Positions 1-64,000 of a stretch of 64,000 bases of DNA are shown one piece after another. Location of the stretch: the sequence record LR756502.1; one strand, given 5' to 3'. The notes under the pieces are model-generated. The model was not told the origin of the DNA. It was given only the letters and a program-made list of their open reading frames with translations, and did no database searches. The translations under genes and the position numbers were made by a program. The first letter of the stretch is position 1, and each line of letters opens with the position of its first letter.

Positions 1-15
1 TAAAAAAACTTTTCA

Positions 16-372
16 ATGAATAAAAAAATTCACTGTATCATAACCAAATTGATTAGTACTACTACAATAATAGTATCTATACTCTTCACCCCATTTCAAT
101 ATTACTATTGTGGTTTGAATTTCACCTGGGTTAATTTGACCATCTTGATATTAATGTCATTTATGTTCTTTTCGTTTGGGAGGTTTCAACTTCTAAAAAC
201 AAATAACCCACTAAGTAGATATAATCCATTCTCATTACACCCTAGATGGAAAACAAGAATGGATTATAGTATGGAAGAGAAACCTGGTCAACTATATCAA
301 CTTGATGATCCAACAGAAGAAGAGATATTGCAGTTGAATAGAGATAAAAAAATAAATCAGTTACTAAAATAA
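16..372 (+). CDS. Hypothetical membrane protein with C-terminal RxxKIxxLL tail
   Basis: Two hydrophobic N-terminal segments; ends NRDKKINQLLK; TAATG overlap with next gene. Confidence 0.7.
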   Translation: MNKKIHCIITKLISTTTIIVSILFTPFQYYYCGLNFTWVNLTILILMSFMFFSFGRFQLLKTNNPLSRYNPFSLHPRWKTRMDYSMEEKPGQLYQLDDPTEEEILQLNRDKKINQLLK

Positions 373-716
373 TGTCGGATAGTTTTTTTGATAGCTTTAA
401 GTCTGATGGTGTTCCAAAATCAGTCAATAATACCAAAGTAGTGCACTTTAAGAAGGAAGACTATGATGTTTATATTGGTCGTCTACCAGGTGGTAAATAT
501 AATAAGTGGGCTTATCCTAAGGAGTTGAGAGATTCTTTTCCAAAGGGGACACCAAGAAAACAGATAGTAGATGCTTATAGAGACTATGTTCTCTCTAAGC
601 CCGAATTAATTAAGGATTTATGTGAGATAAAGGATAAAGTTCTTGGTTGTTGGTGTAAGCCATCAAAGTCTTGTCATGGTGATATACTTGTTGAATTGAT
701 ATCAAAATATTGCTAA
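372..716 (+). CDS. DUF4326 family protein
   Basis: YDVYIGR, KWAYP, LGCWCKP..CHGDIL motifs. Confidence 0.85.
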   Translation: MSDSFFDSFKSDGVPKSVNNTKVVHFKKEDYDVYIGRLPGGKYNKWAYPKELRDSFPKGTPRKQIVDAYRDYVLSKPELIKDLCEIKDKVLGCWCKPSKSCHGDILVELISKYC

Positions 717-752
717 AATTAAACTAAAATAAACATCTATCATATAAAAAAC

Positions 753-1298
753 GTGTTTAATAAAAACTTTAATATAATCTTAGGTAAAAGATCAAGTGGT
801 AAAACATACCTTCTTTGGGAAATTTCAAAGATTTTTAAATCACTTGGATATAAGATATGTTTTATCGGACTATCTAATGAATTTACTGAGGGTTATGTTG
901 GTGATGATTTTCTAAAACATTTTGATCTTCATCGTAATCTTACAGATATTACTGGGAATAATGACATTAAGATGTTGGAGCTTGTAAAGGAGATAGTTGA
1001 GAGAGATAAGTTTGACTTTATATTTATAGATGATATGCATCTTAATGAAAGGATACATAAACTGATATCTGAAATTGAAGTTAGAAAAGTTTGCACATCA
1101 AACAGTATTAGTTCATCCAAGCAATCTCCAATTAGCTTTGATAAAGATTTTGATACCTATAGTATAAATAATTCTTATGATGATGAAACAATGAAGTCAG
1201 TGTCAATGATACAATATAATGGTTTATTGGTTGGTGAAATTAAAGAATTCCTACTCTCTTTAACAAGAGAATTAAAAATTAATAATGTATTAAAATGA
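753..1298 (+). CDS. Small P-loop NTPase with C-terminal tail
   Basis: GTG start; Walker A GKRSSGKT, Walker B FIFIDD; ends TRELKINNVLK. Confidence 0.7.
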   Translation: MFNKNFNIILGKRSSGKTYLLWEISKIFKSLGYKICFIGLSNEFTEGYVGDDFLKHFDLHRNLTDITGNNDIKMLELVKEIVERDKFDFIFIDDMHLNERIHKLISEIEVRKVCTSNSISSSKQSPISFDKDFDTYSINNSYDDETMKSVSMIQYNGLLVGEIKEFLLSLTRELKINNVLK

Positions 1299-2401
1299 AT
1301 TCAGTAGATAGACAATACCTTGATTTACTAAGACACATATTAGAAAATGGTGTCATAAAAACTGATAGAACCGGCACAGGAACGATTTCTGTGTTTGACT
1401 ACACAATGAGATTCAATATGAGTGAGGGTTTTCCCTTACTAACATCAAAGAAGATGTTTACTAAAGGTGTTATACATGAATTGATTTGGTTCCTTCGAGG
1501 TGATACAAATATTAAGTATCTTGTTGATAACGATGTTCATATTTGGGATGGTGATGCCTATAAGAGTTACCTAAAAAATGTCATTACTTCCTCTAATCCA
1601 TATGATAGAAACATCATATCAATGGATGTGGTTGATGGGATAGGTTCATTTAAGATTGGTGACCCTTTCAGTAAAGAAGAATTTATTGAGAAAATAAAAA
1701 CAGATTCTAGGTTTGCTAAGACATGGGGTGAATTAGGGCCGGTTTATGGTAAGCAGTGGAGAAGATGGGAATATGTTGAGGGTTCGTCTATTAGAGATGT
1801 TTCAAGAAGAGATGGTAGAGTAATACATATAGACCAAATATCAAACCTAATTAACGACCTTAAAAACAATCCAGATTCAAGAAGATTGATGGTATCTGCT
1901 TGGAACGTTGCTGAAATAGACCAAATGACACTACCCCCTTGTCACTATGGATTCCAATGTTATACATCCGAAATAACCACCTTTGAGAGAAAGAAGATAT
2001 ATTGTTTATCCATTAATAAACCAATAGAATATTCTGAGGACTTCGCTGATGTTGAATTGGATACCTTAAATGTTCCAAAAAGAATACTAAGTCTTAAGTG
2101 GAATCAAAGATCAGTTGATACTTTCTTGGGTCTACCATTTAACATCGCTTCTTATGGACTTCTACTACATATTTTAGCTAAAGAGGTCAATATGATACCT
2201 GGTGAATTAATTTTCTCAGGTGGTGATGTTCATCTATATACAAATCACGTTGATCAGGCGAAAGAGCAATTATTGAGACAAACATTTGATTTACCAAATA
2301 TAAAATTAACCAATAAGTCAATAGATAATTTGAAATATGAAGATATACAAATTCTTGATTATAAATCTGATAAAGTATTAAAAGGGGACCTATCAAACTA
2401 A
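1295..2401 (+). CDS. thyA: Thymidylate synthase
   Basis: DRTGTGT, FPLLTSKK, ELIWFLRG, LPPCH, QRSVDTFLGLPFNIASY, GGDVHLY. Confidence 0.97.
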   Translation: MNSVDRQYLDLLRHILENGVIKTDRTGTGTISVFDYTMRFNMSEGFPLLTSKKMFTKGVIHELIWFLRGDTNIKYLVDNDVHIWDGDAYKSYLKNVITSSNPYDRNIISMDVVDGIGSFKIGDPFSKEEFIEKIKTDSRFAKTWGELGPVYGKQWRRWEYVEGSSIRDVSRRDGRVIHIDQISNLINDLKNNPDSRRLMVSAWNVAEIDQMTLPPCHYGFQCYTSEITTFERKKIYCLSINKPIEYSEDFADVELDTLNVPKRILSLKWNQRSVDTFLGLPFNIASYGLLLHILAKEVNMIPGELIFSGGDVHLYTNHVDQAKEQLLRQTFDLPNIKLTNKSIDNLKYEDIQILDYKSDKVLKGDLSN

Positions 2402-2688
2402 TGAAGTATATTTCCGATATAGTGAGTTCATTTAATGATCATTTTGATATCGATCATCAAAAAGATTTTGAATCATCTGTTATTGAGTTTATAATAAGTA
2501 AGTATGGAATAAAATTTGTTGTTGATACTTTAACTGAGAAGGAGTTTAAAAGAAGACATCAGATAGGACATAAAACGGATACATTTGTTATGAAGCTTCT
2601 TCGAAACAAGAAGATGGAAATAAAATCAGAAATAGAAAGTGAATTAAAAATATACATAAGAGAACAAAAACTAAATCAAATTTTATGA
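2401..2688 (+). CDS. Hypothetical protein with C-terminal tail
   Basis: Coupled to thyA by TAATG; ends IREQKLNQIL. Confidence 0.75.
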   Translation: MKYISDIVSSFNDHFDIDHQKDFESSVIEFIISKYGIKFVVDTLTEKEFKRRHQIGHKTDTFVMKLLRNKKMEIKSEIESELKIYIREQKLNQIL

Positions 2689-2885
2689 CAACGAAAAAAA
2701 TGGAACCAGGATCAGTAAACATGAAAGAGATTGTCGAATCAATTAAGACAATTGAAGTATTAACAAGTCAGTATAAAAAAAAGAGACTTAGTACTGATAA
2801 ATATCTTTCTCTGATGAATGAAAGTCTTTCTAATCTTACTAGTCAAAGAAACTATCTAGAATATCTTAAAAATATAGGACAATGA
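2685..2885 (+). CDS. Hypothetical protein
   Basis: ATGA overlaps at both ends; 66 aa. Confidence 0.65.
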   Translation: MTTKKMEPGSVNMKEIVESIKTIEVLTSQYKKKRLSTDKYLSLMNESLSNLTSQRNYLEYLKNIGQ

Positions 2886-3166
2886 TAACATTTTATTTAG
2901 CAACAATAGTATTTATGTTTATAACATGGATATTATTTTTATATGGATCAATATCTAAAAAGATAAATAGGTCCACAATGTATGGTTTTTTGGCCATCTC
3001 ATACTTATCTTATGCACTTTCCTCACAGATGATGGGTAAGTCCTGGTGGCTTAGTCTATTGCTATCAATAGTTTTTATGATAACTTATTCCACTTATAAG
3101 AAAATAGAAAACATTCGCTCAGAAAATGATATAAATAAAAAAGAAGAAAATTCTAATGAGCTCTAG
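2882..3166 (+). CDS. Small membrane protein
   Basis: Three hydrophobic segments; operon coupling. Confidence 0.7.
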   Translation: MITFYLATIVFMFITWILFLYGSISKKINRSTMYGFLAISYLSYALSSQMMGKSWWLSLLLSIVFMITYSTYKKIENIRSENDINKKEENSNEL

Positions 3167-3653
3167 TTTACAAAAAGGTCAATCTATATACGAACAATTA
3201 CAGGAACAAGTAAAAGATATAGATACTTCGAATCTATCAGATGATGTGTCGAGTGAGGTGATATCTACTGTTACCGAAGAGCAAAAGATATATTTTTGGA
3301 CAAGGTTGTATCTAAGAGACGAAAATCCAAATATTGAAATTGGTGATGATATTATAATGTCATACACACCATCTGGTGAGGAATTAAAGGCTAAATTTGT
3401 TTGCTTTGAAAAGAAAGGCCTTGGTAGGGAACAAACAGATGATGTAACATCTTATAATACAGAGGATGATAAAAAGGCTTTGTGTCTTATGATTGATTCT
3501 AAGGATGTTAATTACTCTGATCAAATACCATTTATTAGAACACTATTTAAGACAGGATTTCATTATGACTATCAATTGGTTAAAAGAGATGAGCTTATTT
3601 TTGTTCTTGAGAAGTCTGGTATAATGTTGGATTATTATGATGTAGACTTCTAA
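3156..3653 (+). CDS. Hypothetical protein
   Basis: 165-aa ORF ending the operon, convergent with next gene. Confidence 0.75.
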   Translation: MSSSLQKGQSIYEQLQEQVKDIDTSNLSDDVSSEVISTVTEEQKIYFWTRLYLRDENPNIEIGDDIIMSYTPSGEELKAKFVCFEKKGLGREQTDDVTSYNTEDDKKALCLMIDSKDVNYSDQIPFIRTLFKTGFHYDYQLVKRDELIFVLEKSGIMLDYYDVDF

Positions 3654-5161
3654 TTACATTCATAGCAGTCTACCATACCATGATCACATCTATCACAATC
3701 AAAATATCCAGATCCTTCACACTCTGAGCAATCTACTTTACCGGTACCATCACACTCTCGGCAATTTATTGGTTCTCCATCATCATCTGGCTCTTTACCA
3801 CTACCATCACAATCCGGGCAATCTACCTTACCCTCGTCACAATCACAACCAACTCTTCCATTGTCACACTCTTCACATGGGAAAGATCCACTACCACCAC
3901 AACAATCACAGGTGCCATTTCCACCATTTGTGTCTTCTAGATAGAAATCATATCCAACTGTAGATGAATTTGATATTGTTCCATTATGTGAGTAGTATTT
4001 CATTGTGTCCATATATGGGTAGTAATCAAAATTGTTCTTATCTAGTTTGACAATTATCTTGCCTTCAATTGCCTCTCCGTTGAGTAATATTGTTGTGCTT
4101 TCTGAATTTTCTTGTTTCTCTTTGTACAACCATCCATTAATAATTGCGTATTGCTTAAATAGTTCAACATCGGACTCTTTTGTGAAGTATACTCTATCCA
4201 TGAATGTTCTTCCCTTTATATCTTTCCATAGTATTGCTCTTCCTCTTATCTTTGTTTCTTCCACAACAATTTTTGTTTCCCCTGTATTTTCGTCTATTAC
4301 CTCAATACTACCTGGTTCATTCTTAAGAATTATCATTGATACTTGTTCTGGATTTTCTACATATATTGAGAAGAATTTTTGACATTTTGGATATTTCATA
4401 CAAGATCCGTTAAGTGTTCCTCCTGCTTCTGATACATATCTATCTTCGTGATACCATCTTCTAATATCTTCGCCCTTTACTATTTCAAATAATCTAAAAA
4501 CATCTTTCTCAATTTCAATTCTGGATCTAAACTGATTAACAAATTCTTCTATTTCCTTGTCAGAAACTTTTATACCTGATTTATCTAATATTCTTTTTGT
4601 GAATCTGCCTATTTTTATCTCACTCTTTGGTAGATTTGCAATATCTGATTTTAAACCATTGCTATTTATTAGTACTTCATATTCTTCTCCATCTTCTATA
4701 AACTTAAAAACCATCACAAAAAGTCCGTCCTCATATCTTTTATTCCAATATCCTTCCGCTTTGTATAAATCCTCTATTTCATTTAATGATATTTTTCTAG
4801 CTGATCCGGATTGTCCACTATTTGGAACCTTTGACTTCTTAATTCCTAGTTTCCCTTCTTGTATAGCTTTCCTTGATAGACCATCATATATATGGTCACC
4901 CAAACTACCAATATATGTATATTTTATTTCTTTAGCTCTATTGTCTGGTGTGAATGCGACCGTATCATCTTTATCGGTTAGGTCTATATAGTTTGTATTA
5001 ACATCAACCTCTTTACCTACTAAGTCACTCAATTGTTTAGCTATTGGTGATTTGATCTTAGAAAGTATACTAACGAACCTATCAGAGAAGTTAATATTGG
5101 CTTCTAGGATAATAGATATATTACTTTCTGATATGAAGTCTATATAGTTATTAATTTTCAT
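3650..5161 (-). CDS. SCM-motif domain protein with C-terminal DnaJ-type CxxCxGxG zinc-finger repeats; CTS-like N-terminus
   Basis: MKINNYIDFISE; GTLNGSCMKY, GRAILW, FMDRVY, YYPYMDT; CDCCGGSG, CPDCDGSG, CRECDGTG, CSECEGSG. Confidence 0.75.
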   Translation of the reverse strand: MKINNYIDFISESNISIILEANINFSDRFVSILSKIKSPIAKQLSDLVGKEVDVNTNYIDLTDKDDTVAFTPDNRAKEIKYTYIGSLGDHIYDGLSRKAIQEGKLGIKKSKVPNSGQSGSARKISLNEIEDLYKAEGYWNKRYEDGLFVMVFKFIEDGEEYEVLINSNGLKSDIANLPKSEIKIGRFTKRILDKSGIKVSDKEIEEFVNQFRSRIEIEKDVFRLFEIVKGEDIRRWYHEDRYVSEAGGTLNGSCMKYPKCQKFFSIYVENPEQVSMIILKNEPGSIEVIDENTGETKIVVEETKIRGRAILWKDIKGRTFMDRVYFTKESDVELFKQYAIINGWLYKEKQENSESTTILLNGEAIEGKIIVKLDKNNFDYYPYMDTMKYYSHNGTISNSSTVGYDFYLEDTNGGNGTCDCCGGSGSFPCEECDNGRVGCDCDEGKVDCPDCDGSGKEPDDDGEPINCRECDGTGKVDCSECEGSGYFDCDRCDHGMVDCYECN

Positions 5162-5166
5162 TATTG

Positions 5167-5175
5167 TATATATTA
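5167..5175 (-). promoter_or_regulatory. Putative late promoter TAATATATA
   Basis: 5 nt before ATG 5161. Confidence 0.7.
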
Positions 5176-5199
5176 TTATATTTTTATAATAATGAATAA

Positions 5200-5230
5200 A
5201 AAAAGAGACTAAAAAATTTAGTCTCTTTTT
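5200..5230 (-). terminator. Intrinsic terminator
   Basis: AAAAAGAGACTAAA-AAA-TTTAGTCTCTTTTT hairpin downstream of 5250..5723. Confidence 0.75.
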
Positions 5231-5249
5231 AAATAAGTTTAGTTATTGA

Positions 5250-5723
5250 TTATTTAAATCTCACACTTTCTACTTTTGAACTAGGTGTGATTGGTTTTCT
5301 TTCAGTTTTAATAGCTGATTGATGTATTCCAGATGATGCTCCAGCTTTAAGTTTTTCAAATCCTGTTCTTGTATCATATGCTAGTTTTTCAAATATCTCA
5401 TTTTTAAGAGTTGTTCTTACCGCTGTATAATCAGCATCTATCTTAGATATGCCTAATAGACCAAGTAGTTCTTTTTGACAAAATATATCTAACTTAGCCA
5501 TAAGTGACTTTTGAATACCATCTAATGATTTTTGAGTCTCTGGATTTTTTTGATCTAAAGCAGATTCAGCAGCTTTCAATTTTGCAAATTCGTCTTTATT
5601 ATCATTTTTGAATTTATCTTTTGCTTTTCCAATCTTTCCTTTAAGGAACTCAAAAGCCTCGTCTACATTTTGTCTGTCAAGATTTTCGGTAGAGAATCCT
5701 TCAAAAGTTTTTAAGTGTTTCAT
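5250..5723 (-). CDS. Putative virion internal protein (CTS-like N-terminus)
   Basis: MKHLKTFEGFSTE; TAATATATA at 5749-5757. Confidence 0.7.
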   Translation of the reverse strand: MKHLKTFEGFSTENLDRQNVDEAFEFLKGKIGKAKDKFKNDNKDEFAKLKAAESALDQKNPETQKSLDGIQKSLMAKLDIFCQKELLGLLGISKIDADYTAVRTTLKNEIFEKLAYDTRTGFEKLKAGASSGIHQSAIKTERKPITPSSKVESVRFK

Positions 5724-5748
5724 GTGAATCTAATTATATTTTGTAACA

Positions 5749-5757
5749 TATATATTA
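5749..5757 (-). promoter_or_regulatory. Putative late promoter TAATATATA
   Basis: Upstream of 5723. Confidence 0.7.
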
Positions 5758-5802
5758 AAGCCATAAAGTCATTTTTTGATAATGTCTTAACTAATTAGTT
5801 TT

Positions 5803-5828
5803 AAACTTTTATAGTCTATTATGTATAA
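5803..5828 (+). promoter_or_regulatory. Putative middle promoter AAAC..TATAA (21-nt offset)
   Basis: Upstream of the DNA polymerase subunit; same geometry at 721, 8268, 11351, 12733, 25788, 47921 (+) and 38831, 55745 (-). Confidence 0.45.
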
Positions 5829-5852
5829 ATAATACAAAAATAAATTAATAAT

Positions 5853-7391
5853 TTGTTAGTCGATACACAATATTTAACAAATAGTAAGCGATTGGTTGTA
5901 AGCTATGTTGATAAGACTGGTGATATAAAGCTCAAGTATTATGAGTGGGAAAATCCCATGAAATATATTACATGTGAGGACAATGATAAAGAAAAACACC
6001 CACAGTTTAGATCTTGGGATGGAAAATCTGTTAAACAAATTGAAGTAAATCATCCAGATAGATATGCTATTTATGAGTTTCTTGATTCTCTGCCTGAATC
6101 AGAAAGAGAAGAAATATTCGAATTTAATCTACCAAAAACATATTTTATTGATATAGAAACAGAGATAGTTGATGGGTTTCCAGAGGCTGCTGATGTTAAA
6201 GATGCTTTGGGTAATGTTATAAAAGAGGGAGCTTGTACAAAAGTTTTATCTGTATCAATTGTATATGATGATAAGATTATATTACTTGGATTAAAAGACA
6301 TGCCTGACGATATGCAGGAAAGAATACGTGTAAATACAAATAAATATTTTGAAAAATATAAATCGGATTATAAATTCAAGTACATAAAGTATGAGGATGA
6401 GTTTGATATGTTGTATGCTTTCTTCTACAAGATGGTCCCTAAAATGCCATTGATAACTGGGTGGAACTTCCTTAACTATGACTGGTTATATCTTGTTAAT
6501 CGTTCTAGAAAGATAAGTAAGTTTGTAAATGGTAGAGAATATAAAATAGATCCTGCAGTTTCTTCTTTAACAAAAAGACTTAATAAGATATGGTCTACTG
6601 AATTTGAAGTACCTGCTCATAGAATGATATTTGATTACATGCAGTTATATGAAGTGTGTGATACATCCATTAAGGTTAAGGAATCATCATCACTTGACTT
6701 CGTTTCTAGTAAGCTTGTTGGTGTTGAGAAGATTAAGTACACTGGATCATTACAGAAATTATATGAGGATGACTTTGAAACATTTATGTACTATAACGCG
6801 GTCGATTCGGTCTTAGTTCAAAAGATACATGAGTCCAGAAATTATATATCAATTATATATGCGATATCCGCCTTGGCTAAAATAAGAATTGTTGATGTTG
6901 TTTCTCAGATGAATAATGCTCTTGGATCACTCGCAATAACTGAGGGAGTTCTTCGAAATAGATTTAGGGAAATGGATAATATAGTTCTATTTAAGGGTGA
7001 AAAGTCTGATGGTGAAGCTACAATTGCTGGTGGTTGGGTTAAAGACCCGATTGTTGGTATGAATCAATGGTGTGTTACTTATGACTTTGCCTCACTTTAC
7101 CCAACCACACAAAGGCAATTTTTTATTGCTCCAGAAACATTTATTGGTGTTCGTGATGTTAAAAATCCTGAGTATTGTGATAACGGAAGAAAGATAGAAT
7201 TGGATAAGCATGTTATTTGTGTTAATGGTGTTGTCTTTGAAAAGAGACTATCTCCAACTTTAAGAATGCTTGAGGATGTCTATGCTGATAGAAAGAGGAA
7301 TAAAAATATTATGATGGATAAGAAGGATGAGCTTAAGAAGATAGAGGATGAAATTAAATCTATGGAACTTGAGCTAAATGGTTCTATTTAA
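5853..7391 (+). CDS. Family B DNA polymerase, N-terminal subunit (3'-5' exonuclease plus motif A) of a split enzyme
   Basis: TTG start; ExoI FIDIETE, ExoII GWNFLNYD, ExoIII YNAVD, motif A YDFASLYP; stops in the fingers before KxxxNSxYG and YGDTDS. Confidence 0.88.
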   Translation: MLVDTQYLTNSKRLVVSYVDKTGDIKLKYYEWENPMKYITCEDNDKEKHPQFRSWDGKSVKQIEVNHPDRYAIYEFLDSLPESEREEIFEFNLPKTYFIDIETEIVDGFPEAADVKDALGNVIKEGACTKVLSVSIVYDDKIILLGLKDMPDDMQERIRVNTNKYFEKYKSDYKFKYIKYEDEFDMLYAFFYKMVPKMPLITGWNFLNYDWLYLVNRSRKISKFVNGREYKIDPAVSSLTKRLNKIWSTEFEVPAHRMIFDYMQLYEVCDTSIKVKESSSLDFVSSKLVGVEKIKYTGSLQKLYEDDFETFMYYNAVDSVLVQKIHESRNYISIIYAISALAKIRIVDVVSQMNNALGSLAITEGVLRNRFREMDNIVLFKGEKSDGEATIAGGWVKDPIVGMNQWCVTYDFASLYPTTQRQFFIAPETFIGVRDVKNPEYCDNGRKIELDKHVICVNGVVFEKRLSPTLRMLEDVYADRKRNKNIMMDKKDELKKIEDEIKSMELELNGSI

Positions 7392-8037
7392 CTTTTGTCA
7401 CTGTAAACTCTATATCTGGTAATTCTTTTTTAACAATTCTCTCAACTCTATTTACAACCTTTGAGTTATCATCAAAAAAGTGTGCCTTTTTGAATCCAGT
7501 CTCTCTTATTAAATCTACAATTTTGTAACCTTTCCAAAGCCCTGGATTGCCAGATCCTTTACCGGCTGGAAACATATGTAGTCCATATTTTGGCTTTTCT
7601 AACCCAAGAGACTCCATAGTTTCCCCTACTTTCTCTCTCATATCTTCTGGTCTAGCCGTTACAATACATTTATCTTCAACATCATTATACATTTTTGATA
7701 GATCCTTTACTTTTTTTGGTAGACTTATATCAGTGAATGGAAATCTATGTGGTGTTAGTAGATATACCCTTTTATTTTTCCTTTTCCAATTTCCAATTAT
7801 ATTTAGTTTAAATTCTGGATCTTCAACATAAAGCCTGCCATTCTCCCACTTAATATCCGATAGCTTGGATCCTATCCTATCCACTGATATTTGTAGCATG
7901 TCTTTTATAGTTATGTTTTCTTTAAGAAACTCAATTGATAATTCCTCAAATGTTGGTGTCTTAACAAGTGTTTCATCAAAATCAAATATGTATAAGATAT
8001 CTGACTTAAAGCTTTCAAATTTTTTAATCCTCATCAT
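7384..8037 (-). CDS. HAD-superfamily phosphatase, CTS-like N-terminus
   Basis: MMRIKKFESF; YIFDFDETL, VTAR, HFFDD; start placed at the MMR codons rather than 8049. Confidence 0.75.
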   Translation of the reverse strand: MMRIKKFESFKSDILYIFDFDETLVKTPTFEELSIEFLKENITIKDMLQISVDRIGSKLSDIKWENGRLYVEDPEFKLNIIGNWKRKNKRVYLLTPHRFPFTDISLPKKVKDLSKMYNDVEDKCIVTARPEDMREKVGETMESLGLEKPKYGLHMFPAGKGSGNPGLWKGYKIVDLIRETGFKKAHFFDDNSKVVNRVERIVKKELPDIEFTVTKVK

Positions 8038-8209
8038 TGAATAATTCATTTATAATATTTGTATATCCGACTCCAAATCTTTCTATGCACATACTATATA
8101 TTTCATCCTTATCCTCAATTCCTTCGATAATAATCGATTCTATGTATTTCTCAACGTCGCTACTGTCAGAATATATTCCAAAATCATCATAATCTATTAT
8201 AATATTCAT
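8024..8209 (-). CDS. Small acidic hypothetical protein
   Basis: TAATATATA at 8230-8238; overlaps downstream gene start. Confidence 0.65.
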   Translation of the reverse strand: MNIIIDYDDFGIYSDSSDVEKYIESIIIEGIEDKDEIYSMCIERFGVGYTNIINELFNDED

Positions 8210-8229
8210 TATTTTTCCTTATTTTTAAT

Positions 8230-8238
8230 TATATATTA
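8230..8238 (-). promoter_or_regulatory. Putative late promoter TAATATATA
   Basis: Upstream of 8209. Confidence 0.65.
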
Positions 8239-8300
8239 TAAAAAACCACACAAAATTCTAATTTTCCAAACAAAGTTGAATTATTTGATATAATTTTCAT

Positions 8301-9968
8301 ATGTCATTAAAAACAGATTTAGCCTTATATAAGCCACGAAAAGAACAAAAAGAAGCAATGAGTTTTATTGACTCTGAGTGGAAGCGTGATAAAACAAACA
8401 AATTTTTCCTACTTGATCTGCCTGTTGGTGTTGGTAAATCACACTTAGCTCTTATGATTGCTGATTGGTATCAAAAGAATGTTAGCAAGATGGCAAAGGT
8501 GGATATTATTACAAACAGTAAGCTTTTACAAGACCAGTACGCCGATACATATAGTTCTATTAATGATTTAAAAGGTAAAGAGAATTATGAATGTGAGACC
8601 TACTCTTGCTCTTGTGCGCAGGGTGCTGAGTTTAGTAGACTAAATAAGACGAATTGTGAATCCTGTCCTTATTCTGGAGCTCGTGAGTCATTTATTGCTG
8701 GTAATATATCACTAACTAATTTCTATCTTTATATATTATATGCTATCTATACACCTAAACTTCTTGAGTCAAGAGGAGCTAAAGTGCTTATAGTAGATGA
8801 ATCACATGAGTTTGATGATGTTATTTCCGACTTTGTTTCAATAAAAATAACTGAAAATACAATAAAGAGACTTAAGTTTTCAAATGAATCAGAAGTTATA
8901 AAGAAGTTCAAGTCGGTAAGTTCAATTAATGACTATGTTTCATTTCTAACATTTATTTCCGGTGAGATTATATCAACTATGGATGGTATGGAAAAAGGAC
9001 TTGGGTCACAATCTAGAAATGCTAGATCTGACCAAAGAGACCTTAAAATATCAAAGATACTTAAGGTTAAGAATACCGATATTAAGATAATGCAAAATAT
9101 AACTGACTTAAAACAAAATCAGTTAAAGATTGATATTTTCTTAAAAGAGTATAAGTCTAATCCAAATAACTGGGTACTTGAAACCGGATATAATGAGAAG
9201 TTAAAACAGAAGGAGTTATCGTTGGAGCCAATTTGGGCATATGACTACTTGGATAAGTATGTATTTAGTAACTATGATATGGTTTTTCTTATGTCTGGTA
9301 CAATTCTCGATAAGAATTTATTTTGTCAATTAAATGGTCTAGATGTTACAAAGGCTGTTTACTATTCGATAAGATCCCCATTTCCTGTTAAAAATAGGCC
9401 AATATATTATATGCCTGTTGGAAAAATGAGTTATAAGTTGAAAGAGGAAACATTCAAGAAATATATTCCTTATATAAATAAAATATTGACTAAGTATAAA
9501 AACCAAAAAGGTATTATACATACTAATTCTTTTGAGTTGGCTAACTGGATAAAGAAATCAATAAATGATCCAAGGTTGATCTTTCATGATTCATCAAATA
9601 AAGATGAGATGTTGAAGATGCATTTTGATTCAGAAGAACCAACTGTTATTGTTAGTCCTAGTATGGATACTGGTGTGTCTTTTGATCACGAGAGAAGTAG
9701 ATTTCAAATAATAGCGAAGATTCCCTATCCTAGTCTTGGCTCACAAAAGAATAAACTAAGGCAGAAAAATAATCCTGAGTGGTATCAGTGGAAGACTGTC
9801 ACTGGTATAGTTCAGATGACTGGTAGATCTGTTAGGTCTGAGACTGATTGGGCTGATACTATTATAATAGATGGATCTTTTTCGGATGTTATTAGATATA
9901 GTGGTCATCTTATACCAGACTGGATACAAGATGCTATATCAAAAGTAAATGTAAAAGAAAAGGCATAA
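8301..9968 (+). CDS. DinG/XPD-like SF2 helicase
   Basis: DLPVGVGKS, KGKENYEC plus Cys cluster, VDESH, MSGTI, QMTGRSVRS. Confidence 0.88.
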   Translation: MSLKTDLALYKPRKEQKEAMSFIDSEWKRDKTNKFFLLDLPVGVGKSHLALMIADWYQKNVSKMAKVDIITNSKLLQDQYADTYSSINDLKGKENYECETYSCSCAQGAEFSRLNKTNCESCPYSGARESFIAGNISLTNFYLYILYAIYTPKLLESRGAKVLIVDESHEFDDVISDFVSIKITENTIKRLKFSNESEVIKKFKSVSSINDYVSFLTFISGEIISTMDGMEKGLGSQSRNARSDQRDLKISKILKVKNTDIKIMQNITDLKQNQLKIDIFLKEYKSNPNNWVLETGYNEKLKQKELSLEPIWAYDYLDKYVFSNYDMVFLMSGTILDKNLFCQLNGLDVTKAVYYSIRSPFPVKNRPIYYMPVGKMSYKLKEETFKKYIPYINKILTKYKNQKGIIHTNSFELANWIKKSINDPRLIFHDSSNKDEMLKMHFDSEEPTVIVSPSMDTGVSFDHERSRFQIIAKIPYPSLGSQKNKLRQKNNPEWYQWKTVTGIVQMTGRSVRSETDWADTIIIDGSFSDVIRYSGHLIPDWIQDAISKVNVKEKA

Positions 9969-10004
9969 AAAAACCCACCAAATGGTGGGTTTTTTTATGC
10001 CTTT
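9959..10004. terminator. Bidirectional intrinsic terminator
   Basis: Perfect 22-bp inverted repeat AAAGGCATAAAAAAACCCACCA-AA-TGGTGGGTTTTTTTATGCCTTT between convergent genes. Confidence 0.9.
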
Positions 10005-10416
10005 ACTTTTGTTTCTTTAATATTGCTTTTTGCATTGCTTCTGGAAGTTTCTTTTGACCAGCCGTTAAACCTTTTTTAGGTTCTTTCTTTTCAGCTTTTT
10101 TATCGTCCTTTTTATCTTCTTTCTTACCTTTTTTCTCGAAGTTAAATTTTTTCTTTTCAACCACTTCATCTCCCCATGTCTTTCTTCTAACCGGTTTATT
10201 CTCTTCTTCCTCTTCTTCCTCCTCTGGCTTGCAAGCTGGACAACCATCAGTTCCACAAGGACACTCTTCTTCCTTGAATTCATTATCTAGTCCGTCATTC
10301 TCTTCTCCTTTTACGTGGTTTAACCAATCTTGCTCATCTGAGTCAGTTTTAGTAAATCTCCCAGCATCTTCTGAGTCGGAAAAATTTTCAAATGTTTTTA
10401 GGTATCTTAATTTCAT
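10003..10416 (-). CDS. Acidic/basic low-complexity protein, CTS-like N-terminus
   Basis: MKLRYLKTFENFSD; E-rich middle, K-rich end GLTAGQKKLPEAMQKAILKKQK. Confidence 0.75.
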   Translation of the reverse strand: MKLRYLKTFENFSDSEDAGRFTKTDSDEQDWLNHVKGEENDGLDNEFKEEECPCGTDGCPACKPEEEEEEEENKPVRRKTWGDEVVEKKKFNFEKKGKKEDKKDDKKAEKKEPKKGLTAGQKKLPEAMQKAILKKQK

Positions 10417-10440
10417 ATGGTTATAATTATTTTCTTAACA

Positions 10441-10449
10441 TATATATTA
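10441..10449 (-). promoter_or_regulatory. Putative late promoter TAATATATA
   Basis: Upstream of 10416. Confidence 0.7.
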
Positions 10450-10517
10450 ATGTCCAAACATAGAAATGTATATTTTATATAATACTTTACTAAAAATGTA
10501 AAATACATTGTTAGAAA

Positions 10518-10526
10518 TAATATATA
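10518..10526 (+). promoter_or_regulatory. Putative late promoter TAATATATA
   Basis: 4 nt before ATG 10531. Confidence 0.7.
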
Positions 10527-10530
10527 GTTT

Positions 10531-11313
10531 ATGAAAATACAGAGGTATAACGAACACTCATTATATTTATCAATGAGTGAGTATTTTATCGAATCATTGC
10601 AGTCTATTATTACTGAGTCTGAGAGCACTTCAAAGTATAAGGATATAGAGAAGAAAGTTATAAAGGATCTAAAGCTAAACCTTTCTATAGTTGGTACATT
10701 TGGTGCTGGTATATCTGTTATGTATCCAATTGTTGAGAAACTGGTTAGTAATATGGAGATCAATATTGATATCACCCCATCCAAGATTGTGTTATTGACA
10801 TTGGCCGCATTTTCAATTATTTACCTGGAAGAGAAAAAATCAAAGTTAGATTCCGACAAAGAGGCTGTTTTAAGAAAAGATTGTCAATCTATGTTAGAGG
10901 AGCTAAAAATGTCTGGAATTGGAAATGGTATTGTTAAGAAATTAATTGATGGATTTAAATCTATAAAGAATATATTTTCTCTAATAGGAAAGCATGCTGG
11001 TGCTATTGTTGGTGGATTTATTGATATGTTTGCATATGCATCCTTAGCAATGCCGATATTAAATGGTGTATTGGTGATTGTTGGTAAGTATGATTTGACA
11101 TTGGATAGTTTACCTGGTAATTTTCTTGGGTTAGCAACTGGTGTTGGTACAATAATTGCTAAACATGGAATAAGTGATATATTAAATAGAATGAAAGGAA
11201 AACTTCCATTCAATAAGAATAAAGTCATTGACGAAATCGATACTCCGATTATACAGAAGTTTGGTGACGCCGATATTGAACAAGACGGAAATTTAATCAA
11301 GGAAGAGCAGTAA
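10531..11313 (+). CDS. Hypothetical protein with hydrophobic segments, CTS-like N-terminus
   Basis: MKIQRYNE; TAATATATA 4 nt before ATG. Confidence 0.75.
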   Translation: MKIQRYNEHSLYLSMSEYFIESLQSIITESESTSKYKDIEKKVIKDLKLNLSIVGTFGAGISVMYPIVEKLVSNMEINIDITPSKIVLLTLAAFSIIYLEEKKSKLDSDKEAVLRKDCQSMLEELKMSGIGNGIVKKLIDGFKSIKNIFSLIGKHAGAIVGGFIDMFAYASLAMPILNGVLVIVGKYDLTLDSLPGNFLGLATGVGTIIAKHGISDILNRMKGKLPFNKNKVIDEIDTPIIQKFGDADIEQDGNLIKEEQ

Positions 11314-11398
11314 TTATATTGTATATTACCATATACGCTGAATATATAATAAACTTAACTTAATCAATTTATATAATAATAAAAAGTGAAAGTATTAC

Positions 11399-12733
11399 AT
11401 GACTCCCCAATTAGAGAAGGTATTTTTTAATTACGTACTGCGAACAAAGAAATTCTTCGAAATAGTTAAACCTTATTTTTTCAGAAACTCAGAGATACAA
11501 TTTGTATATGGTGTTGTTCGTGAATATATGATCAAACATAATGATGCTCCAATACCTACTGCTCGCCAAATATTGGATATGGTATCTCTCGAAGATAAAG
11601 AGGGTATAATAACAAAGGATATATTAAAATCAATACTGCAAGTAGACCTAAAGGAATATGATGAGAAAAATTTTATAGAGCCTAAATTTAATGCTTGGGT
11701 ATTGTCAAATAGACTTAAAACAGGAACTGTTGATATAATCGATGAGACAAGAAATCTTGATAACATATCCGACTTTGAAAAGGCTGTTGAGGCAGCAAAT
11801 AGAATAAAGGGTATTGTTGATGAGATGTCAAGTACAAATTTTATACAAGGTGATGATATGGGATCTGATTTTGATGATGCCGAGAGTCACGTACAGGATT
11901 CCTCTAAGTTTAAGGTTAAGTCTGGATTTGAGACACTGGACCATATGCTTGGTGGTGGTTGGGATATACAGACACTTAATGTTATAATGGCTGAGACTAA
12001 CAATGGTAAATCATTGTGGATGCAAAACTTTGCATATAAGGCAGCTGATATGGGATATAATGTTCTATATATTTCACTTGAAATGAGTGAGAGAAAGGTT
12101 ATGAAAAGAATCGGGGCAATGAGATTAAAAATTCCAATTAATGACTACGATAACGCTTCTAAGGATATTGAAATGATAAGGAAGAGGATTCAATCTTTGG
12201 GTAGTTCTTCTGGGGTAGGTAGTGATTTATTTTCTAAAAAAATTGGAAAGATATATGCTAAGTTTTGGGCAGCTGGTACGGCCACTGTTGGTGACTTTGA
12301 TAATTATATACAAGCATTAAAAGAAAAGAAGGATATAAAAGTTGACCTTGTAATTGTTGATTATATTACACTTGTTGCTGCTGTTAAAGGATCAATGTCT
12401 GATAACCTTTATACAAAAGGTAAGCATTTAGCCGAAGGATTAAGAGCGGTTGGTGCTAAATACAAGGTACCGGTTATAACAGGTGTTCAGGTTGCGAAAG
12501 ATGCCTGGAACTCAGCTGATATAACACTGGAAAGTGTGCCTGAGTCAAAAGCTATAGCTGAGACTGCTGATACATTTTTTGCCATAATAAGAACTGAGGA
12601 AATGAAGAGACAGAATATGTTTAGATTTAAGCTACTTAAACAAAGAGATGGTGATTTTTTAAAATCACAAGTTAAATTGACTCTAAACCCTACATACTTA
12701 ACATTGGAGAATGATCAGTTCCTAGATACCTAA
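11399..12733 (+). CDS. Replicative DNA helicase (T4 gp41/DnaB-like)
   Basis: AETNNGKS Walker A, YISLEMSE, VIVDYI, VITGVQ, ESKAIAETAD, LKQRDG. Confidence 0.9.
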   Translation: MTPQLEKVFFNYVLRTKKFFEIVKPYFFRNSEIQFVYGVVREYMIKHNDAPIPTARQILDMVSLEDKEGIITKDILKSILQVDLKEYDEKNFIEPKFNAWVLSNRLKTGTVDIIDETRNLDNISDFEKAVEAANRIKGIVDEMSSTNFIQGDDMGSDFDDAESHVQDSSKFKVKSGFETLDHMLGGGWDIQTLNVIMAETNNGKSLWMQNFAYKAADMGYNVLYISLEMSERKVMKRIGAMRLKIPINDYDNASKDIEMIRKRIQSLGSSSGVGSDLFSKKIGKIYAKFWAAGTATVGDFDNYIQALKEKKDIKVDLVIVDYITLVAAVKGSMSDNLYTKGKHLAEGLRAVGAKYKVPVITGVQVAKDAWNSADITLESVPESKAIAETADTFFAIIRTEEMKRQNMFRFKLLKQRDGDFLKSQVKLTLNPTYLTLENDQFLDT

Positions 12734-12779
12734 AACAAAGAATATTTAATTTATATAAAATAAAAAATAAAATCTCTTT

Positions 12780-13748
12780 ATGAGTAAAAAAAATGTCAAA
12801 GATGACGAAGATTTTGATGATGAAACAGAACAAACTACCGATGAGTCGGTTGATGATTATCAAGAAGATGATGAAGAAGTAGAAGTGGAAGAGTCAACTT
12901 CAGAAATAAGCAAGATAAGTGATGATGATGATATGGAACTTGTAATTGAGATAGATGAAGGTGATTTGGATATAACTGACCCAAGTAATGAGGTAGTTGT
13001 TAAGACTGAAGATACTGAATCCGAATCTGAAGAGATAGTATTATCAAAACATAAGATACAAGGAAAGCATACTTTAAAGTATGATTCTATTTTCAAGGGT
13101 AAAAAAGATGAACCATTGGATGAGGAAGATCCAGATGCGGCTTCTATGTACTATAAGGAAAGCATTGAAGTTGATAAATCATCTAACTACTACTTTGAGT
13201 CTATTGACAATGAGCACTATATTAGAGCTAAATTAGTTAAAGAAAGAGTTTATGCTATCCTTAGTGAAAATACAAACCTTAACTTCCTAAACAATAGGAG
13301 AAAGCCATCAAGGGTTGATTTTAATAACTATTATATGTTGTTGAGGACCAATCTACAGGAGGAAAGTTTTACAAATGTTGAGTTGTTCAATGAGCTATCA
13401 GTATATTTTTCCGATAATCTATTTAATATGTTCAAGTTATTGGAAAATAAGTGGAGAAATATGATAATATCTGAGCTCCAAGAACATATTGGTAAATCAA
13501 AAACAGATAAAGAAATTAAAAACAGAAATATCTATATTGGTACAGAGATAGAATTTACATGGATGGATGGTGAAGAGGAATTATCTATAACTGGTGTCGT
13601 TGTTGATGCTGATTATCAATTATCAACATTCAAAGTGGATTCATATGAAAACCTCTATGATGTAGATATATTAAATGTCACAAAGATATTAAACAATTCA
13701 AAATTTAAATATAATTTAAATAAGCTTAACAATATTGACTTCTTATAA
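12780..13748 (+). CDS. Hypothetical protein with strongly acidic N-terminal half
   Basis: 322 aa; D/E-rich first ~90 aa. Confidence 0.8.
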   Translation: MSKKNVKDDEDFDDETEQTTDESVDDYQEDDEEVEVEESTSEISKISDDDDMELVIEIDEGDLDITDPSNEVVVKTEDTESESEEIVLSKHKIQGKHTLKYDSIFKGKKDEPLDEEDPDAASMYYKESIEVDKSSNYYFESIDNEHYIRAKLVKERVYAILSENTNLNFLNNRRKPSRVDFNNYYMLLRTNLQEESFTNVELFNELSVYFSDNLFNMFKLLENKWRNMIISELQEHIGKSKTDKEIKNRNIYIGTEIEFTWMDGEEELSITGVVVDADYQLSTFKVDSYENLYDVDILNVTKILNNSKFKYNLNKLNNIDFL

Positions 13749-13843
13749 AAAGTTTTAATATTTATTTTAAAATTTCTAAAAAAAGAAAGATTTAGTTTCA
13801 ATATTGAAAATACGATACGATATATAAAATACAAAAAATTAAA

Positions 13844-16396
13844 ATGAGCATGATTAAAGTAACGAAAAGAAATGGCAAAAAAGAGCCAGTGATGTTGGAT
13901 AAGATATTAGAAAGAATCAATCAACAAACTTATGGGTTGGATCAAAAATGGGTAGTTCCATTTGAAATTGCTCAAAAAGTTATTGAGGGAATAACCCCTG
14001 ATATTAAGACATATGTATTAGACCAGTTAGCTATGGAAACTGCAGCTGCTCTTACAACTAAACACCCAGACTATTCCGTTCTTGCGGCTAGGTTGGCAAT
14101 TACAAATTTACATAAAGAGACAAAGAAGAGCTTTTCAGAGACTGTTGAGGATCTTTATAGATATGTTGATCCAAATACAGGAAGACTATCTCCTATTGTA
14201 TCTGAGGAATTCTATTCAATTGTTAAAAAACATGCTGATGATTTAGACTCAGCGATTGTTCACTCAAGAGATCATAATTTTGATTACTTTGGATTTAAGA
14301 CACTTGAGAAATCATACCTTTTGAAATTAAATGGACTTGTTGCGGAAAGACCGCAATATATGTATATGAGAACAGCTCTACAGATATGGAAAGATGATAT
14401 ATCAAAGGTTATTGAAACTTATAATTTATTATCTGAGGGATATTATACTCATGCTACACCAACTCTATTTAACTCTGGTACAACAAGGCCACAACTATCA
14501 TCTTGTTTTTTATTAGATGTTGAGAGTGATTCAATTGAAGGTATATTTAATACTCTTAAGGAATCCGCTCAAATTTCTAAAAATGCTGGTGGTATCGGTA
14601 TCTCATTTGGTAAAGTTAGAGCTAAGGGTACATATATTGCTGGTACAAATGGAACATCTAATGGTATTATTCCTTTTTTGAAGATTTTCAATGAAACTGC
14701 TAGAGCAGTTGATCAAGGTGGTGGTAAACGCAAAGGGTCCATAGCTATCTACATGGAACCTTGGCACGCTGACGTATTTGACTTTCTTGACCTTCGTAAA
14801 AATCAAGGTAAAGAGGAGTTGAGAGCTAGAGATCTTTTCCTAGCTATGTGGACAAATGATTTATTTATGGAGAGAGTTGAGTTGGATGCTGATTGGTCAC
14901 TTATGTGTCCTCATGAGTGTGTTGGGTTAACTGAGACATATGGTAAAGAGTTTCGTGATCTATATGAGGGATATGAAAAAATTGGTAAATTTAAAAAGGT
15001 TGTTAAGGCTAGAGATGTTTGGAATAAAATATTAGAATCCCAAATTGAAACAGGAACTCCTTATATTCTATATAAAGATGCTATAAATGAAAAATCAAAC
15101 CAATCAAACATTGGTGTTATTAGATCATCTAATTTATGCGCTGAGATTGTTGAAGCTACTGGTATTACTAAGTCTCAAGGTGAGATTCTTAAGAATAAAG
15201 AGTTACTTGATAAATTAGGACTTAGTGAGTTCTATGGTGAGGAGTTTGTTAATGAAACAGCTGTGTGTAACTTGGCTTCAATTGCTCTACCTAAATTTAT
15301 AAATAAAAATAAAACATATAACTTCAATAAGCTATATGACGTTGCATATTCTGCTATTATTAACCTTAATAATGTTATTGATGTTAATTATTATCCATCC
15401 GCTGGTGCTAAATTTTCAAACCTTTGTCATCGACCAGTTGGTCTGGGTGTACAAGGTCTAGCTGATGTATTTTTTGTCAATGGTTTGGCATATGAATCAG
15501 AAGAGGCTAAATTATTAAATAAGGAAATATTTGAAACTATATACTACGCGTCTATGAGAGCATCTTGTGACCTAGCTAAGGAACAAGGATCATATGCAAC
15601 ATATGAGGGATCTCCTATATCACAAGGTAAATTTCAATTTGACTTGTGGGGAGTTAAAACCACAAAGAGATGGGATTGGGACAAGCTAAGAGAAGATATT
15701 AAGAAGTATGGTGTTAGAAATTCATTAACAACTTGTATCATGCCGACAGCTTCAACCGCTTCAATACTTGGTAATGAGGCTTCTTGTGAGGGACAAACTT
15801 CAAATATGTATACTAGAAGAGTATTGTCTGGTGAGTTTATACTTGTTAATAAGTATCTTGTTAAGGAGTTGATTAAGCTTGGTGTTTGGAATGACTCAAT
15901 CAGAAAGAAGATTATAAATGAGAATGGATCTGTTCAAAATATACCCGAGATACCAACCAATTTGAAAGAGGTTTATAAGACAGTGTATGAAATTAAACAA
16001 AAGGATGTTATTGATATGGCGTCTGATAGAGGAGCATTCATTGATCAAACACAATCGATGAATATATTCATGGACTCTCCTAACTTTGCTAAGTTAACTT
16101 CGATGCACTTTTATGGTTGGGGTAGAAGAAATATATTAAACGATACTGAAGGAAATCCTGTAATCCCACAGGGTGATGGTGTTGATGTAATATATGATAA
16201 AGATGGTAAAGCTAGATGTTATAGAGATAAAAAGGTATCATTAAAAACTGGTATATACTATTTGAGAAATAAATCTACTGCTGATGCTGTTAAGTTTACT
16301 GTTCAAGAAGAAGTTAAAAAAACAGTTGAAGAACAACTTGCTGAAATATCTTGTAGTCTGGATAATCCTGATGATTGTTTGGCTTGTGGATCGTAA
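13844..16396 (+). CDS. nrdA: Ribonucleoside-diphosphate reductase class Ia, large subunit
   Basis: ATP-cone VTKRNG, THATPTLFNSGT, QLSSCFL, SSNLCAE, C-terminal CSLDNPDDCLACGS. Confidence 0.97.
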   Translation: MSMIKVTKRNGKKEPVMLDKILERINQQTYGLDQKWVVPFEIAQKVIEGITPDIKTYVLDQLAMETAAALTTKHPDYSVLAARLAITNLHKETKKSFSETVEDLYRYVDPNTGRLSPIVSEEFYSIVKKHADDLDSAIVHSRDHNFDYFGFKTLEKSYLLKLNGLVAERPQYMYMRTALQIWKDDISKVIETYNLLSEGYYTHATPTLFNSGTTRPQLSSCFLLDVESDSIEGIFNTLKESAQISKNAGGIGISFGKVRAKGTYIAGTNGTSNGIIPFLKIFNETARAVDQGGGKRKGSIAIYMEPWHADVFDFLDLRKNQGKEELRARDLFLAMWTNDLFMERVELDADWSLMCPHECVGLTETYGKEFRDLYEGYEKIGKFKKVVKARDVWNKILESQIETGTPYILYKDAINEKSNQSNIGVIRSSNLCAEIVEATGITKSQGEILKNKELLDKLGLSEFYGEEFVNETAVCNLASIALPKFINKNKTYNFNKLYDVAYSAIINLNNVIDVNYYPSAGAKFSNLCHRPVGLGVQGLADVFFVNGLAYESEEAKLLNKEIFETIYYASMRASCDLAKEQGSYATYEGSPISQGKFQFDLWGVKTTKRWDWDKLREDIKKYGVRNSLTTCIMPTASTASILGNEASCEGQTSNMYTRRVLSGEFILVNKYLVKELIKLGVWNDSIRKKIINENGSVQNIPEIPTNLKEVYKTVYEIKQKDVIDMASDRGAFIDQTQSMNIFMDSPNFAKLTSMHFYGWGRRNILNDTEGNPVIPQGDGVDVIYDKDGKARCYRDKKVSLKTGIYYLRNKSTADAVKFTVQEEVKKTVEEQLAEISCSLDNPDDCLACGS

Positions 16397-16430
16397 TAAA
16401 AAAACCACTCATTGAGTGGTTTTTTTTATT
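16395..16430. terminator. Bidirectional intrinsic terminator
   Basis: A-run-CCACTC-ATT-GAGTGG-T-run between convergent genes. Confidence 0.85.
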
Positions 16431-17269
16431 TAAAACTTTCTAAATTTTGTATTTTTAAGCACTAGCTTTGTGTGTGTTGAGTGTGTTATGCTTACTCCAA
16501 AGTCATTTGTTACTTGTCTCTGTAGGAATGGTAATATGAAATCCTCCTCGAATGATACTTTATAACTAGATGGTATTTTTGATTTTAATGTCTCTAATGA
16601 AACTGGTAGATAGTTTTCATTTACTTCTCTATCCCAATTCTCGATATATTTATACTTTAATAGGTAATGCATAAATGTTCTATAGTTATCGTTAATAGAG
16701 CCCCACTTATCTTCAAATGATTTTAAAAATCTTTGGTCAGATATCTTTCTAACTTTCTTTACATCCTCTTTAAATTCGTTTATTTCATTCTTGTCAATCT
16801 TACTTGATGGTATCATATCTCTTATTGATATAAATTTGAAGTCTCCTCCAAATACCTGTTTTTCCCAGAAGAATTTTATAGTATTTGAATTTGAATATGA
16901 GTATACCTCATGTATTACCGAACTTAGATTTAGTAATGGTGATTTGTATCTTTGAATCTCACTAACCACCTCATTCCAATTACTCGTCAATGTGGCATTA
17001 TTTCCTAAAACCGACTTCGCCTTTGATAACATGGTTTGATCCAAATCATATCCTATTAATTTGGCTCTGGGGTTAGCTTTTGATACTTTTGATAGAAATG
17101 ATCCATCCGCACATCCAAAATCAACAATTACATCAAAATTAACTTTATCAATGAAAAACATCTTATCACTAAAAGACATACCCATCCCATCAATATATGA
17201 TTGTATGTCACTTATTGGTTTTTCTCCAACCAACTCTTCTAAGAATAACTGCCAGTTAAATATTTTCAT
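16430..17269 (-). CDS. Class I SAM-dependent methyltransferase, CTS-like N-terminus
   Basis: VIVDFGCADG, LIGYDLD, NLSSVIHEVYSY; MKIFNWQLFLEE. Confidence 0.8.
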   Translation of the reverse strand: MKIFNWQLFLEELVGEKPISDIQSYIDGMGMSFSDKMFFIDKVNFDVIVDFGCADGSFLSKVSKANPRAKLIGYDLDQTMLSKAKSVLGNNATLTSNWNEVVSEIQRYKSPLLNLSSVIHEVYSYSNSNTIKFFWEKQVFGGDFKFISIRDMIPSSKIDKNEINEFKEDVKKVRKISDQRFLKSFEDKWGSINDNYRTFMHYLLKYKYIENWDREVNENYLPVSLETLKSKIPSSYKVSFEEDFILPFLQRQVTNDFGVSITHSTHTKLVLKNTKFRKF

Positions 17270-17271
17270 AA

Positions 17272-17832
17272 TTAATTGATTACTATTGGGTTTGTGTATA
17301 TATTAATTTCTAGTTCACGAAGTCTTCTAATCTTTGGTCCTTTTAAGATTCTTACTTTAAACGATAAGCTATCTGACATAGCCTGCTCTACCGTAGTATT
17401 GGAGAATCCAAGAAAAATAATATCCTCTTTTACTACTGTTAATCCTCTATAATTTGTGTATGTTCCTTTATATCTAAATTTACTTCGATCTATTTTTGCA
17501 TTTGGTATTTCATCCATCCTGAATTTTAGTTCACATAGAGCCGTCTTTATATCCGCTTCAAATTGATCACTGATATCACTCTTGTTCTTTATTACTAATG
17601 AAATGTGTAGGTATCTATAAGTATCAGATCCTTTTTTATAGTGGTCGTTAAATATTTCAACCTCAAATCCAAGATCTTGAAAGTCATGTAGTAAATATCC
17701 AATTTCTTCTCGAGTTGATTCAAGACTATCTATTGCTTTTAAATTTCTTTTTCTAGAATCGAGTAAATCATCATCTATTGAAGTATTTTTATCTACTCTA
17801 AAAAAATCTTTGAATTTCTTAACTATACCCAT
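17272..17832 (-). CDS. Hypothetical protein, CTS-like N-terminus
   Basis: MGIVKKFKDFF; TAATATATA 4 nt upstream. Confidence 0.75.
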   Translation of the reverse strand: MGIVKKFKDFFRVDKNTSIDDDLLDSRKRNLKAIDSLESTREEIGYLLHDFQDLGFEVEIFNDHYKKGSDTYRYLHISLVIKNKSDISDQFEADIKTALCELKFRMDEIPNAKIDRSKFRYKGTYTNYRGLTVVKEDIIFLGFSNTTVEQAMSDSLSFKVRILKGPKIRRLRELEINIYTNPIVIN

Positions 17833-17836
17833 TTAG

Positions 17837-17845
17837 TATATATTA
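17837..17845 (-). promoter_or_regulatory. Putative late promoter TAATATATA
   Basis: 4 nt before ATG 17832. Confidence 0.7.
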
Positions 17846-17847
17846 AA

Positions 17848-18618
17848 TCATTTCCATATTTTTTCCAGATCTATCTTTGAGCTAATATCTATTATTCTAT
17901 CTCCTTTTTTTAGCGCATACCTATGTAGATAGATAAATAGCTTACATATCTTTGAGATTTTTTTTGTCTCGGATGATTCAAGATCAAAGTTAAATATCTG
18001 TATTAGGTTTTCGATTTCGGAGAATGTTACGGTTCTTTTTGATCCAAGAAAGTTCATAAATTCATAGTTGTAGTCATTATACTTAACCGCGTCTGAATCA
18101 TGTTGCTTACTTATTAAAAAGTTTGTTAAACTATTCTCTATACCAATCGATGGTAGTGAATACCTATACCCATCAATAATAAAAACTCTTTCATCACCAT
18201 TATAATATTTCATTGTATCATCATTTATCTCAAAATAGTTAAATGAATTCTTACCAAACTCTATAATATCCTGTTTACCGATTTCATCATTGAAATAACT
18301 AACTGTTACTGGCTTATTCTTTGTCAATTTTACAATTTCTAAGAATATGAATACGATGTCAATACTTTTTATGTCATTGAATGTGTATCCTGGGGATAGA
18401 ATGCAATTGTTCTCAACAATTCTTTTAAGTCTTGTTAGCACCACACCCAAATCATCTTTTATGTAGTTATATTCATATTCGATTATATCACCAACGTCTG
18501 CTTTCTTAACCCATATTTCAAACCCGTCTTTGTAAAATAGTCCTTGTGATGGTAGAGACTTAACATCTACCTTTTTCTGTAGATTCAATAATACTTTAAT
18601 AACGTTTGATAAGCTCAT
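17848..18618 (-). CDS. Baseplate hub assembly protein (T4 gp26-like), tentative
   Basis: LPSQGLFY, IVENNC, IKSIDIVFIFLEIVKLT pattern; start moved to ATG 18618 below TAATATATA at 18638-18646. Confidence 0.55.
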   Translation of the reverse strand: MSLSNVIKVLLNLQKKVDVKSLPSQGLFYKDGFEIWVKKADVGDIIEYEYNYIKDDLGVVLTRLKRIVENNCILSPGYTFNDIKSIDIVFIFLEIVKLTKNKPVTVSYFNDEIGKQDIIEFGKNSFNYFEINDDTMKYYNGDERVFIIDGYRYSLPSIGIENSLTNFLISKQHDSDAVKYNDYNYEFMNFLGSKRTVTFSEIENLIQIFNFDLESSETKKISKICKLFIYLHRYALKKGDRIIDISSKIDLEKIWK

Positions 18619-18637
18619 AAAATTTATTAATTTTTGG

Positions 18638-18646
18638 TATATATTA
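18638..18646 (-). promoter_or_regulatory. Putative late promoter TAATATATA
   Basis: Upstream of 18618. Confidence 0.7.
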
Positions 18647-18694
18647 AATTTATTCCTTTTCTGGAGGAAGTCATGAGGCAAGAATATATAAATC

Positions 18695-19405
18695 ATGTTA
18701 TTGATAAATGATGATTGTTTCAACTATTTTAAGGAAATAAAGAATAATTCTATTGACTGTATAATAACAGACCCACCATATTTAATATCAAGAAAATCCA
18801 ACTTCAAAAATCACTCACATTCTACTGAGAAATTTATGGTTAATAAGTACGATATATCTATTGATTTTGGTGAGTGGGATAAAGAAGATATTGATTGGGA
18901 TTTACTATTTAAGGAGTATTATAGAGTTTTGAGAAATGGTGGTACATTGTTAATATTTTTTGATATTTGGAAATCAAATATAATTAAGGAATTTGCTGAG
19001 AAAAATAAGTTTAAGCAACCAAGAATTTGTTCTTGGGTAAAAAATAATCCAGTGCCTATTAATTCAAAGTTAAACTATTTATCAAACTCCACTGAATATT
19101 TTTTCACCTTTGTTAAGGATAAGAAGCCAACATTTAATTCAGAGTATGATAATGGTATATATAGATACCCACTCTGTCATGGGAAGGAAAGGTTGGATCA
19201 CCCGACTCAAAAGCCACTTGGATTGATATCCGACTTGGTATTAAAACATACAAATATTGGTGATCTTGTACTTGATACCTTTGCTGGTGTTGGTACAACT
19301 GGTGAGGCATGTTCTATTAATAATAGAGACTTTATTCTTATTGAAAGAGATAAAAAATATTTTGACATACTAAATAAAAGATTAAGTTGTTGTAAACAAA
19401 AGTAA
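18695..19405 (+). CDS. DNA adenine/N4-cytosine methyltransferase (beta class)
   Basis: IITDPPY precedes HPTQKP and VLDTFAGVGTT. Confidence 0.92.
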   Translation: MLLINDDCFNYFKEIKNNSIDCIITDPPYLISRKSNFKNHSHSTEKFMVNKYDISIDFGEWDKEDIDWDLLFKEYYRVLRNGGTLLIFFDIWKSNIIKEFAEKNKFKQPRICSWVKNNPVPINSKLNYLSNSTEYFFTFVKDKKPTFNSEYDNGIYRYPLCHGKERLDHPTQKPLGLISDLVLKHTNIGDLVLDTFAGVGTTGEACSINNRDFILIERDKKYFDILNKRLSCCKQK

Positions 19406-19412
19406 ATATCAG

Positions 19413-19421
19413 TAATATATA
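19413..19421 (+). promoter_or_regulatory. Putative late promoter TAATATATA
   Basis: Upstream of 19443. Confidence 0.65.
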
Positions 19422-19442
19422 ATAAAAATGAAGTAATGTAAT

Positions 19443-19844
19443 ATGAGTATAAAAGTAAAAAATTCACAATTAAATAATGATACTATAGCGGCTTTAAATA
19501 CCCTAATAGATATGGATATTAACGCTGGATCTGCATTTAGACTGACTAGAATAATAAAAGAAATATCATCCATTGTTGATGATAAAATAAAGCTTGAAAA
19601 AAGAATACTTGATAAGTGGGTTGAAAAGGACCAGAACGGTGAGGTTATTAGACCAACTGACGAATCCGGTAATATTGTAGAGGGTGCTGTTAATATAAGT
19701 GATGTTGCTTCTTTCACTAAAGAAATGGATGCATTAATGAATACTGAGAATGATATTCCTTACGATAAGTTAAAATTTGAGGATTTAAATCTAGCCACTG
19801 CTAAGGTTAAGGATTTAATTAAATTGGATTTTCTATTTGATTAA
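19443..19844 (+). CDS. Hypothetical protein (possible tail or fibre assembly chaperone)
   Basis: Helical 133-aa ORF after TAATATATA, near fibre-like genes; function is a guess. Confidence 0.6.
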   Translation: MSIKVKNSQLNNDTIAALNTLIDMDINAGSAFRLTRIIKEISSIVDDKIKLEKRILDKWVEKDQNGEVIRPTDESGNIVEGAVNISDVASFTKEMDALMNTENDIPYDKLKFEDLNLATAKVKDLIKLDFLFD

Positions 19845-20104
19845 TTTATAATTATCCTTTTATGATAAAATTCATCATTTGATGAACCATCTATCCTGTA
19901 AATTCCATAATTTACAGGATATTTTTCTGTATTGGTACCAACTAATACTCCGTTTATCTTTTGAATATAAAATACCGAGAATACGCTTTCATTTAGTGTA
20001 TTTGTTATTACCATCAATATTTTTCCTGATGATTTTTCACTTTTTGTCGTAAAGCTTGTTGTTAGAAGAACAACTGCTAATAGGGTGATAATTATAGATT
20101 TCAT
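19841..20104 (-). CDS. Small protein with signal-peptide-like N-terminus
   Basis: MKSIIITLLAVVLLTTSF. Confidence 0.65.
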   Translation of the reverse strand: MKSIIITLLAVVLLTTSFTTKSEKSSGKILMVITNTLNESVFSVFYIQKINGVLVGTNTEKYPVNYGIYRIDGSSNDEFYHKRIIIN

Positions 20105-20182
20105 AATAATACCTTTTTTTGGTTTAACGAGTTAATTGTAAAAAGGTTTCGTTGGTATTTTTATTTTAACCAATACTGATTT

Positions 20183-20191
20183 TAATATATA
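20183..20191 (+). promoter_or_regulatory. Putative late promoter TAATATATA
   Basis: Upstream of structural gene 20213. Confidence 0.7.
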
Positions 20192-20212
20192 TGGTTATAA
20201 AAATATATAAAT

Positions 20213-21796
20213 ATGCCAGCAACATTCAGTATAAATGTAGGTACTCCTACAGAATCAGCTAGAAAGCAAGACATCTATACTGTATTACAGGATATACCTG
20301 ATAATACTTCAAAACTAATAACACCAAGAGATGTCAGAGATGCTATATTTTCTGTTTGGGCCAATTCTGTTTTCAAACAGACCACTGGTACGTCATCTAT
20401 TGAATATATTGGAATTGATTCAAATAATCCTTCAAATAGAGATATTAAACAAAAAATATTCATTGGTAAAAGAAATTTCGGCGGAAATGATATAATGAAT
20501 AATTCTCTGCTATCTAGTTCAAATGAGACTGATATATTTCTATTCAATACTAAGTCTGATTCAACAACACAATCAGCTACTAAGATTTCAATACTATCCG
20601 GTACAGATTCTTCGTTATACGCATATGCTCCATATATAAAATCGGAGTTCATAAGTGATGGTGGTGTTGATAATATTGCATTGGATATAGTTAATCCATC
20701 TCTATTTGGTGGACCTATTAATATTTATAGTCCAAGTGGTAGAATTTCTATAAATAATATAATATTTCCAACAATTGCTGAGTCATCCGCATCCGCTTCG
20801 AACGGTAAAATACTTAGATATAGTGGTGTTTATCCAAATGGCTCACTTGTTTGGAGTAATGATACTGTTAGTATTGCTAATATTGGAGCAACTGGGTCAC
20901 CGACAAATATATTTGGTAGTCCTGTTCTAATAAATGGTTCACCGATGGTCTTTAGTGATGATACTCCACTTCCTTTACCTGTTGGTGGTCTTACACAAGG
21001 AAGTACATTTAGTGATGTTACTATTGTTGAAATGTTAAATAGAATACTTTATCCATATGTGCCTCCTGCTTTATCTTTATCACTAGTTAATAGTTCAGGA
21101 ACAACATATTCCGAATTTGGTACAACTGCCTCAATTGTTTTATCATATAGTATTACAAAGTATTCAGAGGATATATCAGATGCTTATATAGATGGTACAA
21201 CATTTTCTGGTATTACTTTTTCATCTTCACCTGGTGGTATTTTAAGCGGTACTTTGAGTGGGTCCACACATTCAGCTCTTATTGGGTCAAAAAGCTATGT
21301 TATGAAAGTATCTGATGATCCTGTTTGGTTATTTGCATCACATAGTGCAACTGCCTCACTTAATTTCGTTTATCCATCATTTTCTGGATTTAGTCCGGTT
21401 CCAATTTATGTTAGCCCATTATCTGGTTATGTTGCATCTACTCTTATAATGGCATCTAGTTCAATATCATCAAGAATTAGTATACCGTCACCTGGATCAC
21501 AATCAATATCAATATATTATAGTGGTAGTGGATATTTATTTTTTGCAATGCCCGAATCATATCCAGTTTTTAGATATGCTAAGGATCCTAATGGATACAT
21601 TATTCATGATTATGCTGATATATCATCCTCTGTGTTTTTTACCGGCACTCAGTCTAATAGCGTACCTTCATACCTAGGTCAATATCCTACAATAGTACCA
21701 ACTGGTGGTGGTCCAACATACTCACTTGCTGTTAGGTTTTGGGTAACAAACGCTACTTGTAGCTATCCTGGAGGTAATTTTGAATTTATATTCTAA
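20213..21796 (+). CDS. Ser/Thr-rich virion structural protein (paralog A)
   Basis: 527 aa, S/T/G rich; extensive similarity to next ORF; late promoter at 20183. Confidence 0.7.
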   Translation: MPATFSINVGTPTESARKQDIYTVLQDIPDNTSKLITPRDVRDAIFSVWANSVFKQTTGTSSIEYIGIDSNNPSNRDIKQKIFIGKRNFGGNDIMNNSLLSSSNETDIFLFNTKSDSTTQSATKISILSGTDSSLYAYAPYIKSEFISDGGVDNIALDIVNPSLFGGPINIYSPSGRISINNIIFPTIAESSASASNGKILRYSGVYPNGSLVWSNDTVSIANIGATGSPTNIFGSPVLINGSPMVFSDDTPLPLPVGGLTQGSTFSDVTIVEMLNRILYPYVPPALSLSLVNSSGTTYSEFGTTASIVLSYSITKYSEDISDAYIDGTTFSGITFSSSPGGILSGTLSGSTHSALIGSKSYVMKVSDDPVWLFASHSATASLNFVYPSFSGFSPVPIYVSPLSGYVASTLIMASSSISSRISIPSPGSQSISIYYSGSGYLFFAMPESYPVFRYAKDPNGYIIHDYADISSSVFFTGTQSNSVPSYLGQYPTIVPTGGGPTYSLAVRFWVTNATCSYPGGNFEFIF

Positions 21797-21798
21797 CT

Positions 21799-23259
21799 AT
21801 GCCAACATATAGTGTAAACATATCACAACCCACAGAGTCCACATCTTATATGGATATTGATTATATTATTAGTAAGTTGCCTGATAATACCGACAAGGAA
21901 ATAGATCCAAGAGACATTAGAGACGCTTCTATTTCTAATTGGGATGTCCCATCATTCAAGGAGACAAAGGCTACTGCTTCAACAATATCATATATTGGTA
22001 TTGATTCTGGTGATGCTGCTTATAGAGATGTGAAGTCGAAGATATTCTTTGGTAAAAGGGAGTTTAGCTCTAGTGAACTTATGAGCGTTTCATTATTATC
22101 ACCAACTATGAGTGATACTGATATATTTTTATTTAATACTAAGAAAGATTCAATATCTCAATTAAAAACAAGAATTTCTATACTAGCTGGAACCGATGCA
22201 TCTTTATATAGTGTTGCTCCATATTTGCAATCACAAACAGTTACTGGTACAGCTGGTCAGGTTTTATCTTTTGATATAGTTAACCCATCTGGTGGTGATA
22301 TATCAGTGACTAGTGACTATGGGACAGTATCACTAAATGGTATTATTTATCCAACCATTGTTGATACTGGATTATCTGCTTCTAGTAATAGAGTATTGAG
22401 GTATAATGATGGTCAATTATATTGGGATGATATTATAACAAACTTTTATGATACGGTTGGGACAAGTAGTTCTGTGTTGAATATATTTGGTACACCTGTT
22501 TTGATTAATGGATCACCAATTGAATTTACAAGTTCAAAGGAAACACCAGTTGCCTTTAATGGTGTTTCGATGGGTAGATCATTTGATAGTGCTGCTATAG
22601 TTGAGGTTTTAAGAGAGATATTATATCCTTATTTATCCCCACTTTGTACACTTAGTATAAATCAATCTGTGGCTGAATTTGGAACATTTCCATCAATCTC
22701 ACTAGATTATAGTGTAACTAAAAGAACACTTAGTGTTACAACTGTACTTAGTAATATGATACCCGGATCAATATCTCCAATAGTATCTAGTAGTAACGTG
22801 ACCGTATTTGGGTCAGCATCTGGTGTATACATATCAAATACTGATACTATATTTAAAATAACATCAAGTGATGGAACTCAATCCGCATCTGCATCACAGA
22901 CATTAAACTTCGTTTATCCTTACTTTTCTGGACTGCTTAGTAGTTCATCAATAGGATTTTCTGGACTATCCACATTGGATAAAATAGTGGATTCTCAAAA
23001 TGATCAGTTAGTTGGATTGATTGGATCTGGATATATTTACTTTATATATGATAATGACTATCCAGTTCTTAATAAAATATTGGCGGATGATATTGAAGTA
23101 TATGGTGCTAGTAGTAGTATGTCATCATTTACTCATAGTGTTGTTACACTAACATCACCGGATTGGCTTTGGGCCTCTCATCAGTTTAAGGTTTATAGAA
23201 GTATGACATCCTCATACTCTTTTATACCTCCTGCTGCAAATTATCAATTTAAGTACTAA
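21799..23259 (+). CDS. Ser/Thr-rich virion structural protein (paralog B)
   Basis: Shares PDNT.K.I.PRD.RDA, YIGIDS, TDIFLFNTK.DS, DIVNPS..GG with the previous ORF. Confidence 0.7.
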   Translation: MPTYSVNISQPTESTSYMDIDYIISKLPDNTDKEIDPRDIRDASISNWDVPSFKETKATASTISYIGIDSGDAAYRDVKSKIFFGKREFSSSELMSVSLLSPTMSDTDIFLFNTKKDSISQLKTRISILAGTDASLYSVAPYLQSQTVTGTAGQVLSFDIVNPSGGDISVTSDYGTVSLNGIIYPTIVDTGLSASSNRVLRYNDGQLYWDDIITNFYDTVGTSSSVLNIFGTPVLINGSPIEFTSSKETPVAFNGVSMGRSFDSAAIVEVLREILYPYLSPLCTLSINQSVAEFGTFPSISLDYSVTKRTLSVTTVLSNMIPGSISPIVSSSNVTVFGSASGVYISNTDTIFKITSSDGTQSASASQTLNFVYPYFSGLLSSSSIGFSGLSTLDKIVDSQNDQLVGLIGSGYIYFIYDNDYPVLNKILADDIEVYGASSSMSSFTHSVVTLTSPDWLWASHQFKVYRSMTSSYSFIPPAANYQFKY

Positions 23260-23264
23260 AAAAT

Positions 23265-23273
23265 TAATATATA
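23265..23273 (+). promoter_or_regulatory. Putative late promoter TAATATATA
   Basis: 4 nt before ATG 23278. Confidence 0.7.
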
Positions 23274-23277
23274 ATAC

Positions 23278-24726
23278 ATGCCAATTAATATAATAGACGG
23301 ATTTAATCTAAATAAATTAGGACCAATTGATACAAGAATGGTTGCTACCGGGTCTTCTGCTAGAAATTCTATAGCATGGAAGTATGATGGTTTAAAAGTA
23401 TTTGATACATCTGATAGAAAAACATATGTTTGGGCAACATCATCATGGACAGTGGAGGGTGAATTGGGATTGGTTGATGGTTATGTTCCTAAATTCTCAT
23501 CCGCTGGTTTAACAAACTCTATTATTTATGCAACATCTAGCTTTATTGGTCTTAACACAACTGATCCAAAGTCATCTATGCAAATTAATAGTGCTTATGG
23601 TAACCCATTTAGTATAGATAAGTCTACTACTGGTACAATATTAGGTCATAATTATTATAGTGGCGGATCATTTAGTAGTGATGGTTCTTCATACTTTGAG
23701 ATGAAATCTAATGGTGCTTTAATTATAAGAAACAGAGCATCTTCTGGATCATTTATAGATACTATGTATATAACGGCTACTGGTAGTGTTGGTATTGGGG
23801 TTACAGTTTCTACATTACCAGCATTTAAATTGGATGTTAGAAATGGTCTAATAAGCTCAAACTCCTCAACATTAATATCTAATATTCAGTGTGCTGTTAC
23901 TACATGGAAGGATGATGTTCATTTTTTAATTGGTAATATTAACTCAGGTACGTTTGTTAACGCTGGTGCTTTGCAAGTAACATCCGGTGGTGGTTATGGC
24001 AATGGTAGTATTGGTACTACACCATACAACCTACTATTACAACCAGCTGGTGGTCAGGTTTACTTTGGTGGTGGTTCTGTTGGTACTCCAGCTTTATCGT
24101 TTACATCAAGTGGTACTACTGGTATTTATTCACCAGCTGTTGGTGATTTTGCTGTATCTATACTTGGATCTCAAAAAGTTAGACTTACTTCTACCGGTGA
24201 TTTCTATGCTAATATTCATAATATTTCTGGTGCTGGTACATCATCATATCTAGGTCCTATTATATCATCTGGTACATATAACCCAGTTGCTGGATTCTTA
24301 ATTAATTGTACTGTCTCTACTATAAATAAAGTATCTTTATTTGGTGCTTATATTATAAGCCCACTTAACTCATATTGGTCAAGAGTTGGTAATGTTGTTA
24401 CTGTTTCTGGTAATCTTGGAATTATACCAACTACCGCTAATATAGCTACATCTTTTCAGTTAAGCTTACCAATACCTACATCATTTAGTTCTCTTGGTAA
24501 TCCTTTGGTTGATTATACTACTTGGAGACTAGGTGGGTCCGGAACAGTGATTACATCAACTGGGGTATCATCATCTAGTTGTCATATATATGGTAATGGT
24601 ATCTCAACTATTAATGGTAGTTCTACAGTTTCTTTTCAGTTTTATCCACCTGTTGGAACGGTTGGTACTACACAGAATTTTTTAAGTTATACATATCAGT
24701 ATCTACTTGATGCTCAGGCTGCTTAA
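23278..24726 (+). CDS. Tail-fibre-like virion protein
   Basis: MPINIIDGFNL..PIDTR start; fibre-like G/S/T beta repeats (FIGLNT, SVGIG, RLTSTG, WSRVGNVVTV). Confidence 0.65.
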   Translation: MPINIIDGFNLNKLGPIDTRMVATGSSARNSIAWKYDGLKVFDTSDRKTYVWATSSWTVEGELGLVDGYVPKFSSAGLTNSIIYATSSFIGLNTTDPKSSMQINSAYGNPFSIDKSTTGTILGHNYYSGGSFSSDGSSYFEMKSNGALIIRNRASSGSFIDTMYITATGSVGIGVTVSTLPAFKLDVRNGLISSNSSTLISNIQCAVTTWKDDVHFLIGNINSGTFVNAGALQVTSGGGYGNGSIGTTPYNLLLQPAGGQVYFGGGSVGTPALSFTSSGTTGIYSPAVGDFAVSILGSQKVRLTSTGDFYANIHNISGAGTSSYLGPIISSGTYNPVAGFLINCTVSTINKVSLFGAYIISPLNSYWSRVGNVVTVSGNLGIIPTTANIATSFQLSLPIPTSFSSLGNPLVDYTTWRLGGSGTVITSTGVSSSSCHIYGNGISTINGSSTVSFQFYPPVGTVGTTQNFLSYTYQYLLDAQAA

Positions 24727-25406
24727 TCTGAAATTTTATCAAACCACCAATTGAAGTATATGAAGTTATCTCCTACTAGGTTGTAGAGTTCATTATCATG
24801 TCTGATAACCATTTTTGTATCAAAGGATCTTACTAATTCTACTTCAGCTCCTTTGTCCATATTTAGCATTTTACCAGTATCTACACTATAACAGATAATA
24901 TCATTGTTTATTAATTTATATTTACCTTGTTCTGGTTTAAGCCAAGTTTTAATAACCTTTGCTATTAATCCTTTCGTTTTTATGACCCATTCTTTTGTCT
25001 GAAATAAATCTTTATCTTTAAATACCTCAGAGTGTACATCAGGGTATGTTAGTATATTTTTAATAACTGCCCAATATTCCTCCTCATCAATAACAAAAGA
25101 TACATAAGCATCATAGTTGATGTTATCAACCTTAACTATCCTTAGAACCTTCATACTTTTAATATTTTGGCTCTCTAATCCAATTTTGCTTCTTAGATTC
25201 TTATATGCGTTAGTTCCTGATATGTTAAATAGAATATCATCAATTCTAGACATGGCTTGTCTTAGACTGTCTTGGTGTTTATCAAATGCGTTTATGGATA
25301 ATTGTGGATCATCTACATGCATTGATGGTTGTACAGAATCAGCATTCATCCTTTGTAGGTTAAACTCGGTGAATTCTAATATTAATCTGCTTTTTCTATC
25401 TTTCAT
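24723..25406 (-). CDS. Hypothetical protein (late)
   Basis: 227 aa; RLILEFTEF; TAATATATA at 25416-25424. Confidence 0.75.
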   Translation of the reverse strand: MKDRKSRLILEFTEFNLQRMNADSVQPSMHVDDPQLSINAFDKHQDSLRQAMSRIDDILFNISGTNAYKNLRSKIGLESQNIKSMKVLRIVKVDNINYDAYVSFVIDEEEYWAVIKNILTYPDVHSEVFKDKDLFQTKEWVIKTKGLIAKVIKTWLKPEQGKYKLINNDIICYSVDTGKMLNMDKGAEVELVRSFDTKMVIRHDNELYNLVGDNFIYFNWWFDKISD

Positions 25407-25415
25407 ATATGAATA

Positions 25416-25424
25416 TATATATTA
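25416..25424 (-). promoter_or_regulatory. Putative late promoter TAATATATA
   Basis: Upstream of 25406. Confidence 0.7.
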
Positions 25425-25474
25425 AATAGTTACAACTATTTTATGCAAAAATCGTATAAAAAATAATATGTATT

Positions 25475-25786
25475 ATGAAGAAAATTAGAAAATTTAATGA
25501 ATCTGATGAGCAGGTAGATATTTCTGGTGAAAGAATTGATGAGATAATATCTGAACTAAAGGAGTTTGCCTCTTTGATAGATGCAAAAAGAGAAATGGTT
25601 GAGAGTCTATCAAATGAGATGAATAACTATAAGGGGTTATCAAAGAATGGTAATGACCAAATTGATGACTCTGTATCTAACCTACAATTGATTAAAAGCT
25701 ATATTGTTGATTGTAATGAAAAGATTGATAATGTTGTTAATAACATGAATGATTACAATGAAAATGGTAGAAAGTACTTATACTAA
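25475..25786 (+). CDS. Coiled-coil protein, CTS-like N-terminus
   Basis: MKKIRKFNES; heptad pattern. Confidence 0.7.
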   Translation: MKKIRKFNESDEQVDISGERIDEIISELKEFASLIDAKREMVESLSNEMNNYKGLSKNGNDQIDDSVSNLQLIKSYIVDCNEKIDNVVNNMNDYNENGRKYLY

Positions 25787-25830
25787 TAAACTTTAATTTT
25801 TACAAACAATATAAAAAATAAACTGGTAAC

Positions 25831-27756
25831 ATGAATTTACTGAATCTAATTAAGAAAAACTTTGAGTCTGAGATAAATGACTTATCTATTCAAGAGTATT
25901 TGAATATGTGTAAGAAGGACAAGAAGATATACTCATCTCCATCTGAGAGAATGTTAGAATCTATTGGTGAGCCTGAAGTAATAGAGACTGAGTTAGATGA
26001 AAGACTAAGCAGAATCTACTCAAATAAAATTATTAAAAGATATCCAGCTTTTGCTGAGTTCTATGGAATGGAAGAGACAATTGAACAGATTGTTTCATTC
26101 TTTAGACACGCGTCTCAGGGATTGGAGGAGAAGAAGCAAATACTTTACTTACTTGGTCCTGTTGGTGGTGGTAAGTCTTCACTGGCTGAGAGATTGAAGC
26201 AATTAATGGAGAGAAATTCAATCTATGTTCTTGTTTCTGACGCTGGTGAAGTTTCTCCTGTTTGGGAGAGTCCGCTTGGTTTATTTGTAAACTATAGAGC
26301 CGAATTAGAATCTGAGTATGGTATTGAAAAAAGATATATTCCTTCTTGTCCATCTCCTTGGGTCACAAAGAGATTACAAGAGTATAATGGTGATATAACA
26401 AAGTTTTCTGTTAGAAAAGTTAAGATGTCAATACAGTCACAAATTGGTATATCTAAAGTAGAACCAGGTGATGAGAATAATCAAGATATATCAGCACTTG
26501 TTGGTAAAGTAGATATTCGTAAACTTGCTGAGTTTCCACAAAATGATGCTGATGCTTATAATTACTCAGGATCTTTATGTAAGTCAAACCAAGGTCTTAT
26601 GGAGTTTGTTGAGATGTTTAAAGCACCTATAAAAGTATTACATCCTTTATTAACAGCTACTCAGGAGGGCAATTATAATGGAACTGAGGCTATACCAGCT
26701 ATTCCATTTCAGGGTATTATATTAGCCCACTCAAATGAGTCTGAGTGGGAGTCATTTTCTAATGATAAAAAGAATGAGGCTTTCCTTGATCGTGTTTATA
26801 TTGTAAGAGTTCCTTATTGTTTAAGAATTGCCGAGGAGGTTCAGATTTATAAAAAATTATTAAATAGCTCATCATTATCACAAGCTTCTTGTGCACCACA
26901 GACATTAGATTTACTAGCTCAGTTTTGTGTAATGACTAGAATGAAGAGACCGGAAAACTCATTATTATACTCTAAAATGAGGGTTTATAATGGTGAGAGT
27001 TTGAAGGAAAGTGATCCAAAGTCTAAATCACTACAAGAATATAAAGATGATGCTGGTATTGCTGAGGGTATGAATGGTATATCTACTAGATTTGCATTCA
27101 AAGTACTTTCTAAGGTATTTAATCATGATTCAGAAGAAGTAGCTGCTAATCCTGTACATTTATTCTATGTTCTTGAACAAGAAATTGTTAAGATACAAAT
27201 GCCAAAAGATGTTGAGGAGTACTATTTGAATATACTTAAGTCTACAATAACATCAAAATATGCTGATTTTATTGGAGATGAGATACAAAAGGCTTATGTT
27301 GATTCATATCAAGAGTATGGTCAAAATTTATTCGAAAGATATGTTACATACGCTGACCACTGGTGTCAAGATAATGATTTTCGTGATCCTGAAACTGCTC
27401 AGCAGTTTGATAGGGCTACTCTTAATGAAGAGTTGGAGAAAATTGAAAAACCAGCAGGTATTGCTAACCCAAAAGATTTCAGAAATGATGTTGTTCAATT
27501 TTATTTAAGACATAGAGCTAAAAATGGTAAATCTCCATCTTGGAATTCATATGAGAAAATTAAAAATGTAATAGAAAAAAGAATCTTCTCAAAAACAGAA
27601 GATCTTATTCCAGTTATATCGTTTACGAGTAAAGCATCAAAAGATGAAGAAAAGAAACATAGTGAGTTCATTAATAGAATGAAGGAAAGAGGATATACTA
27701 GAAAGCAAATAAAGTTACTTACTGATTGGTATTTAAGAATTAGAAAGTCATCCTAA
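25831..27756 (+). CDS. prkA: PrkA/YeaG family AAA+ protein (annotated serine kinase)
   Basis: YGMEETIEQIV, LLGPVGGGKSS, EPGDENNQDIS, EFVEMFKA, AHSNESEW, AFLDR. Confidence 0.95.
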   Translation: MNLLNLIKKNFESEINDLSIQEYLNMCKKDKKIYSSPSERMLESIGEPEVIETELDERLSRIYSNKIIKRYPAFAEFYGMEETIEQIVSFFRHASQGLEEKKQILYLLGPVGGGKSSLAERLKQLMERNSIYVLVSDAGEVSPVWESPLGLFVNYRAELESEYGIEKRYIPSCPSPWVTKRLQEYNGDITKFSVRKVKMSIQSQIGISKVEPGDENNQDISALVGKVDIRKLAEFPQNDADAYNYSGSLCKSNQGLMEFVEMFKAPIKVLHPLLTATQEGNYNGTEAIPAIPFQGIILAHSNESEWESFSNDKKNEAFLDRVYIVRVPYCLRIAEEVQIYKKLLNSSSLSQASCAPQTLDLLAQFCVMTRMKRPENSLLYSKMRVYNGESLKESDPKSKSLQEYKDDAGIAEGMNGISTRFAFKVLSKVFNHDSEEVAANPVHLFYVLEQEIVKIQMPKDVEEYYLNILKSTITSKYADFIGDEIQKAYVDSYQEYGQNLFERYVTYADHWCQDNDFRDPETAQQFDRATLNEELEKIEKPAGIANPKDFRNDVVQFYLRHRAKNGKSPSWNSYEKIKNVIEKRIFSKTEDLIPVISFTSKASKDEEKKHSEFINRMKERGYTRKQIKLLTDWYLRIRKSS

Positions 27757-27899
27757 TGACTCAATATTATTTAGATACTAGGGGTTATAAGAATATTTAT
27801 GGATACCCGGCTCTTTTTGCCTACTATACTAAGATAGATAGTAGAAGGAAAAAAATTAGAAAAATCAAAAAATTACTAGATGGGTATAAATATAGTTGA
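27756..27899 (+). CDS. 47-aa basic micro-protein (not in ORF track)
   Basis: TAATG overlap with prkA stop; MTQYYLDTRGYKNIYGYPALFAYYTKIDSRRKKIRKIKKLLDGYKYS. Confidence 0.55.
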   Translation: MTQYYLDTRGYKNIYGYPALFAYYTKIDSRRKKIRKIKKLLDGYKYS

Positions 27900-29142
27900 T
27901 AGAAGGAAGAACCCAAGTGGTAAGTCATCTAGTAATAGACAGAGGTTTCTGAAGAGAATAGAAGACCAGATCAAAAGGGCTCTTCCAGATATTGTTAAAA
28001 ATACAAGCGTTAAAGACTTAACATCATCTAAAGATAAAGTTAAGGTTCCTGTGAAGGGTATTGATGAGCCACAATTTACATATGATAGAGAGTCTGGTGA
28101 TAAAAAGTGGGTGCATCCTGGTAATAAAGAATACATACAAGGTGATACAATTGAGAAGAAGAAAAGCGGACAGGGTGGTAAGGGTCGAAAAGGATCAAAT
28201 GATCCATCAACATCAGAAGATGAGTTTAGTGTTTCTATATCAAGAGATGAGTTTCTTGACTACTTCTTTAAGGACCTAGAGCTACCAGACATGATTAAGA
28301 AACACCTTAATACAATCGTTAATTGGAAGCAAAAAAGAGCAGGATATTCACAGTATGGGAATCCAAGTAGATTAAATGTCGTTCGCTCTTATAAAAACTC
28401 TATGGCTAGAAAAATAGCATCACAGATATTTTTTGATAAGAAGATAAAGGAAATAGAAGATAAATTAAAAGATAATAGTTTATCAGATGATGATAGATTA
28501 AAATTAGAAACTGAATTGACCAAGTTCAAAAATATGAGACTGGCTGTTGGGTTTATGGAAGAGGTTGATCTTAGATATAATAATTTTGAGAAGTATCCTG
28601 TTCCTACCACATGCGCTGTTATGTTTTGTATAATGGACGTTTCTGGTTCAATGGGTGAGAAAGAGAAAGATATTGCTAAGAGATTCTTTATGTTACTCTA
28701 TATGTTTTTAACTAAACAGTATGAAAAGATTGAGATTGTCTTTATAAGACACCACACAGAAGCTAAGGAAGTTAGTGAAGATGAGTTTTTTAATTCACGA
28801 GAGTCTGGTGGAACTGTTGTAGTGCCTGCTCTTGAAATGATGAGTAAGATAATAAAAGAAAGATACTCAAAGGATTGGAATATCTATGCTGCTCAAGTAT
28901 CTGATGGTGATGTTTGGGATAAATCGGATGCTGATGACTGTTATAAGATATTAGATGCTGATATTCTAAATAAGATACAATATATGATATATATTGAGGT
29001 TTGTAGAACAAATGATGGTGACCTATGGGACAACTACGATGCTCTATCTCAGAAAAGAAATAACTTTCAGATTGGTAAAATTCATAGTGTTGGTCAGATA
29101 TGGACTGTATTTCAAGACTTCTTTAAAAAGAAAACCGCATAA
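27880..29142 (+). CDS. yeaH: YeaH/YhbH (DUF444) vWA-domain protein
   Basis: IVDRR..GKS..NRQRFL, HPGNKEY, FCIMDVSGSM (MIDAS DxSxS), FIRHHTEA, SGGTVV, QVSDGD. Confidence 0.93.
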   Translation: MGINIVDRRKNPSGKSSSNRQRFLKRIEDQIKRALPDIVKNTSVKDLTSSKDKVKVPVKGIDEPQFTYDRESGDKKWVHPGNKEYIQGDTIEKKKSGQGGKGRKGSNDPSTSEDEFSVSISRDEFLDYFFKDLELPDMIKKHLNTIVNWKQKRAGYSQYGNPSRLNVVRSYKNSMARKIASQIFFDKKIKEIEDKLKDNSLSDDDRLKLETELTKFKNMRLAVGFMEEVDLRYNNFEKYPVPTTCAVMFCIMDVSGSMGEKEKDIAKRFFMLLYMFLTKQYEKIEIVFIRHHTEAKEVSEDEFFNSRESGGTVVVPALEMMSKIIKERYSKDWNIYAAQVSDGDVWDKSDADDCYKILDADILNKIQYMIYIEVCRTNDGDLWDNYDALSQKRNNFQIGKIHSVGQIWTVFQDFFKKKTA

Positions 29143-29264
29143 TGGCCGTTTGTAGGATAATAGGTAGATTTATAAGGCCTGGATATACTCCAATGGATCC
29201 ACCTAAAAGAATTAAAAAACGACTAGGTAAAATCTATAAAATTTTAAAAATTATCAATAAATGA
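29142..29264 (+). CDS. 40-aa basic micro-protein with RxxKIxxIL tail (not in ORF track)
   Basis: TAATG overlap with yeaH stop and ATGA overlap with next gene; MAVCRIIGRFIRPGYTPMDPPKRIKKRLGKIYKILKIINK. Confidence 0.6.
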   Translation: MAVCRIIGRFIRPGYTPMDPPKRIKKRLGKIYKILKIINK

Positions 29265-29446
29265 AACCAGGAGTAATATTTGTCCCATACATTATTCAGC
29301 ACTTACCAGTGACCACTATTCAATGTGGTACATTTTCGCCTAATAAGACACTTCGTAGTAGATATTCAAGTATTTTTCTCAAGTCTAAAAACTTGATTAG
29401 AAAAGACAAAATAGAAAAGATATTAAATGAAAAACCCCTCGATTGA
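29261..29446 (+). CDS. 61-aa protein resembling the C-terminus of a T4-like major capsid protein, plus C-terminal tail
   Basis: PGVIFVPYI...GTFSPNKTLRSRY; IRKDKIEKIL. Confidence 0.6.
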   Translation: MKPGVIFVPYIIQHLPVTTIQCGTFSPNKTLRSRYSSIFLKSKNLIRKDKIEKILNEKPLD

Positions 29447-29454
29447 GGGGTTTT
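29431..29454. terminator. Bidirectional intrinsic terminator
   Basis: AAAACCCCTC-GATT-GAGGGGTTTT. Confidence 0.85.
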
Positions 29455-29456
29455 AT

Positions 29457-30005
29457 TTATTTATTAAATTTTAATTTGAATAGTGTTTTGTATGTAAGAG
29501 CTACAACCTCATCAATTATATTATGTAAGTGAGTATCTTCCTGTGATATACATTGTCTAGCACTTTTAATATAAGTTGCTAGTTCCTCAAAATAAGCCAC
29601 TTTATCTTTTGTCTTTGTTTCTTTTGTGTCAATAATATCATATCCATCAACAATACCATATTGTCCTTGGTATGTTTCGATTAACTCATCAATTAGTTCA
29701 AGTACATCTTCATAAAAAGTACCTAGTGCCATATGTGATGCATAAGATCCTTCATCTCCTCCAACTTGTAAGTGATAAATATGAGCCATCTCTCTAGATT
29801 CAAATAGCTTAGAGAATAGCTTAGTTGGATTACACTCAGAGCTTTGTTCAGATTCGGTATTTTCTGGTAGATTTGCCTTTGGTTCTTGATCCATGTTTGT
29901 CTTATCAACATCTTGTTGAGGTTGACCAAATTGATCCATCTCATTTATCTTTTTGATAATACCTTTTGGTACTTTAATGTCAGAGAACTTTTTGAATGAT
30001 GACAT
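29457..30005 (-). CDS. Ferritin/Dps-like four-helix protein (DUF5856-like)
   Basis: SREMAHIYHLQ, HMALGTFYE, IDELIETYQG, NIIDEVVAL. Confidence 0.75.
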   Translation of the reverse strand: MSSFKKFSDIKVPKGIIKKINEMDQFGQPQQDVDKTNMDQEPKANLPENTESEQSSECNPTKLFSKLFESREMAHIYHLQVGGDEGSYASHMALGTFYEDVLELIDELIETYQGQYGIVDGYDIIDTKETKTKDKVAYFEELATYIKSARQCISQEDTHLHNIIDEVVALTYKTLFKLKFNK

Positions 30006-30025
30006 ATGATTTTATTATTTTTTTT

Positions 30026-30034
30026 TATATATTA
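30026..30034 (-). promoter_or_regulatory. Putative late promoter TAATATATA
   Basis: Upstream of 30005. Confidence 0.7.
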
Positions 30035-30037
30035 AAT

Positions 30038-30433
30038 TTATTGACCAAGTAATTTATCTTTTAATACCTTATGTATTAAAATTCCATCAAATCCGGCTTT
30101 TCTTAGATCATGATAAAATTCAAGTTTTTCTGTGGATGTTGGCATTCTTTCTCCAAATTCCACATCCCATGATGACTTAATTATTTCTTCCGGTGTTTTA
30201 TCATCATCTTTACCAGTATAAGCTTGGCCTCCGTAAGTAGACTCCAGTAATTCATCTGTGTCAATATTATTAATTGTATAACTGGATTGATTCTTAATAG
30301 AAGATAGTGTTGAGTCTGCAATATATGATGCTTCTCCTTCATTTGATGCCTCTATCACAAATTCAACCTGAGCAGAAACTCTAAAGTTTCTTTTATTATC
30401 TATCTCTTCTAATAGTTTAGTAAACTTCTTCAT
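30038..30433 (-). CDS. Hypothetical protein, CTS-like N-terminus
   Basis: MKKFTKLLEE; TAATG coupling. Confidence 0.75.
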   Translation of the reverse strand: MKKFTKLLEEIDNKRNFRVSAQVEFVIEASNEGEASYIADSTLSSIKNQSSYTINNIDTDELLESTYGGQAYTGKDDDKTPEEIIKSSWDVEFGERMPTSTEKLEFYHDLRKAGFDGILIHKVLKDKLLGQ

Positions 30434-31575
30434 TAAAAATTATCCTCTTCTGGGGCTATTGAATATAACTTCCCTAATTTTTTTCTTAAATAAATACCAG
30501 AATCGTTTATCCTTTTTTCAAAGTATTTAACAAATTCATCACATTTCATCTTTTTTAATACCTTTAGTGGTATTGTTGGTGTTTCATTAAATTCCTTCAG
30601 TGACTTTTCATATTGTTGAACCCACATATTTTTCAATCTCTCTTTAAGAGGGTGTGATAGAACGCCACCACCCGGTCTTATTAGTGTTGTTTCTGTAGGT
30701 CTACTTCCTATATACTTGTTTATTTCTAAATCTAATTCTTTTATGAAGGCTTCCGATTTAAAATTTTCCATCTCTTTTGCCATTTTCCAAGCCTCGGTCT
30801 TAGTTATTTTTTCAGGTCCATATTTATTTACCCAAAATGCCGCTTCTTGTACTTGTGCATTTAGTTCGTGTGGTTCGGACGCATATAGATAGAATGTGAA
30901 TTTACGCATCCATTGATTGTATACATCATTAGGTATACCCCATTTATTTACATCAGCCGCTGTTATGGATGATGCTGGTCCTTTTGTTTCTATTCTTCCT
31001 TTACCCTTAACCAATATTCTATTATAATACTCATATAAGTGATTTAATTCATGCCATATACATTCTTCAAGTTCATCCTGAATTTTCTTTTTATATAGAC
31101 CCATATTAAAGTTTGGTGATAAATCAATTGAAAAGACGCATGATAATATTAATCCATGATCTGATACCTCTTTTACTGGAGGAGCCTTTCTAGTATATCC
31201 TGCCCAATTACTTTTACCAAATCCTATAGCCCATCCACCAACCGAGAAGGCCAATGTTTTACCCTCTTTTCTTCTTCCAAGAATTATATACTTATATTTC
31301 TTTTCAAACTCTGTATCGGCCATTTTATTAAATACAGTATTTATCTCTATACCAACTACGGGAAATTGAGCATATAAAACTTTATCTGTTATATTTGGTC
31401 GTATCTTTGTATAAGTTATATTAACCTGATCATCTATTTTTTTATCATCAGATTGATAGAACTCAAGAAATTCATTCCATACTTTATTAAATATAGGCTC
31501 TGTGTAAAATAGTGTTGGTTCAGCAAGTCCTACCTTTTCATTTAATTGGAAGTTTTTAAAATTAATAATCCCCAT
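30433..31575 (-). CDS. Zincin-like HExxH protein, CTS-like N-terminus
   Basis: MGIINFKNFQLNE; IWHELNH and downstream PHELNA. Confidence 0.65.
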   Translation of the reverse strand: MGIINFKNFQLNEKVGLAEPTLFYTEPIFNKVWNEFLEFYQSDDKKIDDQVNITYTKIRPNITDKVLYAQFPVVGIEINTVFNKMADTEFEKKYKYIILGRRKEGKTLAFSVGGWAIGFGKSNWAGYTRKAPPVKEVSDHGLILSCVFSIDLSPNFNMGLYKKKIQDELEECIWHELNHLYEYYNRILVKGKGRIETKGPASSITAADVNKWGIPNDVYNQWMRKFTFYLYASEPHELNAQVQEAAFWVNKYGPEKITKTEAWKMAKEMENFKSEAFIKELDLEINKYIGSRPTETTLIRPGGGVLSHPLKERLKNMWVQQYEKSLKEFNETPTIPLKVLKKMKCDEFVKYFEKRINDSGIYLRKKLGKLYSIAPEEDNF

Positions 31576-31580
31576 AAGAA

Positions 31581-31589
31581 TATATATTA
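31581..31589 (-). promoter_or_regulatory. Putative late promoter TAATATATA inside a hairpin loop
   Basis: 5 nt before ATG 31575; flanked by CCCATAAGA/TCTTATGGG. Confidence 0.7.
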
Positions 31590-31623
31590 AATATCTTATG
31601 GGGATTTTTTAACTTTTGATTTT

Positions 31624-32063
31624 TTATATTAACTCGTTTAGCTTAGATTCCCTGAATGTTTTTATAAAATCAGCATCATCCACCTCTGTTTCAATAATTT
31701 CAAAGAATGATAGATTAACATATTTCATATATTTCATAGATTCCTCCTCATTTGCTTTATCATTTAACCTCCACTCATCCACAACGTCCCATCTATTTTT
31801 TGGTATACTCTTTCCGTACTTGGTGTTTAGTGAAATGTTTAGTGATTTAAGTCCTTCTACATCCTTAACAATATCTGATATATCATATGTGTATTGCTCA
31901 ATTTCAGTAACCTTCATCTCCTCAATGTTTAGCTTAATCACCTCTTTTTCGGCCTCTGATTTTGTGAAGAAGATTTTCTTTGGTGTCCCACCCCTGACTC
32001 TGGTTCGGAAAAAACTTCGTCATTATATTCATAACCTTTGCTTAAAATTACATATGCTTTCAT
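31624..32063 (-). pseudogene. Gene interrupted by an apparent 1-nt frameshift in a G-run (track shows only 31624..31941)
   Basis: ATG at 32063 lies 2 nt after the upstream stop; MKAYVILSKGYEYNDEVFSEPESG joins GGTPKKIFFTKSEAEKEVIKL by a -1 shift at about 31992; ends FRESKLNELI. Confidence 0.6.
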
Positions 32064-32065
32064 TA

Positions 32066-32566
32066 TTATTTTGTTTTATTATGTTTACTTAGCCATTTAT
32101 TTACCTGTTTCTCCGACATATCTATTATTTGTTGTTTTGTATATCCGATGTGTGTCATTATATCAAATACCATTATAAGGCAGTCTACTGACTCCAATAA
32201 CATATTCTCTTTTATCTGTTCTTTTGATTCGTCACAGTTTTTAAACCCAACCAGCTTTAGAATTTCAGCTGCTAACTCTCCAGTTTCCTCACTTAACTTA
32301 AGACCTCTTTCTACTATTCCATATTTCTCCGACTTAACTATGTCTGATGTACTTTTTACTAATTCATATACATAGTCTATTAATGGATCAATATTAATGT
32401 CATCAATTGATGGATTCATTTTCCTTTCGTAGTTCTCTATTAGAATTGAAAGTATTTCGGCTTTATTTCCTTCATCTGAATCTAGATCGGAATGGAATAT
32501 TGATTCCAATTGTTTTTGAGCCTCTGTATAATCTTCGTGACTTCTTATTGGTTTTAATGATATCAT
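32066..32566 (-). CDS. HigA-like N-terminal segment fused to a MazG-like NTP pyrophosphatase
   Basis: IRSHEDYTEAQKQLE..EGNKAEILSILIENYE; LKLSEETGELAAEIL..LLESVDCLI. Confidence 0.65.
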   Translation of the reverse strand: MISLKPIRSHEDYTEAQKQLESIFHSDLDSDEGNKAEILSILIENYERKMNPSIDDINIDPLIDYVYELVKSTSDIVKSEKYGIVERGLKLSEETGELAAEILKLVGFKNCDESKEQIKENMLLESVDCLIMVFDIMTHIGYTKQQIIDMSEKQVNKWLSKHNKTK

Positions 32567-32585
32567 AAAATGTGGTGTTAGAATT

Positions 32586-32594
32586 TAATATATA
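32586..32594 (+). promoter_or_regulatory. Putative late promoter TAATATATA
   Basis: Upstream of 32620. Confidence 0.7.
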
Positions 32595-32619
32595 TGGAGT
32601 AAAAATACAAAAATTATAT

Positions 32620-32916
32620 ATGAAATTCATAAAAAAGTTCGAAAAATTTTTGGAATCATCTGCAGCAGAGCCTCAGGTGGATCCTGGTAAAACAAAAGTG
32701 GCCCCAGGAAAACCACTTCAGAAGCCAAATAGGCCAAGTCCTATCAAAAGAGAAAACCCATCACCAGTTCCTTTGCCGGCAAAGGCGGAGGTTGATGAGA
32801 AAGATTACCAAACTGGTAAGACTGTTACAGCAACTGCTGAGCAGGTAGCTGATAGATTTATTGACCTTATGGTACAGGGTAATGAGGATGTTAAAAAATA
32901 TACTAAGCTTATATGA
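32620..32916 (+). CDS. Pro-rich hypothetical protein, CTS-like N-terminus
   Basis: MKFIKKFEKFLES; start moved to ATG 32620 after TAATATATA at 32586. Confidence 0.75.
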   Translation: MKFIKKFEKFLESSAAEPQVDPGKTKVAPGKPLQKPNRPSPIKRENPSPVPLPAKAEVDEKDYQTGKTVTATAEQVADRFIDLMVQGNEDVKKYTKLI

Positions 32917-34382
32917 AGAATTTTTCAAAATTTTTAGAAGAAATAACAATTAAAGGAAACACAGGCATTCCTGGTGAGGACGATAAATCCGAGCCAAACT
33001 ACCTAAGAGGAGTTGACGGAAAGGGTCAACAGAAGATTAGTAATATTCGTGATCCTAGACCCTTATTTGGTGAGATAATGAGTTTATTGAATAGAGGAAA
33101 GAGCCTTACTAGAGGAAAAGAAAAGGAATTGGAAGAATTTGCTGAAAGAATTATTCGTTCTGTATATTCTGGTATATTGGATAATGTTGATCTTGATATA
33201 AAACTTCTTAGAGATGGTGGGGATGTTGCTAAGTTTATGGAAGAAGAGTGTGAAGAGGAAGAGGAAGAAAATTTACAAAAGTCAGGTGATAAAAATCTAA
33301 AATTGGAAGTAGATAAGAGAAAGATTGCTAATAATATAATACAAGGAGAGGCTAAAAATACAAAATTAGTTATTGAAATGCCAGCTTGTAAGGAAGGACT
33401 TAAAAAGATTCTTGGTGATAGAAATGGTGAGGAATATCACAAAATAATAATTGATATATCAAAGATAGCTGATAAATTGGACTGGATTATCCCAATTGAT
33501 GTTAAAGCTGATATGATGGAGAGAGCTCCTGAAGGAATGGCTGGTGCAGTTAGTGTAAAATGGCCAGAAGCTAAAGAAGAAAAACCTAAAAAAGAGGCAG
33601 AAGATATATTAAAAAGTCTTGAAGATGGTGAAGATTTGGAAGAAAATACTGAGGAAATAGAAGAACTTCTATCTACTGGTAATCCAATTATAAAAGCAAG
33701 AGGAATAGATTTTCCTATGTTAATTCATGAAACTGTTAAAGGGATATATGAGTTAATAGCTGCTGCTGGTATGCCAAAGGATGAAAAAATAGCTAAAAAT
33801 GTAATGTTTAACACATCATCTTTTTCTGATGAGGCTGAGGATTTTAGATATGGTCCTTATATCGCTGCTGATTTAAGAGATTTTATAAACCTTAATTCGA
33901 AGGTTGATAAATATCCAAATATTAGGGAATTTGTATTTGGTAAACTAATTGAAATGCCTGCAGATGAATTCCTTATTAATATGAAGAATATTCTATTAAA
34001 TAGTCCGGATGCTAGACTATTAGTGGATAAGCTTATTGACTCTGTTATAGAGGAGTTAGATGAGTATGCTGAAAAGTCTTCTGATTATGAATCCAAGAAA
34101 AAGCTTGGTGAGATTGAATCTGGTGAGGAAATAGCTAATGAGCCTATTAACCCTGAGACGCCAGCGGATAAGGTTGAAACACCTGAGTCTAGTGTTGACT
34201 ATTCAAGTATGTCAAAGAGAGATCTTCAAATTGAAGCAGATGATGCTTTGGATAGTGGTGATATAGAGAAATTTAAGAAGATTGCTAAGTATTTAGCAAA
34301 TGAGTCTGTTGAAGTTTATATGAAAGAGTTTGATAGAATTAATGAGTCTAGTATATTTCATGACAGAAGAAATAATTTATAA
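32913..34382 (+). CDS. Acidic hypothetical protein with HE motif, CTS-like N-terminus
   Basis: MKNFSKFLEE; FPMLIHETVKG; ATGA coupling. Confidence 0.8.
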   Translation: MKNFSKFLEEITIKGNTGIPGEDDKSEPNYLRGVDGKGQQKISNIRDPRPLFGEIMSLLNRGKSLTRGKEKELEEFAERIIRSVYSGILDNVDLDIKLLRDGGDVAKFMEEECEEEEEENLQKSGDKNLKLEVDKRKIANNIIQGEAKNTKLVIEMPACKEGLKKILGDRNGEEYHKIIIDISKIADKLDWIIPIDVKADMMERAPEGMAGAVSVKWPEAKEEKPKKEAEDILKSLEDGEDLEENTEEIEELLSTGNPIIKARGIDFPMLIHETVKGIYELIAAAGMPKDEKIAKNVMFNTSSFSDEAEDFRYGPYIAADLRDFINLNSKVDKYPNIREFVFGKLIEMPADEFLINMKNILLNSPDARLLVDKLIDSVIEELDEYAEKSSDYESKKKLGEIESGEEIANEPINPETPADKVETPESSVDYSSMSKRDLQIEADDALDSGDIEKFKKIAKYLANESVEVYMKEFDRINESSIFHDRRNNL

Positions 34383-34385
34383 TTA

Positions 34386-36248
34386 ATGGGTATATTTAAG
34401 TATAATCAATTTATAGGAAAACCACTTACTGAGAATCTACAAGGGGCTAAAAAGCTAATGAAGGATAGATATTTGATGCTAAAATCAATAAAAGATCTAA
34501 ACCTTTTGACTGGTAAATTAAAACAGGAGTGGGATGATGGTGAAAGAAGATCATTTTCTCTTAAGGACTTTACCGAGGATCAACAAGATCTTATTAAGGC
34601 TAAATTCAGAGAGATAAAACTAACTGATGAAGAGGCTAGAAATATTGAAAAAGATCCTGGATTTATTAAGATAAGAGAGCTTGTAAAAGATACTTTGGGT
34701 TGGTGTTATATCTTTACATATTTCTACTATGTAGAAAATGTGCCATTTGAGGAACTAGAAGATATTTACAAGAAGTTGTTGGATTTTAGACCATTGTTGA
34801 GTAGATTACCTAAACCATTGGATAATAATTTCATAAATCCTAATATCAAAAATAACAATGAGGTTCTAGTTGATGAGTTGGAGAAAATTAACAGATATAG
34901 AAAGCTTAAGAGGTTTGTTGATGAACTTCCTGGTGATATGAGGAGAGAATTTGCTTCAACTTCAGAGCTTTATAAAGGAAAAATTGAGGATATAGCTGTT
35001 GCATTTGACGAGTTTGGTAAAAATGCAGAGACTGGTGTTGTTGATGAAAAAGAAAAATCTACACTACAAAAGTTATTCTTCTCTAAGATTAAAAGATATA
35101 AAGTTTTAAGAGAGGTTATACCACAAGCAGAGAACTATATTAAAGGATTGGATAATAAGAATGTTGTTAAATTCTATAAGGTAATTGAGAAGTGTAATGA
35201 AATGTTTGGTATTGTTGGTGCTGATATAGTATTTGATGAAAATGGTATACTAATACTTGATATTAAATCTTTCCAAGCTAATAAGATGTTAAATTCTAAT
35301 ACATCACATTGTATAGCTTCATATGATGGACATTGGTCCAGTTATGTTGGTACTGAGCAAGATAACAAATTTAATAAGCAATACTATATCTATAACTTTA
35401 ACTTATCATCTTCCGATAATAAGTCTATTATTGGTATAACAATTGAGCCAAATCAAAGAATAAATGCTTGTCATCTTAAAAATGACGCAGGATTTAGTGG
35501 TGATATAAGAAACTGCCTAAAGGGATGGGAAAGACAATATGATATAAAGGAAGATCTTTGGACTGTATTATCCCCTATGTCTGATGAAGACATAGCTAAG
35601 AAAAAGAGAAGAATTGCTGCTAATAGAGAAATCATAAAACCAAAAATAAAGTTGGATGAGATTCAAAAGTTGGTTAGAGAAGAAGGAGCTGATGTTAATA
35701 GAGAAAATGGTAAGCCATTGTTGAACGCTGTTCAGGAAGGAAGCTATGATAAGGTTAAATATCTACTAGAACTTGGAGCATCTCCTAATTTGAGACAAAA
35801 AGCAGAAGCAGTTATTAACCAAGCCAAGGACCTTGAAATGATTAAACTTTTGGTTAATAAGGGAGCTGAGTTGACGAGTCAAGTATTTAAGAATATTATG
35901 GAAGATAATTCAGCTGTTGAATATTGTTTACAAGCTGGTATGGATCCTAACTTTGAGAACTCATTGCCAGTAAGAACTTGTTGTAAACAAGGTAGTCTAG
36001 ATACACTTAAGTTACTTATTAAGTATGGTGCCCAAATTAAACATGCTAGAAATATGCCAATGGCTTGGGCAGCTGAGAATAATAGAAAGGACTTTATGGA
36101 GTATATGATAGGACTCGGTGTTGATACTGGATTCAGTTCTATAAAGAAATGGATTAGTCACACTACTAAGTTTGCTAAACCAGAAGATAAGAAAGAAATG
36201 ATGGACTATATAGATAAACTTATAGATTCAAAAAAAGTAACTGCGTAA
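34386..36248 (+). CDS. Ankyrin-repeat protein, CTS-like N-terminus
   Basis: GADVNRENGKPLLNAVQEGSYDKVKYLLELGASPN and further ankyrin-like units; central SHCIA motif. Confidence 0.8.
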   Translation: MGIFKYNQFIGKPLTENLQGAKKLMKDRYLMLKSIKDLNLLTGKLKQEWDDGERRSFSLKDFTEDQQDLIKAKFREIKLTDEEARNIEKDPGFIKIRELVKDTLGWCYIFTYFYYVENVPFEELEDIYKKLLDFRPLLSRLPKPLDNNFINPNIKNNNEVLVDELEKINRYRKLKRFVDELPGDMRREFASTSELYKGKIEDIAVAFDEFGKNAETGVVDEKEKSTLQKLFFSKIKRYKVLREVIPQAENYIKGLDNKNVVKFYKVIEKCNEMFGIVGADIVFDENGILILDIKSFQANKMLNSNTSHCIASYDGHWSSYVGTEQDNKFNKQYYIYNFNLSSSDNKSIIGITIEPNQRINACHLKNDAGFSGDIRNCLKGWERQYDIKEDLWTVLSPMSDEDIAKKKRRIAANREIIKPKIKLDEIQKLVREEGADVNRENGKPLLNAVQEGSYDKVKYLLELGASPNLRQKAEAVINQAKDLEMIKLLVNKGAELTSQVFKNIMEDNSAVEYCLQAGMDPNFENSLPVRTCCKQGSLDTLKLLIKYGAQIKHARNMPMAWAAENNRKDFMEYMIGLGVDTGFSSIKKWISHTTKFAKPEDKKEMMDYIDKLIDSKKVTA

Positions 36249-36249
36249 T

Positions 36250-36471
36250 ATGCATTTAAGAAGATACAATGAATCTGAAGAATCAGAAGATATGTCTAGG
36301 TTACAACCTAAAGTAAAGCACTTAATTGAATATCTTAGCTCTCTTGACCCAGAAGCTGACGTCTATCTAGATAAAGATGGTTGGGACTCCTATGGTGATA
36401 ATGAAGTTGATATAGTGAAAAATAGTGGATTGTTTTTACCAAGAGAAGGATACCTAATGATAAATAACTAA
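36250..36471 (+). CDS. Hypothetical protein, CTS-like N-terminus
   Basis: MHLRRYNES. Confidence 0.7.
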   Translation: MHLRRYNESEESEDMSRLQPKVKHLIEYLSSLDPEADVYLDKDGWDSYGDNEVDIVKNSGLFLPREGYLMINN

Positions 36472-36477
36472 AAAATA

Positions 36478-36501
36478 AAACCCAATCTTATGATTGGGTT
36501 T
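36478..36501. terminator. Intrinsic terminator between convergent genes
   Basis: AAACCCAATC-TTAT-GATTGGGTTT. Confidence 0.75.
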
Positions 36502-37186
36502 CTTGTTTTTGTAGTATCTTATATATCAAGTATGCGTCATTAACATCTTCATATGGTTTTGGTATTGTTAAGATTGAAACAACATCACTCTTAGATAGTT
36601 TACAATGTTTTGACCAAGAATCATTGAATTCATTATTTTCGACAATCGCCATAAACATGTGATTTTTCTTAAAAGATCCACCTGATATCCCTTCATTATT
36701 CTTAAATACTAACTTAGGCTTTTTCTTACCAATGTCTATTGGGGTATATGATAGTTTACAAGTCTCTAGCTTCAATGTTGATGGTGATAGCACCGTTATA
36801 TCCTGTGTTAATTGGTCCCATAGTTTCTTTCTCAATAAAGTTGAAAACGTAACAAGATCAATGATATCCCCTGCTGAACTAGCAAAACTATATCCTTCGA
36901 TTCCAACTTTTGTTGGCTTTGTGTGATCGATATTATCAAATATATCCTTTAGAATCATATCTGATATAGTATCATAGTCTTTTAGCTTTGTCAACTCTCC
37001 CTCTGAGTAGTCTTTGAAATCACGAAATTCTATAAATCGGTAGGTGATGTGTTCTTCGGCCATCTTAAACCACTTAGTCATTCCGGTCTTACCGTATACT
37101 TTAGATTCTCTACAGTAGTTGAAAATCTTTCCATTAACTACAAGAGCTGTTGATATTAAACTTGGATCTAACGCGATTATATTCAT
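36488..37186 (-). CDS. RuvC-like Holliday junction resolvase
   Basis: IIALDPSL, GIEGYSF, SPSTLK, EDVNDAY acidic tetrad. Confidence 0.8.
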   Translation of the reverse strand: MNIIALDPSLISTALVVNGKIFNYCRESKVYGKTGMTKWFKMAEEHITYRFIEFRDFKDYSEGELTKLKDYDTISDMILKDIFDNIDHTKPTKVGIEGYSFASSAGDIIDLVTFSTLLRKKLWDQLTQDITVLSPSTLKLETCKLSYTPIDIGKKKPKLVFKNNEGISGGSFKKNHMFMAIVENNEFNDSWSKHCKLSKSDVVSILTIPKPYEDVNDAYLIYKILQKQETQS

Positions 37187-37216
37187 ATCACTATCTATTA
37201 AATATTATCTGCTTCT

Positions 37217-37708
37217 TTAAACGAAATTGCTTGTATTCAATGGGAGTCTTGATATCCTAATAATCATCTCTTGTCCATTTGTTGCATACCTTGATATTGA
37301 TGAGTTAAATCTATAATTTTTTAATGTGTTTAGATTATCCATTATGTCCTTCCAGTAGTCATTAATTTCGTCTAATGATATTGCGTACCCGTTTCTACTA
37401 AAGCCTGATGCACACTCTTCTCTTCTCTTAATACAATACCTTGAGAACTCTATGGTGACCTTATATTTGTCTCCAACTCCGGGAGAGCTATATTCTCTCT
37501 CGGTTCTTACCGACTCTATATAATTGGAATCAGCCAATGGTGACATAATATCCTCTATTAAAGTTTTATCTTCCTGTCTTCTAAGCGCTTCTTCCTCTAA
37601 AGTTTTATCTTCCTGTCTTATAAGCGCTTCTTCTTGTGCATCTTTCAATATTTTTTCAGCTGTATCAGTAACTGATTCAAATAGTCTATATCCCTTGATA
37701 TGTTTCAT
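37217..37708 (-). CDS. Hypothetical protein, CTS-like N-terminus
   Basis: MKHIKGYRLFES; contains a 13-aa duplication. Confidence 0.75.
   Translation of the reverse strand: MKHIKGYRLFESVTDTAEKILKDAQEEALIRQEDKTLEEEALRRQEDKTLIEDIMSPLADSNYIESVRTEREYSSPGVGDKYKVTIEFSRYCIKRREECASGFSRNGYAISLDEINDYWKDIMDNLNTLKNYRFNSSISRYATNGQEMIIRISRLPLNTSNFV
37559..37636. repeat. 39-bp near-perfect tandem duplication
   Basis: TAAAGTTTTATCTTCCTGTCTT(C/A)TAAGCGCTTCTTC x2, encoding EEAL(I/R)RQEDKTL. Confidence 0.9.
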
Positions 37709-37716
37709 AATAAAAG

Positions 37717-37725
37717 TATATATTA
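37717..37725 (-). promoter_or_regulatory. Putative late promoter TAATATATA
   Basis: Upstream of 37708. Confidence 0.7.
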
Positions 37726-37726
37726 A

Positions 37727-37758
37727 TTTGTGGATCTCGTATATTTTCCTTATATTTG
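37727..37758 (+). promoter_or_regulatory. Bacteroidota primary-sigma promoter
   Basis: TTTG-N20-TATATTTG. Confidence 0.85.
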
Positions 37759-37785
37759 TATATTAAACCACTAAAACTATTCACT

Positions 37786-38253
37786 ATGATTGGACATCCT
37801 ATTAAACATATCGATGCTTTTGACTTCATCTTGGCGGGTAAGGCCATAGTAACTTTTCTAAATACACAAACTGATAATAGATTTACTTATAGGGTTAAGA
37901 AGGCTAAAGAGGGTGATATATTCTTTGTTAGTGTACTAACTAACCCGGAAATATACCAATATGTTGGTACTATGACAAATGGGTTATTTAGACTTGGTAA
38001 AAAATCTAAGATATCTGGAGATGCTCAATCCATTAAGGTGTTTGATTATGTTACTAAAAAATTAAAGTCTGGTTCATTGCCTAATTTTATTGAAATTTGG
38101 CACGAAGGTCGTTGTGGTCGTTGTGGTAAATCTCTTACTGTACCAGACTCTATTAAATCTGGGTTGGGCCCAGAGTGTATTAAATTGACTTTAAGTCCAG
38201 AGAAACTTAAACAAATGAGAAGAGATAAAAAACTTAAAACTATACTTGGATAA
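37786..38253 (+). CDS. DUF6011-like zinc-binding protein with C-terminal tail
   Basis: HEGRCGRCGKSLTVPDSIKSGLGPEC; ends RRDKKLKTILG; start moved downstream of the promoter. Confidence 0.8.
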   Translation: MIGHPIKHIDAFDFILAGKAIVTFLNTQTDNRFTYRVKKAKEGDIFFVSVLTNPEIYQYVGTMTNGLFRLGKKSKISGDAQSIKVFDYVTKKLKSGSLPNFIEIWHEGRCGRCGKSLTVPDSIKSGLGPECIKLTLSPEKLKQMRRDKKLKTILG

Positions 38254-38722
38254 TATGACATTAATTTCATTTATTTCCGCATTAACTCCATTTATATTCA
38301 TTGGATATTGGTACTATCTACAAAAGAGGAGAGAGAATATATCATTTGATATTAGATTTGGATTAAGATGTTATTCCTGTAAGGAAAAAAATGGATTTGA
38401 TATATCCTCTAGATTTGTAAATAATGATATTGTTGAGAAATTGGAGATATGTAAGTCTTGTGAAAGAGAAGAGAGACTAAATATACTATTTAAAAGAAGA
38501 TTAAACATTAATCGCATAAAGAGATTTCTAATTTCTAATAAGTCAAGAAAGGTACAAGGAATACTATTGGTTATGATAGTATCGTGTGTTGTTATTGATA
38601 TAACAATGTTATTTACTATAAAGGTGCGTGGGTTTGGTCTTTTGTCTAATCTTATTAGTATAGTATTTTGGGTTTGTTTTATTGGTAGATTTATTGTTAC
38701 TTCAATAAAAAAACCCAAATAA
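38246..38722 (+). CDS. Membrane protein with CxxC pairs
   Basis: N- and C-terminal TM segments; CYSC, CKSC. Confidence 0.7.
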   Translation: MDNMTLISFISALTPFIFIGYWYYLQKRRENISFDIRFGLRCYSCKEKNGFDISSRFVNNDIVEKLEICKSCEREERLNILFKRRLNINRIKRFLISNKSRKVQGILLVMIVSCVVIDITMLFTIKVRGFGLLSNLISIVFWVCFIGRFIVTSIKKPK

Positions 38723-38800
38723 TTTCTTATTTGGGTTTTAGGGTCGTTTGATTTCTCATTCGTTTCCACCACCTATTTTTTCTAAAATAGGAAAATCCTC
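38707..38800 (-). ncRNA. Candidate small RNA (about 94 nt)
   Basis: Own AAAC..TATAA promoter-like site (38806-38831), internal CCTATTTT/AAAATAGG hairpin, U7 terminator; only a 10-codon ORF. Confidence 0.35.
38710..38739. terminator. Bidirectional intrinsic terminator
   Basis: AAAACCCAAATAA-TTTC-TTATTTGGGTTTT. Confidence 0.85.
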
Positions 38801-38822
38801 CGTTATTATATAAAATGTGTTA

Positions 38823-39035
38823 TTAAAGTTTATTTGACTTTTTAACTTCTATATAATTAACTACTCCTCGAATAAATAACTCTTTTATTACAGATTCACA
38901 GCTATATGTCTTGTCAAAGTAAAATTCTATGTTATCGCTAACATTTTTCATACCAGCATTATATAGATCTTCCGCGGAAATGTTTCTGCTGTCAATGTTC
39001 CTTTCCCTTAAAAATTCAAATAGTCTATATTTCAT
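38823..39035 (-). CDS. Hypothetical protein, CTS-like N-terminus
   Basis: MKYRLFEFLRE; ATGA coupling. Confidence 0.65.
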   Translation of the reverse strand: MKYRLFEFLRERNIDSRNISAEDLYNAGMKNVSDNIEFYFDKTYSCESVIKELFIRGVVNYIEVKKSNKL

Positions 39036-39760
39036 TCCTTTTCAATAATTTTTATTTTATCAGGTGGAATATTATCCAATGTATAATATCCATTTTTGTA
39101 ATTTGGATCTGAATATAGTATAATATTTAATTCCTTAGTATCTACTTCATATATTATCCACTTATCATTTATAGTAAATTTATTATTTCCCCACTTTTTG
39201 GATGAGTAAAATGATTTCATTTGTGGTATAAGTAATTTACAATCTTCTAATGATGGACACAGATATATTCTATCTGGGTGTATTGTTAATTTTGATTTAT
39301 TTTTGGGATGAAGTCCAGATTTTTTTATTTGATTTTCAAATTGTTTAATTGTCAAATGAAATAATTTATTTGGAATATCTTTTTTTATGTCAAATTTTGA
39401 TTCGAATTTTATTTTAATATTTTTAAAATACATGCTCCTATCTAGTAGATAATTTCTATCATATGTTAGTGTATTTTTCATTCCACTTAAATCTGTTATT
39501 TCCATAGAAGATGGAAACCAACCATTCATATTAATAAAAAGCGATTCAATACAATCAAAGATATTAGATAGATTGTTTATTTTATTAAACCAGTCTATCT
39601 CCAATTCAATTGTATTATCCAAATCATTGTATTTAATATTATAAATTATTTTAAGAGGGTTTAGGAAAATTCCACACTTTTGTGTGAAGAATTTTCCATC
39701 TGTTGTTTTTATTAAACCCTCATTTAGTAAATTTATAAATTTTCCAAAGCTATATATCAT
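39032..39760 (-). CDS. ADP-ribosyltransferase-fold (Tpt1/KptA-like) C-terminal domain protein, CTS-like N-terminus
   Basis: LFHLT..IKKSGLHP..RIYLC..IYEVD..YTLDNIPP; MIYSFGKFINLLNE. Confidence 0.6.
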   Translation of the reverse strand: MIYSFGKFINLLNEGLIKTTDGKFFTQKCGIFLNPLKIIYNIKYNDLDNTIELEIDWFNKINNLSNIFDCIESLFINMNGWFPSSMEITDLSGMKNTLTYDRNYLLDRSMYFKNIKIKFESKFDIKKDIPNKLFHLTIKQFENQIKKSGLHPKNKSKLTIHPDRIYLCPSLEDCKLLIPQMKSFYSSKKWGNNKFTINDKWIIYEVDTKELNIILYSDPNYKNGYYTLDNIPPDKIKIIEKE

Positions 39761-39775
39761 AACCTATTTTATTTA

Positions 39776-41002
39776 TTAGCTGAATATGTCTTCAGCATCT
39801 GCACTATCAACAAATCCGTCATTATCTTCATCGTCATCCATAATCTCACTGAACTTCTTTTCTACTTCCTCGATCTCATCTAGTGATTTGAATCTGAAAT
39901 AGTCATTTACAATTGGCTCCATTTTCTTAAGAACCTCCATTGTAAATACTTCTTGTTTGAATAGTTGCTTTGTCGGTACTGACTTATTTAAGTGATTAAC
40001 ATACCAACGATTTCCACCTGGTATAAATGTCATTTCGCCTGTTTTTTTATCAACATCCATTTTACCACAAGCGATTCCAATTTGATCGAAATACTCTGGT
40101 CTACAGAAAGCATCTAGTCCTGTATATGGGTTCATACCGTTTGCAAATGAAATCTCAAATCTAATCTTCTTAGGCTTGGCCATACGATTTTTTGCTGTTT
40201 TGAAAAGAACTGATATTCCACTAGCTCCTAAATCCATATCATCTTCGTCTCCTGTCTTTAACTTTGACTTACTCATGAATCCAATTACTGACGCTGAGTA
40301 TAACAATCCATTACCACCCTTTAACTTCTCAGTTGGGTATAGATCAAGAGAAAGATATGTATGGTTACAAACTATCATAGGTATATCAAGGAATCCAAGA
40401 TCAGTATTGATGCTTCTAAATAGTGATCCTAATGCTTTCGCCTTGGTCATATCTTGTTTAATATCTCCTTTTAATAAGTCATTCTTTTCTTTATTTGATG
40501 CCATCTGTCCAAGAGAATCCAATACAATCATTAGTTTAGGTAGCTCAAATCCGGCCATCTTTTGTTGCTTTAATTCATCTACTAACTGTGATAGAACCAT
40601 GTTAACATCTTCTACTTTATTAGATCTAATTAATCTAAATTTATCTAGAGAATTATCTATTCCAAATTTTGGTAAGTCTTCCAAATCTACTGCTTGTTCT
40701 GTGTCAATGTAGATAACAGAATATCCATCCTTCTGAGCATGTTTTGAAACTGAATAAGCTATAAATGACTTCCCTGCTCCTGACTCACCAGCGAATGCTG
40801 TAATTCTGTTTGTTGCAACTCCGCCTTTTAGTAATCTTCCTGATAGAGCAGCATCTAATAGATATACCCCTGTTGTGATAAACTTTTTCTCTCTAATTAC
40901 CTTTTCAATTTGAATTGGTACTGTCTTTGCAATATTATCCAAAATAGAACCAATTTTAGAAAATTCAAACTTTTTGACATCTTTTTTAACTTCTTTAGCC
41001 AT
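39776..41002 (-). CDS. uvsX: UvsX/RecA-like recombinase
   Basis: ITTG..LDAALSG, AGESGAGKS, YIDTE, VLDSLG, DMTKAK, CNHTY, GGNGLLYSAS. Confidence 0.92.
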   Translation of the reverse strand: MAKEVKKDVKKFEFSKIGSILDNIAKTVPIQIEKVIREKKFITTGVYLLDAALSGRLLKGGVATNRITAFAGESGAGKSFIAYSVSKHAQKDGYSVIYIDTEQAVDLEDLPKFGIDNSLDKFRLIRSNKVEDVNMVLSQLVDELKQQKMAGFELPKLMIVLDSLGQMASNKEKNDLLKGDIKQDMTKAKALGSLFRSINTDLGFLDIPMIVCNHTYLSLDLYPTEKLKGGNGLLYSASVIGFMSKSKLKTGDEDDMDLGASGISVLFKTAKNRMAKPKKIRFEISFANGMNPYTGLDAFCRPEYFDQIGIACGKMDVDKKTGEMTFIPGGNRWYVNHLNKSVPTKQLFKQEVFTMEVLKKMEPIVNDYFRFKSLDEIEEVEKKFSEIMDDDEDNDGFVDSADAEDIFS

Positions 41003-41039
41003 TTTATAAATTTATTTTTATACTTTATATATAAAAAAA

Positions 41040-41090
41040 TACATACCCTCCTACATATTATTTTAATTTATTTCCGAAGGAGGGTGTGTA
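41040..41090. repeat. 13-bp inverted repeat with 25-nt spacer in divergent intergenic region
   Basis: TACATACCCTCCT ... AGGAGGGTGTGTA (one G-T mismatch). Confidence 0.8.
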
Positions 41091-41110
41091 TAACTTTTTA
41101 TATATAGAAT

Positions 41111-41827
41111 ATGAAGAAATTAGAATTTCTAGATAAAGCAAGAAATACTCACGGTTATAAGTATAATTATATTGAATTACCTGAAAAAATAAAACTAACT
41201 GATAAGGTTAGTGTTGAATTTGGTGGTGAGATTTTTATACAAACTGTATCTAAGCATTTAATGGGTAGATGTCCAGAAAAGAAAGTAGATAAAAAAACAA
41301 CAAAGGATTTTATAATGGAATCTAAAAAAGTATGGGGTGGTAAGTATGACTACTCTCTTGTTGATTATAAAGGATCCTTAGATAATGTTAAAATAATATA
41401 TGATGGTGTTGTCTATGAACAAAGAGCATCTTCTCATTTAGAAGGAATGGCTCCAGAGTTTAGGAAAACAGAAGACTCAATAATAAGAGATAGTATAAGA
41501 GAAAGTAATTCTATTGGAGAAAATGAGATATCTAAGTTTTTAGATAAGTATAAATTGACTTATAATAAAAAACATAAAATAGATAATATTGAATTTAATT
41601 TCTTCTTACCATCGATTAGAACTTTTATAGAATATGATGGAATACAACATTTTCAAATTGTAAAAGAATATGGACAAGACTTTTTTGATAAAATAAAACT
41701 AACCGATAGATTAAAGGAAGACTATTGTGAAGATAATTACATTAGTTTAATTAGGATTAGATATGATGATGATATTTATAGAATTTTGTGGGATAATTTA
41801 AAACAACATATTAAGAAATCTATTTAA
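41111..41827 (+). mobile_element. Free-standing putative homing endonuclease (DUF559/Vsr-like PD-(D/E)xK domain with N-terminal repeats)
   Basis: Two repeats (THGYKYNY / VWGGKYDYSLVDY); FFLPS..FIEYDGIQHF; LIRIRY. Confidence 0.7.
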
Positions 41828-42089
41828 TATTTGTCTCTGGATATGATTCTAAAGTAAATTCTAGATCTTCTTCTGGTAGTTGCATATTAATGTGAGCTTT
41901 TTCTAAGGCTTTTCTAACATGAAATTTTGCGAACTCAACCATTGCTTCTTTTACATCATCTCTCTCATATGCCGTTCCAGTTGAGCTTGGAGCATCTTCA
42001 AAAAATACTACTTGATATTTTGATAATATGCTATCTGAATCTATAGTTGGTGTAGTTGATTCATTTATTTTGTCACTAAACCTTTTCAT
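41820..42089 (-). CDS. Hypothetical protein, CTS-like N-terminus
   Basis: MKRFSDKINES. Confidence 0.7.
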   Translation of the reverse strand: MKRFSDKINESTTPTIDSDSILSKYQVVFFEDAPSSTGTAYERDDVKEAMVEFAKFHVRKALEKAHINMQLPEEDLEFTLESYPETNIK

Positions 42090-42526
42090 TATTTATTAAG
42101 TATTTTTTCGATATCTTCTCTTTGCTTACCAGTTAGAGCTATATCTTTAGCATCTTTAGCAACACCATCTACTACTTCAATAAATGCGTATGTCTTTTGA
42201 CCTCTCTTTTCAATTCTTATTTGTTTACCAGATTTAGATTCGTTTATTTTCAAGGATTCATTTTCCTCATCACTTCCAATTGGGTCTCTATCCATTTCCT
42301 CTGGAAAGTATTGTTTAAGTATATTGATTGTTAGTAGGTCATCTTCCCAATACCATAGCTCGGTATCATATAATGCGACCTTTTGATCACTTATTAGCTT
42401 ACTTAGTATTGGCTCTTCTGAAAAATACCCGGCTTCTTCTTGTTCTAGTGATATTCTAACTGATCCAATTTCTCCTTCTCCAGGTATAACTGATTCATTT
42501 ATAAATTGGTTCCATTTTTTAATCAT
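42089..42526 (-). CDS. Hypothetical protein, CTS-like N-terminus
   Basis: MIKKWNQFINES; a second LKINES internally. Confidence 0.75.
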   Translation of the reverse strand: MIKKWNQFINESVIPGEGEIGSVRISLEQEEAGYFSEEPILSKLISDQKVALYDTELWYWEDDLLTINILKQYFPEEMDRDPIGSDEENESLKINESKSGKQIRIEKRGQKTYAFIEVVDGVAKDAKDIALTGKQREDIEKILNK

Positions 42527-42771
42527 ATCAGTCCTTCTTTTTTTAATAAGTTAATTATATCTTTAGTGGCTAAGTCAATGGACTTACTATCTATTTGTTC
42601 ATCACCTCTACTACATTCTGAACACCAATCACCATAAGGTACATTAGTAATCTCAATGTTGTTTGAAATCATATCTCTTATCTTATTTTCCAATAATTCC
42701 TCTTTAGATGGTTCGAAGTCTGGATCACTTCTACCTATTAATCCTTCATCAAATTTCTTCAAATGATTCAT
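42523..42771 (-). CDS. Hypothetical protein, CTS-like N-terminus
   Basis: MNHLKKFDEG; CSEC; TAATATATA 4 nt upstream. Confidence 0.7.
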   Translation of the reverse strand: MNHLKKFDEGLIGRSDPDFEPSKEELLENKIRDMISNNIEITNVPYGDWCSECSRGDEQIDSKSIDLATKDIINLLKKEGLI

Positions 42772-42775
42772 AAAC

Positions 42776-42784
42776 TATATATTA
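42776..42784 (-). promoter_or_regulatory. Putative late promoter TAATATATA
   Basis: 4 nt before ATG 42771. Confidence 0.7.
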
Positions 42785-42820
42785 TTTTTAATTATCGAAT
42801 ATTTTTACTAAATTTGTAAA

Positions 42821-43153
42821 ATGGTTAAAATTATATATTTTGCAACTCCTTACTCACATGATGTTAAATCGGTTGTTGATGATAGGTATTTAAGAACAGC
42901 TAATAAGGTGGCTGAGTTAGTTTCTGAAGGGAATGTTGTTATATCCCCAATTTTCTATGGACATAATCTACTAAACTATAAAGAAATGCCAGGTGACTGG
43001 ACTTTCTGGAAAAATTTCTGCGAATCATTCTTATATAAGTCTGATGAGCTATGGGTTTATATGATTGATGGTTGGGATAAGTCAACTGGTGTACTTGCTG
43101 AAATTGAATTAGCTAAGAAGTTAAATCTCCCTATAAAGTATTTAGAGGTATAA
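42821..43153 (+). CDS. DUF1937 (nucleoside deoxyribosyltransferase-like fold) protein
   Basis: YFATPYSH, SPIFYGH, DELWV..GWDKSTGVLAEIELA. Confidence 0.8.
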   Translation: MVKIIYFATPYSHDVKSVVDDRYLRTANKVAELVSEGNVVISPIFYGHNLLNYKEMPGDWTFWKNFCESFLYKSDELWVYMIDGWDKSTGVLAEIELAKKLNLPIKYLEV

Positions 43154-43173
43154 AATGGAGGTTTTAATAGATA

Positions 43174-43205
43174 TTTGTTATTTATTAAAAAAATTACTAT
43201 ATTTG
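43174..43205 (+). promoter_or_regulatory. Bacteroidota primary-sigma promoter
   Basis: TTTG-N20-TATATTTG, 5 nt before ATG 43211. Confidence 0.85.
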
Positions 43206-43210
43206 TAAAT

Positions 43211-43840
43211 ATGAAATTTGAAAAACAAAATATATTCTTCGCTTCTGATCTACACGTTAGTCACGCTAAAGTAATTGAATATGATAAGCGACCATTTGCT
43301 GATGTGGATGAAATGCACATTGAACTAATAAAGAGGTGGAACTCTGTTGTTGGTCCGGATGATCTTGTGTTCTACCTTGGTGATTTTTCTATGGGTAGTA
43401 ATGAGACAGCTAAGTGGATGGCTCACTCATTAGCGGGTAAGATTCACTTTATAATGGGTAACCACGACAGAATGAAGGATATTATTAAACTTGATAGATT
43501 TGAGTCTATACATCCATATGGTTGTGAGATTTGGGTTAAGGATGATGAATCTGCTATACCTCAGAGAGATAGCAAAAAAACTAAAAAGAAAGATGGATAT
43601 CAGCAAATAATTTTATCACATTATCCAATATTGAGTTGGAATAGAGCACATCATGGATCATACCACCTACATGGACACTGTCATGGTAGTATGATGGTTA
43701 ATATGCCAGAGTATTATGATAGAAATGTTTTGGATGTTGGTATGAAGTGTATTGATTACACTCCTATATCATATACTGAAGTAAGGGAAATAATGAGTAA
43801 GAAAAAGGGGTCTAAATCAAAAATTGATCATCACGCATAA
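43211..43840 (+). CDS. Calcineurin-like metallophosphoesterase
   Basis: FASDLH, YLGDF, MGNHD, LSHYP, HLHGHCH, DVGM. Confidence 0.9.
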   Translation: MKFEKQNIFFASDLHVSHAKVIEYDKRPFADVDEMHIELIKRWNSVVGPDDLVFYLGDFSMGSNETAKWMAHSLAGKIHFIMGNHDRMKDIIKLDRFESIHPYGCEIWVKDDESAIPQRDSKKTKKKDGYQQIILSHYPILSWNRAHHGSYHLHGHCHGSMMVNMPEYYDRNVLDVGMKCIDYTPISYTEVREIMSKKKGSKSKIDHHA

Positions 43841-44166
43841 TGTATATAGAAGGAATAAATGAAAAGTGGCGCCAACCTTTCCTTGAGGCTTTGGTTCAAA
43901 TTGAGGTTTGTGGGTTTGATATAACTCACAGATATGATAATGGCTTCCCAATGCTTATTGGAGGCACAGAATTATATGCTAGAAAGGGTGACTTTCTTAT
44001 GTGTTATAGTTTAGTAAACTCTTTATTAACAATTGCTGAAAGTAGAGATGTTCTAATTAATTGGGATATTGATACTTTTGTCTGTAAATGGCTAGAAACA
44101 GACAACCTATCAGTTGATACAAATAGACAAATATATAAGTATGAGAGATGTAAAGGGGTTTTGTAA
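43840..44166 (+). CDS. Hypothetical protein
   Basis: TAATG coupling; 108 aa. Confidence 0.65.
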   Translation: MYIEGINEKWRQPFLEALVQIEVCGFDITHRYDNGFPMLIGGTELYARKGDFLMCYSLVNSLLTIAESRDVLINWDIDTFVCKWLETDNLSVDTNRQIYKYERCKGVL

Positions 44167-45022
44167 GATTTTTGACATAAGTGTTCCTGATTATGATCAC
44201 TTTGATTACTATATTGACCAATTATCAAGATTGGCTAGACATAGTGATATTAAGGAACTTATATCTCTATATGAGAAAGCTGAGGATGATTTGGGTGATC
44301 TTTATGAGTATCGAATGAGAAAGTCTTCTGAAATAATTGAGTTTCTTCAAAGTACTCGAGCATATAATGATATATCATTGGATAATCTTATAAAGGATTA
44401 TCCAGTCACAAAGACATTTCAGTATGTTGGTGGTAAAAAATATCTATCAATAGATATTAGAAAGGCAAACTGGACCGTATTAAAAAGTTATGACCCACCA
44501 TTTGTAAGTGAGTTGCCAGATAACTATGAGGATCTTTTGGATAAATTTGGTATGCCAGAAGTATTTAAGAGATCTAAATCACTCAGACAATACATATTTG
44601 GTAATATAAACCCAAGAAAACAGGCAAAGGCACAGAGAGTTATAATACAGGAGGTAATTCAAAAGTTTAGTGACTTAAGTGAAGTTACACTTGAATGTAT
44701 GAAGAATGATGAGGTAATCTATTCATACACTGATATTGATTATTTAACAGATAAAATTCTAAGTAAAATTGATATATCAAGGTTTAGAATTAAACTTTTT
44801 GGTGTAGAGAAAGTGGAAGATTTTCGGATAGATTCAATAATGGATACCTCTGAGAATGTTATTTATAGAGAAATGGTTGGATGTAATGGGAATAGATTCT
44901 TTTTACTATTAAAGAAGTATATTTTCAATGAACCATTTGATATAAGGGACTTATATTTTAGAATGGATGGCAATATTGCAATTTGGAAATTAGATGGACT
45001 TGAACTAAAATTGAATGTATAA
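44141..45022 (+). CDS. Hypothetical protein with polymerase-palm-like motifs
   Basis: YLSIDIRKAN, LRQYIFG, KNDEVIY; start moved to ATG 44141. Confidence 0.65.
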   Translation: MRDVKGFCKIFDISVPDYDHFDYYIDQLSRLARHSDIKELISLYEKAEDDLGDLYEYRMRKSSEIIEFLQSTRAYNDISLDNLIKDYPVTKTFQYVGGKKYLSIDIRKANWTVLKSYDPPFVSELPDNYEDLLDKFGMPEVFKRSKSLRQYIFGNINPRKQAKAQRVIIQEVIQKFSDLSEVTLECMKNDEVIYSYTDIDYLTDKILSKIDISRFRIKLFGVEKVEDFRIDSIMDTSENVIYREMVGCNGNRFFLLLKKYIFNEPFDIRDLYFRMDGNIAIWKLDGLELKLNV

Positions 45023-45275
45023 GATTGATATTTATATAAATGGTGGTCTTTTTAAAAGTATTGATACTGTTGAAAAGATAACAAACTTATCTAGTGCTAA
45101 GTATGTTGCTCATGACTTTATGAGAGATAACTTTAAAGGATATGTGGTTAATGAAGTATCCATATCTTTTTTTGAGTGTGATGATGGGACAAATAGAACA
45201 AAAATAAAAATAAAATCTAAAGATTTATCTAGAGATATTATACTATCCGCTATATTAAAAAATGGAGTTATTTGA
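45015..45275 (+). CDS. Hypothetical protein with C-terminal tail variant
   Basis: Ends SRDIILSAILKNGVI. Confidence 0.65.
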   Translation: MYKIDIYINGGLFKSIDTVEKITNLSSAKYVAHDFMRDNFKGYVVNEVSISFFECDDGTNRTKIKIKSKDLSRDIILSAILKNGVI

Positions 45276-45888
45276 TAAGAAGAAAATAGACCTATCAAAG
45301 GTCACATGTCACTCTGGTGGTGCTGATGGTTCAGACATCACTTGGGAGAAAACTGGTGAGGAATTTGGTGTTAAAACTAATGCCTATTCATATAAAACAA
45401 AAAACCATAAAGGATTTAATAAGGTTGAGATATCGGATGATGATTATAAAGAGGGTATAGTTGAGGTTAATAAAGCAAATAAGTGGCTAAATAGATATGG
45501 TATTCAAAAGTATATGAATCTTTTAGCCAGAAATTGGGCACAAGTAAAATACTCTAGGCAAATATTCGCTATTGGTACAATTCTAAAGGCGGGTCAGAAG
45601 AGTAATAAGGGATATTATAATAAGGGTAAGTATGATGTTGTTGATGGTGGTACTGGGTATGCTGTTATGATGGGTATAAACCACAACAGAGATGTTTATG
45701 TTTTTGATCAGCCAAAAGGTATTTGGTTTCGTTGGTCTTATATAAGTCTATCTTTTGTTGAGATGGATTCCACACCTATTATAGAGTATTATGACTTTGC
45801 TGGTATAGGAACAAGAGAGTTGCAACAAAATGGAGTTAATGCAATACGTAATGTATATGAAGAGACTAATAAAAATAAAATAAAATAA
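45262..45888 (+). CDS. Stand-alone SLOG-superfamily nucleotide-binding protein
   Basis: CHSGGADGSD, LLARN, VDGGTGYAV, VYVFDQ, FAGIGTR. Confidence 0.65.
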   Translation: MELFDKKKIDLSKVTCHSGGADGSDITWEKTGEEFGVKTNAYSYKTKNHKGFNKVEISDDDYKEGIVEVNKANKWLNRYGIQKYMNLLARNWAQVKYSRQIFAIGTILKAGQKSNKGYYNKGKYDVVDGGTGYAVMMGINHNRDVYVFDQPKGIWFRWSYISLSFVEMDSTPIIEYYDFAGIGTRELQQNGVNAIRNVYEETNKNKIK

Positions 45889-45892
45889 AGAT

Positions 45893-46288
45893 ATGAATGT
45901 AAGTTTTGATTTTGATGGTACACTTGATGATGAATTTGATGGGTGTGTTAATGTACAAAAGGAAGAGATTCAAGGACTCGCCAAGAAATTTGTAAGAAAT
46001 GGGCATAATGTTTGCATTATTACTAAGAGATATGATGAAAAAAATAGTAAATTAGGTAAGGGCAATGAGCACTTGGAGGTTTTTCGTCTCGCTAATGAAC
46101 TCGGTATTGAAAAAGTCTACTTTACTAATCGAATTATGAAGTTTTCGTACATAATTGATTTGAAGATTGATATGCATTTTGAAAATTCTGACTATGAAGT
46201 TCAGTTAATAAATCAGTCTTGTAAAGATCATAATTGTGTAGTTGTTCATGTTGAATCTAGTAATTGGAGGGACCTAATAAATGAGTAG
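45893..46288 (+). CDS. HAD-superfamily hydrolase
   Basis: VSFDFDGTL, IITKR, MHFEN. Confidence 0.75.
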   Translation: MNVSFDFDGTLDDEFDGCVNVQKEEIQGLAKKFVRNGHNVCIITKRYDEKNSKLGKGNEHLEVFRLANELGIEKVYFTNRIMKFSYIIDLKIDMHFENSDYEVQLINQSCKDHNCVVVHVESSNWRDLINE

Positions 46289-46661
46289 GAAGAATGTTGT
46301 AGTTGAGCTTACTCCCTTCTTATATGAGGATGGTAATACATATTATTTTAAAATTGTAAAACGTGAGTATAGTAATAACTTTCACGACCTATATGTTTAT
46401 GAAAAGATTATTACTAAAACAAAAACATTTTTTGGCAAGGAAAAGATAACAGAGGATTTAATTAAATTAAATGACTCACCTGAGATAGTTTCTATAAATC
46501 TTGATACATATGACATAAAAAATTCCATTAAGAAGGTATTGGTATCAACAAGAGTTCAAGAAGTCTTAAAAAATTGGGATGGGTTAGTCGGTAATATACC
46601 AGATGATGTTAAGATAAGTCTTAAGAGAGATGGTAAGTTGAAAAGTATTCTCGGTGAATAA
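46281..46661 (+). CDS. Hypothetical protein with C-terminal tail
   Basis: Ends KRDGKLKSILGE. Confidence 0.75.
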   Translation: MSRKNVVVELTPFLYEDGNTYYFKIVKREYSNNFHDLYVYEKIITKTKTFFGKEKITEDLIKLNDSPEIVSINLDTYDIKNSIKKVLVSTRVQEVLKNWDGLVGNIPDDVKISLKRDGKLKSILGE

Positions 46662-46673
46662 ATAATACGAAAT

Positions 46674-46943
46674 ATGAAGATAATTGAATATGATGATAAG
46701 TTTTGGATTAATCTATCGGACTTAAGAAAGATTGGATTTCAACTACCTATAAAGGGAACAAGTTTACTATGGACACACTTTCTTGGTGATTATGATACTC
46801 ATTATAAATTTTTTGAGAATCGTGCTGGTTGGTCTGATGGTTTGTTTATTAGTCCATTCTCAACAAATGTTGGTGAGAAATTTGCTGGGTATGGTGAATT
46901 ATATGTGGAATTCAATCAAAGTAATTTTGTAAAAAATTATTAG
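46674..46943 (+). CDS. Hypothetical protein
   Basis: 89-aa ORF in operon. Confidence 0.65.
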   Translation: MKIIEYDDKFWINLSDLRKIGFQLPIKGTSLLWTHFLGDYDTHYKFFENRAGWSDGLFISPFSTNVGEKFAGYGELYVEFNQSNFVKNY

Positions 46944-46950
46944 TTAATAT

Positions 46951-46959
46951 TAATATATA
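46951..46959 (+). promoter_or_regulatory. Putative late promoter TAATATATA
   Basis: 4 nt before ATG 46964. Confidence 0.7.
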
Positions 46960-46963
46960 GTTT

Positions 46964-47446
46964 ATGATTAAATTTTCAAATATGATAAATGAGGATAAAT
47001 CTAGTTCTAAGTTTAAGCTAGGATTGGATCTGCATGGTGTGGTTGATTCAATGCCAAAGGAGTTTTCATTTTTAACAAATGCTATAGTTTCTGCTGGTGG
47101 TGAAGTTCACATATTGACTGGTGGATCCTGGACTGAAGAACTAGAAGGTCAAATAAAATCATATGGTATAGTTTGGACCAATCATCTATCTGTATATGAT
47201 TATCTAATTGAAACTGGAGCAGAGACTACTGGTGAGATTCAATTTCCTGATGGAACCATACAAAAGAAATTTAATGATGGTGCTTGGGACAAGATCAAAG
47301 CTGATTATTGTAGGGATAATAAAATATCACTACACATTGATGATACATTAATATATAATGACTTCTTTACAACCCCTTTCGCTAGGTTGTGGACACACAG
47401 TAATAACCCAAAAGCTCCTCACAAGGACGTTAGACACTTAGATTAA
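46964..47446 (+). CDS. HAD-like (5'-nucleotidase-type) protein, CTS-like N-terminus
   Basis: MIKFSNMINE; LGLDLHGVVD, ILTG, LHIDD. Confidence 0.65.
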   Translation: MIKFSNMINEDKSSSKFKLGLDLHGVVDSMPKEFSFLTNAIVSAGGEVHILTGGSWTEELEGQIKSYGIVWTNHLSVYDYLIETGAETTGEIQFPDGTIQKKFNDGAWDKIKADYCRDNKISLHIDDTLIYNDFFTTPFARLWTHSNNPKAPHKDVRHLD

Positions 47447-47448
47447 TT

Positions 47449-47922
47449 ATGACAATTAAAAAATGGTTTGATTACAACCAACCTGACAAATTAAAAGTGT
47501 CTGGTGGTATAGTTCTTATTTTAAATGGGACCAAGATTTTACTCGCCCATCCAACAAAAAGTAAGTGGTATGAAACATATTCTGTCCCTAAGGGTGGTGT
47601 TGATGATGGGGAATCTGAGATGGATGCTGCTATAAGAGAAATACGAGAAGAGACTTCACTTATTGTAACAAAGGATATGATAGTAAATCCAGATGATCCA
47701 ATTATTATAAATTATAAGAACAAGGCTGGTATAACATATAAAAAACTGGTATTGTATAAAATTTATATAAATAATATTGGTGAGGTTGGTATGACTTCAG
47801 AAATCTTGGATAAGAGTAATCTACAACTTAGGGAAGTTGATTGGTGTGGTTTTCTTGATAAGAAGGAAGCGCAGTTGAGAATATTTCATAGGATGGTTAG
47901 TCTATTGGATCTAATAGACTAA
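47449..47922 (+). CDS. Nudix hydrolase
   Basis: PKGGVDDGESEMDAAIREIREETSL Nudix box. Confidence 0.9.
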   Translation: MTIKKWFDYNQPDKLKVSGGIVLILNGTKILLAHPTKSKWYETYSVPKGGVDDGESEMDAAIREIREETSLIVTKDMIVNPDDPIIINYKNKAGITYKKLVLYKIYINNIGEVGMTSEILDKSNLQLREVDWCGFLDKKEAQLRIFHRMVSLLDLID

Positions 47923-47952
47923 ACAATTTATACTTTTACTGGTATAATCTCT

Positions 47953-48303
47953 ATGGAAGAAATTGAAAAAATAGAACTGGATTTGGAAAATCCAATATTT
48001 GCATTCTATATTAATGTCGCTAATTTGCCTAGACAACAAGTAGATCAAATTATGTCTCATTTTACAAAACTTACAAATTATAGCAATGTGACATGTTGGA
48101 TATTAGCATCGGATGTTACAAAAGTGGAGTGTGTATATGATGGCAAGTCAAAAATTAGGGATAAGGAAATTTCACGCTTTATAAAAGAAATAAATAAGAG
48201 AGTTGATATACTATCCAACTCTCGTAATTTTGAGGATTTCAAGATAAACATCCGAGATTGGAGACTAAAAGAAATCATAGAAAATGAGTCACAAAAAGAA
48301 TAA
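47953..48303 (+). CDS. Hypothetical protein with C-terminal tail variant
   Basis: Ends IRDWRLKEIIENESQKE. Confidence 0.75.
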   Translation: MEEIEKIELDLENPIFAFYINVANLPRQQVDQIMSHFTKLTNYSNVTCWILASDVTKVECVYDGKSKIRDKEISRFIKEINKRVDILSNSRNFEDFKINIRDWRLKEIIENESQKE

Positions 48304-48625
48304 AATAGAAATACTTGATGCTACTATCAAAAAGGCCGAGATGGATGAACATAATCTTGGGTGGAATGATGACTATGAATATGGTATGGAGAATGATTAT
48401 GATGATTGGGATGACCCCTATTACTGTTGTGAGTCTTGTACCCCAAGATTTCCGATGGGTGGGTTGGATTACGAATATGATATGTCAAAGTCCAACAAAG
48501 ATGGTAGAATGATTGACCTTGATTCCATTTCAATATCTAGAAAAAGAAACTCAATAATAGATAAAGTTCTTGGCGAACAAGTTGGAGTAACAACAATAGG
48601 TGATGTTATAAATGCAAAGCTATAG
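48284..48625 (+). CDS. Acidic hypothetical protein with tail variant
   Basis: D/Y-rich, CCESC; KRNSIIDKVLGE. Confidence 0.7.
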   Translation: MSHKKNKIEILDATIKKAEMDEHNLGWNDDYEYGMENDYDDWDDPYYCCESCTPRFPMGGLDYEYDMSKSNKDGRMIDLDSISISRKRNSIIDKVLGEQVGVTTIGDVINAKL

Positions 48626-48863
48626 TAAATTCAAATATGGTGAAATTGCCGTTCTTAGAAAGGGATATGCTATTACTGGTATATATGTTATGGTTGGTGT
48701 AAAATTTGATTCAAAGACACATTGTAAGAGAAACCCGTCAGTAATATCATATTATATTGAGGGATATCCAATTAGAAATTGGTGTTATGAAGAGGAGTTG
48801 AGAAGAGTAAATATTCTAAGTAGATTAATAATCTATCTATTTAAAATTAAAAGTAGGTTTTAA
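48612..48863 (+). CDS. Hypothetical protein
   Basis: 83-aa ORF, operon-coupled. Confidence 0.6.
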   Translation: MQSYSKFKYGEIAVLRKGYAITGIYVMVGVKFDSKTHCKRNPSVISYYIEGYPIRNWCYEEELRRVNILSRLIIYLFKIKSRF

Positions 48864-48867
48864 TTAT

Positions 48868-48938
48868 GGTTGTGTGGCCGAGATCTTAGGCACACCTTCG
48901 CAAAAGGTGGTACGGTATTTAGTTGGTATCCACAACCT
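48868..48938 (+). tRNA. tRNA-Cys(GCA)-like gene with degenerate T-loop
   Basis: Acceptor GGTTGTG/CACAACC, D-arm GCC/GGC, anticodon stem CACCT/AGGTG with loop TC-GCA-AA, discriminator U; T-loop TTAGTTG, no encoded CCA. Confidence 0.75.
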
Positions 48939-48973
48939 CAATTTCAAAAGTTATAGAATCGTTCTATATCAAT

Positions 48974-48992
48974 ACAAACCATCGGTTTGTTT
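48974..48992 (+). terminator. Possible weak terminator after the tRNA-like gene
   Basis: ACAAACC-ATC-GGTTTGT-TT. Confidence 0.4.
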
Positions 48993-49010
48993 AACTTAAA
49001 CAATTAAAAA

Positions 49011-49421
49011 TTGAAGAAGAATAATAAAAAATTTGAGAAGATTAGAAATTGGATAGAGGATAAAGGTTATTCTGTGAGATTTGGTTCTTATGATTGTGTT
49101 GATTATGCAACGAAAGAGGTTGTTATCTATAATAACAGATATAGTACAAAGCATCTTATATATTCAGCACTTCATGAATGTGGTCATGTTGTGTTAGGAA
49201 ATAGAGATAACTATTGTAGAGACTTTAAGTCTATTATCAAAGCCGATAGTGTTGATGGTCGGCATTATCGTAGTAATCTCTATAAGTATAAAAAACTAAA
49301 AGAAGAGATTGATGCATGGGAAGAGGGGTATACTTTATCTAAACAACTTGATATAAAGATTGATAAGGATGATTATGACCATTATGCAGCAAGGAACTTC
49401 ATTACATATGTGAACAATTAG
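49011..49421 (+). CDS. Zincin (HExxH) metallopeptidase-like protein
   Basis: TTG start; YSALHECGHV and downstream EEIDAW. Confidence 0.7.
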   Translation: MKKNNKKFEKIRNWIEDKGYSVRFGSYDCVDYATKEVVIYNNRYSTKHLIYSALHECGHVVLGNRDNYCRDFKSIIKADSVDGRHYRSNLYKYKKLKEEIDAWEEGYTLSKQLDIKIDKDDYDHYAARNFITYVNN

Positions 49422-49422
49422 A

Positions 49423-49454
49423 TTTGGTTATTTGATATAAATTCCTTATATTTG
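49423..49454 (+). promoter_or_regulatory. Bacteroidota primary-sigma promoter
   Basis: TTTG-N20-TATATTTG. Confidence 0.85.
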
Positions 49455-49471
49455 TATTAAATAATTAAACT

Positions 49472-50113
49472 ATGATGAACTACGACTCTTATAGATACAT
49501 CTATCCACCACGTCCAAAAAATGCAATACCATCTGATGAATTATCTGTTTGGGATAATGATACACTCATAGGTCAACCAAAATTAAATGGATCTAACTGC
49601 GTTATTTTCACTAATGGTGAAAGATTCAGAGTAATGAATAGACATGATCAAACATTAACCAACTTTCGTATAAATACTGATGAAATACTTAATATATACA
49701 AGTGTAAGAAAGGTGAATGGATGGCTATCAATGGTGAATATATGAATAAGTCCAAAATGGATGAGAGTGGTAAGGTTTTTAACCACAAGTTTGTTATTTT
49801 TGACATCCTTGTTCAGGATTCTAAATATTTGGTTGGTAGTACGTTTGAGGATAGAATACTTCTAATGGATGATCTTTATAATACCAAAGATTCTGATAAG
49901 GATTATCTTTATGAGATTTCTGAAAACATCTACCGAGTTAAATCGTATAATAACAACTTTAAATTTATTTTCGATAAATTAACACCAATTGATATGATTG
50001 AGGGTTTGGTTATGAAAAGAAAGAATGCTAAATTGGAGCTTGGATCTACTGAGAATAATAATATTAAGTCTCAGATTAAATGTAGGAAGGCTACTAAAAA
50101 TTATAAATACTAA
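49472..50113 (+). CDS. ATP-dependent ligase-type nucleotidyltransferase (adenylation domain only)
   Basis: Motif I QPKLNGS, III INGEY, IIIa VIFDIL, IV EGLVMK, V IKCRK. Confidence 0.8.
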   Translation: MMNYDSYRYIYPPRPKNAIPSDELSVWDNDTLIGQPKLNGSNCVIFTNGERFRVMNRHDQTLTNFRINTDEILNIYKCKKGEWMAINGEYMNKSKMDESGKVFNHKFVIFDILVQDSKYLVGSTFEDRILLMDDLYNTKDSDKDYLYEISENIYRVKSYNNNFKFIFDKLTPIDMIEGLVMKRKNAKLELGSTENNNIKSQIKCRKATKNYKY

Positions 50114-50115
50114 AA

Positions 50116-50364
50116 ATGGAATCAGACGATTCAAGAGGATTAAAAATGAACTTAGGACAATATAGAGATACCAAAGATATGGAGAGTGTTATGCTAAAAA
50201 AGATGCATCTTTACTCTGAGGTAAGATATGCTTGTGTGGATGAGACTGCTATTGAAGAAAGAATAAAAAATATAAGAAGAATACGTAAGTTAATTGCTAA
50301 AAGGAGATCAAATGCTTTCTTAGGTTTCTATAAGAAAGTAAAAGACTTATTTTATTTTAACTAA
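50116..50364 (+). CDS. Basic hypothetical protein
   Basis: 82-aa ORF followed by a terminator. Confidence 0.65.
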   Translation: MESDDSRGLKMNLGQYRDTKDMESVMLKKMHLYSEVRYACVDETAIEERIKNIRRIRKLIAKRRSNAFLGFYKKVKDLFYFN

Positions 50365-50388
50365 ACCACTCAATAGAGTGGTTTTTTT
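50363..50388 (+). terminator. Intrinsic terminator
   Basis: AAACCACTC-AATA-GAGTGGTTT plus T-run. Confidence 0.85.
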
Positions 50389-50391
50389 ATT

Positions 50392-50400
50392 TAATATATA
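50392..50400 (+). promoter_or_regulatory. Putative late promoter TAATATATA
   Basis: Directly after a terminator, upstream of 50420. Confidence 0.7.
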
Positions 50401-50419
50401 ATTAAAAATAATTATTTTT

Positions 50420-50992
50420 GTGGAAAAATTCTCCAAATTAAAACCAAAAGATGAATTCTCTGATAGTAAAGATGAAGTCTTATATACTGATAATAATATA
50501 AAAATTGTAAGCTATGAAGATTGGTCGGTTATAGAAGAGAAAGATACAATTGTTTGTATACCATATCTAATAGAGACGAATCAAATTATTCTAAGATATG
50601 AATATATACCTCCTTTTAAGATGGCCGATGGTCAAGAGTTTCATATAACTGTTCTAAGTGGTAGTGTTGATAGAGGAGAGTCAAAGGAGAGATGCCTACT
50701 TAGAGAATTAGAAGAGGAAGCTGGAATAATATTGAGAGATGGATTTAACATAGAGTTTATGAATCCTTTGTTCAAGACAAAGGCACATAATAACAAATAC
50801 TATCCTTGTATTATTACACTATCTGAGAGTGATTACCATGAGGTTATGGCTAAAGGTGATGGTACTAATGCTGAAGGTTTGAGTAAGTCAGTTAAGGTTG
50901 ATGTTAAGCACCTTAACTCACTGAATCCATCAGATCTAATAACAGACTACATGTTGGGTAAAGTTAAAAAGTATATAAATCAAAATCAATAA
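50420..50992 (+). CDS. Nudix hydrolase (ADP-ribose pyrophosphatase-like)
   Basis: GTG start; SGSVDRGESKERCLLRELEEEAG. Confidence 0.82.
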   Translation: MEKFSKLKPKDEFSDSKDEVLYTDNNIKIVSYEDWSVIEEKDTIVCIPYLIETNQIILRYEYIPPFKMADGQEFHITVLSGSVDRGESKERCLLRELEEEAGIILRDGFNIEFMNPLFKTKAHNNKYYPCIITLSESDYHEVMAKGDGTNAEGLSKSVKVDVKHLNSLNPSDLITDYMLGKVKKYINQNQ

Positions 50993-50993
50993 A

Positions 50994-51017
50994 AAAAGAG
51001 ACCAAATGGTCTCTTTT
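50994..51017. terminator. Bidirectional intrinsic terminator
   Basis: AAAAGAGACCA-AA-TGGTCTCTTTT. Confidence 0.85.
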
Positions 51018-51042
51018 CTTTTTATAGCTGTTCGTGCTTTAA

Positions 51043-52107
51043 TTAAATTTTTGAAAGTAATTCCGACTTCTTAGTATTAAACTCATCATCTGTTAAGATA
51101 CCGGCTGAATGTAAATCAGCTAGTTTTTTAATAAGTTCAATAACATCATCAGATTCTCTCACTAGGATATCCTTTAGGTTTATTTCCCCGGTCTTTTTAT
51201 TAACAATATCTTTTGTTTCAACTGGCTTTCTACTATTTGGAAGTATCTGTAAAATTGTACTTGAAATATAGTTAGTATCAAAGTCCATATCTATCTCACT
51301 GAATACTTGTGAAGACGATTCTCCTTTTTCAACTCTACCTGTTTCAATGGATGAAATCGGAGTTGTGTTTGAGATATTTTGGAAGGAATTACCAGTATTA
51401 TTTATTGTCAATCCACTTAAGTCTACTCCAGAAGTATATGAACAATTAACAGAGTCCGATGAATACATAGATGTGTTGTATGTTCCTGTTGTTGTGGATA
51501 AGGAACTTAACCCACCACTTATAGTAGTTGTGCAATTTCCATTAGATAAGGAACTTAACCCACCACTTATAGTAGTTGTGCAATTTCCATTAAATATACC
51601 AGAAGTACTACTTCCACAAGTAATAATTGTTCTATATGGGTAGTAATGATTGTAATAAGGGTAATAGTCATAATGATGAACATGTACAACCTTATTGAAC
51701 TTTTCTTGCCAGTTATGAATTGTCACAACTGATTCTTTATAGAAGAATACTTCTAATAATCCGTTGTTTGTAGTGGCATCCGCCGATTCAATAGTGTTTT
51801 CTACCTCATAGGTGCTGAAGATAAACTTCTTTTTATCATCTACAAAGCAGTCAAGATAGAATCTTTGACCTGGTTTAAGTACTAGTCCAGTTTTAGAAAT
51901 GGATTGTCCATTAAGTTTAATATCACACAACACACACTCTTTAAGTGGATTATACAACTCGATTTCGAACTCTTGTTCGTCATCTAAGTAAACTTTACCT
52001 TTTTTGATTGATTTTCTTCCTTTATCGGAAGGTTTTGATTTGTCTTGTTGATTGTTTACAACAATGAACGCTTCGGGCTTTGCCGAGCTTGTAGTTTTTG
52101 CTACCAT
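51043..52107 (-). CDS. Hypothetical protein with low-complexity S/T/G linker and C-terminal SHOCT domain
   Basis: Start moved to MVAKTTSS; FEIELYNP, GLVLKPGQR, IETGRVEKG; IELIKKLADLHSAGILTDDEFNTKKSELL. Confidence 0.8.
   Translation of the reverse strand: MVAKTTSSAKPEAFIVVNNQQDKSKPSDKGRKSIKKGKVYLDDEQEFEIELYNPLKECVLCDIKLNGQSISKTGLVLKPGQRFYLDCFVDDKKKFIFSTYEVENTIESADATTNNGLLEVFFYKESVVTIHNWQEKFNKVVHVHHYDYYPYYNHYYPYRTIITCGSSTSGIFNGNCTTTISGGLSSLSNGNCTTTISGGLSSLSTTTGTYNTSMYSSDSVNCSYTSGVDLSGLTINNTGNSFQNISNTTPISSIETGRVEKGESSSQVFSEIDMDFDTNYISSTILQILPNSRKPVETKDIVNKKTGEINLKDILVRESDDVIELIKKLADLHSAGILTDDEFNTKKSELLSKI
51497..51592. repeat. Perfect 48-bp tandem duplication
   Basis: GATAAGGAACTTAACCCACCACTTATAGTAGTTGTGCAATTTCCATTA x2 (NGNCTTTISGGLSSLS). 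Confidence 0.95.
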
Positions 52108-52237
52108 AGTAATTCTTTTTATTTTTATCCTACATCTTTGAGTCTTATTCAAACTCTCAACGATATCCTAAAGATACCCGACATAAGTTAGCGAACAGCT
52201 ATAAACTATATATCAAGGTTATATTGGTCCCTTTTTA

Positions 52238-52269
52238 TTTGGTGTATTGGTATATTATCCTTATATTTG
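52238..52269 (+). promoter_or_regulatory. Bacteroidota primary-sigma promoter
   Basis: TTTG-N20-TATATTTG. Confidence 0.85.
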
Positions 52270-52297
52270 TAATAGATAAAATTATATTTAAACTAAA

Positions 52298-53632
52298 ATG
52301 TTAGACTTTTTGTTCAGAAATAAGAAAAATAAAAATAAACAGGAGATTGTTAATAAAATTAATAATACTACTATGGACGACGCGAGCGAGTTTGTTTTAA
52401 AAACATTTCTTAAACTAACATCCAATACTTATCCATATGGATTTGAGGAGTATTTGGTTGATGAAATGATGAAATTAAAAATGTTCCCATCTGATATTCA
52501 AAAGGATGCCTATGGAAACTATTTTTATAAAATTGGTAATTCAAGAACGATGTTTACATCACATCTTGATACTTCTTGTAGAGATTATAAGCCAGTAAAA
52601 CACATATTCCAAAAACATCTTATTAAGACTAATGGAACTACTATCTTGGGTGCTGACGATAAAGCTGGTATGACTATTATGCTTTATATGATGAAGAATA
52701 AAATACCTGGTCTTTATTACTTTTTTATTGGTGAGGAGGTTGGTTGTGTTGGATCTGGATTGGCTGCTAAGCATTTAGCGTTCAAGGCTGACTATGATAG
52801 ATGTGTTTCTTTCGATAGAAGAGGAACCGACTCTGTTATTACTCACCAATCATCATCAAGATGTTGTTCTGATGAATTTGGTAAGCAATTAGCAACTGAG
52901 TTAAATAAGACCGGATTTACATATAAAATAGATGATAGTGGAGTCTATACAGACTCTGCTGAATTTACAAGTGAGATTGCTGAGTGTACTAATATATCAG
53001 TTGGTTACTATAAAGAACATACAACAGAAGAGTCACAAGATATTGAACACTTATCTGAGTTGGCTAAGGCTTGTTTATTGGTTGATTGGGAGTCATTGGT
53101 GACTAAGAGAGATCCATCTAAGACAGAGTATAAATCTTGGGACTATTCAACATCATATTCATCATACGCATCTACATATAGAAAGAGCACTTATCGTGGT
53201 GGTTCTGGTGGAGGTAATTGGAGAGATAGAGACCATGGTTATGGATGGGGTTCTAACTTCAGAAACATAGATAAGGCTTATGGATATGATGATGATTTCT
53301 ATGAGGATGATGAAACAAAGAAAACTCGTAGAGGTAAGAATAAAAAGGATAAAAAGGATAAAAAGGGAACTATCTATTATGATAATGGTAATGGTGAGTT
53401 AATTCCTTTCAATGATAAATTATCAAGAGAGGCATCTGAGTTAGAATTCTTCAATGAGTGTTCTTCTTCATCTGGATCCGATAAATTTGACTGGATAAAG
53501 TTCAAGTTTTTAGATGATAATTTAACAATGGATGAATTGGAAGTTATAAAAAATCAATACCTAGATATGCATGATGAAGAAGAGCGTAGATTCTATGGTA
53601 TTATGAAATCTTATGTTACTCAATTGCGATAG
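52298..53632 (+). CDS. M28/M42-like zinc peptidase with low-complexity C-terminal extension
   Basis: SHLDT, LGADDKAG, IGEEVG, SFDRRG, YTDSAEF, TNISVGY..EH. Confidence 0.85.
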   Translation: MLDFLFRNKKNKNKQEIVNKINNTTMDDASEFVLKTFLKLTSNTYPYGFEEYLVDEMMKLKMFPSDIQKDAYGNYFYKIGNSRTMFTSHLDTSCRDYKPVKHIFQKHLIKTNGTTILGADDKAGMTIMLYMMKNKIPGLYYFFIGEEVGCVGSGLAAKHLAFKADYDRCVSFDRRGTDSVITHQSSSRCCSDEFGKQLATELNKTGFTYKIDDSGVYTDSAEFTSEIAECTNISVGYYKEHTTEESQDIEHLSELAKACLLVDWESLVTKRDPSKTEYKSWDYSTSYSSYASTYRKSTYRGGSGGGNWRDRDHGYGWGSNFRNIDKAYGYDDDFYEDDETKKTRRGKNKKDKKDKKGTIYYDNGNGELIPFNDKLSREASELEFFNECSSSSGSDKFDWIKFKFLDDNLTMDELEVIKNQYLDMHDEEERRFYGIMKSYVTQLR

Positions 53633-53832
53633 TGATCAATAATATCTGATGATTTTATTTTTTCATCAGGAGCATTTGATAATTTAGATTGTGGTATATT
53701 ATGTGTTACTTTATAATACCCACCATTCTTCTCAAGAATTTTAACAGGAGTGATAATATCATTATACCAATATTCTATAAGAATAACATCATCAACATTA
53801 TAAAAAGATTTATATTCAAGTAAAAACTTCAT
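53620..53832 (-). CDS. Small hypothetical protein, CTS-like N-terminus
   Basis: MKFLLEYKSF; TAATATATA 4 nt upstream. Confidence 0.7.
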   Translation of the reverse strand: MKFLLEYKSFYNVDDVILIEYWYNDIITPVKILEKNGGYYKVTHNIPQSKLSNAPDEKIKSSDIIDHYRN

Positions 53833-53836
53833 ACAC

Positions 53837-53845
53837 TATATATTA
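53837..53845 (-). promoter_or_regulatory. Putative late promoter TAATATATA
   Basis: 4 nt before ATG 53832. Confidence 0.7.
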
Positions 53846-54828
53846 TGTTTGGTAGACTCATTTTTGATTTAGATATAGAAGAGTTCATTTATGGAAATAC
53901 TTGTGATAAGATTGTCATGGTTTTGGTTAGTGGTAACTCAACCACAATTAATGAAATTGGTAACTATATAAAGAGAGAGGAACTTGATATAGTTTCCTAT
54001 CTTCCGAAATCTAAGATTAGTAATCTATCAAGTACTGATGATCCATACTCTGATGGGATTGGACGAGTTAGTATTCGGATTGGTAGGTTTGTTAATAAAT
54101 TCATAAAAAATATTGCCTTTAGTAACTATAATATATCCCCAAAAGACCTTGAGTCATTTGTTAATTTATATAAGTCATATTTCTTTAGAAGTGAGTCTAG
54201 TCTAAAGTTAGTTCAAGGTAATGAGATATTAAAGTGGTATTGTGAGGATAGTTATTATCAACATGAAGGAAATAGATTTGGTCCACTTTGGAACTCTTGC
54301 ATGAGACAAAGTGAAAGAAATAAGTTTATGAATCTTTATGTAGATAATGATATTAAAATGCTAATTCTTTTATCTGATGATGGTAGGTTACTTGGTAGAG
54401 CCATTATATGGGAAAAGGCGTTAGGTCTTGATGGTTCTGAGTATAAAGTAATGGATAGAATATATACGATGTATGATCATGACGTTAATATGTTCAAGAA
54501 TTGGGCAAAACAAAATGGATTTTATCATAAGATTGAACAAAGTGCTAAGAGTGAAAAGTACTTTACGAAGTATAATGGTGATGGTGTCTCAGAAAATGCT
54601 GAGATATTGATGTCGGTTACAATGACAAATCATAAACAAAGATATTATCCATATTTAGATACATTTAAATTTTATGACCCAAAGAATGGTCAATTTTCTA
54701 ACAGTGATTTTTACAATCATGAATATATATTGGTTCAAAGTAATGGTGGTCTTTTACCACCAGAGCCAGAACCAGAGCCAGAACCAGAGTTCTATGATGA
54801 TGATGAGAACTATGATCCTGAATGGTAA
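53845..54828 (+). CDS. SCM-motif domain protein (paralog of 3650..5161)
   Basis: IRIGRFV, GNEILKWY, LWNSCMRQ, GRAIIW, MDRIY, YYPYLDTFKFY; EPEPEPEP tail; exact start uncertain. Confidence 0.75.
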   Translation: MFGRLIFDLDIEEFIYGNTCDKIVMVLVSGNSTTINEIGNYIKREELDIVSYLPKSKISNLSSTDDPYSDGIGRVSIRIGRFVNKFIKNIAFSNYNISPKDLESFVNLYKSYFFRSESSLKLVQGNEILKWYCEDSYYQHEGNRFGPLWNSCMRQSERNKFMNLYVDNDIKMLILLSDDGRLLGRAIIWEKALGLDGSEYKVMDRIYTMYDHDVNMFKNWAKQNGFYHKIEQSAKSEKYFTKYNGDGVSENAEILMSVTMTNHKQRYYPYLDTFKFYDPKNGQFSNSDFYNHEYILVQSNGGLLPPEPEPEPEPEFYDDDENYDPEW

Positions 54829-54863
54829 AAAAATAGCCCACTGAAAAGTGGGCTATTTTTTTA
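54826..54863. terminator. Bidirectional intrinsic terminator
   Basis: AAAAAAATAGCCCACT-GAAA-AGTGGGCTATTTTTTT. Confidence 0.9.
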
Positions 54864-55673
54864 CAAACCATTTTGAAATTTGTACTTTTCATATCTATCA
54901 ACTAAGTCTATTAGAAATTTATTTCTAACAATATCACTAACTCCAAATTTATGGCTATAGATATCATTGAGTGGTCTCTTGTAGTTTTGTTGGCTTTTTG
55001 TTCCGTCATCTTCTCTAAACTCATAGTCTCCAGTTGTGATTGATATAAAATCTAAAAACTTTGAGTCTCTCTTCTTAATATCATATTGTGAGATATCTCC
55101 CATCATTATAGCTTTTGAATTTTTACCTAGACGAGTTGACCAAAGCATTAGTTGATGCATTGTGCAATTTTGAGCCTCATCTAATAACATAAGTGATTCA
55201 TCATATGTAGTGCCTCTCATATACGCAAGTGGTTCAACAACAACTTCACCTATTGATTTCATAAACTCAAATGATTGTTTACCAACTATTTTCTGAAATG
55301 TAGTGAAGTAGGATTGCATATATGGATCAGTCTTTTCCTCAATAGTTCCTGGTAGAAATCCCAAACTTTCACCACTTTCCTGTATAGGTTTTGTTAATAC
55401 AATTCTTTCAATTTTCTTATCAGCAAGAAGTCCAATTGCCGCATAACAAGCAACAAATGTTTTGGCTGTTCCAGCAGGTCCTTGGCAAATTGTTAGGGTA
55501 TTGTTTCTAATTCCTTTATATAGTTCCTCCTGATTGGGACTTAAAGTTATAATAGTTTTTATTTTTTCCCATTCTTGCTTTGTTACTCCAGATTTACGAG
55601 GTGTTTTATTCTTATTAAACTCTTCAACACCGTTCTCAATCTCTCTTTGGTTTCGTTGTTTTTCTCTGCTCAT
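54861..55673 (-). CDS. phoH: PhoH-like ATPase
   Basis: GPAGTAKT, GFLPG, LAYMRGTT, LDEAQN, GDISQYD. Confidence 0.93.
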   Translation of the reverse strand: MSREKQRNQREIENGVEEFNKNKTPRKSGVTKQEWEKIKTIITLSPNQEELYKGIRNNTLTICQGPAGTAKTFVACYAAIGLLADKKIERIVLTKPIQESGESLGFLPGTIEEKTDPYMQSYFTTFQKIVGKQSFEFMKSIGEVVVEPLAYMRGTTYDESLMLLDEAQNCTMHQLMLWSTRLGKNSKAIMMGDISQYDIKKRDSKFLDFISITTGDYEFREDDGTKSQQNYKRPLNDIYSHKFGVSDIVRNKFLIDLVDRYEKYKFQNGL

Positions 55674-55745
55674 TAAGGAATTTCTTTTTTTTATATATTG
55701 TATTACTTACTTTACCTTTATATGCTAATCAGAAAGATAAAGTTT

Positions 55746-55754
55746 TAATATATA
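55746..55754 (+). promoter_or_regulatory. Putative late promoter TAATATATA
   Basis: Heads the operon with the giant virion gene. Confidence 0.7.
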
Positions 55755-55775
55755 CTAAAATTTATATATGAATAG

Positions 55776-55991
55776 GTGAAGAACCGTGATGATTTGATTT
55801 ATGATCTTATTTTTTCTGAAAATCTGAAATATACGATCGATGTTTCTGAGTATGTTAGTGACATATATAAGTATGAGGAATTTGTCTCGGATATTAAAAA
55901 AGTGCTAAAAAAATCAAAAGTTTCTATTGTTAAAAGTTCTGTTCTACTTGATAGTAAAACAGCAACATGGGAATTGAAAGTAAAGAAGTAA
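55776..55991 (+). CDS. Hypothetical protein (late operon leader gene)
   Basis: GTG start; TAATATATA at 55746. Confidence 0.6.
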   Translation: MKNRDDLIYDLIFSENLKYTIDVSEYVSDIYKYEEFVSDIKKVLKKSKVSIVKSSVLLDSKTATWELKVKK

Positions 55992-55992
55992 G

Positions 55993-58900
55993 ATGTGGAA
56001 TATTAATAAGGATACAAGTAAGTGGAGTATGACAACTGATAGTCTACCAAAAGATACATTTGATGTATTAAAGCAAGAACTATCAAAGCTAAGGTTTTAC
56101 TCAAAGTGTTTGAGTGGGGCTACATTTATTCCTATGAATAATGTTGATGATGTTTATGATATACTTGGTCAATATGAGCCTAAGAATTGGTACGTTAGTT
56201 CTCCATATTCTGTTACGTCTATTCCACCACAGTATGCATCAGCTATAAGCTCAACAAGTTCTACTGAATACTATACTAAATATCTAGGTGAGTATGGATT
56301 GACTTTGAAGAATTTATTTACTCCAACTAAATTAATAAAAGATTCTATCAATAACTATATCTATGTTGATGTTGCTACAATAGTATCACTTGATAATATT
56401 GGTGAAACTGTTATTGGATTAACTATTGATGGTGTTAGATTAAAAGAGGGTCATAGAGTACTTGTTAAGAATCAAAAAACAAATGTCGTTTTGTCAAACG
56501 TTATTGATCCAAGTACTTATTTTCAGTCTAATTATTATGTAGTAGAGGATTTAGGATTGACAATTGAATATGAGTATTACAATGAGGATAATGGAGTTTA
56601 TATATTTAAAAATAATGTATTAGTTAGAGAGTCTGATTTGGATAGTTATGAAACATGTATGAGATATAGTATATCTGTTAAGCTTGGTGTTATAAACAGA
56701 GAAAAACAATATCATCTATCTAGATTGTTAAATGGGTACTTTCCAACAACATCAGATAACAACCCAATTGAATTTTCTGAAAAACACAATTGGATGTTAA
56801 GAAATAGGGTTGATTATAATAATTTATTTGAAATAAACTATTATGATGTGATTAAGAATGGTACACATTCCTATCAATTAGATGGGGTTACATATAGTAT
56901 TCCTGAAAGGACAATATCTGTCGGTGAATTTGGTGTTATATTAAATAACCAAGAGGGATTGTCAAATATTATCCCAAATAAATATAAAGTTAACCTAAGA
57001 GGTATATCACAAACAACTACAGATTACTGGGTGTGTGGTGATGATGGTACTTTGTTGAAATTAAGAAAACATGACTTTGAATTAACAAAGGTTGATGCTG
57101 ATTGCTCTTGTGGTTCACTCAAAAAAGTAATATCTCCTATTAATTCTATATCATTCTTTAATGACTTACGAGGAGCAGCGGTTGGTGACCTAAATGTTAT
57201 ATTGTTAACTGATGATGGTGGTAAGACTTGGGATAGATTGCGTATAGGTGAGTTTGATGCATATACTTATAATAAAGTAATATATTCAACACTTGATACA
57301 TTTTATGTTGGTGGTGATACTGGCGTTTTCATTGAATTTACATTTAGTTCCGGTGAGTGGATAGCTCATAAGAGAAGAGTCGCAAAATATATTGACTCTG
57401 ATGATGAGTATATACTTGTTGAAGATATAAATGATATGTATGAAACATCAATTACGTCATGGGGTCTAAGTTACTCATATAGTACACAGAGTACATCATC
57501 CGACAAAGACTTGCTTATGTTAGTTACAAATAATGGTAATTTGGTAGCATATGATGTTAATGATTTCATTCCTGAGTTTGACTTTTTATATTTAGATTTT
57601 GGTCAGAATTATGGTGATATTAGATCTATAACAAGAAAAGATAACACAAATGATTTCTACTTCTCTTCTGAGAATATTTATTCATTTGATATTAATAATT
57701 TTAACTATATTACTAGCTCTCAGTCTAATATAATATCAAGTACATATTCAGCATCATTGATATCAAGTGTATATATAAATGAAATGTATGATTATAAAGG
57801 AGAGGAATTAATAATATGTGGTAATACATCTTTATTAAAGAGTGCTACTTATAGTATAGTAAGTTTTAATGATATAGATATAACATTTAATGATAAATTA
57901 AGATCAAAGATGTTATTTATGGATTATGATATTGGTGGTAAGTTAAATTTCTTTGATGATTCTCAGAACTATAGAATGCCTGTATCTGTTACATTTAGTG
58001 GGTCATCATTTAGTGCTGGTACATACTCATATCTATCATTTACTGAGTTGGTATATGGTCCTACCTCACCAAGTTTTATAACTGTTACCGAAAGTAACTG
58101 GTTAACTTATTGGAGTGATAGACAGAAAACATTTGAATATTATAGTTTGGCTCCTTTGGATGAAACAACCAAAGTTAAAATGTCAACAACATTCAGCTAT
58201 TATCCATCAGCTACCTCATCTACATCTATGTACTTTACATCATCTGTTGTTGCTACTGGATATACTGATATACAACCACTTGCTCCTCTTATAAGAAATA
58301 AGACTCTTGGTAGATTCTATAATGCTGGTACTGCGTCAATTACTGCTCCGTCTGTATTATATTCGGTATTCCTTTATGACTATTTAATGGTTGTTAAAAC
58401 ATCAAATACAAACCCAACTCAGGTTGGTGATGTTCTTAGATTTGAGTCAGATGTTGTTGATGGTGATTTCATAGTAAATAAAATGGTTAATATATCAACT
58501 GATAATTATTATTATTTATTTACTGAGTTTAATCAAGCAATTATTAATCAAATAAAGGCTAGCTCTTTACCAATGTCAATAACTAACTTAAACAAATATA
58601 AAGATGTTGATGAATTGTATGATAGGTTTAATTTACATCCAATATCAAAGGCATATGAGATGTCATATTCAACATCCTCTAGTATTGTGGAGATATCTCC
58701 TCTATTTAATAACTATACATCCTACTATAACCTAGCAACAAATGTTATATCAACTGGTGATCTATATACAATGTCATATACCGAGGGGTTCTTGGATTTT
58801 GGATATAAACCAACATATAATATTTTATCATATTTAGAGAGACTTAATCCAGATGTGTTTTTTGGTATAAAGGAATATTTGTCCATGCCTATTTATAATG

Positions 58901-61083
58901 CACTTCCACTTGGATCATTAACATCATCAACTATATGGTTTGAATCGAATGGTATGACCTATTCTGGTGGGGCTTTTAGCTTACCGGTTAATAAGATTTA
59001 CTTTGGTACAGATTTAAGTTTAGAATGGGAAAGTATATTTATAAATACGTTTGTTGATATTACTATACATGGAACATCAGACTATCAAACAGATAAGCTA
59101 TTTGTTATGAATAAGTATTATGACTCTTCATATGACGCATATGTTATTGAATTTCATAAGAGACTTAGTTATACTCTTGGTGATTCTGGTATACTTGGTG
59201 GTAGTGGTACGATGGATATAACATCAAGAAGAACATTACAGCAAATAAGCGATGACTTACAAGAGTTAAATAACTTACAAAGAACTAAGGGTGTTAGTAG
59301 AGAAATTCAAACTGGATTCTCATATACAAACTATGAGAATGAATTAAACTTTAAGTTTCCAACAGATTCTTATGCTAAGATATTACTATCAGATGCTAAT
59401 ACTATTAAAGAGTTAAGTGCTTTGATATACATTGACTATAAGAATGAGTTGGCAATGAATATAACAAGACTGGAGATAGAGTATGAAATACCTATATTTA
59501 ATACATTTAACTTTGGTGGTAATCTTTATGTATCTTGTTCACAGAAACATGACCTTATAGATGGTGATGGTGTTGTATTGGAATTTACTGGTGGTACTGG
59601 TTCTTCTCAACAACTAAATCAACAGTACTTTGGTTATCATGTTGTTACTGTTGTTAATAACTATGATTTTGTATTGGATGTTGCTTATGGTGCTATACCA
59701 ACTGTTGGTAATGATATTGGTATTGTTAAACATATTAAAAAGGATCCATTCTTAAACTACTCTCCTGTTGATATTATTGATATTGGTGTTGATAAGAAGG
59801 GTAAGAGGTCAATAATATTGGGACCTGAAAATGTACAACTTACTGGATCGACATATAAGTTAGTTGATGTTGATTATACGAAGTATAGATTCAGATTAAT
59901 TGATGGTATGAACATTGATATATTAAATTCTAAATATCCTTGGATACTTGAGGCGGAGATAGAAGATGCTATAATTGGTATGGATTCGTCTCAGTCGTTA
60001 ATATGGTATACTGGTATTTGGGAGTGTGGTCGTTGGTTTGGTGGAACTTGGAAGTCAGGAACTTGGAAGTCAGGTGATTGGTATGGTGGTGTTTGGGAGT
60101 CCAAATCAATAACTGATAAACTTTTGACGGTTGCGGTTGATAATGTTACTACCAATAACTCATATTCGAATTGGTTTGATGGTCGTTGGTTTGGTGGTAC
60201 TTGGTCGGGTGGTAACTGGTTCAATGGTAGATGGTATGGTGGTGATTGGAAGACAGGTAACTGGTATAATGGAATTTGGAATGACGGTAACTGGAGAGAT
60301 GGTAGTTTTGTTGGTGGTATATGGGTACTTGGTCAATGGGATAATGGAATTTTTAATACTGATAATAGACCATCTTATTGGTTAGATGGTAAGTGGTATG
60401 GTGGTGACTTTGAAAATGGTATGTGGTATAATGGTATTTTTGATCAGAAAAATGGTAAGAAGTCCAGGTTTGGCACAAATGCATATAATAGTAGAACAGC
60501 TACTTGGCATGGTGGTAAGTGGGTAACTGGTGAATTCCATTCTAGGTTAAATACAAATGATGATGGATATCCAGATGTTTCTGATACTCATAAGTTTTCT
60601 ATTTGGTATACTGGTATATGGTCATCAGGTAATTGGTATGGTGGGATAGCATATGATATTGACTTTAGATCAGGTACTTGGCATGGTGGTATCCTTGATG
60701 ATATTCAAGTTATTGGAGTTGATACAACTAATAATACATTTACTATGAATGGTATATTTAAGTATAACATTGGTGATGATTTACATATAATTGATAACCA
60801 AATTGGTGGTACATACTCTGTTTATGGTAGTAATACAATACCTGGTAGATATAGTGTATTATATACTGTAGAAGATAGTGTAAATAAGTGGACAACTGTT
60901 TATGTTGCTACTGATCTATCAAGCGCTAGTGCTAGTGCTCCATTAAATACTGATATAAGAGTGGTTAGCAGCTTTAGAGGATCTAATTGGAAGTCTGGTA
61001 TTTGGACAAATGGACTATTTGAAAATGGTCTATGGGAAGGTGGTATTTGGTATAATGGTGTTTTTAATGGAACTTGGTCATAA
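55993..61083 (+). CDS. Giant virion structural protein (1696 aa) with BNR-like propeller repeats and WxxGx repeat C-terminus
   Basis: RVLVKNQ; TDDGGKTW; dozens of W-x-x-G-x units from about 60001. Confidence 0.75.
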   Translation: MWNINKDTSKWSMTTDSLPKDTFDVLKQELSKLRFYSKCLSGATFIPMNNVDDVYDILGQYEPKNWYVSSPYSVTSIPPQYASAISSTSSTEYYTKYLGEYGLTLKNLFTPTKLIKDSINNYIYVDVATIVSLDNIGETVIGLTIDGVRLKEGHRVLVKNQKTNVVLSNVIDPSTYFQSNYYVVEDLGLTIEYEYYNEDNGVYIFKNNVLVRESDLDSYETCMRYSISVKLGVINREKQYHLSRLLNGYFPTTSDNNPIEFSEKHNWMLRNRVDYNNLFEINYYDVIKNGTHSYQLDGVTYSIPERTISVGEFGVILNNQEGLSNIIPNKYKVNLRGISQTTTDYWVCGDDGTLLKLRKHDFELTKVDADCSCGSLKKVISPINSISFFNDLRGAAVGDLNVILLTDDGGKTWDRLRIGEFDAYTYNKVIYSTLDTFYVGGDTGVFIEFTFSSGEWIAHKRRVAKYIDSDDEYILVEDINDMYETSITSWGLSYSYSTQSTSSDKDLLMLVTNNGNLVAYDVNDFIPEFDFLYLDFGQNYGDIRSITRKDNTNDFYFSSENIYSFDINNFNYITSSQSNIISSTYSASLISSVYINEMYDYKGEELIICGNTSLLKSATYSIVSFNDIDITFNDKLRSKMLFMDYDIGGKLNFFDDSQNYRMPVSVTFSGSSFSAGTYSYLSFTELVYGPTSPSFITVTESNWLTYWSDRQKTFEYYSLAPLDETTKVKMSTTFSYYPSATSSTSMYFTSSVVATGYTDIQPLAPLIRNKTLGRFYNAGTASITAPSVLYSVFLYDYLMVVKTSNTNPTQVGDVLRFESDVVDGDFIVNKMVNISTDNYYYLFTEFNQAIINQIKASSLPMSITNLNKYKDVDELYDRFNLHPISKAYEMSYSTSSSIVEISPLFNNYTSYYNLATNVISTGDLYTMSYTEGFLDFGYKPTYNILSYLERLNPDVFFGIKEYLSMPIYNALPLGSLTSSTIWFESNGMTYSGGAFSLPVNKIYFGTDLSLEWESIFINTFVDITIHGTSDYQTDKLFVMNKYYDSSYDAYVIEFHKRLSYTLGDSGILGGSGTMDITSRRTLQQISDDLQELNNLQRTKGVSREIQTGFSYTNYENELNFKFPTDSYAKILLSDANTIKELSALIYIDYKNELAMNITRLEIEYEIPIFNTFNFGGNLYVSCSQKHDLIDGDGVVLEFTGGTGSSQQLNQQYFGYHVVTVVNNYDFVLDVAYGAIPTVGNDIGIVKHIKKDPFLNYSPVDIIDIGVDKKGKRSIILGPENVQLTGSTYKLVDVDYTKYRFRLIDGMNIDILNSKYPWILEAEIEDAIIGMDSSQSLIWYTGIWECGRWFGGTWKSGTWKSGDWYGGVWESKSITDKLLTVAVDNVTTNNSYSNWFDGRWFGGTWSGGNWFNGRWYGGDWKTGNWYNGIWNDGNWRDGSFVGGIWVLGQWDNGIFNTDNRPSYWLDGKWYGGDFENGMWYNGIFDQKNGKKSRFGTNAYNSRTATWHGGKWVTGEFHSRLNTNDDGYPDVSDTHKFSIWYTGIWSSGNWYGGIAYDIDFRSGTWHGGILDDIQVIGVDTTNNTFTMNGIFKYNIGDDLHIIDNQIGGTYSVYGSNTIPGRYSVLYTVEDSVNKWTTVYVATDLSSASASAPLNTDIRVVSSFRGSNWKSGIWTNGLFENGLWEGGIWYNGVFNGTWS

Positions 61084-61099
61084 ATTCGACCTATAATAT

Positions 61100-61108
61100 T
61101 AATATATA
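61100..61108 (+). promoter_or_regulatory. Putative late promoter TAATATATA
   Basis: 4 nt before ATG 61113. Confidence 0.7.
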
Positions 61109-61112
61109 GATA

Positions 61113-61499
61113 ATGATAAAGAGATATTCACAATTTATTAAAGAGGCTGATGAATTTGAGAAAACAGATGCTGTTGAAAATTCAAATCCTAATAAGTATA
61201 CAGAGGTTAGAGAAGAGATTAAGTCTATGATTGAAAAGACTATTGAGAAGTCAGGTGGTGAGTTTAAATCATTCACTGAGTCATTTCTTAAATCACCTGA
61301 GGATGTTAAAATCGAAGGCCTTATAAATGATTCTGATGTTTATGACTTTTACCTTAAATGGAGAAATGATATTGATGAAATTCTTAATGATGTTAAGTTC
61401 TATGATGAGTCACCAAGTGATTTGAGTGTATTTGGTTTATATGAATATCTAATAAAGGGTACTGAGAGATCCTTAGAGGAATTCATAAAGGGTTTATAA
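61113..61499 (+). CDS. Hypothetical protein, CTS-like N-terminus
   Basis: MIKRYSQFIKEA; TAATATATA 4 nt upstream. Confidence 0.78.
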   Translation: MIKRYSQFIKEADEFEKTDAVENSNPNKYTEVREEIKSMIEKTIEKSGGEFKSFTESFLKSPEDVKIEGLINDSDVYDFYLKWRNDIDEILNDVKFYDESPSDLSVFGLYEYLIKGTERSLEEFIKGL

Positions 61500-61500
61500 C

Positions 61501-61965
61501 CTATTCATAACAAACTTTTGGATATTTCTTTTTCTTTTCAACCTCAATAAGTTCCCAACCAGATGTTTTACTTAAAACATCTATTACATTTTCCTTCATT
61601 TGATCCATTTTACTAAGGATATTATATGTTGCGATTACATCTATGTTATAGATGTGATGTAAGTATTCCAATCCTTTTATTACCTTAGTTAGATTGAAGT
61701 TGCTTTGATATGATTTTATAAAATTTAGGCTATCTACTACAATTGTGTCATAAATTGGCTTACCATCAACTAGTACAGCAAACTCTAAATCAATAAGGAA
61801 GCAATTTTTTATTATGGATATATCACAGTTGTCTAGATCTTCTACTATTCTAGAAACCGCCTTATCTTGATCAAGTGAGAAGTAAAATACCTTAGACTTG
61901 TTCTTAATAAGTTCAAAGCATTTTGAAGATTTTCCTGAGGAATGTTCCCCGTATATTAGTTTCAT
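61501..61965 (-). CDS. Small RecA-like P-loop protein
   Basis: GEHSSGKS, FYFSLD, IVVDSL. Confidence 0.6.
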   Translation of the reverse strand: MKLIYGEHSSGKSSKCFELIKNKSKVFYFSLDQDKAVSRIVEDLDNCDISIIKNCFLIDLEFAVLVDGKPIYDTIVVDSLNFIKSYQSNFNLTKVIKGLEYLHHIYNIDVIATYNILSKMDQMKENVIDVLSKTSGWELIEVEKKKKYPKVCYE

Positions 61966-62402
61966 TATAGATATGATTTAACAACCTCCCAAGTATCAAT
62001 GTGAAGATGGAAATGGTTTATTATTAAATACAAATATACTAAAAATTTATTAGCTATAATAATAAAGGTTAAAAAATTTGACAATATAGTTATTTTTATA
62101 CCAGTTTTAATTTTATTTAATACAAGTGATATAATTAAAACAAATAAAAAAACATACCAGCTTTGTGTTAAAATACCAAGCATCATCCACATAAAATCTA
62201 TTGCCATTATACCAGATGCTCCTATAAATGTTGTGTATTCACTATCTGTCCTGAAATCAGACTTAATAGGCTTTATTTTAGTTACCTCTTCAAATTTAAT
62301 ATACCACTCTTTCACTCTATTGTATTCTTTTAACTTTATTAGTAGTGCAAGTGTCATAAATAAAGGAATAAGACCGAGTGTGTAGTATATATCTCCTAAC
62401 AT
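61965..62402 (-). CDS. Multi-pass membrane protein
   Basis: Four hydrophobic segments; TAATG coupling. Confidence 0.75.
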   Translation of the reverse strand: MLGDIYYTLGLIPLFMTLALLIKLKEYNRVKEWYIKFEEVTKIKPIKSDFRTDSEYTTFIGASGIMAIDFMWMMLGILTQSWYVFLFVLIISLVLNKIKTGIKITILSNFLTFIIIANKFLVYLYLIINHFHLHIDTWEVVKSYL

Positions 62403-62517
62403 AGATTTAGATGTTTTTCAATTATATACAAAAGTTTTCTTTTTGTTTGAGAATATTAGAGAAACAGAAAGTAAAAATAATTATATATAGTTATATAAAA
62501 TAATAATAGGATAGTAA

Positions 62518-64000
62518 ATGGCATCGACACCCTTGTATAAATCACTAAAATCAAATGGTACCTCATTCTATGCATTTCCTGGAGCAGCTGAGGATATATC
62601 AGCAGCTTATCAGAATGAAAATTATAAGATGTACTTTTCAAAGTATACATTACTGAATCTACCAAAGCAACAGTTGGTAAATCTTGGTGGTACACAAGCT
62701 ACTCCTACTTATTGGGATTTTGATGCTTTTCAAAAGTCAACAAATGCTACTCCACCTGCATCATATCAGGAACAGATTATTGAGTCACTTAGAAACTATG
62801 TTGCTAACCAAGAGGTTGTTATAAGAGAATCTAGGTTAAATAACACACAGTATTATTATGATACTAAGGCCTTGGAAACTGTTAGTGAGAAATTATTTTT
62901 CAAATGGTGTAAAGAACTTAATATAATCGACTTTGAACCGGCTCTTCCGGATGATGAGTATTTTTCTAATCTTGCTGAATTTCAAAGTAAGAATATAAAT
63001 GATGATACCTATTTTCCAGAATATCTTTGGAGAGAAAGAGAGGTTATTCAATGGGACACACAGTATTTCTATGAAACAGCATATCCTTTATTCCCTGGTA
63101 AACTAGAGGTTCAGTTTAATGGAACAACTAACTTTAGAGTTGGTGATATAGTTAGACTATTTGATGTTAGTAACTCAACAATAAGTTCAGATCCATACCT
63201 TGGTGGTATTGGTACATCAGATGGTATTAGCTCAACAATTCTTTCTATAATACCAGCAGTTGGTGCTACACAGGGACAAAAAGCTATATTTGATTTATCG
63301 TCTAGTTTATCAGTTGAGTATGAGACTACTGGTAAGGCAGAATTGGTATATCATAGACTTGTTCAGTATATTGGTGATGTTAATGGTATTAGTAATGTAC
63401 AAGAGGCTAATAGATCATATACTGAGGTATATGCTCATATCCCTGATCATACTGGTAGAACTCCTGATATGTTATTTAGAACATTAGTTGATGTAAACTA
63501 TAAGCCAAATATGGCATTTCCTATAATACCAAGTCAGTACCAGCCAGAAATAATGGGTGCTGAATTATTTAATTCTCCTATTGTTAGTACTCCTCAAAAT
63601 TATCCAGGAAGTTATTTTGGACAATTTGATACGTTAGATTTTACTTATGAAACATCAACCGGTGACTCTGTAAGAAGAAGTGGTGATTACTACGGTGTTA
63701 GTGGTGATATAAATACTACTATTGTTGATGGGTCTACTATCGATGGTATATCAATGGATTTTAATACAGATCACTATGTTAAGATGAATATTCAGGATAG
63801 AGTTTTAACAAATTTTGATCAGTTTAATGCACTTGAAGTAAATAATCTACCACCTGAGGATTTTGAATTTAATGCCATACTTTGGTATTATACAGTTAAA
63901 GATGATGTTAATAATATTGTTAAGACTAACTTATATGGTATAACATTTCTTGATAACCCAGATAATAACCCAAAGGATGAAGAGATTGGAATAAGATTTC
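62518..64000 (+). CDS. Large probable virion structural protein, 3'-truncated by the window (absent from ORF track)
   Basis: MASTPLYKSLKSNGTSFYAFPGAAEDISAAYQNENYKMYFSKY...; frame appears open to the window end. Confidence 0.75.
   Translation, partial: MASTPLYKSLKSNGTSFYAFPGAAEDISAAYQNENYKMYFSKYTLLNLPKQQLVNLGGTQATPTYWDFDAFQKSTNATPPASYQEQIIESLRNYVANQEVVIRESRLNNTQYYYDTKALETVSEKLFFKWCKELNIIDFEPALPDDEYFSNLAEFQSKNINDDTYFPEYLWREREVIQWDTQYFYETAYPLFPGKLEVQFNGTTNFRVGDIVRLFDVSNSTISSDPYLGGIGTSDGISSTILSIIPAVGATQGQKAIFDLSSSLSVEYETTGKAELVYHRLVQYIGDVNGISNVQEANRSYTEVYAHIPDHTGRTPDMLFRTLVDVNYKPNMAFPIIPSQYQPEIMGAELFNSPIVSTPQNYPGSYFGQFDTLDFTYETSTGDSVRRSGDYYGVSGDINTTIVDGSTIDGISMDFNTDHYVKMNIQDRVLTNFDQFNALEVNNLPPEDFEFNAILWYYTVKDDVNNIVKTNLYGITFLDNPDNNPKDEEIGIRF

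What the first reader, a model, noticed from the sequence alone, without database searches (positions are those of the whole stretch)
25831..29142. Phage-encoded PrkA(YeaG)-YeaH AAA+/vWA module without SpoVR
Seen: intact prkA (Walker A GPVGGGKS) and yeaH (MIDAS DVSGS) with phage-like AT content and their own promoter site. No SpoVR/YcgB gene follows in the window. Established: bacteria usually keep yeaG-yeaH-ycgB together as a stress, starvation or sporulation module, and AAA+/vWA pairs act as remodelling chaperones. The N-terminus (IVDRR..GKS..NRQRFL) resembles E. coli-type YeaH. Inference: a captured chaperone or kinase repurposed to manipulate host dormancy or nitrogen-starvation physiology, or to remodel phage proteins.
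Basis: partly seen in the sequence, partly recalled or inferred. Interest (0 to 1): 0.68.

Follow-up and report, generated by a model that had tools for sequence, protein, structure and literature searches.

The report
Huge phage carries whole PrkA-YeaH-SpoVR module
A 642-kb lake phage carries intact, strongly conserved copies of the bacterial starvation genes prkA (yeaG) and yeaH, and the supposedly missing third gene spoVR sits 243 kb away in the same genome, so the phage has the whole module, possibly to break down host protein for its own growth.

Summary
The two genes are real and intact: prkA at 25831-27756 and yeaH at 27880-29142. The window is part of LR756502.1, a curated 642,428-bp huge phage from Lac Pavin. 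"Without SpoVR" is an effect of the window edge. An intact spoVR lies about 243 kb downstream in the same genome. Sister phages, Ralstonia phage RsoM2USA and 66 of 85 loci checked (80 IMG/VR loci plus the window's own and four metagenome contigs) carry the contiguous trio.

All three phage genes keep about 95% of the residues invariant in bacterial orthologues. They are under strong purifying selection (dN/dS about 0.04-0.12) and have phage-like GC content. Their nearest cellular kin are Cytophagales (Bacteroidota). SpoVR was found in only 4 of 300 other sampled Bacteroidota genomes.

The split arrangement recurs in 15 independently assembled contigs and resembles E. coli (yeaGH plus ycgB). 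The YeaH model has a vWA fold with a full MIDAS site. A model of a relative's SpoVR resembles zinc metallopeptidases, and one relative has a mini-intein in SpoVR's invariant NEG|C motif.

Best reading, which is inferred: the phage imports a complete starvation-type protein-turnover machine (YeaG is SpdA in a 2026 paper) to recycle host proteome. The genes were already auto-annotated in the 2020 supplement but were never discussed there.

The parts
25475..25786 (+). orf103, a small coiled-coil-like protein of unknown function. It is the first gene of the likely transcription unit, 44 bp upstream of prkA.
   Evidence: ORF, with only weak coiled-coil-type hits. A 102-aa counterpart sits in the same place in close relatives L102-L105. 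It is absent upstream of prkA in LR745206.1.
25831..27756 (+). prkA (yeaG/spdA type), a 641-aa AAA+ ATPase with a C-terminal PrkA pseudo-kinase-like domain.
   Evidence: PF08298 at 556.6 bits, PF06798 at 224.5 bits and NF011999 at 1105.6 bits. phrog_22605 at 724 bits. 262 of 276 bacterially invariant columns are kept. dN/dS is 0.04-0.07.
26155..26178 (+). Walker A / P-loop GPVGGGKS (PrkA residues 109-116).
   Evidence: It aligns with GPVGSAKS of PDB 9xip. The equivalent Lys (K108) is required in B. subtilis PrkA (PMC9512850).
27757..27879 (+). A 123-bp prkA-yeaH spacer. Close relatives carry a GIY-YIG homing endonuclease plus a 68-aa ORF at this position.
   Evidence: Sequence. L102/L103 have a 1369-bp gap holding a GIY-YIG/NUMOD1 gene.
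27880..29142 (+). yeaH (DUF444), 420 aa. It has a conserved basic N-terminal region, a long helical hairpin and a C-terminal vWA domain.
   Evidence: PF04285 at 490.5 bits and NF003707 at 527.5 bits. The model has pLDDT 80-94 over residues 150-420, and 155 PDB vWA matches have E <= 1e-3. 71 of 75 invariant columns are kept.
28636..28650 (+). MIDAS motif DVSGS (YeaH residues 253-257). The remaining ligands are T312 (28813-28815) and D342 (28903-28905).
   Evidence: D253, S255, S257, T312 and D342 are invariant in a 31-sequence alignment.
29142..29264 (+). orf40, a 40-aa ORF whose ATG overlaps the yeaH stop (TAATG). It carries RLGKIYKIL near its C-terminus.
   Evidence: It was also called as a gene in the public gene call. 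No homologue was found in the loci held, so its reality is unproven.
29261..29446 (+). orf61, a 61-aa ORF overlapping the orf40 stop (ATGA). It carries RKDKIEKIL near its C-terminus and occupies the slot where relatives have spoVR.
   Evidence: It is conserved right after yeaH in L102 (75 aa) and L103 (63 aa).
29431..29464 (+). Intrinsic-terminator-like hairpin (10-bp stem with 5 GC pairs, 4-nt loop, T-rich tail). It is the likely end of the orf103-prkA-yeaH-orf40-orf61 unit and faces a convergent gene.
   Evidence: sequence. The next gene (29457-30005) is on the minus strand.

Best explanation
Shown:
- The window is part of a complete 642-kb huge phage, LP_PHAGE_COMPLETE_CIR-CU-CL_31_18 from Lac Pavin, with a predicted Bacteroidota host.
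- The phage encodes all three members of the bacterial PrkA/YeaG-YeaH-SpoVR/YcgB module.
- prkA and yeaH form one transcription-unit-like block with three small ORFs and a terminator. spoVR was moved about 243 kb away by a rearrangement whose breakpoint lies at the 3' end of yeaH.
- The trio is old in this phage lineage, is kept under strong purifying selection, and is biochemically undisturbed: about 95% of bacterially invariant residues are retained, along with an intact Walker A and a full MIDAS site.

Inferred:
- The three proteins do in the infected cell what they do in bacteria. [quoted passage not shown]
- PrkA would be the hexameric AAA+ motor. YeaH would be a MIDAS/vWA adaptor, with a role analogous to Rpn10 or NorD. 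SpoVR, whose model resembles gluzincin metallopeptidases, would be the candidate hydrolytic or substrate-handling subunit.
- Expressed from phage signals rather than a host stress sigma factor, the module would turn host protein into amino acids and energy for a very large, slow-growing phage.
- Most Bacteroidota appear to lack the module, so the phage must bring all three parts.
For: Identity and context:
- 100% match to LR756502.1. The genome is listed as complete, circular and curated, with a predicted Bacteroidetes host.
- Neighbours are ThyA, PolB, helicases, RNR, a RecA-like gene and ORFans.

All three genes are present:
-.
- All five PrkA-bearing large phages checked carry all three families.
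- 66 of 85 loci checked show the trio within 16 kb. These were 80 IMG/VR loci plus the window's own locus and four metagenome contigs.
- At least 120 clusters of 639-656 aa (nearly all 640-641) at 83-93% identity lie on contigs of up to 634 kb.

Function is retained:
- dN/dS is 0.04-0.12 with dS saturated.
- 262/276, 71/75 and 139/147 invariant columns are kept in PrkA, YeaH and SpoVR.
- GC3 is 0.23-0.31, against 0.42-0.82 in the nearest bacterial orthologues.

Common origin of the three genes:
- Single-gene and concatenated trees place the phage clade with Cytophagales, with support of 93-99.

The module is rare in the host phylum:
- SpoVR was found in 4 of 300 other sampled Bacteroidota genomes, and those copies are of a distant type.

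Folds:
- YeaH has a vWA fold.
- For the SpoVR model, about 45 of the top 50 VIA-align hits are MA-clan zinc peptidases, Z 6.2-12.5.
- A mini-intein splits the invariant NEG|C motif in LR756504.1.

Literature:
- yeaG, yeaH and ycgB are mutually cofit in six bacteria (10.1101/072470).
- YeaG is required for starvation-induced bulk proteolysis, which supplies amino acids and ATP (PMC13684143).
- PrkA is a clade III AAA+ protein with a pore loop (PMC13001217).
Against: - No expression or infection data.
- PrkA biochemistry is contested. B. subtilis PrkA showed weak ATP-dependent casein cleavage, but purified B. anthracis PrkA showed none.
- The SPD paper shows a genetic requirement for YeaG only and does not mention YeaH or YcgB.
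- SpoVR lacks a canonical HExxH. Foldseek found no PDB match. Z of 8-12.5 is within the range helical models can reach by chance (note).
- The SpoVR model is of a 79%-identical relative, not the window phage's own protein.
- Mutant phenotypes of the trio differ between bacteria, so a regulatory role is equally compatible.
- The host is unknown and could itself carry the module.
Confidence: 0.42

Rival explanations
1. Signalling or dormancy control. The trio acts as a regulatory device rather than a bulk degradation machine. The phage would use it to push the host into, or hold it out of, a stationary-phase or nitrogen-starvation-like state. Targeted removal or modification of a few regulators would keep a slow-growing host productive through a long infection. 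This is closest to the first reader's idea.
For: - Price et al. interpret the trio as a conserved signalling pathway with species-specific phenotypes.
- PrkA affects sporulation gene expression and osmotic stress survival in Bacillus without detectable protease activity.
- yeaGH is tied to the NtrBC and RpoS regulons.
- In this phage, spoVR sits 40 bp upstream of a glutamate-synthase-like gene.
Against: - Kinase activity is not supported for PrkA in two studies.
- The only quantitative physiology links YeaG to non-specific turnover of a large share of cytoplasmic protein.
- A SpoVR peptidase-like fold and a vWA adaptor fit a degradation machine better than a signalling relay.
Confidence: 0.27
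2. Phage-protein remodelling chaperone. PrkA and YeaH would act like MoxR-vWA pairs (RavA-ViaA, NorQ-NorD, CbbQ-CbbO). They would mature or assemble a phage or host complex, for example by metal-cofactor insertion or virion assembly.
For: - YeaH's vWA model matches NorD (NorQD complex) and Rea1-MIDAS among many vWA domains.
- The AAA+ plus vWA pairing and the conserved MIDAS site fit this pattern.
Against: - PrkA is not a MoxR-type ATPase. The AAA_5 hit is 19.9 bits, below its cut-off of 22, and only PrkA-specific models score.
- No structural or assembly genes lie nearby; the neighbourhood is replication and nucleotide metabolism.
- The module is retained unchanged from bacteria that have no phage client.
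- SpoVR co-retention is unexplained by this reading.
Confidence: 0.1
3. Passenger DNA or an artefact. The genes would be a recent, selectively neutral capture of host DNA, a mis-binned bacterial fragment or an assembly chimera. On this reading the apparent loss of SpoVR would signal decay.
For: - The proteins are 65-68% identical to bacterial PrkA.
- Some IMG/VR 'viral' contigs with high GC look bacterial, e.g. L134 with GC 0.60 nested in Gammaproteobacteria, and L124/L126.
Against: - GC and GC3 match the phage, not any bacterial orthologue.
- The same phage-specific flanks recur in 15 contigs from ENA, JGI and Logan samples and in a curated closed genome.
- All three ORFs are intact, with dN/dS well below 1.
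- The clade has diversified to 83-93% identity across at least 120 clusters.
Confidence: 0.03

Closest known systems
E. coli yeaG(spdA)-yeaH operon plus unlinked ycgB
   Same: - The same three families are present, each above the curated cut-offs.
- The gene order is the same, prkA then yeaH.
- As in E. coli, the third gene (spoVR/ycgB) is encoded elsewhere in the genome.
- PrkA is 65% identical to enterobacterial YeaG.
   Different: - The module is carried by a phage.
- Its nearest cellular kin are Cytophagales, not Enterobacteriaceae.
- No RpoS or NtrC control can be assumed.
- Three small phage-specific ORFs are co-oriented with it.
- The phage SpoVR has Cys instead of Trp in the NEG-x-A motif.
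Contiguous prkA-yeaH-spoVR trio of other large phages
   Same: - The examples are LR745206.1, LR756504.1, LR756511.1, Ralstonia jumbo phage RsoM2USA ORF30-28 and many IMG/VR contigs.
- They carry the same three genes in the same order.
- The close relatives are 84% (PrkA), 75% (YeaH) and 79% (SpoVR) identical to the window phage.
- PHROGs already holds phage families for PrkA and YeaH.
   Different: - In the window's sub-lineage spoVR has been moved about 243 kb away, and orf40/orf61 follow yeaH instead.
- Relatives show other disruptions of the operon: a GIY-YIG endonuclease, two DNA methylases and a mini-intein.
Bacillus PrkA-YhbH-SpoVR sporulation genes and Thermus-phage 'serine kinase' (phiYS40, TMA)
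   Same: The family and domain architecture are the same. Walker A is required for function in B. subtilis.
   Different: - Identity is only about 26%. The YhbH model TIGR02877 scores 224.8, below its cut-off of 468.
- The window genes are of the Gram-negative YeaG/YeaH type.
- No link to sporulation is expected in a Bacteroidota host.
FtsH/Yme1 (AAA+ fused to an M41 zinc protease) and the 26S proteasome Rpn10 vWA receptor
   Same: - This is an analogy of parts only: a classic-clade AAA+ motor with a pore loop, a vWA domain and an MA-clan-like peptidase fold.
   Different: - No sequence-level membership is shown.
- The parts are three separate proteins.
- SpoVR lacks HExxH.
- Neither a physical complex nor protease activity has been shown.

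Membership tests
PrkA/YeaG family (PF08298 + PF06798; NCBIfam NF011999) | Both Pfam domains and the equivalog model score above their curated cut-offs over the full length | tested here: met
   PF08298 scores 556.6 (cut-off 25), PF06798 scores 224.5 (cut-off 25), and NF011999 scores 1105.6 (cut-off 576) over residues 2-641.
PrkA/YeaG family (PF08298 + PF06798; NCBIfam NF011999) | Intact Walker A P-loop and retention of family-invariant residues | tested here: met
   GPVGGGKS is at residues 109-116. 262 of 276 columns invariant in 34 bacterial orthologues are kept, and the changes are conservative.
PrkA/YeaG family (PF08298 + PF06798; NCBIfam NF011999) | ATPase activity and ATP-dependent oligomerisation | not testable with these tools
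   Needs purified protein.
YeaH / DUF444 (PF04285; NF003707) | Full-length HMM match above the cut-off | tested here: met
   PF04285 scores 490.5 over residues 5-418, and NF003707 scores 527.5 (cut-off 396).
YeaH / DUF444 (PF04285; NF003707) | C-terminal vWA fold with a complete MIDAS site (DxSxS...T...D) | tested here: met
   The model has pLDDT 80-94 over residues 150-420. 155 PDB matches at E <= 1e-3 are vWA domains. D253, S255, S257, T312 and D342 are invariant.
Three-gene yeaG-yeaH-ycgB (prkA-yhbH-spoVR) module | All three genes are present in one genome | tested here: met
   SpoVR (PF04293, 524.7 bits) is an intact 499-aa ORF at LR756502.1 519,947-521,446.
Three-gene yeaG-yeaH-ycgB (prkA-yhbH-spoVR) module | The three genes are adjacent in one operon, the usual bacterial arrangement | tested here: not met
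   spoVR is about 243 kb from yeaH. DNA homology with LR745206.1 ends at window position ~29133. The same kind of split is seen in Enterobacteriaceae, so adjacency is typical but not defining.
Three-gene yeaG-yeaH-ycgB (prkA-yhbH-spoVR) module | The three products act together (cofitness or physical complex) | not testable with these tools
Only bacterial cofitness from the literature is available.
   AAA_5 scores 19.9 bits, below its cut-off of 22. There is no MoxR-type hit, and only PrkA-specific models pass.
Lon-type AAA+ protease (proposed for B. subtilis PrkA) | Match to Lon models, including the protease domain | tested here: not met
   TIGR00763 (lon) scores 16.3 bits against a cut-off of 608, and only over the P-loop region, residues 76-131.
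Gluzincin / MA-clan zinc metallopeptidase (for SpoVR) | Thermolysin-like catalytic-domain fold | tested here: inconclusive
   VIA-align gives Z 6.2-12.5 with 167-217 residues aligned, and about 45 of the top 50 hits are MA-clan peptidases. Foldseek found nothing at E <= 1e-3, and helical models can reach such Z by chance. The model is of a 79%-identical relative.
Gluzincin / MA-clan zinc metallopeptidase (for SpoVR) | HExxH zinc-binding motif plus a downstream Glu ligand (NExxA-type helix) | tested here: not met
   No HExxH is seen among the invariant columns. Invariant H118-x4-H123 and N277-E278-G279-x-A281...H285 are present, and only the latter resembles the gluzincin Glu helix.

The most novel reading that the evidence does not exclude
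The PrkA-YeaH-SpoVR trio is a portable, self-sufficient bulk-proteolysis machine: an AAA+ unfoldase, a MIDAS adaptor and a non-canonical gluzincin-like peptidase. Several unrelated lineages of huge and jumbo phages have acquired it. They would use it to digest the host's cytoplasmic proteome into amino acids and energy, a protein counterpart to phage-driven host DNA degradation. This would matter most in hosts that lack the module. The intein at NEG|C would mark SpoVR's active site.
Probability: 0.22. Interest if true: 0.85.

Novelty: new member of a known kind. Interest (0 to 1): 0.55.

Why it matters
The trio is among the most widely conserved and least understood stress modules in bacteria. 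Only in late 2026 was YeaG tied to starvation-induced bulk proteolysis. This work shows three things about it:
- Complete, strongly constrained copies sit in several lineages of huge phages. At least 132 IMG/VR contigs carry a PrkA relative, as do cultivable phages such as RsoM2USA and the Thermus phages.
- All three genes travel together even when they are physically split.
- Most members of the likely host phylum lack them.

This gives a natural test bed. A phage-borne module must work without host stress regulation, so heterologous expression of a phage trio could show what the three proteins do together.

The peptidase-like SpoVR fold and the intein position point to specific residues to mutate. 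If the recycling idea holds, it would add protein catabolism to the known list of phage auxiliary functions.

Tried and rejected
Tool steps that gave nothing:
No binding evidence either way was obtained.
I did not resend it and modelled the 79%-identical IMG/VR relative L110 instead.
- Foldseek against PDB gave no SpoVR match.
- The ESM Atlas gave no usable hit.
- A permissive Pfam scan of SpoVR showed only SpoVR and SpoVR_C.
- A PDB sequence search found nothing for YeaH or SpoVR.
- The whole-window Rfam and tRNA scans were empty.
- The literature search 'YeaG + cryo-EM' was swamped by the author name Yeager.
- Searches for DUF444 with phage, and PrkA with YS40, found no discussion of the phage trio.

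Sequence signals that did not hold up:
- The sigma-70 promoter scan was at or below the chance level.
- The A-rich motif upstream of prkA and orf103 is not enriched overall.

Readings considered and rejected:
- Contamination or chimera.
- An alternative genetic code. All ORFs are open under table 11.
- A Lon-type protease identity for PrkA.
- A remnant of spoVR hidden in 29143-29460. No similarity was found.

Not resolved: the direction of transfer between phages and Cytophagales. In the unrooted concatenated tree the Cytophagales sit among long-branched phage rows.


Full report
**1. What is at the coordinates**

Under table 11 the + strand carries two uninterrupted ORFs, 25831-27756 (641 aa) and 27880-29142 (420 aa).

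The first ORF is a PrkA/YeaG gene:
- PF08298 (AAA_PrkA) scores 556.6 bits and PF06798 (PrkA C-terminal domain) scores 224.5 bits.
- The NCBIfam equivalog NF011999 scores 1105.6 bits against a cut-off of 576.

The second ORF is a YeaH gene:
- PF04285/DUF444 matches end to end at 490.5 bits.
- NF003707 scores 527.5 bits against a cut-off of 396.

Walker A GPVGGGKS is at PrkA 109-116. DVSGS is at YeaH 253-257. IVDRR and NRQRFL are at the YeaH N-terminus. The short minus-strand ORFs inside both genes have no support. No tRNA or Rfam family lies in the window.

**2. Where the window comes from**

Bases 25000-30000 are 100% identical to LR756502.1, positions 273000-278000. Window position therefore equals record position minus 248,000.

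The supplement of Al-Shayeb et al. 2020 (PMC7162821) lists this 642,428-bp record as LP_PHAGE_COMPLETE_CIR-CU-CL_31_18 from Lac Pavin. It is one of the four largest manually curated circular phage genomes, and its predicted host is in the Bacteroidetes.

The authors' GenBank file already labels gene 273831..275756 'PrkA family serine protein kinase (Pontibacter sp.)'. PrkA and SpoVR hits appear in their annotation tables for several other huge phages. The main text never mentions them.

The rest of the window holds thymidylate synthase, a PolB-like gene, two helicases, the ribonucleotide reductase large subunit, a RecA-like gene, an ankyrin protein and many ORFans. This is a replication and nucleotide-supply neighbourhood.

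**3. SpoVR is not missing**

A whole-record search with PF04293 finds one intact SpoVR gene in LR756502.1. It scores 524.7 bits, has no internal stops and encodes a 499-aa ORF at record 519,947-521,446. That is about 243 kb beyond yeaH.

The arrangement in other large phages:
- In the sister genome LR745206.1 (PrkA 84%, YeaH 75%, SpoVR 79% identical) the three genes are contiguous.
- LR756504.1, LR756511.1 and the cultured Ralstonia jumbo phage RsoM2USA (ORF30-29-28) also carry all three genes in the same order. Only the RsoM2USA PrkA and SpoVR were named in that paper's table.

I classified 85 loci: 80 IMG/VR loci holding a PrkA relative, the window's own locus and four metagenome contigs.
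- 66 show prkA, yeaH and spoVR in order, and in most of these the genes are adjacent.
- 13 are cut off too early to tell.
- 6 lack spoVR within at least 2 kb after yeaH. These are the window's own locus and two contigs of its sub-lineage, one 70%-identical contig (L122), and two higher-GC contigs that look enterobacterial.

The split is not an assembly error. A 91%-identical PrkA (P0006) lies on 15 contigs from ENA, JGI and Logan samples. The places shown that extend far enough have the same flanks: orf102, prkA, yeaH, a small ORF, then a convergent DUF5856 gene, with no spoVR.

DNA similarity between LR756502.1 and LR745206.1 stops at window position ~29133, the last codons of yeaH. The genes upstream of the relocated spoVR are syntenic with the region that lies downstream of the trio in LR745206.1. 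A rearrangement therefore broke the operon exactly between yeaH and spoVR.

The same split exists in Enterobacteriaceae. Six enterobacterial loci have no spoVR within 5 kb of yeaH. Price et al. state that the three genes form one operon in most bacteria but two operons in E. coli, yeaGH and ycgB.

**4. Evolution**

The genes are long-term residents under constraint.
- Against relatives, prkA has dN 0.06-0.11 and yeaH has dN 0.11-0.18. dS is above 1.4, so dN/dS is 0.04-0.12.
- For spoVR dS is too saturated to compute, and dN is 0.15-0.18.
- Of the columns invariant in 30-34 Bacteroidota and Gammaproteobacteria orthologues, the phage proteins keep 262/276 (PrkA), 71/75 (YeaH) and 139/147 (SpoVR).
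- GC is 0.33-0.34 and GC3 is 0.23-0.31. The nearest bacterial orthologues have GC 0.40-0.59.

The word-index search returned 119 clusters of 639-656 aa (nearly all 640-641) at 83-93% identity, plus one 910-aa Salmonella protein at 69%. Some of the clusters lie on contigs of 522-634 kb. The gene is therefore standard equipment in this phage group.

The nearest cellular relatives of all three genes are Cytophagales (Flammeovirgaceae, Rapidithrix, Rhodocytophaga, Tunicatimonas).

| Protein | Identity to Cytophagales | Identity to Gammaproteobacteria |
|---|---|---|
| PrkA | 67-68% | 65-67% |
| YeaH | 52-55% | 40-45% |
| SpoVR | 58-61% | 50-56% |

Trees agree with them:
- The single-gene quick trees group the phages with Bacteroidota, with SH-aLRT support of 93-96.
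- The concatenated tree gives 98-99.

So the distant spoVR shares its history with prkA-yeaH. That fits one acquisition followed by a later split.

Two caveats apply:
- These are quick searches with long phage branches, and the sampling was limited to the 80 best PrkA hits.
- In the unrooted concatenated tree, Cytophagales sit among successive phage branches, so the direction of transfer is open.

A second large viral group (contigs up to 342 kb) forms its own clade next to Pseudomonadota. RsoM2USA, and LR756511.1 with the Thermus phages, are further separate lineages. Phages have therefore taken up, or exchanged, this trio more than once.

In an even sample of 300 other Bacteroidota genomes, SpoVR was found in only 4, and with much lower scores. 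Most potential hosts would not supply any missing partner.

**5. Anatomy of the locus**

orf103 (25475-25786) lies 44 bp upstream of prkA and is conserved in close relatives. It follows a divergent intergenic region.

After yeaH come two tiny overlapping ORFs:
- orf40 (29142-29264) shares a TAATG overlap with the yeaH stop.
- orf61 (29261-29446) shares an ATGA overlap with the orf40 stop.
- orf61 has clear homologues right after yeaH in L102 and L103.
- Both peptides carry RxxKIxxIL near the C-terminus.

A strong terminator-like hairpin at 29431-29454 closes the block against a convergent gene.

The 123-bp prkA-yeaH spacer is the place where relatives carry a GIY-YIG/NUMOD1 homing endonuclease.
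- LR756504.1 has two DNA methylase genes between yeaH and spoVR.
- Two IMG/VR relatives have inserts of 1.1-1.6 kb at the same junction.

The trio's junctions are thus repeated targets of mobile elements, which offers a route to the break-up seen here.

The claim of a dedicated promoter is not supported. Sigma-70-type matches are no more frequent than in shuffles. The A-rich motif 8-9 nt upstream of the orf103 and prkA start codons is not enriched overall.

**6. Folds**

*YeaH.* A model built from 31 homologues is confident over residues 150-420 (pLDDT 80-94). It matches 155 PDB chains at E <= 1e-3, all vWA domains. Examples are C2a, CMG2, proteasomal Rpn10, Rea1-MIDAS and NorD. All five MIDAS ligands are invariant. 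The conserved basic N-terminal 145 residues are modelled poorly, as expected for a segment that folds on a partner.

*PrkA.* It has one solved relative, PDB 9xip/9xiq/9xir (E 2e-51), aligned over residues 76-606.

- Foldseek found nothing.
- The exhaustive VIA-align search returned, in about 45 of its top 50 rows, catalytic domains of MA-clan zinc metallopeptidases.
- These include DUF885 at Z 12.5, M1 aminopeptidases and LTA4H at about Z 10, and M3, M32, M2, thermolysin/LasB, M49, M61 and M9.
- The tool warns that helical models can reach such Z values by chance, so this is a lead and not a proof.

SpoVR has an invariant N277-E278-G279-x-A281...H285 that recalls the gluzincin 'NEGxA' glutamate helix. 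It has no HExxH.

Independent support for the importance of that motif comes from LR756504.1. Its SpoVR carries a mini-intein of about 129 aa. The intein starts with Cys, ends with His-Asn and is followed by Cys. It is inserted exactly between G279 and residue 280. Inteins typically sit in the most constrained functional sites.

The huge-phage SpoVRs without the intein have Cys at residue 280, where the bacterial consensus has Trp. This is consistent with past intein occupancy.

**7. How it most likely works**

Established from the literature:
- PrkA is a clade III AAA+ protein with a pore loop and a degenerate kinase-like domain. No kinase activity was found, and protease activity is weak (B. 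subtilis) or absent (B. anthracis) for PrkA alone.
- E. coli YeaG, renamed SpdA, is required for starvation-induced, largely non-specific degradation of cytoplasmic proteins. That degradation supplies amino acids and ATP for new synthesis.

Inference: the phage trio is unchanged at nearly every invariant position and is kept complete, so it should perform the same reaction in the infected cell. PrkA would be the motor and YeaH the MIDAS adaptor. SpoVR would be the best candidate for the missing hydrolytic partner, which would also explain why PrkA alone is a poor protease.

For a 642-kb phage in a nutrient-poor lake, converting host protein into precursors parallels the nucleotide-supply genes next to it. 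In this genome spoVR now sits 40 bp upstream of a glutamate-synthase-like gene (PF01645, 293 bits). It lies downstream of an SprB/CHU_C type IX secretion cargo gene, which is a hallmark of a Bacteroidota host.

I give this reading about 0.4.
- The main rival is a regulatory or dormancy-control role, at about 0.27.
- A MoxR-like chaperone role is at about 0.1. It fails the membership test for the ATPase.
- Passenger DNA or an artefact is at about 0.03. It is contradicted.

**8. Novelty and limits**

Phage-borne PrkA, YeaH and SpoVR are already in databases: PHROGs families, the automatic annotation in the 2020 supplement and the RsoM2USA table. This is a new member of a known kind, and the headline 'without SpoVR' is wrong at genome level.

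The following appear not to have been discussed in the papers searched:
- the breadth and constraint of the complete trio in huge phages;
- its rarity in the host phylum;
- the common origin of the split genes;
- the peptidase-like SpoVR fold and the intein at NEG|C.

Not done: expression or coverage, complex prediction, modelling of the phage's own SpoVR, and any biochemical test.

Noticed in passing
L010 14468-16375 (LR756504.1 SpoVR): SpoVR of this 636-kb relative carries a mini-intein of about 129 aa (Cys start, His-Asn end, +1 Cys). It is inserted exactly inside the invariant NEG|CATF motif. Intein-free huge-phage SpoVRs have Cys where the bacterial consensus has Trp.
   Followed up: partly
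L006 13488-15008 and 6379-11391 (LR756502.1 521,487-523,007 and 514,378-519,390): The relocated spoVR is followed after 40 bp by a 506-aa glutamate-synthase-like gene (PF01645). It is preceded by a 1670-aa SprB-repeat protein with a CHU_C type IX secretion signal, a Bacteroidota hallmark that supports the predicted host. A rhomboid protease and a NIF phosphatase lie nearby.
   Followed up: partly
window 29142-29446: Two tiny overlapping ORFs (40 and 61 aa) follow yeaH. Both have RxxKIxxIL near the C-terminus. orf61 is conserved after yeaH in close relatives. Function is unknown.
   Followed up: partly
L102 9942-11106; L103 3081-4245 (relatives of window 27757-27879): Close relatives carry a GIY-YIG/NUMOD1 homing endonuclease plus a 68-aa proline-run ORF between prkA and yeaH. 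The window has only a 123-bp spacer there.
   Followed up: partly
L010 12516-14200: LR756504.1 has two tandem N6/N4 DNA methylase genes inserted between yeaH and spoVR. It also has two unknown ORFs between prkA and yeaH.
   Followed up: no
window 5823, 12751, 25454, 25809, 30018(-), 31617(-), 41011(-), 62491: An A-rich motif close to TATAAAAAATAA lies roughly 10-30 nt upstream of start codons in about half of its 19 matches. It resembles the T4 late promoter or a Bacteroidota-type A-rich initiation region. It is not enriched overall against shuffles.
   Followed up: partly
L140, L143, L152, L175, L130, L150, L184 (IMG/VR contigs up to 342 kb): A second, deep viral clade carries the contiguous trio (PrkA 60-63% identical to the window's, GC mostly 0.34-0.46, one contig 0.52). 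It branches beside Pseudomonadota, which suggests a separate phage lineage holds the same module.
   Followed up: partly
window 34386-36248: A 620-aa protein with C-terminal ankyrin repeats lies in the phage replication region and is conserved in close relatives.
   Followed up: no
MN688132.1 1-1932 (Enterobacter phage LAU1): This 30.8-kb record starts with a full YeaG gene at position 1. It looks like flanking host DNA of a prophage rather than a phage gene.
   Followed up: no

What the first reader, a model, noticed from the sequence alone, without database searches (positions are those of the whole stretch)
29261..29446. 61-aa mini-protein resembling the major capsid protein C-terminus, fused to the shared tail
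Seen: PGVIFVPYI-x(11)-GTFSPNKTLRSRY. Established: T4-like gp23 C-termini read like G[IL][FY]Y[AC]PY[VI]P-x(~10)-[ST]FQP.[IM]GFKTRY. The similarity is by eye only. The peptide is followed by RKDKIEKIL and lies in a non-late operon. Inference: a capsid-fragment mimic. It might be a decoy for host defences that sense capsid protein, a dominant-negative against co-infecting T4-like phages, or a chaperone substrate mimic; a duplication remnant is the alternative.
Basis: partly seen in the sequence, partly recalled or inferred. Interest (0 to 1): 0.7.

Follow-up and report, generated by a model that had tools for sequence, protein, structure and literature searches.

The report
Mini-protein copied from capsid protein end
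A 61-residue gene in a 642-kb "huge" phage belongs to a large, unnamed family of small proteins copied from the last stretch of the phage major capsid protein; it is conserved yet fast-changing, and its function is not known.

Summary
ORF 29261-29446 (+) encodes 61 aa, and residues 2-36 match the C-terminus of the resident phage's own Gp23-family major capsid protein (MCP): 46% identity, and it is the only significant hit among 385 window ORFs (E=6e-7).

The window comes from LR756502.1, a 642-kb Mahaphage-clade genome, not a classical T4-like phage.

p61 belongs to a family of at least 105 protein clusters (55-110 aa, all "hypothetical"). Six of eight first-found members hit Pfam Gp23 on their own. 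The family profile's best PDB hit is T4 gp23 residues 441-479.

The "tail" (R-K-x-K-I-x-K-I-L/F, predicted helix) lines up with the extreme C-terminus of T4-like cyanophage MCPs, so here it is probably the native MCP end. In relatives the same module also sits inside the hairpin loop or behind a different MCP fragment.

The gene closes a variable accessory operon, convergent with a DUF5856 gene. It is under purifying selection (dN/dS 0.2-0.5) but far more variable than the nearly invariant MCP C-terminus. In one near-identical genome pair it was swapped by recombination.

Function is untested. My best guess is an MCP mimic that engages an MCP-binding partner, most likely a host sensor. Rivals are a competitor phage's MCP, own-capsid assembly, or an unrelated role.

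The parts
29261..29446 (+). p61, a mini-MCP gene (61 aa plus stop); short 'type A-prime' member of the family (no N-terminal LGKK extension, no A-P linker)
   Evidence: ORF. Family membership E=7e-11 with an HMM that excludes it. Closest relative is P0008/L006, 55-56% identical, in the same gene order.
29264..29368 (+). MCP-like segment (residues 2-36), equivalent to the two long beta strands that precede the A-P linker in T4 gp23
   Evidence: 45.7% identity to own MCP residues 513-546. Family profile aligns to T4 gp23 residues 441-479 of 521. The gp23 A-P linker is residues 486-502 (PMC9546572).
29390..29428 (+). T module (residues 44-56, NLIRKDKIEKILN), predicted helix
   Evidence: T profile E=1e-4, the only hit among 1520 six-frame segments. 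Helix 31-56 in the p61 model and 58-73 (pLDDT about 89) in the P0003 model. Aligns with the C-terminal end of T4-like cyanophage MCPs.
29431..29454 (.). Intrinsic terminator hairpin shared by the convergent p61 and DUF5856 genes; the p61 stop codon lies at the loop/3'-arm junction
   Evidence: 10-bp stem, 5 G-C pairs, T-run. The same arrangement is seen in seven related loci.
29142..29264 (+). p40, the upstream partner mini-ORF. Its start overlaps the YeaH stop (TAATG) and its stop overlaps the p61 start (ATGA)
   Evidence: Conserved in L006 (44 aa; RPGY.P ... KRL.KIYKIL). Not detected by the mini, partner or T profiles, so family membership is unproven.
27756..27899 (+). p47, a mini-ORF between PrkA and YeaH that overlaps the YeaH start
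   Evidence: Positional homologues at L001 5763-5903 and L006 1395-1535. Marginal hit to the partner-ORF profile, E=0.053.
25831..27756 (+). PrkA (AAA_PrkA plus PrkA C-terminal domain); cargo gene of the operon
   Evidence: Pfam E=2.9e-167 and 2.4e-66.
27880..29142 (+). YeaH-like DUF444 protein; cargo gene of the operon
   Evidence: Pfam DUF444 E=5.8e-147.
25475..25786 (+). Conserved 103-aa gene that opens the cassette operon in all related loci
   Evidence: Homologues of 105-110 aa in L004, L007, L008, L016, L024, L027 and L028.
29457..30005 (-). DUF5856 (Dps-like, 'starvation-inducible regulator' PHROG) gene, convergent with p61
   Evidence: Pfam E=1.1e-16 and phrog_858 E=1.9e-19. Of 80 IMG/VR loci found through this gene, 33 carry a mini-MCP on the convergent strand.

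Best explanation
SHOWN.
- p61 is a real, separately translated small gene. It belongs to a large family of 55-110-aa proteins in Mahaphage-type huge phages.
- The family descends from the 3' end of a Gp23-family MCP gene. It keeps the two long beta strands that precede the A-P linker, sometimes the linker itself, and the terminal motif T.
- p61 sits last in a variable accessory operon: 103-aa gene, cargo (here PrkA and YeaH), partner mini-ORF, mini-MCP, terminator. It is probably translationally coupled (TAATG and ATGA overlaps).
- The family keeps the residues that are invariant in MCPs (G, P-Y, S-R-Y) and one face of the T helix (R, K, I, I). The rest changes fast, and alleles are exchanged by recombination.

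INFERRED (mechanism).
- The protein is largely unfolded on its own and acts as a mimic of the MCP C-terminal region.
- It would occupy a partner that normally recognises that region of newly made MCP. The T helix would give affinity or a second contact.
- The most likely partner is a host factor that senses or binds gp23-type capsid protein, which would make this a counter-defence antagonist.

The identity part I hold at about 0.9. The mimic-of-MCP-for-a-host-sensor part I hold at about 0.3. The confidence given below is for the whole statement.
For: Homology:
- p61 against own MCP and MCP-C-terminus HMMs.
- tblastn of family member P0003 hits the C-terminal end of annotated gp23/major capsid genes in 2,439 phage records, best E=1e-6.
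- Pfam Gp23 matches 6 of 8 members, best E=9.8e-9.
- phrog_138 'major head protein' positions 360-410.
- The best PDB hits are T4 gp23.

Real gene:
- 8, then 105 clusters at 90% identity. There are 430 representatives at 50% with E<=1e-3. Most of the best 150 are 56-110 aa, and all 52 that were read begin with M.
- dN/dS is 0.2-0.5 in 21 pairs.
- The frame is open in 33 of 33 occurrences found through the neighbouring DUF5856 gene rather than through the mini-protein itself.
- Overlapping stop/start codons.

Accessory and fast-changing:
- Present in 33 of 80 DUF5856-anchored loci.
- The last 70 MCP residues are 89% identical between LR756502 and LR745206, while their mini-proteins are 36% identical.
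- L004 versus L007: flanking genes have dS 0.16-0.23 and dN<=0.01, but the mini gene has dS 0.71 and dN 0.38.
- The cargo at the same site varies: PrkA-YeaH, GH16, or a 2OG-oxygenase-like gene.

T is conserved as a peptide: third codon positions are free, with entropy 1.28 bits against 0.53 and 0.59 at positions 1 and 2.

Models: the MCP-like part is predicted as coil and T as helix.

Defences that sense gp23 exist, for example CmdTAC (PMC11618068).
Against: - No functional, expression or interaction data exist for any member.
- A fragment that binds an MCP sensor could just as well trigger it as block it.
- No known defence is shown to recognise this part of gp23. The region bound by CmdC is unknown.
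- Both structure models have low overall confidence (pLDDT 63 and 70), so 'unfolded alone' is weak evidence.
- dS is saturated in most pairs, so the dN/dS values are rough.
- Hypervariability and patchiness fit competition between phages equally well.
- T also occurs on small ORFs with no detectable MCP piece, so the active part might be T and the MCP-like part a passenger.
- The host is only predicted (Bacteroidetes, PMC7162821), so its defence repertoire could not be examined.
Confidence: 0.35

Rival explanations
1. Weapon between phages. The fragment co-folds or co-assembles with the MCP of co-infecting gp23-type phages and poisons their capsid assembly (dominant-negative superinfection interference). 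The resident MCP, whose C-terminus differs, is spared.
For: - Several members (L007, L008, L010, L016) score higher against T4-like MCP C-termini (40-47 bits) than against the resident-clade MCP profile (31-35 bits).
- The T motif matches the end of T4-like cyanophage MCPs but not the end of Mahaphage MCPs.
- The gene is hypervariable, patchy and swapped by recombination.
Against: - p61 and its closest relatives are most similar to the resident-clade MCP: 35.8 bits against 22.7 for T4-like. They would therefore be expected to interfere with their own capsid.
- Over 139 members, the best pairwise match is a Mahaphage MCP for 60, one GC-rich huge-phage MCP type for 58, and T4-like for only 6.
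- No interaction data exist.
Confidence: 0.2
2. Own-capsid helper. The fragment would be a trans-acting assembly factor for the resident MCP, for example a holdase or timer that masks the surface normally covered by the MCP's own C-terminal strands, or a minor capsid or cement component.
For: - p61 keeps exactly the residues that are invariant in the resident MCP segment (PG.IFVPY, TF.P...LRSRY).
- The neighbourhood includes tail-fibre-like genes.
Against: - The resident MCP C-terminus is nearly invariant (89%) while the mini-proteins diverge to 36%.
- The gene is missing from 47 of 80 anchored loci.
- Among the large uncultured genomes in GenBank it was seen only in LR756502.1 and LR745206.1. 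In the others, searches returned only the MCP itself, at limited sensitivity.
- The gene lies 50 kb from the MCP/scaffold module.
Confidence: 0.12
3. The active part is the T helix, and the MCP-like part is historical baggage. T-bearing peptides would be a family of small basic helical proteins with a role unrelated to capsids: binding nucleic acid or a host protein, or acting as coupling or leader ORFs that set translation of the next gene. Their repeated sequence would also serve as a substrate for cassette shuffling.
For: - T occurs at the C-terminus, inside the hairpin loop (type B), behind a different MCP fragment (L024 4097-4300; Gp23 profile 165-195, 26.5 bits, above the Pfam cut-off), and behind sequences with no MCP signal.
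- Small beta1+T ORFs overlap the ATG of YeaH, SpoVR, a 2OG-oxygenase-like gene and the mini-MCP itself.
- PrkA-YeaH sit at different loci in sister genomes.
Against: - G, P-Y and S-R-Y in the MCP-like part are nearly invariant over 41 diverse members. Baggage would not keep them.
- In p61 and type A members, T is followed by a terminator, not a gene.
- Third codon positions in T are free, so it is not a DNA-level site.
- T-like sequence is not a general feature upstream of genes in the window.
Confidence: 0.23
4. Non-functional scar. The ORF would be a leftover 3' piece of an old second MCP gene, or of a recombination event, kept open by chance or by overlapping signals (terminator, coupling).
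For: - The last five codons are dictated by the terminator stem.
- p61 is the shortest, most eroded member: it has no LGKK N-terminus, no linker, and no Pfam hit.
- Relatives carry several different MCP pieces at this locus.
Against: - At about 31% G+C, roughly 8% of random codons would be stops (my own estimate from base composition, not a tool result). A 61-codon frame would then stay open by chance in well under 1% of cases. Yet the frame is open in all 33 independently anchored loci and in at least 105 clusters.
- dN/dS is below 1.
- MCP-invariant residues are retained after saturating synonymous divergence.
- No DNA similarity to the MCP gene remains.
Confidence: 0.1

Closest known systems
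Gp23-family major capsid protein (Pfam PF07068; T4 gp23, PDB 5VF3/6UZC/7VS5) and the resident MCP of LR756502.1
   Same: Homologous to the C-terminal 55-75 residues. The conserved motifs G-x3-P-Y and S/T-R-Y are the same, and the terminal R-[KR]-x-[KR]-I-E-N-[IL]-[FM] motif matches that seen in T4-like cyanophage MCPs.
   Different: It is 61 aa rather than 450-620 aa. It lacks the N-arm, E-loop, spine helix, insertion domain and most of the A domain, so it cannot form an HK97 fold. It is encoded 50 kb from the capsid module, is hypervariable, and is present in only some genomes.
T4 gp24 (vertex protein, a full-length paralogue of gp23)
   Same: Both are second, diverged copies of MCP sequence within one phage genome.
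   Different: gp24 is a complete HK97-fold protein with a structural role at the vertices (PMC9546572). The mini-proteins are fragments. No second full-length Gp23 paralogue was found in LR756502.1 at E<=1e-3.
Gol peptide of T4 gp23 / Lit protease, CmdTAC and CapRel: defences triggered by capsid protein
   Same: They show that short regions, or newly made forms, of an MCP are recognised by host immunity (PMC11618068 and PMC9712102). That is the kind of partner a mimic would address.
   Different: Those are host sensors of full-length MCP. No phage-encoded MCP fragment is part of them. From my own knowledge (not tested here), the Gol region lies near the N-terminal part of gp23, whereas the mini-proteins correspond to residues 441-521.
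Mimic-type anti-defence proteins such as T7 Ocr
   Same: They are small, phage-encoded, accessory mimics of a molecule that host systems recognise (PMC12409349).
   Different: Ocr mimics DNA and is a folded dimer. Here the model would be a protein fragment, and no target is known.
Promoter-stem-loop (PeSL) cassettes of T4-type phages (from my own knowledge, not tested here)
   Same: Short repeated units flank small or accessory genes in hyperplastic regions and are thought to mediate modular shuffling.
   Different: Here the repeated unit is translated and conserved as a peptide, not as a promoter or hairpin.

Membership tests
Pfam PF07068 Gp23 (major capsid protein) | Significant match to the family profile | tested here: inconclusive
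   p61 alone has no Pfam hit at E<=1. Six of eight relatives hit on their own, best E=9.8e-9. P0002 gives 21.2 bits against a cut-off of 24.4. Custom MCP-C-terminus HMMs hit p61 at E=5.8e-7 and 2.6e-4.
Pfam PF07068 Gp23 (major capsid protein) | Complete HK97-type capsid fold (N-arm, E-loop, P and A domains, insertion domain; about 450-620 aa) | tested here: not met
   p61 is 61 aa. Relatives cover only profile positions 308-356 of 376. The models show coil plus one helix.
Pfam PF07068 Gp23 (major capsid protein) | Encoded in the head module beside the scaffold/protease genes | tested here: not met
   The resident MCP is at record 227452-229167, preceded by a 699-aa repeat-rich protein. In phage PTm1 the homologous MCP follows the gene annotated 'prohead core scaffolding protein and protease'. 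p61 is at record 277261-277446, in a PrkA/YeaH operon.
Mini-MCP family (defined here; P0001-P0241 subset) | Own start codon 0-12 residues before G-x3/4-P-Y, then S-[RK]-Y; total length 55-110 aa | tested here: met
   MKPGVIFVPY...RSRY, 61 aa, with an in-frame TAA before the ATG.
Mini-MCP family (defined here; P0001-P0241 subset) | T module R-[KR]-x-[KR]-I-x-[KN]-I-[FL] | tested here: met
   RKDKIEKIL at residues 47-55; T profile E=1e-4.
Mini-MCP family (defined here; P0001-P0241 subset) | Last gene of the operon, ending in a terminator shared with a convergent DUF5856 gene | tested here: met
   The same holds in L004, L006-L008, L010, L024 and L027. In L016 and L028 one or two genes lie between the mini gene and DUF5856.
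Anti-defence decoy / sensor antagonist | Binds a host defence component and lowers its activity | not testable with these tools
   The host and its defence genes are unknown. No interaction or phenotype data exist.
Gol-type Lit activator | Corresponds to the Gol region of gp23 | tested here: not met
   The family profile aligns to gp23 residues 441-479 of 521. The Gol region is N-terminal (my own knowledge).
Leader or attenuator peptide (Rfam Phe_leader and similar) | Match above the family gathering score | tested here: not met
   Best score 27.9 bits against a gathering score of 55. The match covers only the terminator hairpin.
SpoVR remnant (third gene of the PrkA-YeaH-SpoVR operon) | Residual protein or DNA similarity to SpoVR downstream of YeaH | tested here: not met
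   tblastn E=5.1. blastn matches only the last 27 nt of yeaH. An intact SpoVR lies elsewhere in the genome.

The most novel reading that the evidence does not exclude
Huge phages carry a modular family of 'capsid-fragment baits'. Different pieces of the major capsid protein (the C-terminal hairpin in p61; an A-domain helix segment in L024 4097-4300) would be joined to a common helical module T, kept in a recombination-prone accessory locus, and used to neutralise host immune sensors (or rival phages) that recognise gp23-type capsid protein. That would be the first protein-fragment self-mimicry counter-defence described in phages.
Probability: 0.25. Interest if true: 0.85.

Novelty: new variant of a known kind. 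Interest (0 to 1): 0.62.

Why it matters
Capsid proteins are among the commonest triggers of bacterial immunity, and how phages protect an essential, hard-to-mutate trigger is an open question.

This family is conserved, diversifying and recombining, and it is made from exactly such a trigger. It is carried by the largest known phages and is annotated everywhere as 'hypothetical'. That gives a concrete candidate for protection by self-mimicry, or alternatively for capsid-level interference between phages.

Even if neither holds, three things follow:
- Small-protein families can arise by keeping a fragment of a structural gene.
- There is now a sequence signature (G-x3-P-Y ... S-R-Y ... R-K-x-K-I-x-K-I-F) for annotating several hundred unnamed genes.
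- The family marks a cassette-shuffling hot spot, with PrkA/YeaH/SpoVR, GH16 and oxygenase-like cargo, in Mahaphage genomes.

Tried and rejected
1. SpoVR remnant. In sister genome LR745206.1, YeaH is followed by SpoVR, so I suspected that 29142-29446 was a decayed SpoVR. My first test used a wrong reading frame (void). The repeat shows no similarity, and SpoVR is intact 242 kb away.

2. Recent duplication of the resident MCP 3' end. There is no DNA similarity beyond 7-mers.

3. The tail as a DNA-level element (ribosome-binding region, promoter or recombination site). It sits just before the next ATG in several ORFs. However, it is not found upstream of other genes, and its third codon positions vary freely while the amino acids stay.

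4. The tail as a repeat within the window. There is no DNA repeat.

5. Direct database hits for p61 in Pfam, PHROGs and PDB: none.

6. Structure prediction. Both models are of low confidence, so I did not run fold searches.

7. 'The mini-proteins resemble T4-like MCPs more than their own.' This is true for some members and for the tail, but not for p61 and not for the family as a whole.

8. Promoter class of the operon. It could not be separated from the MCP promoter by motif.

9. Literature. I found no description of MCP-fragment mini-proteins.

10. Known RNA families in 29000-29600. Only sub-threshold matches to the terminator.

Full report
**Where the window comes from.** The region 25800-31600 is 100% identical to LR756502.1, an unannotated 642,428-bp 'uncultured phage' (window position = record position minus 248,000). 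This is one of the four largest complete genomes reported in PMC7162821. That paper places them in the Mahaphage clade and predicts Bacteroidetes hosts. The window is about 31% G+C and contains no N.

**The observation.**
- It is the last gene of a run: PrkA (25831-27756), a 47-aa ORF (27756-27899), a YeaH/DUF444 gene (27880-29142), a 40-aa ORF (29142-29264), then p61.
- The YeaH stop overlaps the p40 start (TAATG), and the p40 stop overlaps the p61 start (ATGA).
- The p61 stop lies in a 10-bp-stem intrinsic terminator (29431-29454), which also ends the convergent DUF5856 gene at 29457-30005.

**Is the capsid likeness real?** p61 alone gives nothing in Pfam, PHROGs or PDB sequence searches. 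tblastn against 50,697 phage records, however, aligned residues 2-36 to the C-terminal end of roughly 560-570-aa proteins in sister huge phages. Those proteins are Gp23-family MCPs (Pfam PF07068, E about 1e-25).

The resident MCP lies 20 kb left of the window (L005 2492-4207, 571 aa).
- p61 2-36 aligns with MCP 513-546 at 45.7% identity.
- Against all 385 window ORFs of at least 30 aa, a profile of Mahaphage MCP C-termini finds only p61 (E=5.8e-7). A profile of T4-like MCP C-termini also finds only p61 (E=2.6e-4).

**A family, not a one-off.** The orthologue in LR745206.1 (75 aa, same position beside DUF5856) was found first. It hits Pfam Gp23 positions 308-356 of 376 (E=2.2e-4).
- A two-sequence profile recovered eight proteins of 61-84 aa.
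- A 41-sequence profile recovered 105 clusters at 90% identity, every one 'hypothetical'.
- A full HMMER scan of 1.84 billion representatives gave 430 hits at E<=1e-3. Most of the best 150 are 56-110 aa, and all 52 that I read begin with M just before the motif.
- Six of the first eight members hit Pfam Gp23 on their own (best E=9.8e-9).
- Three of four tested hit phrog_138 'major head protein' at positions 360-410 of 444.
- P0003 hits the 3' end of annotated gp23/major-capsid genes in 2,439 phage records.
- The family profile's top PDB hits are T4 gp23, residues 441-479 of 521, at E about 0.1.
- A family profile built without p61 and its nearest relative scores p61 at E=7e-11.

**Anatomy.** In T4 gp23, residues 486-502 are the linker between the A and P domains (PMC9546572).
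- The mini-proteins therefore correspond to the two long strands before that linker (G-x3-P-Y ... S-R-Y), the linker itself (K-x-V-N-x3-Y-G; deleted in p61, P0008 and L016), and the final segment.
- That final segment is the 'tail' T: N-L-I-R-K-x-K-I-E-[KN]-I-[FL]. It lines up residue for residue with the extreme C-terminus of T4-like cyanophage MCPs, and BLAST alignments run through it.
- In p61, then, the tail is most simply the native end of a gp23-type protein, not a fusion.
- The residues after T (E-K-P-L-D, or E-N-P-T-D in relatives) are the terminator stem read as protein.
- AlphaFold models are of low confidence overall (pLDDT 63 and 70). They agree that T is a helix (pLDDT about 89 in the P0003 model) and that the MCP-like part is coil.

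**T is nevertheless a module.**
- In many relatives (type B, the commonest among IMG/VR loci), T sits in the loop between the two strands and is absent from the end.
- In L024-L026 a 67-aa ORF joins a different MCP piece to T. That piece matches Gp23 profile 165-195 at 26.5 bits, above the Pfam cut-off, and phrog_138 positions 216-252.
- Small ORFs of 39-58 aa carry a W-M-P or P-G-x-x-x-x-P remnant plus T. They lie just upstream of, and overlap the ATG of, the mini-MCP gene, YeaH, a 2OG-oxygenase-like gene and, in LR756502.1 itself, SpoVR.
- A profile of four such partner ORFs finds p61 (E=1.2e-4) and, marginally, p47 (E=0.053) in the window, but not p40.
- Thirty distinct DNA instances of T show free third codon positions (entropy 1.28 bits against 0.53 and 0.59). 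The invariant Ile uses ATT 16 times, ATA 12 times and ATC twice. T is thus conserved as a peptide, not as a DNA site.
- Within the window the 'shared tail' of p47 and p40 is not statistically detectable.

**Locus and evolution.**
- In every locus the order is: a conserved 103-110-aa gene; optional cargo (PrkA-YeaH in the window and L006, GH16 in L027, a 2OG-oxygenase-like gene in L024, nothing in L004, L007 and L008); partner ORF; mini-MCP; terminator; convergent DUF5856. L030 is an exception, sitting between thyA and an IF3 gene.
- In 80 IMG/VR loci found through DUF5856 rather than through the mini-protein, 33 carry a mini-MCP on the convergent strand, and all 33 are open frames.
- dN/dS is 0.2-0.5 in 21 pairs, although dS is mostly saturated.
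- The resident MCPs of LR756502.1 and LR745206.1 are 76% identical overall and 89% over the last 70 residues. Their mini-proteins are 36% identical.
- L004 and L007 are 93-100% identical in 60-nt windows on both sides of the cassette, but drop to 47-72% inside it. Flanking genes have dS 0.16-0.23 and dN<=0.01, against dS 0.71 and dN 0.38 for the mini gene. That means allele replacement by recombination.
- No DNA similarity remains between p61 and the resident MCP gene.
- Pairwise, p61 is closest to Mahaphage MCPs. Other members are closest to a GC-rich huge-phage MCP type or, rarely, to T4-like MCPs.
- Among GenBank phage records, the mini-gene was seen only in LR756502.1 and LR745206.1.

**Interpretation.**
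- Shown: a real, conserved small gene family derived from the gp23 C-terminal region. It is accessory, rapidly diversifying and recombining, with a peptide-level helical module.
- Inferred: it works through its likeness to unassembled MCP. It is an accessory gene, and its variation does not follow the nearly invariant resident MCP. A core assembly role is therefore less likely than an antagonistic one.
- Gp23-sensing defences exist (CmdTAC, PMC11618068). I therefore rank 'antagonist of a host MCP sensor' first (about 0.3), an unrelated T-driven role second, then interference with rival phages, an own-assembly helper, and a scar.
- None of these is tested. A binding fragment could also activate a sensor, which is the main weakness of the leading idea.

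Noticed in passing
window 29142-29264 (+) and 27756-27899 (+): Two mini-ORFs (40 and 47 aa) are wedged between PrkA, YeaH and p61, with overlapping stops and starts. Both are conserved in the closest relative, L006. p47-type ORFs also separate PrkA and YeaH in LR745206.1. Their link to the mini-MCP family is marginal (p47, E=0.053) or undetected (p40).
   Followed up: partly
L118 2359-2535 (LR756502.1 record 519805-519981), outside the window: SpoVR of this genome lies 242 kb from PrkA-YeaH. It is preceded by a 58-aa ORF (DYWMP...NRKKRIEKIL) of the beta1+T type that overlaps the SpoVR start. In LR745206.1 the three genes form one operon. The starvation-type genes appear to be shuffled at T-bearing mini-ORFs.
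   Followed up: partly
L024 4097-4300 (also L025, L026): A 67-aa ORF consists of an internal Gp23 segment (Pfam profile 165-195, 26.5 bits, above the cut-off) followed by the T module. It sits upstream of a 189-aa 2OG-Fe(II)-oxygenase-like gene. This is a second kind of capsid-fragment mini-protein.
   Followed up: partly
window 20213-24726 (+): Three tandem paralogous genes (527, 486 and 482 aa; repeat families D3 and D6). In related loci, neighbouring genes carry a Peptidase_S74 domain, so these are likely tail-fibre or spike genes next to the cassette.
   Followed up: no
window 55993-61083 (+), repeats at 60001-61063: A 1696-aa ORF has many 15-nt-periodic Trp/Gly-rich repeats (W-x-x-G-x units).
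   Followed up: no
window 51497-51592: An exact 48-nt tandem duplication lies inside the minus-strand ORF 51043-52152.
   Followed up: no
window, e.g. 25412-25440; upstream of many genes on both strands: A TTAATATATA(T)-type motif lies 10-25 nt before many start codons, and no Shine-Dalgarno sequences are evident. It sits between the divergent pair 24723-25406(-) and 25475-25786(+), and is conserved in L004, L007, L008 and L016. This is a candidate phage promoter.
   Followed up: partly
window 16397-16433, 29428-29464, 50358-50394: Three terminator hairpins share a similar sequence (repeat family D5).
   Followed up: no
P0036 (metagenomic protein, 143 aa): An IS3-type transposase N-terminal helix-turn-helix is read in frame into a mini-MCP. 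This suggests an insertion sequence next to one family member.
   Followed up: no
window 18695-19405 (+) and 34386-36248 (+): An N6/N4 DNA methylase (Pfam E=7.8e-32) and a 620-aa ankyrin-repeat protein. The latter is conserved downstream of the cassette in several related loci.
   Followed up: no

Follow-up and report, generated by a model that had tools for sequence, protein, structure and literature searches.

An atypical tRNA-Cys(GCA) gene with remodelled loops in a ligase-linked family of Mahaphage-type huge phages

The 64,000-nt stretch of phage DNA analysed here (the window) contains an atypical tRNA-Cys(GCA) gene at 48868..48938 on the plus strand. The gene spans tRNA positions 1-73 and was delimited from the sequence itself, its minimum free energy (MFE) cloverleaf, the mitochondrial mode of ARAGORN (-mt), the covariance models R1 and R2, and counts of paired stem positions. 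It is a member of a family of tRNA-Cys genes that belongs to Mahaphage-type huge phages and usually lies just upstream of a small ligase-like gene. In this family the cloverleaf, the GCA-A37 segment and the discriminator U73 are under purifying selection, whereas position 33 and both the D and the T loop are unconstrained or evolve fast. Such a conserved family with variable loops suggests a tRNA that is specialised for a task other than routine translation. The copy in the window is probably a functional member of the family and not a decaying pseudogene.

The window is 100% identical to LR756502.1, the record of an uncultured phage of 642,428 bp (W01 in the following; record coordinate = window coordinate + 248,000). 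This genome is among the four largest of Al-Shayeb et al. 2020, falls in the Mahaphage clade and has a predicted Bacteroidetes host; the tRNAs in that study were called by tRNAscan-SE with the bacterial model (PMC7162821). The second genome used for comparison, W02, is the relative LR745206.1 (634,780 bp), while L-numbers denote individual loci, including those from IMG/VR. The public runs that hold the locus of the window are freshwater and lake metagenomes, with no RNA runs among them. Contigs from a run of another study show 0 differences over 48724-48874 and 48897-49047. This agreement between independent studies means that the odd T arm stems from neither an assembly nor a sequencing error, and the latter explanation, which the preliminary description had allowed for, can be set aside.

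The tRNA gene occupies a gap of 147 nt between small ORFs that are densely packed in a row on the same strand, in DNA of approximately 31% G+C. The upstream ORF (48612..48863, plus strand, 83 aa) was taken from the ORF list, has no Pfam or PHROG match and stops 4 nt before the tRNA. A promoter scan returned promoter-like sites at chance level, and no terminator was called by a terminator scan. Two inverted repeats can be read between the tRNA and the next ORF, namely UAUAGAA-UCG-UUCUAUA at 48952-48968 and CAAACC-AUC-GGUUUG, followed by UUU, at 48975-48989. Both come from reading the sequence and were left uncalled by the terminator scan.

The candidate is 71 nt long. Its acceptor stem (GGUUGUG/CACAACC) consists of seven Watson-Crick pairs and is followed by U8 and G9. 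The D stem contains three pairs (GCC/GGC) plus G13.A22 and carries a 7-nt D loop, AGAUCUU, that lacks G18G19. The anticodon stem (CACCU/AGGUG) has five pairs, and its loop UCGCAAA provides C33, the anticodon GCA and A37. After a variable region of 4 nt, the T stem (GGUAU/GUAUC) includes G50.U64 and U53.G61. From the T54-Psi55-C56/A58 signature, the T loop UUAGUUG has kept U54 and U55 alone, with A56 and U58 in place of the other two residues. The discriminator U73 is followed by CAA. All 20 modelled stem pairs are standard, with 0 mismatches; the single-sequence MFE fold is the cloverleaf, yet its z-score is just -1.8 against shuffled sequences. The preliminary description was thus right about the 7-bp acceptor stem, the 5-bp anticodon stem, the GCA anticodon and U73, and equally about C33, the two G-U pairs in the T stem and the T-loop sequence. 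It had also called the D-arm normal, which does not hold for a D loop without G18G19.

When compared to the canonical bacterial tRNA-Cys (RF00005), the candidate has the same GCA anticodon, U73 and A37, the same stem lengths (7, 5 and 5 bp in the acceptor, anticodon and T stems) and the same 4-nt variable region. It differs by C33, the absence of G18G19, A56, U58, U53.G61 and a G15:C48 combination where the canonical molecule has G15:G48. The identity set of the E. coli cysteinyl-tRNA synthetase (CysRS), as reportedly established in the work of Hou and Schimmel, consists of U73 and GCA.

Standard tRNA finders do not recognise this gene. ARAGORN in bacterial mode reports 0 tRNAs across the whole 64-kb window. 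Scoring by this program had been proposed as a check, and the candidate is called solely at 70% thresholds (-ps70) or in mitochondrial mode, which names it mtRNA-Cys(gca) and places it at 48868-48939. The Rfam tRNA model (RF00005) does not match it at the gathering threshold (29 bits), nor even at E<=10. A different picture is obtained with models built from the family. The covariance model R2 was trained on six family members at the Rfam gathering level (33.6-57.5 bits), the tRNA of W02 and the canonical tRNA-Cys of a 735-kb phage, leaving out the candidate and its three closest kin with the same odd loops. With R2, 48868-48938 is the sole match in the 64-kb window (61.5 bits, E about 3e-14), and the three other odd-loop sequences are recovered as well (58-69 bits). 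The family covariance model R1 scores the candidate at 89 bits.

At the syntenic site of W02, upstream of the homologue of the ORF at 49472-50113, lies a tRNA-Cys(GCA) that is ARAGORN-positive and scores 47 bits with Rfam. Copies in IMG/VR were first found by pattern scans, after which a profile of the ligase-like protein delivered 57 IMG/VR loci. In 17 of these 57 (14 distinct sequences), R1 finds a tRNA upstream of the ligase-like gene on the same strand. With the window and W02 included, the linkage is present in 19 of 59 loci and absent from 40 of 59; for 17 of the tRNA-less ligase loci, there was no match even with the filters off. Since ligase loci without any tRNA match exist, the linkage is frequent and not obligate. 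An 890-nt contig from a lake sample aligns to the 5' 60 nt of the candidate with 12 differences; its sequence after that resembles the 3' end of the family and hints at one more lineage.

Other searches were less productive. The IMG/VR pattern match L045 was rejected as a family member, being a chance match in GC-rich DNA. A pattern scan of metagenomes returned nothing but an unrelated canonical tRNA-Cys in 44%-GC contigs. In a scan of genome contigs the pattern was too loose: 0 of 80 loci among the matches listed fit R1, a result that has no bearing on cellular genomes. A blastn search with the tRNA against the phage collection returned the window's own record alone.

The genes that separate the tRNA from the ligase-like gene differ between the members. 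L044 and L078 have none. W02, L041, L043 and others have a Pol-beta-type nucleotidyltransferase, to which L068 adds an HExxH ORF; the window has an HExxH ORF alone. Relatives in which a gene intervenes have the next start codon 12-17 nt 3' of the tRNA. By eye from the translations, a small YqeY/GatB-like ORF follows the tRNA in L084:727-2464 and L097:767-1171; in L084 an ORF resembling S-adenosylmethionine synthetase comes next, ahead of the ligase gene.

The preliminary description had placed the gene just upstream of zincin and ligase genes, which is correct, and this linkage recurs among the relatives. The intervening ORF of the window (49011..49421, plus strand, 136 aa) is "zincin"-like: it contains an HECGH motif and has a weak match to a metallo-protease in PHROG. 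A homologue with 49% identity occupies the same position in L068. The ligase-like ORF (49472..50113, plus strand, 213 aa) was annotated with Pfam, PHROG and AlphaFold and comprises the adenylation (nucleotidyltransferase) domain only. It displays ligase motifs, with Pfam RNA_ligase and DNA_ligase_A_M barely above the cut-off and the PHROG annotation "RNA ligase". Its AlphaFold model (pLDDT 93) lacks an OB domain and best matches the adenylation domains of ATP-dependent DNA ligases (E about 1e-9, TM 0.6-0.7), with no RNA ligases in the top 50 structure matches. The sequence profile gives weak matches to DNA ligases, capping enzymes and a Naegleria RNA ligase. Assignment to the known RNA-repair ligases is not supported, the fold being closest to the adenylation domains of DNA ligases; for this reason the locus is not called a tRNA-repair island. 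Genes for ligating tRNAs that were cleaved by host defences have been noted in the huge-phage paper (PMC7162821).

Further downstream, a NUDIX hydrolase ORF (50420..50992, plus strand, 190 aa; Pfam NUDIX) is the conserved downstream member of the module, with homologues 3' of the ligase gene in L002, L041 and L043. The same-strand row is broken downstream of the NUDIX gene by a 369-aa ORF with a C-terminal SHOCT domain at 51043-52152 on the minus strand. The nucleotidyltransferase of the relatives has a Pol-beta fold and weak matches only, to TM1012, JHP933, ANT(2'') and MenT. No homologue of it was found anywhere in W01, an empty search result that is no proof of absence.

The family can be read as an experiment in which the stems were conserved and the loops released. 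In the 18 distinct sequences, 99.7% of the 360 stem cells are standard pairs. Covariation in relatives, proposed earlier as a check on the gene, is evident: double (compensatory) changes occur at 15 of the 20 pairs, and the alignment has a covariation score of 0.62, compared with 0.18 for shuffles, 0 of 500 of which attain it. In controls with slid partners, pairing falls to 32-53%. G34, C35, A36, A37 and U73 are invariant in 18/18, while the anticodon stem that flanks this segment differs at every pair across the family.

The loops behave differently. At position 33, 11 of the 18 sequences have C, six have U and one has A, and only two have kept the GG of the D loop. The T loop occurs in 14 versions, from the canonical UUCGAAU via UUAGAAU, UUAAAAU and UGAAAAU to UUAGUUA and CUUGUUA; three members contain TGA at T-loop positions 54-56 (G55). 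W02, L044, L091 and W03 have a canonical T loop, and several members have a canonical anticodon loop and reach 50-57 bits with the Rfam tRNA model. What had been described as a destroyed T-loop is rather one state in a family in which the T loop, the D loop and position 33 all vary and the elements relevant for CysRS are fixed.

Two possible couplings within these variable regions are suggestive, though neither stands out from its controls. C33 is accompanied by a Watson-Crick-capable 32:38 combination (U:A, A:U, C:G, U:G) in 10 of 11 cases, and U33 or A33 by C32.A38 in six of seven. The hypergeometric p-value of this association is 0.0025, uncorrected for relatedness, and the pair test of 32:38 itself is marginal against the controls. 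Most members combine A56 with a U-rich D loop, while L041 and L047 have U56 and an A in the D loop. The columns 19:56 can pair in 12 of 18 sequences (U:A in 10, A:U in two); this level is reached by 11 of 500 shuffles, and slid controls score about the same. In these 12 of 18 sequences a U:A or A:U pair might stand in for the G19:C56 pair of the elbow, with the shuffled and slid controls lying close.

In the ligase phylogeny, whose large tree is a quick tree only, the T-loop types do not form clades. In this quick tree, the ligase genes of L064, L066, L067 and L070 are approximately 0.04 substitutions per site apart, and their tRNAs differ markedly in the D loop, the anticodon stem and the T loop. 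Similar ligases with dissimilar tRNAs imply that the tRNA gene is either exchanged between genomes or evolving very fast.

The invariant anticodon also bears on a reading in which no aminoacylation takes place. The cloverleaf could serve as a tRNA-like processing or structural mark in the operon transcript that is cut by RNase P or RNase Z, thereby separating or stabilising the flanking mRNAs. Its position would suit such a role: it is wedged between same-strand ORFs, begins 4 nt past the upstream stop and, in relatives with an intervening gene, is followed by the next start within the 12-17 nt given above. Conserved stems and a conserved trailer are likewise what the processing enzymes need. 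A mark of this kind would, however, leave the invariance of G34-C35-A36-A37 and U73 unexplained in 18 sequences across which every pair of the anticodon stem varies, and we regard it as improbable.

The 3' end of the gene is shared with the other tRNAs of the phage. A CAA trailer (48939..48941, plus strand) follows straight after the discriminator and CCA is not encoded, as a comparison with the array tRNAs made clear. W01 has 43 well-paired array tRNA genes, and CCA is encoded in none of them; 35/43 have a CAA trailer and 6/43 have CUA, and CUA or CAA is also found in the relatives of the family. The earlier remark that the 3' end reads UCA rather than UCCA is therefore true and describes the ordinary state in W01. 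Because the trailer is the same as that of the array tRNAs, the RNA would be expected to enter their maturation route. A gene similar to CCA-adding enzymes (PF01743) is present elsewhere in the W01 genome. A search of W01 for a CysRS gene found none, so charging would need the host enzyme.

The phage does possess a second tRNA-Cys. The candidate was at one point considered the sole tRNA-Cys of W01, as ARAGORN had found none in the arrays; this was abandoned when a full-model search located an array tRNA-Cys at record positions 402192-402274 (L035:1693-1775), with U33, the T loop UUCAAUC and a D-loop GG. W02 contains an array tRNA-Cys of the same kind at 388655-388737 (L060:1501-1583). Both contain an extra hairpin of approximately 12 nt inside the D loop and are misread as tRNA-Val by relaxed ARAGORN. 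In the 735-kb relative, the only tRNA-Cys is fully canonical and unlinked to the ligase homologue. The 262-kb contig of L043 has 23 Rfam tRNAs, and no tRNA-Cys was detected there besides the odd one. The L071 contig (IMGVR_UViG_3300034013_000869; 175,660 bp, 85% complete according to CheckV) yields 0 Rfam tRNA matches at E<=0.001; it keeps the odd tRNA-Cys-like gene, adjoining the nucleotidyltransferase and ligase genes. The tRNA content of L043 and L071 points to a role other than completing the tRNA set.

Some peculiarities were observed in the remaining tRNAs of W01. U33 is present in 45 of the 46 other tRNAs, tRNA-Pro(UGG) at L036:632-705 having C33 as well. An AUCGUUA-type T loop, in which A54 and U58 represent the usual T54-A58 pair in swapped form, occurs in 9 of 46 array tRNAs (L034-L036, record about 389-423 kb): Glu-CUC, Ala, two Val, Ile-GAU, Thr-UGU and three Asp. 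In the arrays L033-L037, many tRNAs that are not class II (Lys, Glu, Gln, Thr) measure 80-89 nt, which suggests insertions or introns, and ARAGORN assigns a 2-nt "anticodon" to L037:602-675.

The D loop AGAUCWU and the T loop YUWGUUR are common to the window, L043/L075, L071 and L041/L067, and a comparison of tRNA sequences likewise places the window with L043, L071 and L041. This subgroup has, besides the D-loop GG, also lost the T54-A58 and C56 signature. Because L043, L071 and L041 have the odd D and T loops too, these are older than the lineage of the window. In the window and two other odd-loop lineages, 60 of 60 stem cells pair, with double changes at 8 of 20 pairs. Judging from four sequences, C18:G57 and W19:W56 could form two Watson-Crick pairs in this subgroup, a hypothesis for how its elbow might be held together. 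The preliminary description had considered a canonical T loop in the relatives, together with a silent copy here, as a sign of a simple pseudogene. This holds in part only: such a loop does exist in W02, L044, L091 and W03, and others share the odd loop.

On this basis the pseudogene question can be weighed. The window copy might have become redundant with the array tRNA-Cys and begun to decay in a family that is functional elsewhere. It is the sole member with U53.G61 and also has G60; the nucleotidyltransferase gene that lies between the tRNA and the ligase-like gene in nine examined relatives is gone here; a canonical tRNA-Cys is present at 402192-402274 of the record; and the general tRNA finders fail on the candidate. 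On the other side, its 20 stem pairs are all intact. Position 6:67 is U:A in the window against G:C or A:U in the other ligase-adjacent members, and 53:61 is U.G against G:C in all 17 others; both are two-sided changes that restore pairing, a pattern unlike neutral decay. The odd loops predate the lineage and are found in three other lineages with compensated stems, the CAA trailer is intact and is that of the phage's array tRNAs, and the sequence is identical in a sample of a second study. Decay of the window copy, one of the two readings offered initially, is accordingly judged very improbable. Some relaxation in the genome of the window is conceivable, given U53.G61 and the lost nucleotidyltransferase.

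If the gene is functional, its role has to be sought in what was kept and what was changed. Our preferred reading is that of a functional, loop-remodelled tRNA-Cys whose most likely role is that of a "hardened" spare tRNA-Cys; taken as a whole, with the role included, this statement is tentative and held at somewhat less than even confidence. The RNA would be transcribed within the gene row and excised like the other tRNAs of the phage. CCA would be added by the CCA-adding enzyme of phage or host, and the host CysRS would charge the RNA via GCA and U73. The changed parts, namely the geometry of the anticodon loop (C33, a pairable 32:38) and the D/T elbow, would be those that are read by the ribosome, by tRNA-targeting host nucleases and by modifiers. 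The spare tRNA-Cys could then survive an attack on the canonical tRNA-Cys, at some cost in decoding efficiency. It is the combination of the altered anticodon loop and elbow with the retained, conventional array tRNA-Cys that makes the hardened spare the most likely role. We know of no tRNA-Cys nuclease in the predicted Bacteroidetes host, and this counts against it. A tRNA-Cys-specific nuclease, VapC4, does exist in bacteria (PMC13096801), and there is a precedent for phage tRNAs that evade anticodon nucleases by loop mutations (PMC10264068).

The same features should, however, impair ribosomal use: C33, a Watson-Crick-capable 32:38 and the loss of G18G19, C56 and A58. A non-translational role would agree with them no less well than a hardened spare. 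The RNA could be a dedicated non-ribosomal tRNA-Cys or a decoy that is recognised by CysRS, or by a host enzyme specific for tRNA-Cys, and not meant for decoding. It would supply or carry Cys for a phage enzyme or, being uncleavable, titrate away a defence protein that targets tRNAs. What is fixed in the family is the CysRS set and the stems; what is free is U33 and the G18G19/T54-Psi55-C56/A58 elbow, which the ribosome needs. The association of C33 with a pairable 32:38 (10/11, at the uncorrected p given above) points in the same direction, as does the coexistence with a conventional tRNA-Cys in W01 and W02. The gene also recurs beside putative enzymes, namely the HExxH protein, the Pol-beta nucleotidyltransferase, the ligase-like adenylation domain and the NUDIX hydrolase. 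The G55 of three members is, moreover, a change at the same position as in the staphylococcal tRNA-Gly, where the T loop has TGC or TGT (PMC7826273).

Other observations fit less well. No Fem, L/F-transferase, cyclodipeptide synthase or PEARL-type transferase was recognised among the neighbours. A stable enzyme partner would be expected to fix the loops, yet these vary among close relatives. Finally, because several members combine a canonical anticodon loop with 50-57 bits in Rfam, the family as a whole looks translation-competent. A dedicated non-ribosomal tRNA or decoy is thus possible and rather doubtful. The same low confidence applies to its more specific form, in which a tRNA-Cys freed from ribosomal constraint and still a CysRS substrate works in a counter-defence or Cys-transfer module with the HExxH, nucleotidyltransferase, ligase-like and NUDIX genes. 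The RNA of such a module would correspond, in a phage, to the non-proteogenic tRNAs of Staphylococcus, or would act as a decoy that a host nuclease specific for tRNA-Cys cannot cleave. As far as the sequences go, the pattern of fixed CysRS elements and variable loops fits the specialised-tRNA readings in general, whether decoy, nuclease evasion or Cys donor.

Similar departures from the standard tRNA are known from other systems. In phage tRNAs that escape nucleases (van den Berg et al. 2023, eLife, PMC10264068; PMC11555353), as in the candidate, the anticodon and identity elements are kept and the anticodon loop is changed beside the wobble base. Like them, the candidate coexists with conventional tRNAs, and in one relative the odd gene is the sole tRNA detected. 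Unlike them, it has a remodelled D/T elbow as well, to the extent that tRNA finders fail on it, and its escape would be putative. In Staphylococcus a non-proteogenic tRNA-Gly takes part in cell-wall synthesis; its T loop has changed from TTC to TGC or TGT and position 19 is U or D (PMC7826273). Both this tRNA and the candidate are extra isoacceptors beside a normal one, without the TTC signature of the T loop or G19. The staphylococcal tRNA-Gly is charged by the normal synthetase, keeps U33 and has known Fem transferase partners, whereas the candidate has C33, no transferase was recognised among its neighbours, and the loops of its family are hypervariable rather than fixed. Tolerance of a cloverleaf without the G18G19 or T54-Psi55-C56 consensus is also seen in the tRNAs of the metazoan mitochondrial type; in contrast to these, the candidate comes from a phage of bacteria and the other tRNAs of that phage are mostly canonical.

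Atypical and defence-evading phage tRNAs as such are already known. Within the collections searched, what appears to be new is a coherent family of ligase-linked tRNA-Cys genes that can dispense with U33 and the whole elbow signature, with a subgroup that is invisible to standard finders and with a conventional tRNA-Cys in the same genomes. As the standard finders miss the candidate and several of its relatives, the tRNA counts of huge phages are underestimated. The family represents a natural experiment in which U33, G18G19, C56 and A58 are expendable, while the stems, the anticodon and the discriminator are under selection. Should the RNA prove to be charged and active in decoding, it would be a test case for phages that harden their tRNAs against the tRNA-targeting immunity of the host; a charged RNA that ribosomes do not use would be the first non-proteogenic tRNA from a phage. 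In either case, the recurrent linkage offers a candidate RNA partner for a ligase-like module that consists of an adenylation domain only.

Follow-up and report, generated by a model that had tools for sequence, protein, structure and literature searches.

Base pairing between the two untranslated ends of a bacterial-type mRNA is known from only a handful of single-species cases based on mutagenesis. In the hbs mRNA of Bacillus subtilis, a long-range duplex of ~14 bp between the 5' UTR and the 3' UTR of a short monocistronic transcript with a structured leader modulates RNase Y cleavage and shields the leader from ribonuclease attack (Braun, Durand & Condon 2017, PMC5737220). In the icaR mRNA of Staphylococcus aureus, the 3' UTR pairs with the 5' UTR of the same mRNA, masks the Shine-Dalgarno sequence and triggers RNase III cleavage, and hence acts repressively (Ruiz de los Mozos 2013, PMC3868564). 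Pairing of distant termini is also found in RNA viruses, where the flavivirus 5'-3' CS and the panhandles of bunyaviruses and influenza viruses are conserved by covariation with lineage-specific sequences at fixed positions and serve genome replication by a viral RNA polymerase. The flanks of 16S and 23S rRNA pair across more than 1 kb into stems longer than 20 bp that are cleaved to release the mature RNA. At the DNA level, short inverted repeats bracket the invertible segments of the Hin/Gin/Cin systems and of Bacteroides invertons, which lie between regulatory signals.

The locus described here lies in a window of 64,000 nucleotides from the 642-kb uncultured phage LR756502.1, one of the Mahaphage-clade genomes over 634 kb that are predicted to infect Bacteroidetes (PMC7162821). 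A perfect 14-bp inverted repeat, consisting of TTTATAGCTGTTCG at 51021-51034 and its exact reverse complement at 52192-52205, flanks a minus-strand gene of 354 aa (ATG 52107 to stop 51043) with a C-terminal SHOCT domain (Pfam, E=4e-7). The right copy directly follows a TATATAG box (52212-52206, minus strand), whereas the left copy begins 8 nt after the stop codon and abuts an intrinsic terminator hairpin with A-tract and U-tract (50991-51020), which has a 13-pair stem, is bidirectional and also ends the convergent NUDIX gene. The repeat reported in the preliminary description is confirmed. That description had proposed either a pairing of the mRNA ends into a closed loop, with stabilisation, processing or circularisation as outcomes, or an invertible ON/OFF cassette, and this interpretation is supported only in part: comparative evidence strongly favours the pairing, while the inversion is not supported.

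On its own the repeat is not statistically remarkable. In this DNA of 31% GC, four perfect inverted repeat pairs of 14 nt or more within 2 kb were observed against 1.7+-1.3 in Markov-simulated sequence, and the other three (14-15 nt) lie inside ORFs and look accidental. In contrast, a match between the two short UTRs of a single gene is rare, with a chance of about 3e-5 per gene. Among 61 genes of the window, the SHOCT gene is the sole outlier, with 14 nt against a maximum of 13 nt in 720 non-cognate 5'/3' pairings, so that bracketing repeats are not a general feature of the genes in this window. Duplex folding of 65x45-nt windows gave a mean of -20.3 kcal/mol for cognate against -13.1 kcal/mol for non-cognate pairs; as it produced cluttered structures with long interior loops, it was used for this comparison only and replaced by an ungapped helix finder. 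A search for further copies of the arm within the window with 2 or fewer mismatches found none, which speaks against a recurring regulatory site.

The meaning of the repeat emerges from comparison with related loci. The closest genome, LR745206.1 (72% nucleotide identity), contains the ortholog with AGCTGTTCG right after a TATATA box and CGAACAGC right before a different terminator hairpin, although the rest of the 3' UTR has diverged. Protein-guided scans yielded 80 loci from IMG/VR and 80 more from JGI metagenomes. In 129 loci with both flanks, from huge-phage genomes, IMG/VR and metagenomes and carrying 69 distinct arm pairs, the best 5'/3' complement lies at the same two places: it starts at a median of 96 nt upstream of the ATG, directly after a TATA-rich box, and 0-20 nt after the stop codon, most often 6-15 nt. 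A terminator stem, including A-tract/U-tract pairs, begins 0-3 nt after the 3' arm in 26 of the 38 loci in which a hairpin was called. A chance match in AT-rich DNA is refuted by this recurrence at the same sites with different sequences. No arms were detected in LR756504, LR756501 and the Lak phages; for the last this is only provisional, as they use another genetic code while ORF ends were placed under code 11, and the leader model described below did not hit them.

The compensatory changes in both arms that had been named beforehand as a check were found. At least seven unrelated arm sequences occur, which differ between lineages but remain complementary, for example AGCTGTTCG, GACCTTGTGGTT/AATCACAAGGTC, GAAACCTTGTTG, a ~22-bp pair with bulges (GGGTGCCTTTCGTAC, GTATTGAAGGGTGCCTTTCGTAC), TCTCACTTTGTT, TATTAATCTTTTTTG, GCCTTTCCCG/CGGGAAGGGT and TATACGTTGACTA. 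In an alignment of 34 distinct arm pairs, 83.5% of the cells form standard pairs, against 47.7+-1.8% after shuffling the 3' letters among sequences (0/500) and 31-48% after sliding the partner. This cross-group alignment was anchored on the helix, which inflates pair counts, but the contrast between cognate and shuffled arms does not depend on the anchoring. In the closest group, aligned by sequence homology, one core pair reads GC 23, GU 5 and AU 4 with none unpaired, and follows the classic path from G-C via G.U to A-U (TAGCTG/CAGCTA, TAGCTG/CAGTTA, TAACTG/CAGTTA). All other one-sided changes in the core except one give G.U. The core is so conserved within this group, however, that covariation there is weak (score 0.128 against 0.100, with 3 of 500 shuffles as high). 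Both arms are lost together in the one lineage lacking the terminator and the 3' arm (loci L014/L024/L045), although the rest of the leader is kept.

Covariation of an inverted repeat is also expected for some DNA-level functions, and inverted repeats covary if they must stay identical. The inverton model could further draw on the position of the repeats, between promoter and gene and between gene and terminator, and on the richness of Bacteroidetes in invertons. Nonetheless, the orientation is the same in all 129 assembled loci, with the outside peptidase gene divergent upstream in 43 of 43 loci, and a look-up of the exact protein for other assemblies that might show a flipped cassette returned only the source genome. 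The arms of orthologous loci are unrelated in sequence, some are only 9-10 bp long and some contain bulges, which is unlike the sites of a conserved recombinase and too short for homologous recombination. No recombinase was found with Pfam and PHROGs among the flanking genes or the 20 larger ORFs of the window, in agreement with the preliminary description, which had seen none. An inversion giving phase variation is hence very unlikely. Two further DNA-level readings, paired operators for a sequence-specific protein that loops the gene and remnants of the terminal inverted repeats of a mobile cassette, appear equally improbable. In their favour, two identical sites in opposite orientation flank one gene, and two extra genes are inserted next to the cassette in LR745206. 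However, the flanks differ (cttttctt and ctatatat) and hence show no target-site duplication, no transposase was seen, and the arms keep fixed positions relative to promoter, leader and terminator in all relatives while their sequences change; a DNA-binding specificity would have had to change at least seven times.

An RNA helix in the sense transcript is favoured by the type of mismatch. Among unique sequences, interior transition mismatches are G.U in the mRNA sense 24 times against 9 for A.C. The G.U states persist across many lineages, whereas A.C and transversion mismatches are mostly singletons or lie at helix ends. This asymmetry is only moderate, since a rough and subjective count of independent events gives about 11 to 3 (p~0.03), and is suggestive only. 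Full-length folding of the predicted 1215-nt transcript pairs nt 1-11 with the 3' arm in both the MFE and the centroid structure, and the core of this helix, here called P0, is present in the MFE structure of 27 of 27 full-length relatives.

The 5' arm is contiguous with a conserved structured leader (52191-52108, minus strand). In the MFE fold it comprises the stem P1 (52187-52180 with 52136-52129), the hairpins P2 (52178-52172 with 52168-52162) and P3 (52156-52151 with 52145-52140) and an A-rich stretch up to the ATG. The preliminary description had noted an unusually long, structured leader of about 95 nt with the pairings GAGUUU/AAGACUC and AUCUUU/AAAGAU; the first is confirmed and covaries, whereas the second is not supported, and a local hairpin GGUAUCU/GGAUAUC and a closing stem CUUAUGUC/GAUGUAGG are predicted instead. 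RNAalifold recovered P2 and P3 with changes on both sides in 8 of 9 pairs. On the cross-group alignment, P3 is 85% paired with 6 of 6 pairs covarying, while P1 and P2 are only 57% paired, so that P1, and with it any stacking on this stem, is only tentatively supported. A covariance model of the leader hits exactly once in the window (52105-52232, minus strand; 67 bits, E=4e-8) and once per related locus, always upstream of this gene family, including loci outside the seed. Rfam gave no relevant hit in the window region even at E<=10, and only tRNAs in 10 related loci at the gathering threshold. A switch in which the 5' arm alternatively pairs near the start codon found no support, since no convincing complement was seen by eye and the MFE fold does not suggest one.

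The position of the RNA 5' end is inferred by analogy with leaderless-like genes that carry the same box. Many genes of the window carry a TATATAR box that often lies 2-4 nt before their ATG, for example those at 10521, 46954 and 42781 (minus strand), which all read TATATAGtttATG. In the related locus L008, two copies of the same promoter context (AAACTTTTCAATATATAA) precede, at the same distance, the ATG of one gene and the A of AGCTGTTCG of the gene under study. The inferred +1 is thus 52202, which gives a leader of 95 nt and an RNA helix that probably contains only 11 of the 14 bp, AUAGCUGUUCG (52202 to 52192) pairing with CGAACAGCUAU, followed by AAA, in the 3' arm. The outer TTT/AAA of the DNA repeat would then lie upstream of the start. 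The promoter role of the box is likewise inferred, and the model requires that transcription does not start downstream of the arm. The label "late-like" given to this promoter in the preliminary description is unsupported, since the same box also precedes replication genes.

The most likely explanation, which we hold with moderate confidence, is that the two arms are the strands of a long-range helix within one monocistronic mRNA. Transcription would start a few bases after the TATATAG box, and the 3' arm, once made about 1.1 kb later and shortly before the polymerase terminates, could pair with the 5' terminus. P0 would then stack between P1 and the terminator stem, leaving both RNA ends next to each other and buried in helices. 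Base-paired 5' termini resist 5'-end-dependent decay (RppH, RNase E/G, RNase J) and structured 3' ends resist exonucleases. By analogy with hbs mRNA, the helix therefore probably protects the ends or marks completed transcripts, such that only these would become stable and well translated, and it may also bring the stop codon close to the leader. While the conservation and covariation of the pairing and its fixed anatomy are established by the sequence comparison, the RNA ends, the presence of both arms in one transcript, any effect on stability, translation or expression, and any processing or covalent circularisation are inferences or guesses from precedents.

The same covariation evidence would apply if the helix acted negatively or as a processing site, cut by RNase III or another double-strand-specific nuclease as in rRNA flanks, lambda sib retroregulation or icaR, so that completed transcripts were trimmed or destroyed. 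P0 spans 9-24 bp (median 13-14 bp, most often 11-16 bp) and P1 8-11 bp; a duplex of about 22 bp, or about two helical turns, would be reached only if both were stacked, or in the sub-group of L016, whose P0 is ~22 bp long. This main rival is considered unlikely, as most helices (9-17 bp) are shorter than typical RNase III substrates and a helix kept only to destroy a gene's own completed mRNA is harder to reconcile with a dedicated promoter, an elaborate leader and a terminator. In contrast to icaR, the 5' arm lies about 85 nt upstream of the start region and does not touch the ribosome-binding region. In contrast to hbs, where the pairing overlaps an internal RNase Y site, the inferred pairing here involves the extreme 5' nucleotide; covariation with interchangeable arm sequences across a wide family, or an arm abutting the terminator stem, is to our knowledge not reported for hbs. 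The viral panhandles differ in serving genome replication, whereas the RNA inferred here is an mRNA of a dsDNA phage, and the rRNA stems in being longer and flanking no ORF.

New is thus an architecture of this type kept by covariation across more than a hundred huge-phage contigs from many environments, predicted to involve the very first nucleotides of the transcript, with an arm abutting the terminator, and accompanied by a previously undescribed structured leader RNA. If confirmed experimentally, it would represent a natural "closed mRNA" design in a prokaryotic virus, a clean and phylogenetically validated model for how end-to-end pairing controls mRNA life or translation, and a new cis-regulatory RNA motif for huge phages, whose gene regulation is essentially unknown. 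In addition, the TATATAR boxes appear to mark transcription starts in these uncultured phages.

A more speculative and improbable, though not excluded, possibility is that the helix serves as a splint. With the 5'-terminal nucleotide paired to the 3' arm and the U-tail of the terminator folded back on the A-tract that begins 0-3 nt further along, the two ends would sit side by side on a continuous duplex, which could be a substrate for end-joining into a covalently circular mRNA, or at least a non-covalent closed loop that hands terminating ribosomes back to the leader. An RNA-ligase-like gene (49472-50113) and the NUDIX gene (50420-50992) lie within 1.6 kb in this phage and its closest relatives, but a functional link to them is weakened by the synteny, which does not extend across the wider family that shares the bracket. 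In the L016-like sub-group, the ~22-bp long-range helix is followed directly by a U-run with no local hairpin and may even serve as the terminator stem, in which case termination would depend on the transcript's own 5' end.

The protein encoded between the arms (51043-52107, minus strand) affiliates in Pfam and PHROGs only with SHOCT and with families of unknown function, and a Foldseek search of the PDB gave no significant match. Autoregulation through the leader is conceivable, but remains a conjecture. AlphaFold2, with an alignment of 43 sequences that left out proteins from GenBank loci, predicted an N-terminal Ig-like beta-sandwich, a long disordered linker rich in Ser/Thr/Asn/Gly, a conserved beta-hairpin (ETGRVEKG...) and C-terminal SHOCT helices, with pLDDT >90 for residues 40-130 and 250-290. 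Most relatives carry a C-terminal zinc ribbon instead of SHOCT. Among the predicted viral structures of BFVD, the protein matched a marine-phage SHOCT protein and, more weakly, uncharacterised proteins of giant eukaryotic viruses.

About 13 genes across the window carry a TATATAR box only 1-5 nt before their ATG, which suggests leaderless mRNAs. Examples are found at 10521-10533(+), 46954-46966(+), 42781-42769(-), 53842(-), 20204(+), 23268(+), 41101(+), 44132(+) and 61103(+). In a second class of genes the box is located 16-25 nt upstream. The 95-nt leader inferred for the gene bracketed by the inverted repeat is the exception. Three other perfect inverted-repeat pairs of 14-15 nt within 2 kb were present in the window (28847/30387, 35882/36697 and 57551/58914). 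All three are AT-rich and lie inside ORFs, and they are probably accidental.

In the 3' UTRs of one sub-group of related loci (designated L016, L017, L018, L025, L144 and L154), the predicted long-range helix is ~22 bp and is followed directly by a T-run with no local terminator hairpin, as if the 5'-3' helix itself served as the terminator stem.

The coding sequence of the bracketed gene (51043-52107) contains a perfect 48-bp tandem duplication at 51497-51592, which repeats 16 amino acid residues (NGNCTTTISGGLSSLS) in the disordered linker. The length of this linker varies widely among relatives. The predicted fold of the protein matched uncharacterised proteins of giant eukaryotic viruses in BFVD with E values of 1e-9 to 1e-5. 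These include proteins from Marseillevirus, Pithovirus, Mimiviridae, nudiviruses and iridoviruses, some of which carry RING domains.

Two NUDIX hydrolase genes and an RNA/DNA-ligase-like gene cluster just beside the bracketed gene (47449-47919, 49472-50113 and 50420-50992). The same NUDIX and ligase genes neighbour it in the closest relatives only. In the close relative LR745206.1 (locus L001, 3566-5473, compared with 50993-51042 in the window), two extra genes encoding proteins of 181 and 458 aa are inserted between the NUDIX gene and the bracketed gene, whereas the bracket and its terminator are intact next to the insertion.

The window as a whole represents a replication and nucleotide-metabolism module (34386-36245, 5958-16393, 39779-41002 and 54864-55673), containing a family-B DNA polymerase, helicases, a DnaB-like helicase, a class I ribonucleotide reductase, a RecA-like protein and PhoH, along with an ankyrin-repeat protein. 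Lastly, a PrkA serine kinase (E=3e-167) and a DUF444 protein (E=6e-147) are encoded side by side in the phage (25831-27753 and 27880-29139, respectively), an arrangement that resembles the bacterial yeaG/yeaH-type pair.
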